Source: Dubosiella newyorkensis (GTDB lineage: Bacteria; Bacillota_I; Bacilli_A; Erysipelotrichales; Erysipelotrichaceae). From it: a stretch of DNA of 32,000 bases. The position numbers and the translations under genes are program-made. Shown piece by piece: positions 1 to 32,000 of this stretch (the first letter of the stretch is position 1; each line of letters begins with the position of its first letter). Location of the stretch: assembly GCF_001945605.1 (NCBI RefSeq), contig NZ_MPKA01000090.1, positions 1-32,000 on the forward strand, given 5' to 3'. The notes under the pieces were generated by a model. The model worked only from the letters and a program-made list of their open reading frames with translations, searched no databases and was not told the origin of the DNA.

Positions 1-254
1 TATCAAACATGGGAAATGTCCTTTCTAGTATTTGTTTGGTCGAACTAATCTTACTAAGGATATTTCCTTTTTTCTATTCTATTTAGGAAACAAATCTACC
101 TATTTACACAAAATATTTTACACTCTCGATTAGTGATTTAAATATATGTTAATAATACCCGTTTAATTGAATTACTATATGAATAAAAAGTAAGTATTTT
201 CAAAAGGAATAGTAGGACGAAAAAAAACAAAATATACTTTTTCATTTGTTTATG

Positions 255-282
255 TTGGTCTGTTATTCATCTGGTTTATAAT
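255..282 (+). promoter_or_regulatory. candidate sigma-A-type promoter (TTGGTC-16-TATAAT) upstream of the membrane-protein gene
   Basis: TATAAT at 277-282 and TTGGTC at 255-260, read directly. The 16-nt spacer and imperfect -35 make it weak, and the AT-rich context raises the false-positive risk. Confidence 0.3.
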
Positions 283-386
283 AGATTATTGAAGTAAAAC
301 ACTTCTGTATAGGTTATGTTGTAATGAATGTATATGTGATAGATATTATTATATTTAATCATTTGAAAAGAAAAGGTAATTTAAAC

Positions 387-2057
387 ATGAGTAAAATATT
401 TCAAAAATTAAAAAAACCATCATTCTACATTATTATTGTGCTTATATGTCTAAGAATCTTTTTGGGATGGGCATCTGGAATTCAATTTAACTCTATAGAT
501 ACTTATGATGACGCTTTATTCATCGCTTATACGGATTTACAAACTCACTTTTTGAGCCCAAATTATTTATCCTTGGTAAAGACAATGAGCTTTCCTTTAT
601 TTTTAAATTTTGTTAAAGCTACTGGTTTACAATTTAGCATTATAACCAGTTTACTGTGGATTATTGATGCCTTTTATTTTAAGAGGCTAATCAAAATGAT
701 TTCAAAAAATAAATGGATAGAGTATTTTAGCTTTGTTTATGTACTTTTTTTTCCAACTGCGTTTGAACTTTGGCAAGGAACAAGAGTGTATCGAAATACG
801 ATTATAGCTCCTTTTGTGATGTTTATGTTTATTTATATGATTGAATTTACGTATAAAAATCTTAATCGTCATATTTCAGTGCTTGATTGTTTAATTTCGA
901 TAATCATGAGTATAGTATTTACTTTTACTTATTATATCAAAGAGGATGGTTTATGGCTCTTGGCTTGTTTGCTGTTTTTTATTTTAGTGAATATAGTGAT
1001 CTCGATTTTTAATGTAAAAAAGGTAAAACAAAAAATAAAATATATATTAACTATCTTCCTCTGTTTTTCATTGATGATTTCTGGATTTTCATGTATCACT
1101 AGTTATTATAAGTATACAAACACAAAATATTTCGGTGTTCCTGAGATAGAAACAAGAAATGGCGGCGAGCTAGGGGAATTTGCTGCTAATATCTACAAAA
1201 TTGATTCAAATAAAAGGAATATGATTTACTGGGCGCCTAAAGATGCAATTGATAAAGCGTGGAAAACATCAAAAACTTTGCAAGAGCATCCAGAATTATA
1301 CCAGGCGATTATTAATACTCCATGGTATGGCAATATTGGACAAAATCCAATTCAAGGTGATTTTTTGACGTGGGTTTTACGAACTGCATTATATGATACA
1401 GGTCTTTGGACAAATGAAAAAAATGTTTCTGATCTCTTTCATCAAGTAAATGAAGAGCTAGAAAAAGGTTTCGAAGATGGAACTTTGAAAAAGGATACTA
1501 GGATTCAATTGCTATCATCAGCAGGCGGAAGAACATTTAGAGAAATTATTTCGTTAGCACCACTGGTTTATAAATCATTTTTAGGATCGATCTTTTTAGA
1601 AGGTTATATCCCTGGAATTAATTCTATAGGAAATTCTGAAGACAGTGAAGTAACTAAAAGTGCTGCCGATTATACAAATACTTCTTATATTGAGGATTAT
1701 TCAAAAAAATTTCATTCAAACTTTTTAGATAAAGTCATTCAAATTTTATTTTGGATTTATCGGATTATGAACTGTGTTCTTTTTATCTCGATATTAATTA
1801 CAATAGGTTTCTATCTATTCCGTTTATTTAGATACGGCTTTAAGGCAGTACATAAAAACGCTTCTTTCTTATTCTTGACAAGTTTGATTTGTTTAGGAAT
1901 TGGAGTCGTTTATGCTATAGCAATTTCATGGTTCTCTCAGTTTATTTTTATTAGTGGAGTCAATATGTCAATTCTAAATTTTTATGTAATTGGTCTGCCA
2001 GTTCTTCTTTCGTTTAGTTATTTTACAAGCCTAGTTTATTTAGTTGAATATTCTTGA
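387..2057 (+). CDS. polytopic integral membrane protein, possible GT-C-fold glycosyltransferase (function unproven)
   Basis: From track ORF 324..2057. I prefer ATG 387 (MSKIFQKLKK followed at once by a TM helix); ATG 324 remains possible. There are many hydrophobic helices at both ends around a ~200-aa hydrophilic loop. An acidic DTYDD motif follows the first helix, as in the first outer loop of GT-C enzymes. No family recognised with certainty. Confidence 0.75.
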   Translation: MSKIFQKLKKPSFYIIIVLICLRIFLGWASGIQFNSIDTYDDALFIAYTDLQTHFLSPNYLSLVKTMSFPLFLNFVKATGLQFSIITSLLWIIDAFYFKRLIKMISKNKWIEYFSFVYVLFFPTAFELWQGTRVYRNTIIAPFVMFMFIYMIEFTYKNLNRHISVLDCLISIIMSIVFTFTYYIKEDGLWLLACLLFFILVNIVISIFNVKKVKQKIKYILTIFLCFSLMISGFSCITSYYKYTNTKYFGVPEIETRNGGELGEFAANIYKIDSNKRNMIYWAPKDAIDKAWKTSKTLQEHPELYQAIINTPWYGNIGQNPIQGDFLTWVLRTALYDTGLWTNEKNVSDLFHQVNEELEKGFEDGTLKKDTRIQLLSSAGGRTFREIISLAPLVYKSFLGSIFLEGYIPGINSIGNSEDSEVTKSAADYTNTSYIEDYSKKFHSNFLDKVIQILFWIYRIMNCVLFISILITIGFYLFRLFRYGFKAVHKNASFLFLTSLICLGIGVVYAIAISWFSQFIFISGVNMSILNFYVIGLPVLLSFSYFTSLVYLVEYS

Positions 2058-2275
2058 ACAAAACAACTATAAATAATGATTAATGTGATATATAAGCGTG
2101 ATTATAATAACAAATGAATGAAATCGAAAAGTCTTTAGCTTTGTTTAAAGGCTTTTTATTTTTTGCTATAAGTTATTAATCATTTCTAACATAATATCCC
2201 ATAATTTTATTGATATTTAGTGTTATTTGCTATATCATATACCGTAATAGATAAATATTTTAGAGAGGATCTAGT

Positions 2276-5158
2276 ATGATTAAAAAAGACTATTCTTTGC
2301 TTGTTGCTGCTTTTATTGGCTTAAGCAGTGGATGGGCAGTGATGAATCAAGAAGCTTTAGCAAGTCAATCAGAGGAAGTGTTGGTCGTGGGGGAAGAACA
2401 ACCAGCATCTGAATCACCAAACGAAGATTCTAAATCAACAGTACAAACGGATATAGCTCATGAAGATCCGGATCCTGATATAGAGCCAACTGATGAGGAC
2501 CAGACTCTAGAACAGACCGAAAACGAAGAAGGAACTTCGGGAACTATTTTCCAAAAAGAAGGAGAATCTTCACCAATAGGAAGTTCTACGATAGAGGAAA
2601 AGAAAGACGCAGATGAAGAAGCTCCCATATTGGAAACGAAACCTCAACAAACTGTCGATGTGATTGAAACGAAAGAAGAAGTTCAAATCGCACCGATCAA
2701 AAAGGTCGTGGCAGCACCTATGAAAGCCACCGGCCAAACGGGATGGAACAACAATAAATATTATGAAAATGGCCAATTGGCTATTGGTGAGAAAAAAATT
2801 GGAAATACAACCCATCTGTTTGATAATGATGGAAACCCATTAGTTGGGTTCATTCAATATGATGGTAAACTCGTATTTTGTGATGCTAAAGGCGCCATTC
2901 AAACAGGATCATTTACTTCTGCGGATGGAAGAGGAAAGTTTACAGCCGATTCTACTGGAAAAATCATATCTTCCAATTTAGAAAATATTCCTTATTATAA
3001 CCAAAATGATGGGCAATGGGCTATGATTCATGTCGGAGGACTCACTCTATCTTCGAGTGGCTGCGTAGCAATGACAGCTACTTCAGTAATCAACCACTTT
3101 AATCAAACGCATTATAGTCCTGTAGATATCGCAAGAGAAATGAATAAAAAAGGATATTTGAACGCTCCTGGTGGATATGGTACGACATCTGATGTTTGGG
3201 AATATATTGCTAAAACATATGGTTTGACCTATAAAAATAATTTAGGTTATAACTCGATCATCGATTCTCTTCTAGAAGGAAATATTGTTGCTGGTGCCGT
3301 TGGTTTTAGCAGGTGGTGTCCATATTATGGCGGTGTAACCCATGAGATTTATTTATCGGGATACCGAAATGGACAAGTTTATGTTCATGACCCTCTACAT
3401 GATAATCAACAAGGTTGGTATAGTTTATCTTCTGTCTGGGATGTACGCTCTAAAGACTCGGGCGATAATTTAAATGGAGGCCCATTTTATGCTTTAGGAA
3501 AAATTGTCAAAAAAATTATCAATAGTTCTTTAAGCTCGCAAGGAACGATCGTCATCGGAGATCAAAGATATACAGGAAAACCGATCACAACGAAACCAAT
3601 CGTAGGAATATCTCAAAATGGAAACTATATCCAACTTCAAGAAGGAAAGGACTACACACTTTCTTTTGAAAACAATACAAAACCTGGACAAGCAACGGTT
3701 AGCGTAATGGGTAAAGGACTCTATAAAGGAACTCTAAAGAAAGCTTTTTATATCGTAGATTCAACAATCACAAATTCAAGATATACGATTCATTCAAAAG
3801 GAAATGGAAATCTAGTGATCGATGTGCCTGCCGGATCGAAAAATAAATGCGTTTCTTTGCAGATCTACCAATCCAACGATACAAATGCGCAACAATACTA
3901 TATCGAAAAACAAAAAAACGGCTACTATACGATCAAAAATCGGAATTCAGGTTTGTATTTAACAACTTCTTCAGATTGGAGAAATGTGCATAATGGATTA
4001 AAAGTTACCCAGCAATCACTCAGAAATGATCTATCCAGCTATTGGATGATCCGTTCTACAGCCAATGGGCATGTTTTCTCAACAGCAATAGATTCGGCAT
4101 ATGTCCTTGATATACCAGCCGCTGATTTCCGAAATGGGAATACTTTACAAATTTATACTTACAACGGATCAAAAGCTCAGTTATGGAGCTTGGATGATCT
4201 GGATGCTGTAATAAGAAATGCGGATGCTTTAGCACAAAAATCTAAAGGAACAATAAGTGATGGATATTATGTGATCGGATCTAAGATCAACGGCAATAAA
4301 GTGTTGGATGTAACAGGCGCTAGTACAAACAATGGAGCAAACGTTCAGATCTACACGAACAATGGAACCGACGCACAGCTATATCGAATCAGCTATGAAG
4401 GCGATTATCTCAAAATTATGAATGTTGGATCTGGTAAAGTCTTAGACGTTAATGGTGGATCGACCAAAAATGGAACCAACGTTCAACAATTTGCATGGAA
4501 TGGCACAAGAGCTCAAAAATGGATCGCCGTTAAACTCGAAGACGGTATCAAACTTGTTTCGGCGCTGAATACGAATCTAGTCCTTGATCTAGCTGGCGCA
4601 CAGACAAAAGATGGAACCAATATCGCCATCTATGCAAGCAACAACACAAAAGCGCAACGCTGGACATTCATAAAAAAAGAAGATCCAAGAACGGCTATGA
4701 ATAAAATGGCCCAGCAAGGAAAGAAACTCGTAAATGTCGGAACATACGAGATCCACTCGATGGTCGATGGTTCCTACAATTTGGATGTGACTGCCGCCAA
4801 CAAAAACAATGGAGCCAATATACAGCTCTATGCCGACAATAATACTGGAGCCCAAAGATGGAAAATCAGCTATGACGGGAATGGATACGCTCTCATCCAA
4901 AATATCAATTCCGGGAAGTATTTAGGAACAGCAGGAAATCAGGCGAAAAGTGGACTCAATGTGATTCAGTCGAATTTGAACGGATATGCGACGAAGTGGT
5001 TTTTTAAAAACTTGAACGGAAGCATTCAAATCGTATCGGCTCTCCACAAAGATTATGTATTAGATCTATCTGGAGCACATGCAGTTAATGGAAGAAATAT
5101 TCAATTGTATTCGAACAATGGAACGAATGCACAAAAATGGAAGTTTGTTAAAGTTTAA
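2276..5158 (+). CDS. secreted multidomain cell-wall hydrolase: signal peptide, acidic linker, choline-binding-type repeats, C39-like cysteine peptidase, Ig-like spacer, 3 x ricin-type beta-trefoil lectin
   Basis: RBS AGAGAGGA lies before ATG 2276. Signal peptide is MIKKDYSLLVAAFIGLSSGWAVMNQEALA. A Glu/Asp-rich low-complexity stretch follows. GWNNNKYYENGQLAIGEKKIGNTTHLFDNDGNPLVGF resembles cell-wall (choline)-binding repeats. IPYYNQNDGQW...SSSGCVAMTATSV...THEIYLSGY resembles Peptidase_C39_2. The C-terminal ~460 aa has nine (Q/x)xW subrepeats: AQLW, AQKW, AQRW, AQRW, AQKW plus degenerate ones. Confidence 0.9.
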   Translation: MIKKDYSLLVAAFIGLSSGWAVMNQEALASQSEEVLVVGEEQPASESPNEDSKSTVQTDIAHEDPDPDIEPTDEDQTLEQTENEEGTSGTIFQKEGESSPIGSSTIEEKKDADEEAPILETKPQQTVDVIETKEEVQIAPIKKVVAAPMKATGQTGWNNNKYYENGQLAIGEKKIGNTTHLFDNDGNPLVGFIQYDGKLVFCDAKGAIQTGSFTSADGRGKFTADSTGKIISSNLENIPYYNQNDGQWAMIHVGGLTLSSSGCVAMTATSVINHFNQTHYSPVDIAREMNKKGYLNAPGGYGTTSDVWEYIAKTYGLTYKNNLGYNSIIDSLLEGNIVAGAVGFSRWCPYYGGVTHEIYLSGYRNGQVYVHDPLHDNQQGWYSLSSVWDVRSKDSGDNLNGGPFYALGKIVKKIINSSLSSQGTIVIGDQRYTGKPITTKPIVGISQNGNYIQLQEGKDYTLSFENNTKPGQATVSVMGKGLYKGTLKKAFYIVDSTITNSRYTIHSKGNGNLVIDVPAGSKNKCVSLQIYQSNDTNAQQYYIEKQKNGYYTIKNRNSGLYLTTSSDWRNVHNGLKVTQQSLRNDLSSYWMIRSTANGHVFSTAIDSAYVLDIPAADFRNGNTLQIYTYNGSKAQLWSLDDLDAVIRNADALAQKSKGTISDGYYVIGSKINGNKVLDVTGASTNNGANVQIYTNNGTDAQLYRISYEGDYLKIMNVGSGKVLDVNGGSTKNGTNVQQFAWNGTRAQKWIAVKLEDGIKLVSALNTNLVLDLAGAQTKDGTNIAIYASNNTKAQRWTFIKKEDPRTAMNKMAQQGKKLVNVGTYEIHSMVDGSYNLDVTAANKNNGANIQLYADNNTGAQRWKISYDGNGYALIQNINSGKYLGTAGNQAKSGLNVIQSNLNGYATKWFFKNLNGSIQIVSALHKDYVLDLSGAHAVNGRNIQLYSNNGTNAQKWKFVKV

Positions 5159-5172
5159 TAGGGAGAAAGAAT

Positions 5173-7464
5173 ATGAAGAATAAATGGGTAGCAGGTCTTG
5201 CCGTAGCAAGCGGAATTGGAATCGTTTCCTTAGCCCAAGGAATCCAAATTTTAGCAAACGATGGAAGTGAACCAATCATAATAGCATCAGAAGAAGGAAA
5301 TCAAGAACCAGAAACAATCCAAACTGATGGATTGGATAACAATGAATCTGAATATGAAGACGTTGATCAAAACAATAATGAGAATATCCAAAATCAAAAG
5401 GATGAAGTTCAACAAGAAGAACAATTTTTTGCGAAAGAAGATCAATCGGAAGAAACCATCGATGAATCTAAACTGTTAGAATCTCAAGAACCTGTTGTTT
5501 CTCCAAACGAAGTAGTTGATGATCTTAAAAGCGCAGGGGCAGGATCTGCACAGTATATTAAAGACGGAGAGTATTTTATCGCAAGCTCTTTGAACAGTGA
5601 CAAAGTCTTGGATGTAAACGGTGGATCCAAATCAAATGGCGGGAATGTTCAAATCTATGAAAATAATGGAACGAATGCGCAAATATGGAAAGTTGTTTAT
5701 GACAAAAAAGGAGGCTATTATTCCTTGACCAATAAAGGTTCTGGTAAAGTCTTGGATGTGAATGCAGGTCTTGCTCAAAACAGCAACAATATCCAACAAT
5801 ACGCTTGGAATGGAACAAACGCTCAAAAATGGCACATTGTACCTACTACAGCTGGTTATAAACTTGTCTCAGCCATCAACCCAAATTATGTTCTCGATTT
5901 ATCGGGAGCGAATACAAGAAATGGAACCAATATACAGATCTATCAAAACAACAATACTAAAGCACAAAGTTGGATATTCCAAGAGCTGATCAATGAAGTT
6001 GCGTACTTAGATAAGTTAGCTTCCCAAAATAAAAATACTCTTGAAAATGGAATCTATTTAATTCGAAACACGGGAACTGGAAAGTATTTAACTGTTTCCA
6101 ATAGCTCGAATTCGAACGGAGCGAATATCGAAATAACATCTACTTCAAATCAAGAAACGCAAAAATGGAAAGTGGAACACGATTCAATCGGATATGTAAC
6201 GCTGATCAATATGAATTCTGGCCGCGTATTAGATATTAGCGGCGCTTCAAAAGTCAATGGGACAAACATTCAACAATATGATTCCAACAATACTCGGGCT
6301 CAAAAATGGATCACAATCAAAAATGGGGGAGCTCTTCAACTCATTTCTGCTTTATCTTCCACTTTAAGAATGAGCGTGAACGGATCCAATGTGGACAGTG
6401 AAAAGAATAAAGGAACGAGTGCGTCTCAAGCCTGGGTGTTCACAAAAACAACTTCGATTCGCGAAGAAGCAAGCAATCTTGCTTCCAAAAATAAAGGAAC
6501 CGTTGCAGATGGATATTACGAGTTTCATTCAGCAATCAATGATAAACTCGTTTTCGATATTGCAGGAGCCGAAACAAAAAAAGGCGCCAATTTACAAATC
6601 TACACTTCGAATGGAACAAACGCGCAACGCTTTAAAATTATTACCGATGCTTTGGGCTTCTCTTCGATTCTAAATGTCCATGCAAAAAAATACATTTCGG
6701 TCGCTGGAAGCGCCTCTAACTTCACAAATCTTTCAATATCGGATGATAATTCGAATTCTTGGAATGAAAAATGGATCTTCCAAAAGAATGCGGATGGAAC
6801 GATCAAGATCATGTCAGCAATGAATACGAATTATGTCATCGATATTTTAAGCGGATTAGGTAAAAGTGGCCAAAACGTGCAATTGTATACTTGGAATGGA
6901 ACAAACGCGCAAAAGTTCAATTTAAAAAAGCTGAATATTTCAGATAGCTCAGTTCAGTTTTCGAATTCAAATTATGTTTCAAAATGGGTGCATGCCCATC
7001 AAAACAACTATACGGACGGTAGAGAAGGAAATAAGATCACACATATCACGATCCACCATATGGATGGAGTTTCAAGCGCTGAGAATTGTGGACATGTTTT
7101 CCAGAACCCAAACCGCGAAGCATCGGCTCATTACGGAATTGGAAGAAATGGCGAAATCTGCCAATATGTCGATGAAAAAAATACTGCTTGGGCAAACGGA
7201 AACTGGAATAGCAATCTCCATTCTGTCTCGATTGAAAATTCAGATGGAAGTTATCCAACAGGACATAGCCTAACGACTCAAACGATGAATTCCTTGATTC
7301 GACTCGTCGCAGATATTGCCGCGCGAAATGTTCTTGGCCGTCTAGAATATGGAAAGAATGTCAATGTTCATGGAGATGTCGGAAACACCGCTTGTCCAGG
7401 ACCATATATTCGAAATAATTTAAGCTATATTATTTCTTCGGCCAATAGAATCAATGGATATTGA
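5173..7464 (+). CDS. secreted N-acetylmuramoyl-L-alanine amidase (Amidase_2/PGRP type) with N-terminal 3 x ricin-type lectin array
   Basis: RBS GGGAG lies before ATG 5173, followed by a signal peptide and an acidic Asn/Glu/Gln-rich linker. Nine QxW-type subrepeats are present (QIW, QKW, QSW, QKW, QKW, QAW, QRF, EKW, QKF). The C-terminus ITHITIHHM...ASAHYGIG...NVHGDVGNTACPGPY matches the Zn-amidase (T7-lysozyme-like) signature. Confidence 0.92.
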   Translation: MKNKWVAGLAVASGIGIVSLAQGIQILANDGSEPIIIASEEGNQEPETIQTDGLDNNESEYEDVDQNNNENIQNQKDEVQQEEQFFAKEDQSEETIDESKLLESQEPVVSPNEVVDDLKSAGAGSAQYIKDGEYFIASSLNSDKVLDVNGGSKSNGGNVQIYENNGTNAQIWKVVYDKKGGYYSLTNKGSGKVLDVNAGLAQNSNNIQQYAWNGTNAQKWHIVPTTAGYKLVSAINPNYVLDLSGANTRNGTNIQIYQNNNTKAQSWIFQELINEVAYLDKLASQNKNTLENGIYLIRNTGTGKYLTVSNSSNSNGANIEITSTSNQETQKWKVEHDSIGYVTLINMNSGRVLDISGASKVNGTNIQQYDSNNTRAQKWITIKNGGALQLISALSSTLRMSVNGSNVDSEKNKGTSASQAWVFTKTTSIREEASNLASKNKGTVADGYYEFHSAINDKLVFDIAGAETKKGANLQIYTSNGTNAQRFKIITDALGFSSILNVHAKKYISVAGSASNFTNLSISDDNSNSWNEKWIFQKNADGTIKIMSAMNTNYVIDILSGLGKSGQNVQLYTWNGTNAQKFNLKKLNISDSSVQFSNSNYVSKWVHAHQNNYTDGREGNKITHITIHHMDGVSSAENCGHVFQNPNREASAHYGIGRNGEICQYVDEKNTAWANGNWNSNLHSVSIENSDGSYPTGHSLTTQTMNSLIRLVADIAARNVLGRLEYGKNVNVHGDVGNTACPGPYIRNNLSYIISSANRINGY

Positions 7465-7472
7465 TCAAAAAT

Positions 7473-7506
7473 AAGGAGAATCTGTAAATGGATCACTCCT
7501 TTTTTA
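7473..7506 (+). terminator. possible weak rho-independent terminator after the amidase gene
   Basis: AAGGAG (7473-7478) pairs with CTCCTT (7496-7501) and is followed by a T-run. The 17-nt loop makes it weak. Confidence 0.3.
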
Positions 7507-7547
7507 CTTTTGGATTTGGTATACTTATAGATATCTAGGAGAAGATT

Positions 7548-9785
7548 ATGGATAAACAAAAATTGATCACATTCACAAGCGCGCTATCTGGCGTGGTTCT
7601 TGGAACAACCGCTATGATCACGCAACTAAAAGCAGAAGAAATCAAAACACACCCTTCTAATTCCCCCATAGAACAAGAATTCGATACGACCGAAGCTTCT
7701 CAAGAAGTACAAGATCAATATGCTTTGGAAGAAGAGTCGACCGAAACAAAAAACGAGAAAAAATCGAGCTTCGTTTCAGAACTCGACTCAAACGCTTCAT
7801 TAGAAGAAGAAGGACAAGAGGAATCAATCGAAAACAATGAAGATGAAATACCGAATGAAGAAATCCAAGATCTAAAGATCGCAGGGGCAGGCGCTAACCA
7901 GCTCTTACAAGATGGCGATTACACGATCCAAAGTGCTGTAGATCAAAAATATGTCGTAGACGTAAGTGGAGGCGGAAAACAAAATGGACAAAACATCCAA
8001 ATCTACGAAAACAATGACACCGCCGCGCAAATCTGGAAAGTCCGCTACGATCAAAAAGACGGCACCTATTCCTTCTGGAACGCAGGATCAGGAAAAGTTC
8101 TCGATGTTACAGGAGCCCTGATCCAAAGCGGCACGAACATCCAGCAATATGAATGGAACGGAACAAAGGCCCAAAAATGGATCTTAACACCAACAACGGC
8201 CGGCTTCAAGATCACCTCCGCACTCCATGCAGACTATGTACTCGACCTATACGGAGGCTATGCGACAAACACAAGCAACCTTCAATTGTATAAATCTAAC
8301 AACACCAAAGCCCAACGATGGAACTTTTTACACTATATTTCGAAAGAAGAAACGTTGAAAGATTTAGCCATTAAAAATGTCAAAACACTCGTTGATGGAG
8401 ACTATACGATTTCCAATGTCACCAATAACTATGTATTAAGCGTAGAAAATGGACAAAATAAAAATGGAGCAAATGTAGACCTGGAAAAAAATTATAATTT
8501 TTCTAGTCAAGTTTGGAGAGTCAACCACGATCAAAATGGGTTTATCACCTTTACGAACCTTGGTACAGGAAAAGTCCTCGACGTATTGGGCGCTCAAACC
8601 AACAATGGAAACAACGTTCAATTGTATTCAAACAATGGAACACGCGCTCAAAAATGGGTGGCCATCAAAAGTGGGAACAATTATCAAATCGTATCTGCGC
8701 TAGATCCATATATTCTATTAACGAATTCAAACATGAACAGTACGATCTATGGCAATAAAGGAAATCACGCCTCCCAAACGTGGACTTTCATAAAAGCAGA
8801 ATCTTTAAGAACAAGAATTGATCGTTTAGCTTCTAAAAATAAGAACACAATCAGCGATGGATATTATACGATCCATACGAATCTTGATCCAAATTTTGTT
8901 CTAGATGTAAGCAATGCTTCTAAAGAAAATGGAGCCAATATTCAATTGTATACATCCAACAATACGTTTGCTCAACAATTTAGAGTGCTCAATGATAATC
9001 GTGGATATGTCACGATCCAAAACATCAATTCAGGAAAACTATTGACAGCCGCTTCAGCTGTAAAAAATATGACTAATGTCATTCAAAATGAATTAAACAA
9101 GAGTTCCTACTTGGATAAATGGATCTTGATAAAAAATACGAATGGAACGATCTCGATCGTTTCCGCAGAAAATGACGCCTTCGTTTTAGATGTTACAGCG
9201 GCTCTTGGAATGAATGGGACCAACATCCAATTGTATGAATCCAATGGAACAAAAGCCCAACAATTCACATTCAAACAAGTTGCCAACGATGCTCTATGGA
9301 TCTCGACAAACAATTATTTAACCATCAGCCAAATGGAACATAACGCGACCCTAGTTTGGAACTTTTTTAAAAACCAAGGCTGGACACCGAATGCCGTATC
9401 CGCGATCCTAGGCAATATGCAAGCAGAATCCAATATTAACCCAGGCTTATGGGAAGGGCGCGAAGAAAACAATCTTGATCGTGGATTTGGTTTAGTGCAA
9501 TGGACACCAGCAACCAATGTGATCAATTGGCTCATAGAGAGAGGATATTCCATCACAAGCGGATATGGACAATGCGCTAAGATTTTAGACGAATATCAAT
9601 ATGGCGGACAATATTATGCCACCAAAGAATATCCTTTGAATTTCTACCAATTTGTAAATTCCAAAGAAACGCCAGAATATTTAGCTCTAGCTTTTTTGAA
9701 CAATTATGAACGGCCATATAACCGGAATCAGCCACAACGTTCAGTTTACGCAAGAAATTGGTACAATTTTATAACAAAGCTTTAA
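7548..9785 (+). CDS. secreted lysozyme-like peptidoglycan hydrolase (phage-tail-lysozyme-type domain) with N-terminal 3 x ricin-type lectin array
   Basis: RBS AGGAGA lies before ATG 7548, followed by a signal peptide and an acidic linker. Nine QxW-type subrepeats follow the same degeneracy pattern as the preceding gene (QIW, QKW, QRW, QVW, QKW, QTW, QQF, DKW, QQF). The C-terminus AILGNMQAESNINPGLWEG...GFGLVQWTP...FLNNYERP resembles the Phage_lysozyme2 family. Confidence 0.88.
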   Translation: MDKQKLITFTSALSGVVLGTTAMITQLKAEEIKTHPSNSPIEQEFDTTEASQEVQDQYALEEESTETKNEKKSSFVSELDSNASLEEEGQEESIENNEDEIPNEEIQDLKIAGAGANQLLQDGDYTIQSAVDQKYVVDVSGGGKQNGQNIQIYENNDTAAQIWKVRYDQKDGTYSFWNAGSGKVLDVTGALIQSGTNIQQYEWNGTKAQKWILTPTTAGFKITSALHADYVLDLYGGYATNTSNLQLYKSNNTKAQRWNFLHYISKEETLKDLAIKNVKTLVDGDYTISNVTNNYVLSVENGQNKNGANVDLEKNYNFSSQVWRVNHDQNGFITFTNLGTGKVLDVLGAQTNNGNNVQLYSNNGTRAQKWVAIKSGNNYQIVSALDPYILLTNSNMNSTIYGNKGNHASQTWTFIKAESLRTRIDRLASKNKNTISDGYYTIHTNLDPNFVLDVSNASKENGANIQLYTSNNTFAQQFRVLNDNRGYVTIQNINSGKLLTAASAVKNMTNVIQNELNKSSYLDKWILIKNTNGTISIVSAENDAFVLDVTAALGMNGTNIQLYESNGTKAQQFTFKQVANDALWISTNNYLTISQMEHNATLVWNFFKNQGWTPNAVSAILGNMQAESNINPGLWEGREENNLDRGFGLVQWTPATNVINWLIERGYSITSGYGQCAKILDEYQYGGQYYATKEYPLNFYQFVNSKETPEYLALAFLNNYERPYNRNQPQRSVYARNWYNFITKL

Positions 9786-9816
9786 AAAGGATGGGTTGAC
9801 AACCTTTCCTTTTTTA
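9785..9816 (+). terminator. possible rho-independent terminator after the lysozyme-like gene
   Basis: AAAGGA...TCCTTT arms with an inner GGTT/AACC pairing, followed by TTTTTT (9811-9815). The structure is imperfect. Confidence 0.35.
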
Positions 9817-9878
9817 TAGTTATCAGGAAAAATGATCGCATATAATACTGATATAATAGAAATACGAGGAGAGAGCCT

Positions 9879-11321
9879 ATGAAAACTAAGCATGCTATTT
9901 ATCTTGTACTTACGATATTCCTTGCTTTTCTATTCATGAATGGAGAACCTATGATAGTAAAAGCCCAACAATCGGATCAAGAAATGAACCCTAAATTGAG
10001 TACTGAAAAAAATGCGAGCCTTGAATTAAAGAGCATGATCGAACAAGAACTTTATCACCAACGAAAAGATCAACCTACCCCAAAAATCGCATCCTTGAAA
10101 ATCCAAAACAATAGGATCGTTGACCAAAAAGGGAAACCGTTCGTACTAAAAGGGATTTCGACCCACGGCATCGCTTGGTTTCCAGAAATCATCAATCAAA
10201 ATAGTTTTACACGATTCAGGGACGATTTTGGGTTGAATACCGTTCGCATAGCTATGTATACTGCTGAAGATGGAGGCTATTGCACAGGAGGAGATCAACA
10301 AAACTTAGAATCGCGCATCGACCAAGGCGTTCAGCTCTGTCAACAATTGAACCTCTATTGCATCATCGATTGGCATATTTTATCCGATCAAGACCCGCTT
10401 CAATATAAAGATCAATCCAAATTGTTCTTTGAAAAAATGGCCCAAAAATACGGAAAAACCCCAAACGTCATCTTTGAAATCTGCAATGAACCCAATGGAA
10501 ATACGACATGGAACGATGTTACCCAATACGCTAATCAAATTATCCCAGCCATAAGAGAACATTCAAACAATCTAATCATCGTCGGAACGCCTACATGGTC
10601 GCAAGATATCGATCAAGCCGCCAGAAAACCATTAAAATACTCCAACATCGCTTACGCCCTCCATTTCTATGCCGCAACCCATAAAGACGATCTAAGAAAC
10701 AAGTACCTTCAAAATGTGAATAAAATACCGATCATCGTCAGCGAATATGGAATTTGCGACGCAAGCGGCAATGGAAACATCGATGAAGCAAACGCCAAAC
10801 AATGGATCGATCTATTAAATAAGAATCAAACAGGAAGGATCCTATGGAACGCATCCAATAAACAAGAAACATCTTCGATTCTTGTACCAGATGCGAACAT
10901 GGAAACATGGAGCCTGTCAGACCTTTCCCCAACAGGACATTGGTTGCTTGACCAAGCAAATCAGAAGAAACCAATAAAATCAGAAAAAAAGGCAGAAGCC
11001 AGAGCTAAACTAACTACAACCTTCCAAGAAACAAATCATTGGGAAAATGGAAATCAATACAGCATGCAGTATTTAGCCTCGATCCAAAACAATACAAATA
11101 AAACAGCTAGCTCTTGGCGTTTTGAAATCAAATTTCCTGAACCCGTTCAGATCGATGATTATTGGAACTGCGAAATCGAACACATTGACCAACGAACATT
11201 CATCTTCAGCAATAAAGAGTATAATTCCAAAATCAAAGCCGAGGATTCAATACAAGATATTGGATGCATCGTTACGAGCGATTCTTTGATCGATCCAAAG
11301 ACGATTCAAATAAATCCATAA
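9879..11321 (+). CDS. secreted glycoside hydrolase family 5 (cellulase-type endo-beta-glucanase) with C-terminal CBM2-like module
   Basis: RBS GAGGAG and a signal peptide ending VKAQQ. GH5 signatures are present: GISTHG, VRIAMY, IIDWH, the acid/base Glu in FEICNEPNG, HFYAATH, and the nucleophile Glu in IIVSEYG. The last ~100 aa (NHWENGNQY...SSWRFEIKF...DDYWNCE) resemble a family 2 carbohydrate-binding module. Confidence 0.9.
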   Translation: MKTKHAIYLVLTIFLAFLFMNGEPMIVKAQQSDQEMNPKLSTEKNASLELKSMIEQELYHQRKDQPTPKIASLKIQNNRIVDQKGKPFVLKGISTHGIAWFPEIINQNSFTRFRDDFGLNTVRIAMYTAEDGGYCTGGDQQNLESRIDQGVQLCQQLNLYCIIDWHILSDQDPLQYKDQSKLFFEKMAQKYGKTPNVIFEICNEPNGNTTWNDVTQYANQIIPAIREHSNNLIIVGTPTWSQDIDQAARKPLKYSNIAYALHFYAATHKDDLRNKYLQNVNKIPIIVSEYGICDASGNGNIDEANAKQWIDLLNKNQTGRILWNASNKQETSSILVPDANMETWSLSDLSPTGHWLLDQANQKKPIKSEKKAEARAKLTTTFQETNHWENGNQYSMQYLASIQNNTNKTASSWRFEIKFPEPVQIDDYWNCEIEHIDQRTFIFSNKEYNSKIKAEDSIQDIGCIVTSDSLIDPKTIQINP

Positions 11322-11384
11322 AATAAATATTGCTTTCTTTTGCATAACCCAGTACAATCCATTAAATGGGAGGGTCTAACTTAC

Positions 11385-13442
11385 ATGTGGATATTTTTAA
11401 GCACATTATCATATATATTCTTTCTTTTATTGAATATTATCATTTACGCAAAATATTATTTTACCTCGCGACTCACGGTCGGTGGATTTGCTCAAGTGCT
11501 CTATACGCTTCAAAACAGCATGTCCGGATCCGAAAACACAGTCGCCGAAGTGATTGGAGATTTCTTCGCGCGTCAATGGCCTCTGTTGCTGATCGGAACG
11601 CTCGCTTACATCGCGCTGCTGCTCGTTTATATTTACAATAAACAAGGAATACTCAAAACAAAGTTCGATCCCGCCAAATTTACGCAAACACTCAAAGGAG
11701 GCATCATCGTTCTTCTTTGCCTGATGATCTCTGTCGATACTTTTCAAGGAATCGCTTTATATGAAATGCTCGGTATCGGAGAATATCAAGCAAGTCTAGG
11801 AAAAGAAAGTGATCTATACGAAAAATATTATGTCGATGCCAATACGACCGAAATCAAGTTTCCCGAGAAGAAAAGAAATTTGATCTATATATTGTGTGAA
11901 TCCATGGAACAAAGCTATACCGACACAAAAGAAGGTGGCGGCTTTAAAAAGTCGCTCATTCCTGAGCTTACAAAGCTAGCCAAAGAAAACACCGACTTCT
12001 CCGCAAAAGACGACAAAAATTTGAACGGAGGATTAACCCCAGGCAATACAGTATGGACGATCGCCGGAATCGCGGCGCAATCGATGGCCATCCCCCTCAA
12101 TATCGGGAATGGAGAATTCAACCGCAACTTTGAAGATTCGAGCCAGTTCATGCCGACAGTACAAGGACTCGGGGATATTTTAGAGGACGAAGGCTACCAT
12201 AATTACTTTATGTGCGGATCCGATGCCGCGTTCGCGGGCCGTAAAAACTATTACGAGCAACACGGAAACTATCAAATCTTCGACTACAATACCGCTAAAA
12301 AAGATGGGATCATCGATGACGACTACTACGTGTTCTGGGGATATGAAGATAAAAAACTCTTTCAATACGCTAAAAAAGAACTAACGGACATCGCAAAAAA
12401 TGATCAACCATTCAACTTTACGATGCTGACTGTAGACACCCACTTTCAAGATGGATACAAATGTCCAGACTGTCCTGATGAATTTGATTCCCAATACGAA
12501 AATGTCATCAAATGTTCAGACCATAAAGTCGCCGAATTTGTAAAATGGTGCCAAAAACAAGATTTCTACAAAGACACGACAATCGTGATCGCGGGAGATC
12601 ACCAAAGCATGGACGGCTTTGTCGCCGAAGCCGTACCGGATGATTTCACGAGAAAAACATTCTTCACAGTCATCAACGGTCCTGAATATAAACTCAATCG
12701 AACTCGAGAATATTCGACAATGGATATTTTCCCGACAATCTTGGAATCATTAGGCGCGACGATCCAAGGAAGCCGCTTAGGATTAGGGACATCCTTGTAT
12801 TCAGAAACACCTACGCTCATCGAATTGTTAGGTTACGATGAACTTAATCGACAAATGAGTTATACTTCAAAATTCTATAATGAAGTCATCATGAGCGGAG
12901 ATGAATCGAAGATGCCAAAAAAAGAGGGAGAAGAGGAACAACAACCGCAAGAAGAACAACAAGTCGTTCAAGCTCCGACCGCACAAGAATATCAAGCCAA
13001 TCGGGACAACTTCTCCGACTCCAATTATGTATGGACACCACCCGTGTATAATGAACCAGTCTATAACGAACCTAGCTATACGCCACCAGCCCAAGACACT
13101 GGAACAGACAATCCAGGAGACAGTGGAACAACGACTCCACCATCGACAGGAGGAGATAGCGGAACGACGACTCCGCCATCAACAGGAGGAGATAGTGGAA
13201 GTACGACTCCACCATCGACAGGAGGGGATAGCGGAACAACCACCCCACCTTCAAGCGGAGGAGATAGCGGAACAACCACGCCACCTTTAGGTGGAGGAGA
13301 TAGTGGAACAACGACCCCACCATCAACAGGAGGAGATAGCGGAACCACAACGCCACCTTCGACAGGAGGAGATAGCGGGGGAACAACCCCACCATCAACA
13401 GGAGGAGACAGCGGAACGATGCAATCCGCTCCTACAGAATAA
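11385..13442 (+). CDS. LtaS/MdoB-family sulfatase-fold (phosphoglycerol-type) transferase with C-terminal Thr/Pro-rich repeat tail
   Basis: The track ORF starts at TTG 11340. I prefer ATG 11385, which lies 10 nt after GGGAGGG. There are N-terminal TM helices, then NLIYILCESMEQSY, GNTVWTIAG, TVDTHFQ and IAGDHQS, typical of the LTA-synthase/OpgB sulfatase fold. The tail has PVYNEPVYNEP and then GGDSGTTTPPST repeats. Confidence 0.85.
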   Translation: MWIFLSTLSYIFFLLLNIIIYAKYYFTSRLTVGGFAQVLYTLQNSMSGSENTVAEVIGDFFARQWPLLLIGTLAYIALLLVYIYNKQGILKTKFDPAKFTQTLKGGIIVLLCLMISVDTFQGIALYEMLGIGEYQASLGKESDLYEKYYVDANTTEIKFPEKKRNLIYILCESMEQSYTDTKEGGGFKKSLIPELTKLAKENTDFSAKDDKNLNGGLTPGNTVWTIAGIAAQSMAIPLNIGNGEFNRNFEDSSQFMPTVQGLGDILEDEGYHNYFMCGSDAAFAGRKNYYEQHGNYQIFDYNTAKKDGIIDDDYYVFWGYEDKKLFQYAKKELTDIAKNDQPFNFTMLTVDTHFQDGYKCPDCPDEFDSQYENVIKCSDHKVAEFVKWCQKQDFYKDTTIVIAGDHQSMDGFVAEAVPDDFTRKTFFTVINGPEYKLNRTREYSTMDIFPTILESLGATIQGSRLGLGTSLYSETPTLIELLGYDELNRQMSYTSKFYNEVIMSGDESKMPKKEGEEEQQPQEEQQVVQAPTAQEYQANRDNFSDSNYVWTPPVYNEPVYNEPSYTPPAQDTGTDNPGDSGTTTPPSTGGDSGTTTPPSTGGDSGSTTPPSTGGDSGTTTPPSSGGDSGTTTPPLGGGDSGTTTPPSTGGDSGTTTPPSTGGDSGGTTPPSTGGDSGTMQSAPTE
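13113..13418 (+). repeat. in-frame 36-bp tandem repeat, ~8.5 copies, encoding (G/P)GDSGTTTPPST
   Basis: Read directly. The units are head-to-tail with no spacers. Copies differ mainly at synonymous third positions, for example ggaggagatagcggaacgacgactccgccatcaaca versus ggaggagatagtggaacaacgaccccaccatcaaca. Confidence 0.95.
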
Positions 13443-13448
13443 ATACAA

Positions 13449-13489
13449 AAAACAGAGTTTGCATTCATTGAACAAACTCTGTTTTTTTC
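13449..13489. terminator. bidirectional rho-independent terminator between convergent genes
   Basis: A perfect 11-bp stem, AACAGAGTTTG (13451-13461) with CAAACTCTGTT (13473-13483), and an 11-nt loop. An A-run lies upstream and TTTTTTT downstream. Confidence 0.85.
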
Positions 13490-13491
13490 AT

Positions 13492-14271
13492 TCAAGCATC
13501 CGCTTTCTTTTTGGTATTATACATATTTTCAGCCCACTGACTATAAAATGGCTGAAGGAAATGAACACCATCTTCTTGATAAATATTCGCTTGTCCGCCT
13601 TGCGCTAGCGCATCATTATCAATATACGTCCAACCATTTCTATCGCACATCGCTTTGATCTTCGCATTGAAGGCATCCACCTTATCCCATCTAGGCGACT
13701 TTTGAAGCGCGGTAGGCGTGGCCGGAATGATCGAATTTACATAAACATGCGCCTCAGGATCGACAGCCAAAAGTTTCTTGATCTGCTCCTCGTAGACGAC
13801 ATCGTATCCAGGATCACCTTCATTTTCACCGATATTCAATCCCATATCGTTGACTCCATACGAAAAAAACAAATTCTTAGGCTGCCTTTGTTTAACCGTC
13901 TCGATCCCTTCATCAATATTCATGATCGTATGGCCCGCATCTGCTAAAACATTTTCAGCAGGAAAAAAACCATAACTCTCAAAACCATAAACCCTTGAAT
14001 CGCCAAAAATCAAAAAGTCTCTGAATAAATCAAAGATCTCCAAGGAACCATTGCCCATCATCTGCTCGAGTTCTTCTTGATCACGCGTTGCAAGATCATT
14101 TTTCAGCTGGACAATATCTTTAGATTTCTGCGTCCGCAAGTAAGACAAACCAGAAGCTGTCTCATCAAAACGAAAGAACAAAAACCAAACGCTCGATCCG
14201 ATCAAAAGAAGCAAAAAAACAACCAAAATAATTTTAAAGTACGTTTTGAACCATAATTTAAATTTCATCAT
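13492..14271 (-). CDS. membrane-anchored SGNH/GDSL-family hydrolase (esterase/acyl-esterase)
   Basis: RBS AAGGGGA. An N-terminal TM anchor (IILVVFLLLLIGSSVWFLFF) is followed by block I LIFGDSRVYGF, block III YGVND and block V DGVHF. Confidence 0.85.
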   Translation of the reverse strand: MMKFKLWFKTYFKIILVVFLLLLIGSSVWFLFFRFDETASGLSYLRTQKSKDIVQLKNDLATRDQEELEQMMGNGSLEIFDLFRDFLIFGDSRVYGFESYGFFPAENVLADAGHTIMNIDEGIETVKQRQPKNLFFSYGVNDMGLNIGENEGDPGYDVVYEEQIKKLLAVDPEAHVYVNSIIPATPTALQKSPRWDKVDAFNAKIKAMCDRNGWTYIDNDALAQGGQANIYQEDGVHFLQPFYSQWAENMYNTKKKADA

Positions 14272-14368
14272 TTATATCCCCTTATGCTGTCTATCATACC
14301 TTATATCGATCAAAATGAATCAAACAAACGATCTTTTTTTTTAAGTTCAGAAAAACTGTCATTCAATG

Positions 14369-14377
14369 TGATAAAAT
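14369..14377 (+). promoter_or_regulatory. extended -10 element TGaTAAAAT immediately upstream of the helicase start codon
   Basis: TGATAAAAT at 14369-14377 ends 6 nt before ATG 14384. I found no good -35 and no Shine-Dalgarno sequence in between. Confidence 0.3.
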
Positions 14378-14383
14378 GAACCT

Positions 14384-16567
14384 ATGAATCATACAAAACC
14401 AATCCTCAATTCAGAACAACAAAAAGCCATCACAACAACAGAAGGATACGTTCGAGTTATCGCTGGAGCAGGAACCGGAAAGACAAGAGCCCTCTCGCAC
14501 CGCTTCGCTTATCTAGTCAATGAACTCGGTATCATGCCAGCCAACATCCTATGCGTGACCTTTACGAATAAATCCGCCAATGAAATGCGCTCAAGGATCC
14601 ATCAATTAACTGGAGACAATGATACAGGGCTCATCAGCACATTTCATGGCTTCTGCAACACCGTGCTTCTTGAAGAATCGTTCGCGATCGGCTATCCCAA
14701 AAACTTTATTGTTCTAGACAACAGCGATATCGACGAAATCTTAAAGATCATTTACGAAGAAAGAAATTTGACCCTTCGACATATGACCTTCTCCAAGGCG
14801 CGAGATATGATCGAAATCATCAAACTCGAAGAAAATCCAGAATACTATTTAGACTTGATCGAAATGGATCTGAATATTCTCAAAGAAAAATATGAAAAAG
14901 CCAAAAATCCAAAAGATATCATATTTTATGGATATTTGTATCAATGCAAAAAAATGTTCGGACTCGACTATAACGACCTCATCGTCTTAACGCTCTATAT
15001 TTTTGAACAAAACGAAACAATTCGTCAAAAATGGCAAGAACGACTCGAATATATCATGATCGACGAATTTCAAGATATTGATGAACTCCAATATCGCTTG
15101 ATGAAAGTCCTCGCCCAATACCATAAAAACTTATTCATTGTTGGCGATCCCGACCAAACGATCTATACGTGGAGAGGCGCGCGCATCCAATATCTACTCG
15201 ATTTTCCTAACGATTTTGTGCCTACCCAAACGATCATGATGCCCAAAAACTATCGCTCCACCCCTCAGATCTTGAACGCCGCCAATTCCTTGATCTCAAA
15301 CAATGAACAACGCATCAAGAAAGATTTGATCCCAACACTTTCTGACGGGAAAGATGTCCTTGTCCACTATGGAAAAAATGAAGACGATGAAGCCAAATGG
15401 ATTTTAGAAAAAATCAAAGCCCTTCAAAAACAAGGAGTTCAGCTCAACGAGATTGCCATCCTCTACCGAGCCCATTATATATCTCGAGTCATTGAAGAAG
15501 TGTTCTTGAAGGCCGAGCTTCCTTATACGATCTACTCAGGCGTCTCGTTTTTCCAACGCATGGAAATCAAAGACGCCCTATCGTATTTAAGAATGATCGC
15601 GTACAAAGACGATCTCTCGTTTTTGCGATGCGTCAATGTCCCAAAACGAAACATCGGCAACCGCCGCATTAAACACCTTAAAGAATATGCGGCCAAAAAA
15701 GAGATCAGCCTCTATGAAGCGCTAAAAGAAAACGCGAATTCAGACTTATTTAAAACGACGAAAGCGCTGACATTCATTGAATTGATCGAAACATTCAGCA
15801 GCCAATCCAAAGAACAACGTATTTCTGATCTCTTTTCAAAGCTGCTCAACGAAAGCGGATATGAAAGGATGCTTAGGACAGAAGGCAGTCAAGAACGCCT
15901 GGATAATATTGCAGAACTGAAGCAATCGATCTTAGATTATGAAATCAACAGCGGGGAAGAAGCCGAACTCGCCGACTATTTGAACCATATCGCCCTCTAT
16001 ACGAACGCGGATCTCGATATGAAAAAGAATTCCGTCAAAATGATGACGATCCATACCGCAAAAGGCCTCGAATTCAACAATGTCTTTGTGGTAGGACTCA
16101 ATGAAGGAATGTTTCCGACAAAAAAAGTGCAATCGATCGAATCCATGGAAGAAGAAAGAAGACTTGCCTTTGTAGCCCTGACCCGAGCGAAAAAAAGACT
16201 TTACTTAAGCGGAGCGCAAGGAAGAAATTTTGATGGATCGCCAAAATATCCGAGCCGCTTTGTGCTCGATATCGATCCAAGCCTCGTTGAATACGATCCT
16301 AAGCTTCCTGAAACTCTCATCGAAGACAGCAAGCAATTTATCGGCATCCACACTGATTTTATGCGCTTTAAAAAAAAGGAACTCGAATTCGAGCCTGGCA
16401 ATCGCATCGAACATCCCGCCTTTGGAAAAGGAACGATCTTGCAATCCGATCCGATCAACAAAGTGTATACGATCCATTTCGATCGTCTACAAACAGAACG
16501 AAAGATCTCACATCGAGCCAAGCTGAAAAAACTCGACGATCAAACGATCGATCCCCATCTCAATTAA
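14384..16567 (+). CDS. UvrD/PcrA/Rep-family ATP-dependent DNA helicase
   Basis: LNSEQQKAI (Q-motif region), Walker A AGAGTGKT, motif II DEFQDID, VGDPDQTIYTWRGA, KNYRST, TIHTAKGLEF, VALTRAKK, and a C-terminal HPAFGKGTI Tudor-like tail. An in-frame TAA at 14372 fixes the start at 14384. Confidence 0.92.
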   Translation: MNHTKPILNSEQQKAITTTEGYVRVIAGAGTGKTRALSHRFAYLVNELGIMPANILCVTFTNKSANEMRSRIHQLTGDNDTGLISTFHGFCNTVLLEESFAIGYPKNFIVLDNSDIDEILKIIYEERNLTLRHMTFSKARDMIEIIKLEENPEYYLDLIEMDLNILKEKYEKAKNPKDIIFYGYLYQCKKMFGLDYNDLIVLTLYIFEQNETIRQKWQERLEYIMIDEFQDIDELQYRLMKVLAQYHKNLFIVGDPDQTIYTWRGARIQYLLDFPNDFVPTQTIMMPKNYRSTPQILNAANSLISNNEQRIKKDLIPTLSDGKDVLVHYGKNEDDEAKWILEKIKALQKQGVQLNEIAILYRAHYISRVIEEVFLKAELPYTIYSGVSFFQRMEIKDALSYLRMIAYKDDLSFLRCVNVPKRNIGNRRIKHLKEYAAKKEISLYEALKENANSDLFKTTKALTFIELIETFSSQSKEQRISDLFSKLLNESGYERMLRTEGSQERLDNIAELKQSILDYEINSGEEAELADYLNHIALYTNADLDMKKNSVKMMTIHTAKGLEFNNVFVVGLNEGMFPTKKVQSIESMEEERRLAFVALTRAKKRLYLSGAQGRNFDGSPKYPSRFVLDIDPSLVEYDPKLPETLIEDSKQFIGIHTDFMRFKKKELEFEPGNRIEHPAFGKGTILQSDPINKVYTIHFDRLQTERKISHRAKLKKLDDQTIDPHLN

Positions 16568-16646
16568 AAGCGATAAAGAATTAATAAGGTATTTCTTGCT
16601 ATAGCTATCTTGTAGTATAATGAGTGGCATAAAAAAGGAGAACACT

Positions 16647-17393
16647 ATGAAGAGAACACTCAAAAAATTAGGTTTTCTTTTCTTTGCGGGCGTCTTGATG
16701 CTCAGTGGATGCTCAAACTCAAAAGAAAAGAACTTAGAAAAGGCAAAAAAGGAATACGAAAAAGTTCAAGAAGAAGTCGTAGCCGACGATAACGATCCAA
16801 TCAACCGGAAGATCGACTTCGCCGCGCTTGAACAAACCAATCCCGACATTTACGCATGGATCTATATTCCAGATACAACAGTCGACTACCCGATCGTGCA
16901 GTCCGCCGATGACGATAGCTATTACTTGCGAAGAACGATCAATAAAGAAGACAACGAAGCAGGATCGATCTATACCGAACGCTACAATAAGAAAGACTTC
17001 AGCGATCCAGTCACACCTGTCTATGGCCATACTGTATTTACGGAAAATCCAGAATGGGATTCCATGTTCACGGACCTTCACAAATATGAGGATCCAGCAT
17101 TTTTCGAATCTCAACCTTATATTTATATCTATACGCCGACTAAGACGATCAAATACCAAGTCTTTTCCGCCCTCACATTTGATGACCGCTATTTGCTCAA
17201 TGAAGACTACACAGATCCGGAAACGTTCCAGAACTATTATGATGAACTGATCAATACAGCCGGAGCCAACACGAACCGCGACCTGCAAGTGAGCCAAGCC
17301 TCCAAGATCTTGTCTTTATCGACGTGCGTCGGGGTAGGTTCTGATCAAAGATGGATCGTGAATGCGACCGAAGTCGAAGAAAAAGCTGTCTAA
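16647..17393 (+). CDS. srtB: class B sortase
   Basis: The track ORF starts at 16620. I prefer ATG 16647, 6 nt after AAGGAG. There is an N-terminal anchor (LGFLFFAGVLMLSGC), then NPDIYAWIYIPDTTVDYPIVQSADDDSYYLRRT, and the catalytic Cys in LSLSTC. Confidence 0.88.
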   Translation: MKRTLKKLGFLFFAGVLMLSGCSNSKEKNLEKAKKEYEKVQEEVVADDNDPINRKIDFAALEQTNPDIYAWIYIPDTTVDYPIVQSADDDSYYLRRTINKEDNEAGSIYTERYNKKDFSDPVTPVYGHTVFTENPEWDSMFTDLHKYEDPAFFESQPYIYIYTPTKTIKYQVFSALTFDDRYLLNEDYTDPETFQNYYDELINTAGANTNRDLQVSQASKILSLSTCVGVGSDQRWIVNATEVEEKAV

Positions 17394-17404
17394 AAACATA
17401 ACGT

Positions 17405-17436
17405 AAAAAGGATATCCTCAAGGGATATCCTTTTTT
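17405..17436. terminator. bidirectional rho-independent terminator between sortase and the convergent foldase operon
   Basis: A 10-bp stem, AAGGATATCC (17408-17417) with GGATATCCTT (17423-17432), and a 5-nt loop. It is flanked by an A-run and TTTTTT. Confidence 0.85.
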
Positions 17437-17443
17437 AAACATC

Positions 17444-18355
17444 TTAATCCGTTTCTTTCGCCGTTTCCATCAAATCAGGGTGGGTCACTAAATACTCAGG
17501 CGTATTTTGCTTGTAATAATCAAACAATTCTTGATCATACACCTCAAAATCGTATTTTGTTAAATAATAGACAAGACAGCTTTTCGACATGCTCGAATCG
17601 CTTCCAAGCGTATCCGCGATTCTATCTACATTTTCATCATAATCATTGGAAACGAGAACAGCCACATAATAAGATGGATTTGAATCCTCGGTTTCATACA
17701 CCTCAGGCATGACTCCCGCTTCGCTCGCCGAATTGAGCGCGTTGATCAACCGCGTGGGCAAAGCAGAATCATTTGTCGTGACCAATTCCTCAGAACCCGT
17801 ATAACTAGAAGAATCAAGCCCATATTGTTCTGCGACTTCTTGCGCACTCTTTCCATCCTTCAACGCTTGCAAAGCCTGATCGGCATTTTCCTTAGTGTCG
17901 CATTGGATCACTTGCGCAATACTCGGTTTATATTGAAGCTCGATCGTTTCCGCGTCATCCACAAAATATTTCTTCATAAGCGCTTGCGCTTGCACGCCAG
18001 GAAGCATGACCTTATCGATATAATCTTGCTTGTCTTTATAGCCGAGATTCACGATTTGATCGACGACCTTTTCATTGTTTTCAGCAATCAATTTGAATTG
18101 GTCTTCCGCTTCCTTTTTCATTTCCTCGTTAACAGGCACTTCTTTATCATAGATCACGTTCTGCGCCATCGTGATGACTTGAACTGGACCATTGCTCGTT
18201 TTTAATAAATCGTATTCTTGACCTTTCGTCACGCTCACATCGCCAATCGTCATGACTTTTTCGCTAGCATCTGTGATCGAAGTCGTATGTTCGCTAGAGC
18301 AGCCGCTCAACAACAAAGCCGAAAGCATCAAAGGCATTGCCAAACTCTTTTTCAT
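17444..18355 (-). CDS. PrsA-like foldase lipoprotein with degenerate parvulin-like domain
   Basis: Lipobox LLLSGC after a signal peptide, and RBS GGGAGG. The layout is SurA/PrsA-like: an N-terminal chaperone region, then PSIAQVIQCDTKENADQALQALKDGKSAQEVAEQYG. The start overlaps the upstream gene stop by 1 nt (TAATG). Confidence 0.7.
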   Translation of the reverse strand: MKKSLAMPLMLSALLLSGCSSEHTTSITDASEKVMTIGDVSVTKGQEYDLLKTSNGPVQVITMAQNVIYDKEVPVNEEMKKEAEDQFKLIAENNEKVVDQIVNLGYKDKQDYIDKVMLPGVQAQALMKKYFVDDAETIELQYKPSIAQVIQCDTKENADQALQALKDGKSAQEVAEQYGLDSSSYTGSEELVTTNDSALPTRLINALNSASEAGVMPEVYETEDSNPSYYVAVLVSNDYDENVDRIADTLGSDSSMSKSCLVYYLTKYDFEVYDQELFDYYKQNTPEYLVTHPDLMETAKETD

Positions 18356-19377
18356 TACGCATTGCCTCCCTTCAATTGTTCGATATATCGATCCAATTTC
18401 TCTTTTGCGTCTTGGTCTTCAAATTCGATCTTTAGATCTTTCGCCGCGTTTTCCAAAATATCCGCTTCCAAGCCTGCCTTCGCATTCAAGATCGAAAATA
18501 ATAATGATTTTTTGACATCTTCATCTTTGTTTTGGTGGATCTTTTCAAGATCCGTTTCATCAACATGGATCTTATAAAGAGAAATGACACCTGTCTGCGA
18601 GTTCTTCACTTCGATCCAGTCGCTCGTCTCGCCTTTATTTAATTCAAGACCTTTCGCGAGCAAGTTTTGATCTAAACCTGTCGAAGAAGCCGAAGAGCTT
18701 GAATCGATGTATCCAAATAAACCATCTTTGGCTGCCGTTGCGGCATCATCTGAAAAAGCGGTCGCCGCTTGAGCAAACGAATCCGATTCGATCGCTTTAT
18801 CGATGCTATCTCTCTTTTTCGTTTCTTCATCGGTAAGATTTTGAGGATCCGCCGCCTCCATTTTGATGATCGAAACGATCCGAGGCTTCGCATCTTTCAA
18901 CGAATCTTTCAGCTCCTCAAAATGGGCATCCACATACTCTTGGTTGAGAGAACGCTGCTTGACTGTCATTAAAGCGTAGTCGTATAAATCATCATAACTG
19001 CCATATCCATAACTGGCCAGCTCTTGCGTGATCGCATCCCGGTACGTTGAAGAATTCTGGCTTGAAACGTTCGAGCGGATCGTTTTTTCCATCGATTTAG
19101 CTTGCTCTTCCATTTCCTTTGTAGTTTCCACGCTTTGTTCGACCACCGCGTTTCGGTATAAATTATAAAGCAAAGCGCCATCGAACTGTGAAAAGTTTTC
19201 AAACAATGCGTCCGCCGTGATGTTAGAATCAGCTAATGAAGCGACGACATCTTTTCCATCCGCCTTCTTCGAATCGACCTTTCCTGTATTGGAGTCGTAT
19301 ACAAAATAGCCAACGAAAGCGATGATGATCACCGCGATCAAAATGACGAACCAATTGTCTTTGATCAAGTCTGACAT
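18355..19377 (-). CDS. membrane-anchored PrsA/PpiD-like foldase with degenerate parvulin-like domain
   Basis: RBS AAGGAGG and an N-terminal TM anchor (WFVILIAVIIIAFVGYFVY). PRIVSIIKM...FAQAATAFSDD...DGLFGYID...ISLYKIHV follows the parvulin layout but lacks the usual SHIL histidine. Confidence 0.7.
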   Translation of the reverse strand: MSDLIKDNWFVILIAVIIIAFVGYFVYDSNTGKVDSKKADGKDVVASLADSNITADALFENFSQFDGALLYNLYRNAVVEQSVETTKEMEEQAKSMEKTIRSNVSSQNSSTYRDAITQELASYGYGSYDDLYDYALMTVKQRSLNQEYVDAHFEELKDSLKDAKPRIVSIIKMEAADPQNLTDEETKKRDSIDKAIESDSFAQAATAFSDDAATAAKDGLFGYIDSSSSASSTGLDQNLLAKGLELNKGETSDWIEVKNSQTGVISLYKIHVDETDLEKIHQNKDEDVKKSLLFSILNAKAGLEADILENAAKDLKIEFEDQDAKEKLDRYIEQLKGGNA

Positions 19378-19405
19378 AGAGACCTCCTTTTAAAATATCC
19401 ATAAA

Positions 19406-19434
19406 ATTATAAGAGATTTTCTTTTTAAAAGCAA
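19406..19434 (-). promoter_or_regulatory. candidate sigma-A promoter for the foldase operon (TTGCTT-17-TATAAT on minus strand)
   Basis: The reverse complement of 19406-19434 reads TTGCTT ttaaaaagaaaatctct TATAAT. The -10 lies ~28 nt upstream of ATG 19377. Confidence 0.6.
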
Positions 19435-19456
19435 TGTTTGCACAAAATCGTATGCA

Positions 19457-19485
19457 TTGAGATTTACATAGAATTTTGCTATGAT
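19457..19485 (+). promoter_or_regulatory. candidate sigma-A promoter for the suf operon (TTGAGA-17-TGcTATGAT, extended -10)
   Basis: TTGAGA at 19457-19462, a 17-nt spacer ending in TGc, and TATGAT at 19480-19485, ~25 nt before ATG 19510. Confidence 0.6.
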
Positions 19486-19509
19486 TACACCGTGAAAAGA
19501 GGTATCAAT

Positions 19510-20331
19510 ATGCCCGAATTAGTGGTTAAAGACTTACACGTACGTGTAGACGATAAAGAAATATTAAAAGGAGTCGATCTCGTCATCAAAGACGGAGAAA
19601 GACACGCACTCATGGGCCCGAATGGAAATGGGAAAAGCACGCTTTTAGCCGCCATTATGGGAAACCCGAAATTCACTGTTACACAAGGAGAGATCACCTA
19701 CGATGGAAAAGACGTCCTCGCGATGGAAGTCGATGAAAGAAGCCGATTAGGAATCTTTTTAGGCATGCAATATCCAAGCGAGATCCCAGGCGTGACCAAC
19801 TCTGATTTTTTAAGAACAGCGATCAACGCAAGAAGCGAAAAACCAATTTCGCTGTTCAAATTCATCAAAGAAATGGATCGAGCCATCAAGGAACTTGAAA
19901 TGAAACCCGATCTCGCTCACCGCTTTTTGAACGATGGATTCTCTGGCGGCGAGAAAAAACGCAACGAGATCGTGCAGATGATGCTTTTAAAGCCAACTCT
20001 TTCCATGCTTGATGAAATCGATTCCGGCCTGGATGTCGACGCTTTACGTATCGTTGCCGACGCGATCCAAAAATGCCAGGAAGAAACGAATATGGGAATG
20101 ATCATCGTCTCCCATTACGCGCGCTTCTTAGACTATTTAAAGCCAACACACGCCCACGTCTTGATCGATGGAAAGATCGTGATCTCTGGAGGCGTTGAAC
20201 TCGTCGACAAGATCGACAAGGAAGGCTATGATTGGATCGAAAAAGAATATCATGTCAAAGCCAACAAAGAAGAAGAAAACACAAGACCGATCTCATTGGG
20301 CAGCTGCGGCGCAAAAAGGAGAGGGTTTTAA
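19510..20331 (+). CDS. sufC: Fe-S cluster assembly ATPase SufC
   Basis: The track ORF starts at 19438. I prefer ATG 19510 after GAAAAGAGG. Walker A GPNGNGKST, signature FSGGEKKR and Walker B LSMLDEIDSGLD are present. It is the first gene of a sufCDSUB array. Confidence 0.95.
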   Translation: MPELVVKDLHVRVDDKEILKGVDLVIKDGERHALMGPNGNGKSTLLAAIMGNPKFTVTQGEITYDGKDVLAMEVDERSRLGIFLGMQYPSEIPGVTNSDFLRTAINARSEKPISLFKFIKEMDRAIKELEMKPDLAHRFLNDGFSGGEKKRNEIVQMMLLKPTLSMLDEIDSGLDVDALRIVADAIQKCQEETNMGMIIVSHYARFLDYLKPTHAHVLIDGKIVISGGVELVDKIDKEGYDWIEKEYHVKANKEEENTRPISLGSCGAKRRGF

Positions 20332-21119
20332 TGGAGAGAATCTATGAAGACGAGTTTCAAGACGTACTTGAACTCAAAGAAGAAAAAGAACTCAAGATCC
20401 TCGTCTCCCCACATACCTATGGAAATACGCGCCTGATTTTAAAAGAAGAAGGAGAATACCGGATAGAGCTTGCGCCTATGCACTCGACATCGATCCATTT
20501 ATTTATCCAAAACAAAGCCCAAGGAAAAGTGCGCCTTCATCTACTCGGCGATATTCAAGAAAACGCCGATGTGAAGCTCGGACTGCTTGATCTAGAAGAT
20601 ACAGACTTCGAACTCTACGAATCGTTCGATCTAAAAGCGCCAGGTGCGAGAATTGAACTCTATACAGCGCAGCTTTGCCAAGATCAAAAGAAAAAAGGCG
20701 ATATCCTCGTCCGCCATTCAAGTCCTTATACGTATGGATATATGCATAATTTCGCGGTGCTGAAAGATGGCGCAAATTATGAGATGGTCGCCAATGGAAC
20801 GATCGATAAAGGGGCAAGAGAAGCGGCCTCTCATCAAGAGACGCGCGTGCTGACTGTAGGCAAAGAACACGCGACCAAAGTCATCCCACTTTTGATGATC
20901 GACGAAAACGATGTCAAAGCCTCTCACGCCTTGACGATCGGCGAACCTGACGAAAACCAGCTTTATTATTTAGAATCCCGTGGACTGAGCAAAGAAATGG
21001 CGCTTGGTCTTTTGAGTGTCGGCTACTTTATGCCGACGATCGAAATGATCCAAGAGGAAGAAATCCGAGAAAAAACACGGGAAGAAATGGAAAGAAAGGT
21101 AGGCGTTTATGGACATTAA
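20331..21119 (+). CDS. sufD: Fe-S cluster assembly protein SufD (short form, 262 aa)
   Basis: ATG 20331 overlaps the sufC stop (TAATG). The C-terminal motif VKASHALTIGEPDENQLYYLESRGLS is typical of the SufB/SufD family. Position between sufC and sufS supports the call. Confidence 0.85.
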   Translation: MERIYEDEFQDVLELKEEKELKILVSPHTYGNTRLILKEEGEYRIELAPMHSTSIHLFIQNKAQGKVRLHLLGDIQENADVKLGLLDLEDTDFELYESFDLKAPGARIELYTAQLCQDQKKKGDILVRHSSPYTYGYMHNFAVLKDGANYEMVANGTIDKGAREAASHQETRVLTVGKEHATKVIPLLMIDENDVKASHALTIGEPDENQLYYLESRGLSKEMALGLLSVGYFMPTIEMIQEEEIREKTREEMERKVGVYGH

Positions 21120-22362
21120 AGACCATATCGGCGAAATTCGCGCAGAATTTCCAATCTTGAAGCGAACGATGAGCGATCATCCTCTCGTTTATCTTGATAA
21201 TTGCGCGACGACCTTAAAACCAAGATCTGTGATCGATACAGTCGTTCATTACTATACGTATTTAGGAGCCAATGCGCATCGAGGCGATTATGAAATGAGC
21301 GCTCAAGTCGATTTCGCTTACGAAGGCGCAAGAAAACTCACGAAAGATTTTATCCATGCGGCAAAAAAAGAAGAAATTGTCTTTACATCCGGCACCACAG
21401 AAAGTTTGAATATCCTAGCTATGTCGATCACCAACACATGGCTTCAAGAAGGAGATGTCGTTCTTTCAACGGTCGCTGAACACGCTTCAAGTGTGCTGCC
21501 ATGGCTAGAAGCAGGCGAAAGCAAAGGAATCAAAGTCGAGTACATTCCATTGGATGAAAAAGGACGGATCACCGTGGAGAATTTCAAAAAAGCTCTTCAT
21601 CCAAAGGTGAAAGTCGTCTGCTTCGCACAAGTCTCCAACGTGTTGGGATATGAGGCGCCAGTCAAAGAAATCGTAAAGATCGCCCATGAAAACGGGATCA
21701 AGGTCGTTGTCGATGGCGCGCAATCGATCGCGCATCTTCCAGTCGACGTACAAGACCTCGATGTGGATTTCTTTTGTTTTTCAGCCCATAAAATGTGCGG
21801 ACCGACAGGAATCGGAGTTCTTTATGGAAAACTCGAATATCTCGACGCTCTAAGTCCGATCTACTTTGGCGGCGAAAGCAATGCGCGCTTTTCAAAATGT
21901 GGCAAATTAAAGCTGAAGAAAACCCCATTTAAATACGAAAGCGGCACCCAGCCGATCGAAGGCGCTTTGGGCATGGCGGCAGCGATGAAATTCGTCGATA
22001 AGATCGGCAAAGAAAACGTCCACCGCTATGAGCTCGAACTAAAGCACTACTTTTTAGAAAAGATCAAAGATGTCGACAACGTCAAGGTCTACAACGCGGA
22101 TGCCAAGTCGGGAATCATCACCTTCAATGTCTATGACAAAGGCGAATTGATCTTCCCGCAAGATGTGGCCAGCTTCTTGAACACAAAAGGGATCGCTGTA
22201 AGATCAGGAGAGCATTGCGCTAAGCTGCTCGGGGAAGTTTTAGGTGTTCCTGGAACTTGCCGTGCCAGCGTCTACTTCTACAATACATTTGAAGAAATCG
22301 ACAAATTTGTCCTAGCCTTGAAGGAAGCCTCCTTTGAGACGTGTCTCGACATTTTCTTTTGA
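21109..22362 (+). CDS. sufS: cysteine desulfurase SufS (class II aminotransferase V)
   Basis: The PLP lysine is in FSAHKMCGPTGIG and the catalytic Cys in RSGEHCA. The N-terminus has EFPIL...YLDNCATT. Confidence 0.95.
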   Translation: MDIKDHIGEIRAEFPILKRTMSDHPLVYLDNCATTLKPRSVIDTVVHYYTYLGANAHRGDYEMSAQVDFAYEGARKLTKDFIHAAKKEEIVFTSGTTESLNILAMSITNTWLQEGDVVLSTVAEHASSVLPWLEAGESKGIKVEYIPLDEKGRITVENFKKALHPKVKVVCFAQVSNVLGYEAPVKEIVKIAHENGIKVVVDGAQSIAHLPVDVQDLDVDFFCFSAHKMCGPTGIGVLYGKLEYLDALSPIYFGGESNARFSKCGKLKLKKTPFKYESGTQPIEGALGMAAAMKFVDKIGKENVHRYELELKHYFLEKIKDVDNVKVYNADAKSGIITFNVYDKGELIFPQDVASFLNTKGIAVRSGEHCAKLLGEVLGVPGTCRASVYFYNTFEEIDKFVLALKEASFETCLDIFF

Positions 22363-22376
22363 AAGGAGGAATAGAT

Positions 22377-22835
22377 ATGGCGAATATCGATGGAACGATC
22401 CTTCGGGACATCATCATGGACCATTATCAATATCCAAGAAATAAAACACTCGTCGAAAACGACGATTCATATAAATCCAAACATATGGCCAGCGATTCAT
22501 GCATCGACGATATCACCGTCCAAGCGAAAGTTAAAGACGGAAAGATTGAAGATGTTCGCTTCGATGGTGTTGCTTGCGCAATTTCGACAGCTTCTACCGA
22601 CATTATGGGCGAGCTTTTAAAAGGAAAGACAATCCTAGAAGCTCAAGAGATCATCGACAATTATATGGCGATGGTAGACGAAGAAGCTTACGACGAAGAG
22701 CTTCTCGATGAAGCGATCGCGTTCCAAAACGTTGGCAAGCAAGCCAATCGGATCAAATGCGCAACCATTGGATGGAATGGGATCCAAGAGATCCTCAACG
22801 ATACAAAGAAGGGGGAAGAAGATGGACAACAATAA
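22377..22835 (+). CDS. sufU: Fe-S cluster sulfur-transfer/scaffold protein SufU
   Basis: The track ORF starts at 22341. I prefer ATG 22377 after AAAGGAGGA. The three conserved Cys are in [14 protein letters not shown] and RIKCATI. Confidence 0.92.
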
Positions 22836-24222
22836 AGAACTCCCCTCGACCGAATATAAATACGGATTCCACGATAAAGACGTTTCCGTGTTTAAAACAG
22901 GAAAAGGCTTGAATGAAGAAACCGTCCGCGAGATCTCGCGGATCAAAAAAGAGCCGGAATGGATGCTGGATCTGCGCTTGAAAGCATATCACGCCTTTGA
23001 AGAAAAACCGAATCCAAACTGGGGACCTGATCTTAGCGAGATCGATTTCGACGATTATACGTATTACATCAAACCAAGCGAGAAACAAGAAAAAACGTGG
23101 GACGAGGTCCCAGAAACGATCCGTGACACATTCGAGAAACTCGGCATCCCGGAAGCGGAACAAAAATTTTTAGCTGGAGTCTCTACCCAATACGAATCGG
23201 AAGTCGTCTACCATAACATGCTCGAAGAAGTCGAAGAAAAAGGCGTGATCTTCTTAGACACAGATTCTGCGCTGCGCGAACATCCAGATCTCGTCAAAAA
23301 GTACTTTGGGAAACTCGTTCCTTATAACGACAATAAATACGCGGCCCTCAATACAGCCGTATGGTCTGGTGGCTCATTCATCTACGTACCAAAAGGTGTC
23401 AAGCTCGAAAAACCTCTGCAATCGTATTTTAGAATCAACTCGATGCAGATGGGACAATTCGAGCGGACATTGATCATCGTCGATGAAGGCGCGGATGTCC
23501 ACTATGTTGAAGGCTGTACCGCGCCAACGTATTCCAAAGATTCCTTGCACGCGGCCGTCGTAGAGATCTTCGTTCATAAAAACGCGAGATGCCGGTATTC
23601 AACTGTGCAAAACTGGTCAGACAACATTATCAATCTCGTCACTAAACGTGCCAAAGTGGACGCGTTTGGTCATATGGAATGGATCGATGGAAACATCGGC
23701 AGCGGAATCAATATGAAATATCCAGCATGTCTTCTTGCTGGCGAATACGCAAGAGGCACATGTATTTCGATCGCTGTGGCTTCCAAGGGCCAAAAACAAG
23801 ACGCGGGCGCTAAGATGATCCATCTTGCTCCGCATACCTATTCGACGATCGTCTCGAAATCGGTTGCTCGAGATGGAGGGGAAGTGAATTACCGGGGCTG
23901 GGTCGTTCAAAGCAAGAATGCCGAATATTCAAAATCGAAAGTCGAGTGCGATACGCTGATCTTAGATGAGAAATCCCGCTCCGATACGATCCCGCTCAAT
24001 AAAGCCTACAACAAAACGAGCCAGATCGAACATGAAGCCACGGTATCGAATATTTCCGAAGAACAGCTCTTCTATTTGATGTCTCGAGGATTGTCTCGTT
24101 CAAAAGCCACCGAAATGATCGTTATGGGCTTTTTGGAACCATTCACAAGAGAGCTTCCGATGGAATACGCAGTCGAACTCAACCAGCTCCTCAAATTGGA
24201 TATGAGTGATTCCATTGGATAG
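22822..24222 (+). CDS. sufB: Fe-S cluster assembly scaffold SufB
   Basis: The track ORF starts at 22708. I prefer ATG 22822 after GGGGGAAG, giving 466 aa, the normal SufB size. The N-terminus YKYGFHD and the C-terminus [21 protein letters not shown] are characteristic. Confidence 0.95.
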
Positions 24223-24739
24223 AAGAGACTGGATCGAAAAGCGAAAACACATCGAAGATCGTGAATCCAAAGAAAGGGCAATCGTTGAAAAACTATTGCC
24301 TTTTTTAGAAGGAAAGATCGTCGCAGGCTATATGCCCATCTTAGGCGAGGTCGACGTGACACGCTTTTTAGACGATCGGATCCAATATTTACCAAAAACA
24401 GATCCTCGTTCCATTCAAATGCGCTTTGAAAAAGTTGATCTCCAAACAAAACTGGAAAGAGGTCAATTCAAAGTCATGGAACCTCCCATCAATCCTTTGA
24501 GCGATCCAAGCCAAATCGATGTGATCCTCGTGCCGCTTGTGGCTTTTTCCAATACGAATCGTTTAGGATATGGGAAAGGATATTATGATCGCTATTTAAA
24601 AACGAGCGAGGCTCTCCATATCGGACTCGCTTTTGAGGAGCAGGAAGGCGAATTCATGATCCAGCCGTGGGATGTGGCGCTAGATTATATCATTACCGAC
24701 AAGAGGATCCTTGCCAAAAAAAAGAGGAGAGAATTATGA
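24206..24739 (+). CDS. 5-formyltetrahydrofolate cyclo-ligase (MTHFS)
   Basis: [11 protein letters not shown] motif, LVPLVAFS and [12 protein letters not shown]. The start is uncertain: GTG 24206 or TTG 24215, both overlapping the sufB end. Confidence 0.85.
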
Positions 24740-25803
24740 GTGTTGTTACAAATATTCGCGAATTCTGGGAACGCTTTGAGGATGAACAAAGCGACTTGCA
24801 GAACGCGCTAAAAACCAAAAACTATGATTTGATCAACGAGATCGTTCAAGGACTGAACGAAGAAGTCAACGCGATCAGCGGATGCAGTTTTTTTGTAGAA
24901 GATGTCAGCGAAGATTTTGAAATGACCTTTGATCCAGGTCCAAATAAAACGAGCCAGTATTTAGCCCAGCGTCTAAAAAAAATGGCGCCCGATAACGTGA
25001 AAGCGCTATGGCGCATCAACGCCTCTTTGCAGCCGCTTTCACAAAAAGCGATCGAGGCCTCCGTCCAGATCAAAGACCAAGTGTATTCTCTCGTGGATTT
25101 TTATGTCTTCTATACAGTGGATTCAAGCAGCCAAACGATCCAGACCAAAGTGTATTGTCCTGGATATTCCTTGATCGAAAACGACGAATACACCAAAGAG
25201 ATGAGCATGTATCTTTTAGAGCTCGCGATCGGACAAACGTATTATGAAGCTTATATCTCGCTAGTCGAACCATTGACCCAGCCCGAAGCGGACAATCCAA
25301 ATTTTTGTTCCCTTGTCGACTTCTACACGAAGATCCAAGACATCGTTGAAAAGGATCACTGGAAAGAATACGCTTCTCCATTAGATATTTATTCGATCTA
25401 TGAACCGAATCAAGATTTTGCCCATGACGCCTTGCGTAAAGATATGAAGATCATCTTCACCACCCATCCACTTTTAGTCGAGGAAACGCTAGGAGAAAAA
25501 AACGATGTTCTTCTAGATCTTAAAGCGAAAGATGGCGATTATGGATATATTTATTATGTGAATCCTTTTCAAGGAAAGGATAACGCTTTGTTTCGGCAAG
25601 AGCTCTCGAAGCAGCTTGACGAAACGATGTCGAAGCTCAACTTAGGAAAGGTGATCGGCGGCGCGATGGGGAAAAGCTTTTCGTATATCGATTGGATCAT
25701 CTTCGATCTAGAAGGTTTTGAAAAAGCGTTCGAACAGATCAAAAAAAAGCTCGACCCGAAAGTCGAACTTCATTTTCAAACATTTCAAGAAACGATGAAT
25801 TAA
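24736..25803 (+). CDS. hypothetical cytoplasmic protein (355 aa), no family recognised
   Basis: ATG 24736 overlaps the MTHFS stop (ATGA) and follows AAGAGGAGAG. It is acidic, with no TM segment or signal peptide. The long clean ORF has native composition. Confidence 0.75.
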   Translation: MSVVTNIREFWERFEDEQSDLQNALKTKNYDLINEIVQGLNEEVNAISGCSFFVEDVSEDFEMTFDPGPNKTSQYLAQRLKKMAPDNVKALWRINASLQPLSQKAIEASVQIKDQVYSLVDFYVFYTVDSSSQTIQTKVYCPGYSLIENDEYTKEMSMYLLELAIGQTYYEAYISLVEPLTQPEADNPNFCSLVDFYTKIQDIVEKDHWKEYASPLDIYSIYEPNQDFAHDALRKDMKIIFTTHPLLVEETLGEKNDVLLDLKAKDGDYGYIYYVNPFQGKDNALFRQELSKQLDETMSKLNLGKVIGGAMGKSFSYIDWIIFDLEGFEKAFEQIKKKLDPKVELHFQTFQETMN

Positions 25804-26261
25804 GAAAGATCAGCGCATGCGTTCAGCAGGCGCTCTCTTTTTATGCCTTCAAATTGCTTGGTCGGATCTTCTAAAAAATGAGCCAACACATCCGCGTCTT
25901 TGAGCGCTTCGCATAAAGGAGAATCGTATTGACCTTTTTTCGAATGCTGCGAGATAGCGTAGCAGATCTCGTCGATTTCGCTGATCTTGAATAAATTCGT
26001 TTCGCTCAAAAAATTATGGGCATAGATCGCCGACATGCGGGCATGCTCGCTGTGGGGACAATTTTGCGTATATTGAGAAAAGTCATGGAAAAGAGCACAG
26101 ATCTTGCAAAGTTCTAGATTTAAATTACGGGAAATGGCGAGCAACGTGATACAGTTGTCGACCGCGTTGGTGTGCGTCATCGCGTTGGCTCTTAAAATCT
26201 CATTATAGATCGCGTTGAATTTTCCATAAACATGATCTTTGATGCGTTGATAGCGTTCCAT
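25800..26261 (-). CDS. HD-domain metal-dependent phosphohydrolase family protein
   Basis: RBS GGGAGG lies 6 nt before the ATG. An HD dyad (ALFHDFSQY) is present, with additional His/Asp (HSEHARM, LKDADVLAH). Confidence 0.8.
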   Translation of the reverse strand: MERYQRIKDHVYGKFNAIYNEILRANAMTHTNAVDNCITLLAISRNLNLELCKICALFHDFSQYTQNCPHSEHARMSAIYAHNFLSETNLFKISEIDEICYAISQHSKKGQYDSPLCEALKDADVLAHFLEDPTKQFEGIKRERLLNACADLS

Positions 26262-26272
26262 AGAAAACCTCC

Positions 26273-26307
26273 CAAAAAAAAGCGCATGAATTTAAATCAT
26301 GCGCTGC
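26273..26307 (-). terminator. rho-independent terminator after the cold-shock gene
   Basis: The minus strand reads AGCGCATGA tttaaat TCATGCGCT TTTTTTT: a 9-bp stem (26281-26289 with 26297-26305) and a 7-T run (26274-26280). Confidence 0.85.
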
Positions 26308-26324
26308 CTCGATCGTGACTTACA

Positions 26325-26537
26325 TTAAGCAATCGTGTTGACTACAGTCACTTTGCTGGCTTGCTGACCGCGATTGCTTTCAATAACATCATATGTGACA
26401 GTCTGTCCTTCTTCTAATGTCTTGAACCCATCGCAGTTGATGGAAGAGTAGTGAACGAAAACATCTTTTCCGTCTTCGCCGGTAATGAACCCATACCCTT
26501 TCTCAGCGTTGAACCATTTTACTTTTCCTGTGTTCAT
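26325..26537 (-). CDS. csp: cold-shock protein, CspA family
   Basis: [18 protein letters not shown] (RNP1) and DVFVHYS (RNP2). It is 70 aa with RBS GGGGG. Confidence 0.97.
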
Positions 26538-26664
26538 TGTTTAACCCCCTGGTTCGATCTTATCGATTATTTTCCCGCATCAACCGTCAACAATCCGATG
26601 AAGTACAAAATCACGATAAGGCTTTCCCTATAGAAATTATACGAAACCTATAACAAAGTGTCAA
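26538..26664 (-). promoter_or_regulatory. consensus sigma-A promoter (TTGACA-17-TATAAT) plus ~90-nt 5' leader of the cold-shock gene
   Basis: The reverse complement of 26636-26664 is TTGACA ctttgttataggtttcg TATAAT, an exact consensus with a 17-nt spacer. The predicted start is near 26629, which leaves a long leader as is usual for csp genes. Confidence 0.75.
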
Positions 26665-26742
26665 CAAAGAAGTCGTTAAATGTAAAGCGCATTCATTTTC
26701 AAAAGTATACCACATTTTTTTTGCGGGAGTCGAACATTCTGA

Positions 26743-26771
26743 TTGGTTCTAAAACATCATTCAAGTATAAT
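26743..26771 (+). promoter_or_regulatory. candidate sigma-A promoter of the LRR gene (TTGGTT-17-TATAAT)
   Basis: TTGGTT at 26743-26748 and TATAAT at 26766-26771 with a 17-nt spacer, 30 nt upstream of ATG 26801. Confidence 0.55.
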
Positions 26772-26800
26772 AAATCTAAAGAGTGCAGGAGGACAAACCT

Positions 26801-28243
26801 ATGTTTATCAAAGATGAAGCCTTAAGAGAGGCAGTTGCACGAAACCTAAAAATCAAAGAGGATGAGCTTACCCCAGAATCGCTGCAAGGACTCATCCATC
26901 TCGAAGTGCCCGATATGGAGATCAAATCGCTAGAAGGACTCCAATATGCGGAAAACCTGGAATTTTTAGACGCTAGTGGCAACAACTTACAATCGCTTGA
27001 ACCGATCAGAGATCTAAGAAACGTCTTGACTCTGGATGTTTCGAGCAATCAGCTTCGCGATATCCAAGCGCTGCATGGCTATCGTCAACTGAAAAAACTC
27101 AATATATCCCGAAATAATTTGTATACGATGGACATTTCGAGCATCGCTGGCATGATCCATCTCGAAGTGCTTGATCTGAAGAAAGCGAAGATCGACTCTT
27201 TAGAGCACATCATCCATTGTAAAAAACTCGAAGAACTAAGGATCAATACCGAAAATGGACCCTTCAACTATTCCATCTTAGGCACGCTCAAACATTTGAA
27301 GAAACTGGATATGTCGGGAATGCGCCGATTTTATATCGACGATCTGACCTACATCTCGACACTAGAAAGCTTGAATCTTTCGACTAATTTAATGAGCGAT
27401 CTTTCACCGCTCCTTTCCATGACGCATTTAAAAGAGCTGGATGTAAGCAACAACCCATACTTGAAAGATTATACGATCTTGGAAGAATTCCCATCGCTGA
27501 AAAAGCTCAATATGAACTATAACGAGCCGAACAACTTTGATTTTTTGAAAAATCTTCCGCTTTTGGAGGAGCTTTCGATGGAACAGACCGGCTTTCATGA
27601 TATGGAGCTTCTCAATCACATGAAAAGCTTATGTGTTCTGAACGTATCGAAAAACGATCTGAAAAATGTCGATCGATTCCGCAATGTCGAGAATCTAGAA
27701 AGTTTGAAGGCCGAATTCTGCCAGCTTACCAATGTCGATTTCTTGAAACATGCGCACAAGCTGGAAAGCCTCGATCTCTTTACGAATCGCATCACGAGCA
27801 TCGACGTATTGAGAGAGGATAAAAATATCGTCGAATTGAATGTTGGACGCAACCAGATCCGTGATATCGAGTGCTTGAAGGATATGAAGCAGCTCGCGAT
27901 CCTATCCCTAGAAAACAACGATGTCCACAATATCGAGCCATTAGCCGGACTGGATAATTTGTGCATGATCGATCTCTACAATAACGTGATTTCTGATCTC
28001 AAACCGCTAGAGCACCTTGAATATGTATCGTATCTGCGTTTGGATCACAATGCGATCATCGATCTGACTCCGCTCAAACATTTGAAATTCTTGCGCTCAT
28101 TGACGCTGAAAGCCAACTACATCACGGATGTTTCGCCACTTAAAGACCTTCGATTGCTTGAAGCGCTCCGTCTAGATGACAATCCGATCGCGGATACTTC
28201 CGTATTGGAAAGCATGGAATTTTATGATAAGTTCACAGATTGA
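26801..28243 (+). CDS. leucine-rich repeat protein (internalin-type ~22-aa LRRs), no signal peptide or anchor
   Basis: The track ORF starts at GTG 26783. I prefer ATG 26801, 8 nt after GCAGGAGGA. About 20 consecutive LxxLxLxxNxIxDIxxL units are present, for example LEFLDASGNNLQSLEPIRDLRN, LTLDVSSNQLRDIQALHGYRQ and LRSLTLKANYITDVSPLKDLRL. Confidence 0.88.
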   Translation: MFIKDEALREAVARNLKIKEDELTPESLQGLIHLEVPDMEIKSLEGLQYAENLEFLDASGNNLQSLEPIRDLRNVLTLDVSSNQLRDIQALHGYRQLKKLNISRNNLYTMDISSIAGMIHLEVLDLKKAKIDSLEHIIHCKKLEELRINTENGPFNYSILGTLKHLKKLDMSGMRRFYIDDLTYISTLESLNLSTNLMSDLSPLLSMTHLKELDVSNNPYLKDYTILEEFPSLKKLNMNYNEPNNFDFLKNLPLLEELSMEQTGFHDMELLNHMKSLCVLNVSKNDLKNVDRFRNVENLESLKAEFCQLTNVDFLKHAHKLESLDLFTNRITSIDVLREDKNIVELNVGRNQIRDIECLKDMKQLAILSLENNDVHNIEPLAGLDNLCMIDLYNNVISDLKPLEHLEYVSYLRLDHNAIIDLTPLKHLKFLRSLTLKANYITDVSPLKDLRLLEALRLDDNPIADTSVLESMEFYDKFTD

Positions 28244-28269
28244 TCCCGGGCTTCCGGGATTTTTCTTTT
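28243..28269 (+). terminator. rho-independent terminator after the LRR gene
   Basis: ATCCCGG (28243-28249) pairs with CCGGGAT (28254-28260) around the loop GCTT, followed by TTTTCTTTT. Confidence 0.8.
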
Positions 28270-28307
28270 GAAGATGAAAACGAAGAAGAGTATGCTAAAA
28301 TAGCCGT

Positions 28308-28475
28308 ATGTTAAAACAAGCAAAAAAGGGAATCGAAAAAATGATCGACAAAGAGATCCAGGTCGCCAACGCGACGATCCACTACGCAGCCAGCCTGATC
28401 GAGATCCTCTTCCAAAAAGAAGATGTCATGAACACGCCGCTCCATAGAAAGGAGGAAGAGAATGAAAACCAATGA
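28308..28475 (+). CDS. possible small ORF (55 aa, or 44 aa from ATG 28341) overlapping the kinase gene start
   Basis: Not in the track, which appears to omit ORFs under 60 aa. My own translation is MLKQAKKGIEKMIDKEIQVANATIHYAASLIEILFQKEDVMNTPLHRKEEENENQ*. The TGA at 28473 overlaps the next gene by 14 nt. An extended -10, TGcTAAAAT (28293-28301), lies just upstream. AAGGG lies 10 nt before the second ATG. Confidence 0.3.
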   Translation: MLKQAKKGIEKMIDKEIQVANATIHYAASLIEILFQKEDVMNTPLHRKEEENENQ

Positions 28476-30051
28476 ATCCAGCTTCCATCGTTTTGTGGAG
28501 ATCGTCAAGATCCTGCATAAATATCATATCGAAAAAGGAATGGATCCCGTCAAATTCAGGCATATTTTAGAAGATCTAGGACCCACCTTTGTCAAGATCG
28601 GCCAAATCATGTCGACACGCCAAGATATGTTCTCCCAGCGTTATTGCGAAGAATTGACAAAACTTAGAAGCAATGTCGCGCCTCTTCCTTATGAAACGAT
28701 CCTCGAGATCTTACGGGAAAACTATCACAAACCACCTTTGGAAATTTTCGAGAGCATCGATGAAGTCCCTCTTGGTTCCGCCTCGATCGCGCAAGTCCAC
28801 AAAGCGGTTTTAAGAGATGGTAATCCAGTCGTCTTAAAGATCCAGCGCCCAGGTATCTATAAAGAAATGGAAAGCGACGTAAACCTGATCCGCAAGGCGA
28901 TCAAAGTCCTCAATGTATCGGAAACGCTCTCTTCGGTCGTCGATCTAAATATGGTGCTTGATGAATTTTGGAGCACAGCCAAACAAGAAATGAATTTTCA
29001 TCATGAAGCCAACAACGCCAAGCGCTTCAAAGAAATCTACAAAGATACGGCTTATATCAATGCCCCCTCGATCTATGAGACGTATACCTCGAATCTCGTT
29101 TTGGCGATGGAGTATATTGGAGGAGAAGAAATCGATGATTCGCTCGCTCTTGATCAGCAAGACTATGATCGAAAAGAGATCGCCCGCAAACTCGCCTATA
29201 ACTATGTGAACCAGATCATCGAGGTCGGCTTTTTTCATGCCGATCCTCATTCAGGAAATTTAAGGGTCGACCAAGGACAGATCGTGTGGATCGATTTTGG
29301 GATGATGGGAGAGCTCTCGATACGTGATAGAGATCTGATGCGCCAAGGGATCGAAGCTCTGGCCAATCGGGATACGAACTTGCTAGTCGAGACGATCTTG
29401 ACATTAGGCGTTTGTCAAAAGGAAATCGACTATTCTAAATTTACTGTCGAGATTGATCGGTTCATGAATCAATACGTCAATCAGTCGTTAGTGGATATCA
29501 ATTTACCAAAGATGATCCAAGATATGTTCGCGATCTGTCATCGATATTCGATCATGTTGCCAAAAGGGATCTCGATGCTCGCACGATCGCTCGTCACCTT
29601 TGAAGGAACGATAAAAGCGCTCGATCCGATGACGAATATCATGGAAATCGTCTCGATGTATCGAAACGATCTTCTAGATATCGATTGGGCCAAGCAGCTC
29701 AAGAAAACGACCCTCAAAGTATTGGACGCGGCCAACAAGTCGCTCGATCTGCCCATCACGCTCGACGCGGTCTTGAAAGCGGTCCAAAAAGGGCAGATCA
29801 AGGTGAATCTAAATTTATTGGGCAGCGAAGCGCCGATCGCGAATTTAGATCGAATGATCAATCGCATCGTTGTTTGTGTCTTGATCGCCGCTTTATTGAT
29901 GGGAAGCAGTATAATATGTACGACCAATATGAAGCCAAAAGTGCTAGGGATCCCATTGATTGGTTTTCTTGGCTTTATGATCGCTTTTGGCATGAGTTTG
30001 TGGTTGTTTGTGAAGATGCTTTTTCTGCATCAAAAAAACAAACCGTTTTAG
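28462..30051 (+). CDS. ABC1/UbiB (AarF)-family atypical protein kinase with C-terminal TM helices
   Basis: Strong RBS AAGGAGG. LGPTFVKIGQIMSTR, GSASIAQVH, VLKIQRPGI, HADPHSGNL and WIDFGMMG are present, with two hydrophobic helices at the C-terminus. Confidence 0.92.
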   Translation: MKTNESSFHRFVEIVKILHKYHIEKGMDPVKFRHILEDLGPTFVKIGQIMSTRQDMFSQRYCEELTKLRSNVAPLPYETILEILRENYHKPPLEIFESIDEVPLGSASIAQVHKAVLRDGNPVVLKIQRPGIYKEMESDVNLIRKAIKVLNVSETLSSVVDLNMVLDEFWSTAKQEMNFHHEANNAKRFKEIYKDTAYINAPSIYETYTSNLVLAMEYIGGEEIDDSLALDQQDYDRKEIARKLAYNYVNQIIEVGFFHADPHSGNLRVDQGQIVWIDFGMMGELSIRDRDLMRQGIEALANRDTNLLVETILTLGVCQKEIDYSKFTVEIDRFMNQYVNQSLVDINLPKMIQDMFAICHRYSIMLPKGISMLARSLVTFEGTIKALDPMTNIMEIVSMYRNDLLDIDWAKQLKKTTLKVLDAANKSLDLPITLDAVLKAVQKGQIKVNLNLLGSEAPIANLDRMINRIVVCVLIAALLMGSSIICTTNMKPKVLGIPLIGFLGFMIAFGMSLWLFVKMLFLHQKNKPF

Positions 30052-30060
30052 CAAAGGAGC

Positions 30061-30570
30061 ATGAATTTGAAAGAACATATAAAAGCGACAATGGCTTCAA
30101 GCTTGCTTATCTTGATCCTTGTCGGACTTGACCAATGGAGCAAATGGGCAATCCAAACCCACATGAAGCTGTATGAATCGATCCCGATCATGCCTAGATT
30201 TTTCAAGCTGTTTTATGTCCAGAATACGGGAGCTGGCTTCAGTTTATTTGAAGGATTTGGACCTTGGTTTTTCTTGATCCTGACTCTGATCGCTCTATGC
30301 GCCATAGTTTACTATTTCTATCATACGAACGATCGGATGGTGCAGCTGAGCTTAACGCTTATTTTCGCAGGAGCGATCGGCAATTTGATCGACCGCATGA
30401 GACTAGGTTATGTGGTGGATTTTTTCAGCTTCAATCTTTTTGGCTGGGATTTTCCCGTCTTCAATATCGCGGACATTTGTATTAGTGTCGGCTTTATCCT
30501 TTTAGTCGTTTATTTGTTGTGGGATGAATACAGAAAGGAAAAACAATGGAAAAACAATATCAAGTCGTAG
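30061..30570 (+). CDS. lspA: lipoprotein signal peptidase (signal peptidase II)
   Basis: NTGAGFS, GNLIDR, VVDFF and FNIADICI are present. ATG 30061 sits only 1 nt after GGAG, so in-frame TTG 30067 (7-nt spacing) is an alternative start. Confidence 0.92.
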   Translation: MNLKEHIKATMASSLLILILVGLDQWSKWAIQTHMKLYESIPIMPRFFKLFYVQNTGAGFSLFEGFGPWFFLILTLIALCAIVYYFYHTNDRMVQLSLTLIFAGAIGNLIDRMRLGYVVDFFSFNLFGWDFPVFNIADICISVGFILLVVYLLWDEYRKEKQWKNNIKS

Positions 30571-31463
30571 AAGAGAAGGGCGCCAATCAACGCCTCGATA
30601 AAGCGCTCTGTCTACTCTTTGACATTTCTAGAAATCGAGCCAAAGAGCTGATCGATGAAGAAGCGGTCCTTGTCAATGGGATCGGCACCAAACCCTCGTA
30701 TAAAGTACAGACGGGCGATGAGATCGAACTTCTCATGCCGCCTTTAGAAGAAGTCGAGATCAAGCCGGAAAACATTCCTCTCGATATCGTGTATGAAGAT
30801 GAGGATGTATTGGTCGTAAACAAGCCAAGAGGAATGGTCGTTCATCCTTCGCCAGGCCATTATTCAGGAACGCTAGTCAACGCCTTGATGTATCACATCA
30901 AAGATTTAAGCGGGATCAATGGAGTGATGCGTCCAGGGATCGTGCACCGGATCGATAAAGATACAAGTGGGTTATTGATCGTCTGCAAAAACGACAACGC
31001 ACATACACAAATCTCTAAGCAACTTTCAGAGAAAGAGTGCAAACGAGAATATAAGGCGATCGTCCATCGTCCATTCAGTCATACATTTGGCACAGTCGAC
31101 GCACCGATCGGAAGAGATGAGAAGAACCGCCAAAAAATGGCGGTCACAGCCAACAACTCTAAAAACGCGATCACGCATTTTGAGGTGTTGGAAAACTTTA
31201 AAAACTACGCCTATATTTTATGCAAGCTCGAGACGGGAAGGACCCACCAGATCCGTGTCCATATGGAATATATCGAACATCCGATCGTCGGCGATCCAAA
31301 ATATGGGTATCGTAAAACGCTTCCGACTGATGGACAGCTTCTTCACGCCTATGCGCTTGAATTCACGCACCCAACGACAGGCAAGAGAATGCGCTTTGAA
31401 AAAGAGCCGCCTCAGATTTTTCAAGACGTGCTCCATAAAATGGAAACAGGAGAGATCGAATGA
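30546..31463 (+). CDS. rluD: RluA-family 23S rRNA pseudouridine synthase (RluD-like) with S4 domain
   Basis: An N-terminal S4-like RLDKAL...SRNRAKELI and the catalytic HRIDKDTSGLLIV, plus GRTHQIRVH. It overlaps lspA by 25 nt. The lspA-rluD linkage is conserved in Bacillota. Confidence 0.93.
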   Translation: MEKQYQVVEEKGANQRLDKALCLLFDISRNRAKELIDEEAVLVNGIGTKPSYKVQTGDEIELLMPPLEEVEIKPENIPLDIVYEDEDVLVVNKPRGMVVHPSPGHYSGTLVNALMYHIKDLSGINGVMRPGIVHRIDKDTSGLLIVCKNDNAHTQISKQLSEKECKREYKAIVHRPFSHTFGTVDAPIGRDEKNRQKMAVTANNSKNAITHFEVLENFKNYAYILCKLETGRTHQIRVHMEYIEHPIVGDPKYGYRKTLPTDGQLLHAYALEFTHPTTGKRMRFEKEPPQIFQDVLHKMETGEIE

Positions 31464-31945
31464 GGGCCAAGGAAGATGTATTGACATGGGATCAATACTT
31501 TATGAGTATGGCTCATCTAAGCGCGATGCGAAGCAAAGATCCAAACACGCGAGTGGGCGCATGTATCGTCAATCCTCAAAAAAGAGTCGTTGGCTTAGGG
31601 TACAATGGATTCCCGATGGGGTGCAGCGACACGAAGTATTCTTGGGAGAGGGAAGGCGATTTTCTAGAAACGAAGTATCCGTATGTCGTTCATGCCGAAC
31701 TCAACGCGATCCTCAATAGTATTCAAAACTTAGCGGGATGCACGATGTACGTATCGTTATTTCCATGCAACGAGTGCGCGAAAGCGATCATTCAATCCGG
31801 AATCAAAACGGTAGTCTATGAAGATGACAAGTATGATGGCTCTCCTGAAAATATGGCAAGCAAGCGCATGTTTCTCGACGCGGGAGTCGTTTTGATCCAG
31901 CTGCCTTATTGTTTGAAAGTCTGCGTGGAAGAAATCGAAGAATGA
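31460..31945 (+). CDS. comEB: dCMP deaminase (ComEB-type cytidine/deoxycytidylate deaminase)
   Basis: Zinc motifs HAELNAI and PCNECAKAI. The N-terminus WDQYFM...A.LSAMRSKDPNTRVGAC is characteristic. ATG overlaps the rluD stop (ATGA). Confidence 0.93.
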   Translation: MRAKEDVLTWDQYFMSMAHLSAMRSKDPNTRVGACIVNPQKRVVGLGYNGFPMGCSDTKYSWEREGDFLETKYPYVVHAELNAILNSIQNLAGCTMYVSLFPCNECAKAIIQSGIKTVVYEDDKYDGSPENMASKRMFLDAGVVLIQLPYCLKVCVEEIEE

Positions 31946-31946
31946 G

Positions 31947-31977
31947 AAAAAAGCCTTTTGCGAAAAAAGGCTTTTTT
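31947..31977 (+). terminator. rho-independent terminator closing the ubiB-like/lspA/rluD/comEB operon
   Basis: AGCCTTTT (31952-31959) pairs with AAAAGGCT (31965-31972) around a 5-nt loop, followed by TTTTT. Confidence 0.85.
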
Positions 31978-32000
31978 AAAGCATATGTTTGATCTTTTCT

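Follow-up and report, generated by a model that had tools for sequence, protein, structure and literature searches.

Three adjacent genes of the mouse-gut commensal Dubosiella newyorkensis (Erysipelotrichaceae) encode a C39-like cysteine peptidase protein (P1), an amidase protein (P2), and a lysozyme protein (P3), each of which carries three ricin-type β-trefoils. We regard these as secreted housekeeping autolysins that would be docked non-covalently, by way of their lectin arrays, on a glycopolymer of the producer's own cell wall, and give this reading a probability of about 0.66. As modular wall-bound autolysins are already known, what is probably new is the proposed wall-anchoring role of these modules on hydrolases. 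No published description of such a role for ricin-type modules on wall enzymes was found, and these modules are absent from four surveys of hydrolase domains (PMC6403190, PMC8051824, PMC8223927, PMC13284279).

Gene layout and catalytic domains

The trio lies on one strand of the window, i.e., the whole 32,000-nucleotide stretch that was analyzed, and its features are as follows.

2120-2162: hairpin and T-run (dG -11.7 kcal/mol) ending the gene upstream of the promoter-like site
2210..2238, + strand: promoter-like site of putative function, 5' of P1 (TTGATA-17-TATCAT, 10/12 consensus match)
2276..5158, + strand: P1 (960 aa), with signal peptide, acidic linker, choline-binding-like hairpins, peptidase, Ig-like spacer, and three trefoils
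2276..2725, + strand: P1 signal peptide (aa 1-30) and acidic disordered segment (aa 31-150)
2726..2983, + strand: P1 aa 151-236, about three degenerate choline-binding-type β-hairpin repeats (GWxxNKYY..., LFDNDGNP...)
2984..3514, + strand: P1 aa 237-413, predicted papain-fold C39-like cysteine peptidase domain
3515..3787, + strand: P1 aa 414-504, probable Ig-like β-sandwich spacer (weak Pfam matches only)
3788..5155, + strand: P1 aa 505-960, trefoils a, b, and c with conserved helical linkers (pI 9.5)
5173..7464, + strand: P2 (763 aa), with signal peptide, acidic linker (aa 29-125), three trefoils, and Amidase_2
5548..6942, + strand: P2 aa 126-590, triple ricin array (6/9 canonical subsites, pI 9.3)
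6970..7461, + strand: P2 aa 600-763, Amidase_2 of MurNAc-L-Ala amidase type (Pfam)
7469-7505: hairpin and T-run, 5' of P3
7548..9785, + strand: P3 (745 aa), with signal peptide, acidic linker (aa 30-116), three trefoils, and gp13-type lysozyme
7896..9287, + strand: P3 aa 117-580, triple ricin array (6/9 canonical subsites, pI 8.8)
9315..9782, + strand: P3 aa 590-745, lysozyme-like domain of the phi29 gp13 N-terminal type

Each product begins with a Sec-type signal peptide, comprising a basic n-region, a hydrophobic core (best 12-residue Kyte-Doolittle mean of 1.8-2.2), and an A-x-A-like site, after which comes an acidic disordered segment of 87-120 residues (28-31% Asp+Glu). Nine (Q)xW-type subrepeats per protein make up the three trefoils. 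This layout was described correctly by the initial annotation, whose four domain assignments (ricin trefoils, C39-like, Amidase_2, and phage-tail-type lysozyme) also hold, and all motifs quoted there are present. The acidic linkers are only 24-27% identical between D. newyorkensis and Dubosiella muris; for P1 (aa 31-150, 28% Asp+Glu, pI 4.05), the N-terminal segment shares 25-27% identity with the D. muris orthologues, as against 47-73% in the folded domains.

Of the Pfam families expected beforehand, RicinB_lectin_2, Ricin_B_lectin, Amidase_2, and Phage_lysozyme2 were matched, but Peptidase_C39_2 and CW_binding_1 were not for P1. The choline-binding-type repeats claimed for this protein fall below threshold (Choline_bind_3 E=0.27, 11.6 bits versus a cut-off of 27), though the region does align with a Choline_bind_3-matching stretch of homologue P0004, and 45 of the 74 family members of P1 match this model. 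For the P1 catalytic domain, a direct sequence match is absent from Pfam, NCBIfam, and the PDB. Because Pfam misses P1 itself, its assignment as a C39-like cysteine peptidase rests on homologues (448 clusters for the domain, with Peptidase_C39_2 matched in 54 of 74 P1 homologues), on a profile match to PDB 3ERV (E=3e-6), and on the predicted fold, where the AlphaFold2 model (pLDDT 96.1) gave 3ERV, PeiR, Alr0975, PCAT1, and ComA as the best Foldseek matches. Here, the alignment places the catalytic residues at Gln243, Cys263, His356, and Asp372, and this Q/C/H/D set is invariant among homologues. The adjoining spacer (Sgo0707_N2 E=4.6e-4; MBG_3 E=0.12) is 64-68% conserved with D. muris.

P2 is 99% identical to the NCBI entry "RICIN domain-containing protein [Dubosiella newyorkensis]", and with its start only 14 nt past the P1 stop, the two genes are probably co-transcribed, while P3, being preceded by the hairpin and T-run at 7469-7505, may have its own promoter. 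The Amidase_2 match (E=2e-20, P2 residues 619-744) includes the conserved His/Tyr/Glu/His/Thr/Cys set as invariant alignment columns, and profile matches were obtained with AmpDh2, PGRP3, and AmpD, as well as with PHROG endolysin families (down to E=2e-36). In P3, Phage_lysozyme2 is matched at residues 599-741 (E=2e-32) and PDB 3CSR/3CSQ over 155 residues (E=5e-38), with the Glu of the MQAES motif aligned to gp13 Glu45. The catalytic domains of both P2 and P3 are phage-like. By these assignments, the target of P1 would be a bond in the stem peptide or cross-bridge, that of P2 the MurNAc-L-Ala amide, and that of P3 the glycan strand; to our knowledge, the C39-like family has no biochemically defined peptidoglycan bond (the nearest solved structure, 3ERV, is uncharacterized), and a defined substrate bond for the subfamily of P1 was not found in the literature.

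Ricin-type arrays in the trio and related bacteria

The lectin assignment is firm in all three proteins (RicinB_lectin_2 E=2e-77, 3e-75, and 1e-59; Ricin_B_lectin E=4e-28 to 1e-32), and, as anticipated, the AlphaFold2 model of P2 module a (pLDDT 95.5) is a β-trefoil, with a best TM of 0.93 upon superposition on solved β-trefoils. The earlier idea of "one lectin module" shared by the three enzymes is wrong, as the modules are 26% to 59% identical and, judged from their sequences, the arrays are diverged paralogues. Those of P2 and P3 are collinear (58% identity for a-a, 41% for b-b, and 41% for c-c), whereas the P1 array differs from them in its first module. Canonical Asp/aromatic/Asn-Gln residues are kept at 19 of 27 subsites (7 of 9 in P1), and the pattern of lost sites is common to P2 and P3. 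All three arrays are basic (pI 8.8-9.5). Between D. newyorkensis and D. muris, the arrays (51-73% identity) match the catalytic domains (47-69%) in their degree of conservation, and are not diversifying between species.

Closely related ricin arrays occur in more than 6,300 database proteins (E<=1e-10), and among the 120 best-matching of these, 113 have a peptidoglycan-acting domain. The tally for these best 120 comprises YkuD L,D-transpeptidase (56), Glucosaminidase with Amidase_3 in the Atl-like amidase–repeat–glucosaminidase arrangement (40, plus 3 partial), Phage_lysozyme2 (9), Amidase_2 (5), and none (7). One such protein, P0181 from Holdemanella, runs from Amidase_3 (248-447) through a ricin array to Glucosaminidase (1153-1279), which is the domain order of Staphylococcus aureus Atl with trefoils replacing the Atl repeats. 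Since the same modules recur on many wall enzymes of related bacteria, they probably anchor these enzymes to the cell's own wall; in particular, a module of this type on a wall-building transpeptidase only makes sense if it binds the wall of its producer. Moreover, Erysipelotrichaceae bacterium OPF54 has the C39-like domain, ricin array, and Amidase_2 fused in a single 1288-aa protein, which would tie P1 and P2 to one substrate.

Rather than being rare, the architecture is, by its sequence matches, lineage-wide in the Erysipelotrichaceae, a spread known from a few named proteins (Dubosiella, Holdemanella, and "Erysipelotrichaceae bacterium 66-17"). Together with the arrays on wall-building L,D-transpeptidases, this undercuts both the "demolition kit" of the initial annotation and its framing as a weapon against competitors. 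As for a common and already characterized autolysin family, the array proteins are common, but their characterization was not found in the literature. A further point in favor of the autolysin reading comes from a single phage contig, where the protein encoded just 3' of the tape-measure gene, in the tail region, carries a ricin module of 44% identity, and where a holin-like gene is followed by one for a C39_2+SH3_3 protein, in the position of a lysis cassette.

Gene neighborhood, candidate ligand, and rival readings

The genes flanking the trio include the following.

324..2057, + strand: 577-aa multi-pass membrane protein of no recognized family (context)
9879..11321, + strand: secreted GH5 glycanase with CBM2-like C-terminus (Pfam)
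11385..13442, + strand: LtaS/OpgB/GacH-like phosphoglycerol transferase
13447-13487: terminator hairpin, 3' of the LtaS-like transferase gene

The transferase gene likely starts at ATG 11385 rather than at the listed TTG 11340, and positions 13115-13417 encode its tail of GGDSGTTTPPST repeats. In D. muris, the orthologue of the 577-aa protein (51% identity) belongs to the rml/GT2 glycosylation cluster, a context suggestive of a glycosyltransferase role. The hydrolase set, whose co-occurrence in related genomes had been put forward for survey, is syntenic in at least five lineages with rmlB-rmlD (dTDP-rhamnose genes) and the LtaS/GacH-like gene, and has one on either side in D. muris, OPF54, other lineages from metagenomes, and D. 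newyorkensis, in the last of which a transposase and a DUF6020 gene intervene between rmlD and the hydrolase locus. The LtaS-like gene is syntenic with the hydrolase genes in all related loci of sufficient extent, the GH5 gene is kept beside it in three of these (L011, L018, and L019), and the hydrolase-rml/LtaS-like pairing outlasts rearrangement in two others (L007 and L020). Housekeeping genes surround the trio, and phage or plasmid signals were not found there.

Other Gram-positive bacteria hold enzymes on their walls with GW, SH3b, LysM, or choline-binding repeats, and we propose that the triple trefoil array fills this role. After Sec export, each enzyme would be wall-held through its array, acting as a basic, multivalent lectin with 6-7 predicted sugar sites, and would contribute to growth, the turnover of the wall, and the separation of daughter cells. 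As ligand, we consider a secondary wall glycopolymer most likely, for which the flanking rmlB-rmlD, GT2/GT-C-type genes, and LtaS/GacH-like transferase make a rhamnose-containing, possibly glycerol-phosphate-modified polymer the best candidate; these conserved neighbors point to such a polymer instead of Gal/GalNAc. A β-trefoil lectin with bound rhamnose is known from a solved structure (6IFB). Nonetheless, a non-rhamnose ligand is quite possible, as the nearest solved trefoils (HA33, MTX, fungal agglutinins, and CBM13) bind Gal/GalNAc-type sugars. Relevant precedents are GacH, which resembles LtaS and transfers glycerol phosphate to the rhamnose polysaccharides of streptococci (bioRxiv 10.1101/337519), and the Enterococcus faecalis autolysin EpaU, which is encoded in the rhamnopolysaccharide cluster and whose wall-binding domain binds that polymer (PMC13131664), the mechanism that we propose for the trio.

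Alternatively, the enzymes would still be autolysins, but with arrays that bind the peptidoglycan strand itself (GlcNAc/MurNAc), the rml and LtaS-like neighbors then reflecting general envelope clustering. The presence of the module on so many different peptidoglycan enzymes fits such a universal ligand, as does array conservation between species, and the link from rhamnose to the arrays is indirect, through the gene neighborhood. Even so, we hold this to be unlikely, given that the rmlBD and LtaS-like pairing persists through rearrangements, that the basic arrays suit an anionic polymer, and that the EpaU gene sits inside the cluster for the polymer bound.

Among the roles considered by the initial annotation, autolysins on a wall polysaccharide are favored, with the other two being much less likely. 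As exported bacteriolysins of the class III bacteriocin kind, P1-P3 would kill competitors via a surface glycan, with the three domains lysing jointly; this draws on the clustering and secretion of all three, the predicted joint coverage of peptide, amide, and glycan bonds, amidase and lysozyme domains of phage endolysin or tail-lysin type, and long acidic N-terminal segments that could be pro-regions. Such a role is improbable, since no FemABX-like or other immunity gene was recognized in the window or related loci (none had been seen nearby before), the locus is chromosomal, non-mobile, and syntenic with wall-biosynthesis genes, the arrays are not diversifying, and their subfamily recurs on L,D-transpeptidases and Atl-like bifunctional autolysins. 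Very improbable is the binding of host or dietary glycans (e.g., mucin Gal/GalNAc), whether as a mucus tether, for muropeptide release near the host, or mainly as adhesins, for although a gut commensal with an adjoining GH5 gene and Gal/GalNAc-binding trefoil relatives might suggest it, the closest array proteins are almost all peptidoglycan enzymes, including transpeptidases needing a bacterial wall, the conserved neighbors are envelope rather than mucin-utilization genes, and no sortase signal or other adhesin feature was found in P1-P3 by Pfam search.

Comparison with known systems

The P1 domain shares with Peptidase_C39_2 proteins, including 3ERV from Bacillus anthracis, the papain fold, the Gln-Cys-His-Asp arrangement, the YYxQxDxRW...GC...H...DP motifs, and wall-binding repeats alongside, even if P1 itself falls below the Pfam model, and it is distinct from the C39 domain with which ABC transporters process bacteriocins. 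Peptidase_C39_2 has been counted among the catalytic domains found in lysins of Gram-positive phages (PMC8223927). P3 resembles the phi29 tail-knob protein gp13 ("morphogenesis protein 1", PDB 3CSQ/3CSR) in its lysozyme-like domain, which is N-terminal in gp13. In gp13, Glu45 is the proposed catalytic residue, and its family had not been given a CAZy number for want of functional data (PMC10394673). However, gp13 belongs to the virion, carries a LytM-type endopeptidase at its C-terminus, and has neither signal peptide nor lectin, whereas P3 is chromosomal and Sec-exported, with its array N-terminal to the lysozyme domain, and gp13 Gln54 is replaced by Glu in the alignment.

Like the trio, EpaU is an autolysin encoded beside rhamnose-polysaccharide biosynthesis genes (the EPA cluster), but it differs in its catalytic domain (GH25) and in its binding domain, which is of another type and varies among strains; the trio comprises three enzymes with arrays conserved between species, and binding is predicted. 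The class III bacteriocins lysostaphin, zoocin A, and enterolysin A likewise combine a secreted hydrolase with a target-recognition domain, yet come with an immunity gene of their own and often reside on plasmids or otherwise mobile DNA; neither feature was found at the trio locus.

Structurally, the arrays are close to R-type lectins (ThreeFoil, the CBM13 of Ct1,3Gal43A from Clostridium thermocellum, MTX, and botulinum HA33), with TM values of 0.88-0.93, QxW repeats, and conserved Asp/aromatic/Asn-Gln site residues. Those lectins are toxin, hemagglutinin, or glycoside-hydrolase modules binding Gal-type or plant glycans, in contrast to the three serial trefoils with conserved helical linkers found here on peptidoglycan enzymes. 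In overall design, P1-P3 are most akin to the modular autolysins of Gram-positive bacteria (Atl, LytA, and the LysM/SH3b types), in which a secreted catalytic domain is likewise combined with wall-binding repeats that are basic and multivalent, an N-terminal pro-region is often present, and amidase, glycosidase, and peptidase activities are divided among several paralogues. However, where S. aureus Atl has its central repeats and pneumococcal LytA its choline-binding repeats, the binding region in P1-P3 is a ricin-type β-trefoil array.

Gene layout and ricin-type arrays

Three neighbouring genes on the forward strand of the window encode the proteins P1, P2 and P3, and these lie together with a promoter-like site as follows.

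2210-2238, + strand: promoter-like site, 3' of the hairpin and T-run that follow ORF1 (a membrane-protein gene)
2276-5158, + strand: P1, ORF call of 960 aa
5173-7464, + strand: P2, ORF call of 763 aa
7548-9785, + strand: P3, ORF call of 745 aa

Each protein opens with a Sec-type signal peptide, in which a basic n-region precedes a hydrophobic core (best 12-residue Kyte-Doolittle mean of 1.8-2.2) and an A-x-A-like site; after it comes a low-complexity segment of 87-120 residues that is 28-31% Asp+Glu and has a pI of about 4.05. Shine-Dalgarno sequences are good in all genes of the locus and, since the gap between the P1 and P2 genes is 14 nt, these two are probably co-transcribed. A consensus terminator scan of the intergenic regions from P1 to the LtaS-like gene (11385-13442, + strand) showed nothing. 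Folding of these regions gave AT-rich hairpins with T-runs 3' of P2 (dG of -9.1 kcal/mol) and of P3 (-10.2 kcal/mol), so that P3, and the pair made up of the GH5 and LtaS-like genes, may form separate transcription units; a single operon running from P1 through the LtaS-like gene was accordingly set aside. Within this stretch, co-transcription is well supported for P1 and P2 only. A strong bidirectional terminator (dG of -16.4 kcal/mol) lies 3' of the LtaS-like gene, and an Rfam scan across the whole window returned no RNA families.

From the sequence alone, the initial annotation had proposed that the three are hydrolases with triple ricin-type arrays, which Pfam searches, subrepeat alignment and structure prediction with AlphaFold2 and Foldseek all confirmed. 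RicinB_lectin_2 (PF14200) matched P1, P2 and P3 with 256, 250 and 199 bits (E=2e-77, 3e-75 and 1e-59) against a cut-off of 25.6, and Ricin_B_lectin (PF00652) with 99-113 bits against a cut-off of 29. Each protein contains nine (Q)xW-type subrepeats (27 aligned in all), which make up three modules (a, b and c) of about 140 residues with a conserved LASKNKNTxxDGxY-type linker between them. The AlphaFold2 model of module a of P2 (pLDDT 95.5) has 12 strands, and in Foldseek it superposes on ThreeFoil (PDB ID: 3PG0) with a TM-score of 0.93 and a rmsd of 1.2 A, on the CBM13 module of 3VSF with a TM-score of 0.93, and on MTX and botulinum HA33 with scores of 0.88-0.92. Both profile score and fold thus place the modules among the ricin-type beta-trefoil lectins (R-type, CBM13-like). 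Of the 27 predicted sugar subsites, 19 retain the canonical Asp, aromatic and Asn/Gln residues (7/9 in P1, and 6/9 in each of P2 and P3), and the subsites lost in P2 and P3 are identical. Moreover, the arrays are basic, with a pI of 8.8-9.5.

The view that one lectin module serves all three proteins did not hold, as judged by the aligned modules, which are paralogues with 31-59% identity across the tabulated pairs. The P2 and P3 arrays are collinear, and the first module of P1 is distinct.

Sequence identity between ricin modules of P1, P2 and P3
P2a-P3a: 58%
P1b-P2a: 59%
P1c-P3c: 54%
P2b-P3b: 41%
P1a versus any other module: 31-40%

Catalytic domains

The catalytic domain of P1 (residues 237-413) gave no match in Pfam, NCBIfam, PHROGs or a PDB sequence search and, searched as an isolated domain to E<=10, did not match the Peptidase_C39_2 profile (PF13529). 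A word-indexed homologue search with residues 150-496 as query found only 3 proteins, and an exhaustive representative search with the catalytic domain returned 448 homologous clusters. While the P1 domain itself lacks a Pfam match, 54 of 74 whole homologues of the domain match Peptidase_C39_2 (best E=1.4e-16), which gives P1 its membership by transitive homology. Partner domains among these 74 proteins are Choline_bind_3 (45), GBS_Bsp-like repeats (18), ricin (8), and also ChW, SLH, LPXTG anchors and GH25. The residues Q243, C263, H356 and D372 of P1 (Q7, C27, H120 and D136 in domain numbering) are 99-100% conserved among 152 sequences and are invariant in A1 and A3. A family profile of the domain reached the sequence of 3ERV, a 'putative C39-like peptidase', at E=3e-6 with the GC and H...DP motifs aligned, and 3ERV was also the best Foldseek match (E=5.5e-6) of the AlphaFold2 model (pLDDT 96.1), followed by the pseudomurein endoisopeptidase PeiR, the phytochelatin-synthase-like Alr0975, and the C39 domains of PCAT1 and ComA. 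In the model, the fold is papain-like, with the Cys at a helix N-terminus and the His and Asp on the sheet. By transitive homology and predicted fold, then, the P1 domain is a C39-like papain-fold peptidase, whose predicted activity has as its context an Amidase_2 fusion in Erysipelotrichaceae bacterium OPF54 and a phage C39_2+SH3_3 protein encoded behind a holin-like gene. The 'papain-like C39-type' designation of the initial annotation is upheld in this sense, though the Pfam match it had expected was not obtained.

Choline-binding-type repeats had also been ascribed to P1. Residues 151-236 hold about three degenerate hairpins of this type, which are homologous to the stretch of P0004 (a homologue of P1) that matches Choline_bind_3, but in P1 the profile aligns with one stretch at 11.6 bits, below its cut-off of 27 (E=0.27), and the region falls short of the above-threshold score and at least four tandem repeats that define a choline-binding array. 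Residues 414-504, judging from weak matches, are probably an Ig-like spacer.

The assignments of P2 and P3 to Amidase_2 and to phage-tail-type lysozymes were borne out directly. At the C-terminus of P2, Amidase_2 (PF01510) scores 73.7 bits against a cut-off of 26 (E=2e-20) over 130 of 131 profile positions, and the domain matches phage endolysin PHROGs down to E=2e-36. Its profile reaches AmpDh2, PGRP3 and AmpD in the PDB with the SAHY region aligned. Invariant among four homologues of the domain are a His (in IHH), a His-Tyr pair (in AHY), a Glu (in IE), a further His (in VH), and the Thr and Cys of NTACPG, which we take to be the counterparts of the Zn ligands and the catalytic Tyr and Thr/Lys of T7 lysozyme and PGRPs. 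At the C-terminus of P3, Phage_lysozyme2 (PF18013) scores 113 bits against a cut-off of 28.2 (E=2e-32), and the N-terminal lysozyme-like domain of the phi29 tail protein gp13 (PDB ID: 3CSR/3CSQ) is matched at E=4.7e-38 over residues 5-157. In this alignment, MQAES of P3 coincides with MQSES of gp13, placing a Glu at the position of Glu45, the proposed catalytic residue of gp13 (PMC10394673). We found no definition of the peptidoglycan bond cut by either the C39-like family or the gp13-type lysozyme family, for which the three enzymes and one natural fusion offer a defined set.

Conserved neighbourhood and relatives

The NCBI entry 'RICIN domain-containing protein [Dubosiella newyorkensis]' shares 99% identity with P2, and the same locus is found in GCA_041448535.1 and many metagenome contigs. 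In other lineages, the hydrolase set is kept at about 47-73% identity, with the following compositions.

Hydrolase genes in related loci
Dubosiella muris: four genes, namely C39-ricin, ricin-Amidase_2, a second C39-ricin, and ricin-lysozyme
Erysipelotrichaceae bacterium OPF54: 1288-aa fusion of C39-like domain, ricin array and Amidase_2, then a ricin-lysozyme gene
C39-ricin-Amidase_2 fusion, locus L011 (OPF54), 9527-13393, also in locus L019: ricin array longer
One metagenomic lineage: C39, C39, lysozyme
Another metagenomic lineage: C39-ricin protein only, with an extra C-terminal domain

The 1288-aa OPF54 protein is a natural fusion of the P1 and P2 of the window. In two loci (L020, 9317-12847; L007, 10001-13329), a C39-ricin homologue is the only hydrolase encoded between rmlDB and the LtaS-like gene; it ends in the extra domain of some 140 residues, and in L007 it has a frameshift at the catalytic Cys. 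We found no Pfam or PDB sequence match for the extra domain, and a 3D/DPBB-type identity was considered and dropped, as these searches did not support it. From D. newyorkensis to D. muris, conservation of the arrays (51-73% identity) equals that of the catalytic domains (47-69%), and the acidic linkers share just 24-27%.

Wherever a contig extends far enough, the hydrolase genes adjoin rmlB-rmlD and a gene for an LtaS/OpgB-like phosphoglycerol transferase, a pairing kept despite rearranged order and strands. Farther upstream in relatives are rmlA, rmlC, GT2, GtrA, a GtrII-type GT-C and an orthologue of ORF1. In GCA_041448535.1, upstream of the window (locus L001, 1742-4838), genes for a DUF6020 membrane protein and Transposase_mut lie between rmlD and ORF1 and break the rmlD-hydrolase adjacency present in relatives. 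ORF1 itself (324-2057, + strand) encodes a multi-pass membrane protein of 577 aa with no Pfam or NCBIfam match, and may be an unclassified GT-C-type glycosyltransferase; an orthologue with 51% identity lies inside the rmlA/GT2/rmlBD cluster of D. muris (locus L012, 5704-7458). A secreted GH5 'cellulase' whose C-terminus is CBM2-like, and whose substrate could be a polymer of the bacterium's own envelope or a dietary glycan, is encoded at 9879-11321, after the hydrolase genes and before the LtaS-like gene; in OPF54-like loci (L011, L018, L019), a copy 69-71% identical is located 3' of the LtaS-like gene.

The C-terminus of the LtaS-like protein is encoded by a 36-nt tandem repeat of 8.4 copies (13115-13417), which yields GGDSGTTTPPST repeats. 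Product lengths vary among assemblies by 12-aa steps (673 versus 685, and 688 versus 700 aa), which suggests strain-level variation in repeat copy number. The start of this gene is listed as TTG 11340, but as ATG 11385 has a GGGAGGG Shine-Dalgarno sequence and agrees with the 685-aa gene call of the NCBI assembly, the 700-aa form is probably an artefact. Elsewhere in the window (26783-28243), a 486-aa leucine-rich-repeat protein (LRR_4, E=2e-41) has housekeeping genes on both sides.

A prophage or endolysin origin of the locus was rejected, as megablast gave no match to phages and the surroundings contain no phage genes. P1-P3 are not situated as a phage endolysin or lysis cassette would be, since their neighbours are envelope and housekeeping genes and they carry Sec signal peptides. 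By tblastn, the GenBank phage set contained no related ricin-bearing lysin, its only matches being Paenibacillus MTX-like toxins and a high-GC amylase contig labelled phage. The latter (MT839838.1, 'Bacteriophage sp.', unverified, from human faeces) encodes an alpha-amylase-like multidomain protein with a terminal ricin module, and is probably mislabelled bacterial DNA. Likewise, no ricin-bearing endolysin was found in a scan of IMG/VR, where one contig (UViG_3300045988_144662) has a ricin module, 44% identical, in a 557-aa protein of the tail region (5482-7155), just downstream of the tape-measure gene. The same contig also has a lysis-cassette-like pair (10565-12243), in which a holin-like ORF of 94 aa is followed by a C39_2+SH3_3 protein. 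As a single and thin case, it fits a ricin module that would bind a host surface glycan and a C39_2 domain that would be lytic.

Ricin-type arrays as candidate wall-binding domains

With P2 as query, more than 6,300 proteins were matched at E<=1e-10, and the partner domains of the arrays were counted in the best 120 of these.

Partner domains of ricin arrays in the best 120 of more than 6,300 matches
YkuD L,D-transpeptidase: 56
Glucosaminidase and Amidase_3: 40
Glucosaminidase or Amidase_3 alone (partial): 3
Phage_lysozyme2: 9
Amidase_2: 5
No recognised catalytic partner: 7

The few named proteins are from Dubosiella, Holdemanella and an unclassified Erysipelotrichaceae bacterium, and a re-scan confirmed YkuD on the C-terminal side of a ricin array. 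The architecture appears to be lineage-wide, and the presence of the same module on a wall-building transpeptidase is an argument for its binding to the wall of the producing cell.

Ligand identity, bonds cut and physiological role are all matters that we infer, and the reading we prefer, with a probability of about two in three, is that P1-P3 are housekeeping autolysins that bind a glycopolymer of their own wall through multivalent basic trefoil arrays. The most likely candidate for this polymer would contain rhamnose, be perhaps modified with glycerol phosphate, and be specified by the conserved neighbouring genes. Were the arrays to bind peptidoglycan itself, the enzymes would still be autolysins, but this we consider unlikely. 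That P1-P3 are bacteriolysins aimed at competitors appears rather improbable, given that the synteny of the locus is conserved and chromosomal, that the same array is fused to transpeptidases, and that no dedicated immunity gene (e.g. FemABX-like) is recognised in the ORFs of the window or of the related loci, though one of an unrecognisable kind may be present. Tethering of the arrays to host or mucin glycans is very improbable.

Beyond the autolysin reading of the trio, it is possible, and we suggest it tentatively, that ricin arrays are an undescribed class of wall-binding domain and the main means by which Erysipelotrichaceae place hydrolases and L,D-transpeptidases, that phage tails use them too, and that they read a wall polymer with rhamnose and glycerol phosphate, made by the adjacent rml, GT and LtaS(GacH)-like genes. 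If so, the polymer, and not peptidoglycan, would set the place and time of wall cutting. Public databases already list the genes under generic names; the enzyme classes are known, as is the joining of a hydrolase to a wall-binding domain in one modular protein. As far as we found, in mostly open-access literature, what is new is the ricin-type trefoil array in this role, as we encountered no description of it there, nor any link of ricin-type domains with peptidoglycan hydrolases, autolysins, endolysins or Dubosiella; ricin, trefoil and lectin are absent from surveys of endolysin and autolysin domains and from a large review of cell-wall hydrolases. Since the trio itself probably consists of ordinary housekeeping autolysins, unsurprising to a specialist, the value lies in the binding module rather than in a new mechanism.

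Erysipelotrichaceae abound in the gut and are reported to affect the host, and to our knowledge their envelope biology is almost unstudied. A lineage-wide lectin fold as wall anchor is a useful and directly testable lead. If the arrays are a general wall-targeting module, they would form a new class among cell-wall-binding domains, could be used for lysins or fluorescent probes specific to Erysipelotrichaceae, would point to an uncharacterised wall glycopolymer and its biosynthesis genes, and would account for the thousands of gut-metagenome proteins annotated as 'RICIN domain-containing protein'.

Among known systems with a bearing on the autolysin reading, the Enterococcus faecalis autolysin EpaU is encoded in a rhamnopolysaccharide cluster and binds that polymer by its wall-binding domain (PMC13131664), and streptococcal rhamnose polysaccharides receive glycerol phosphate from the LtaS-like transferase GacH (bioRxiv 10.1101/337519). 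Moreover, a solved beta-trefoil lectin has bound rhamnose (PDB ID: 6IFB). In the re-scanned Holdemanella protein, Amidase_3, the ricin array and Glucosaminidase follow one another in the order known from staphylococcal Atl, the trefoils standing where Atl has its repeats.
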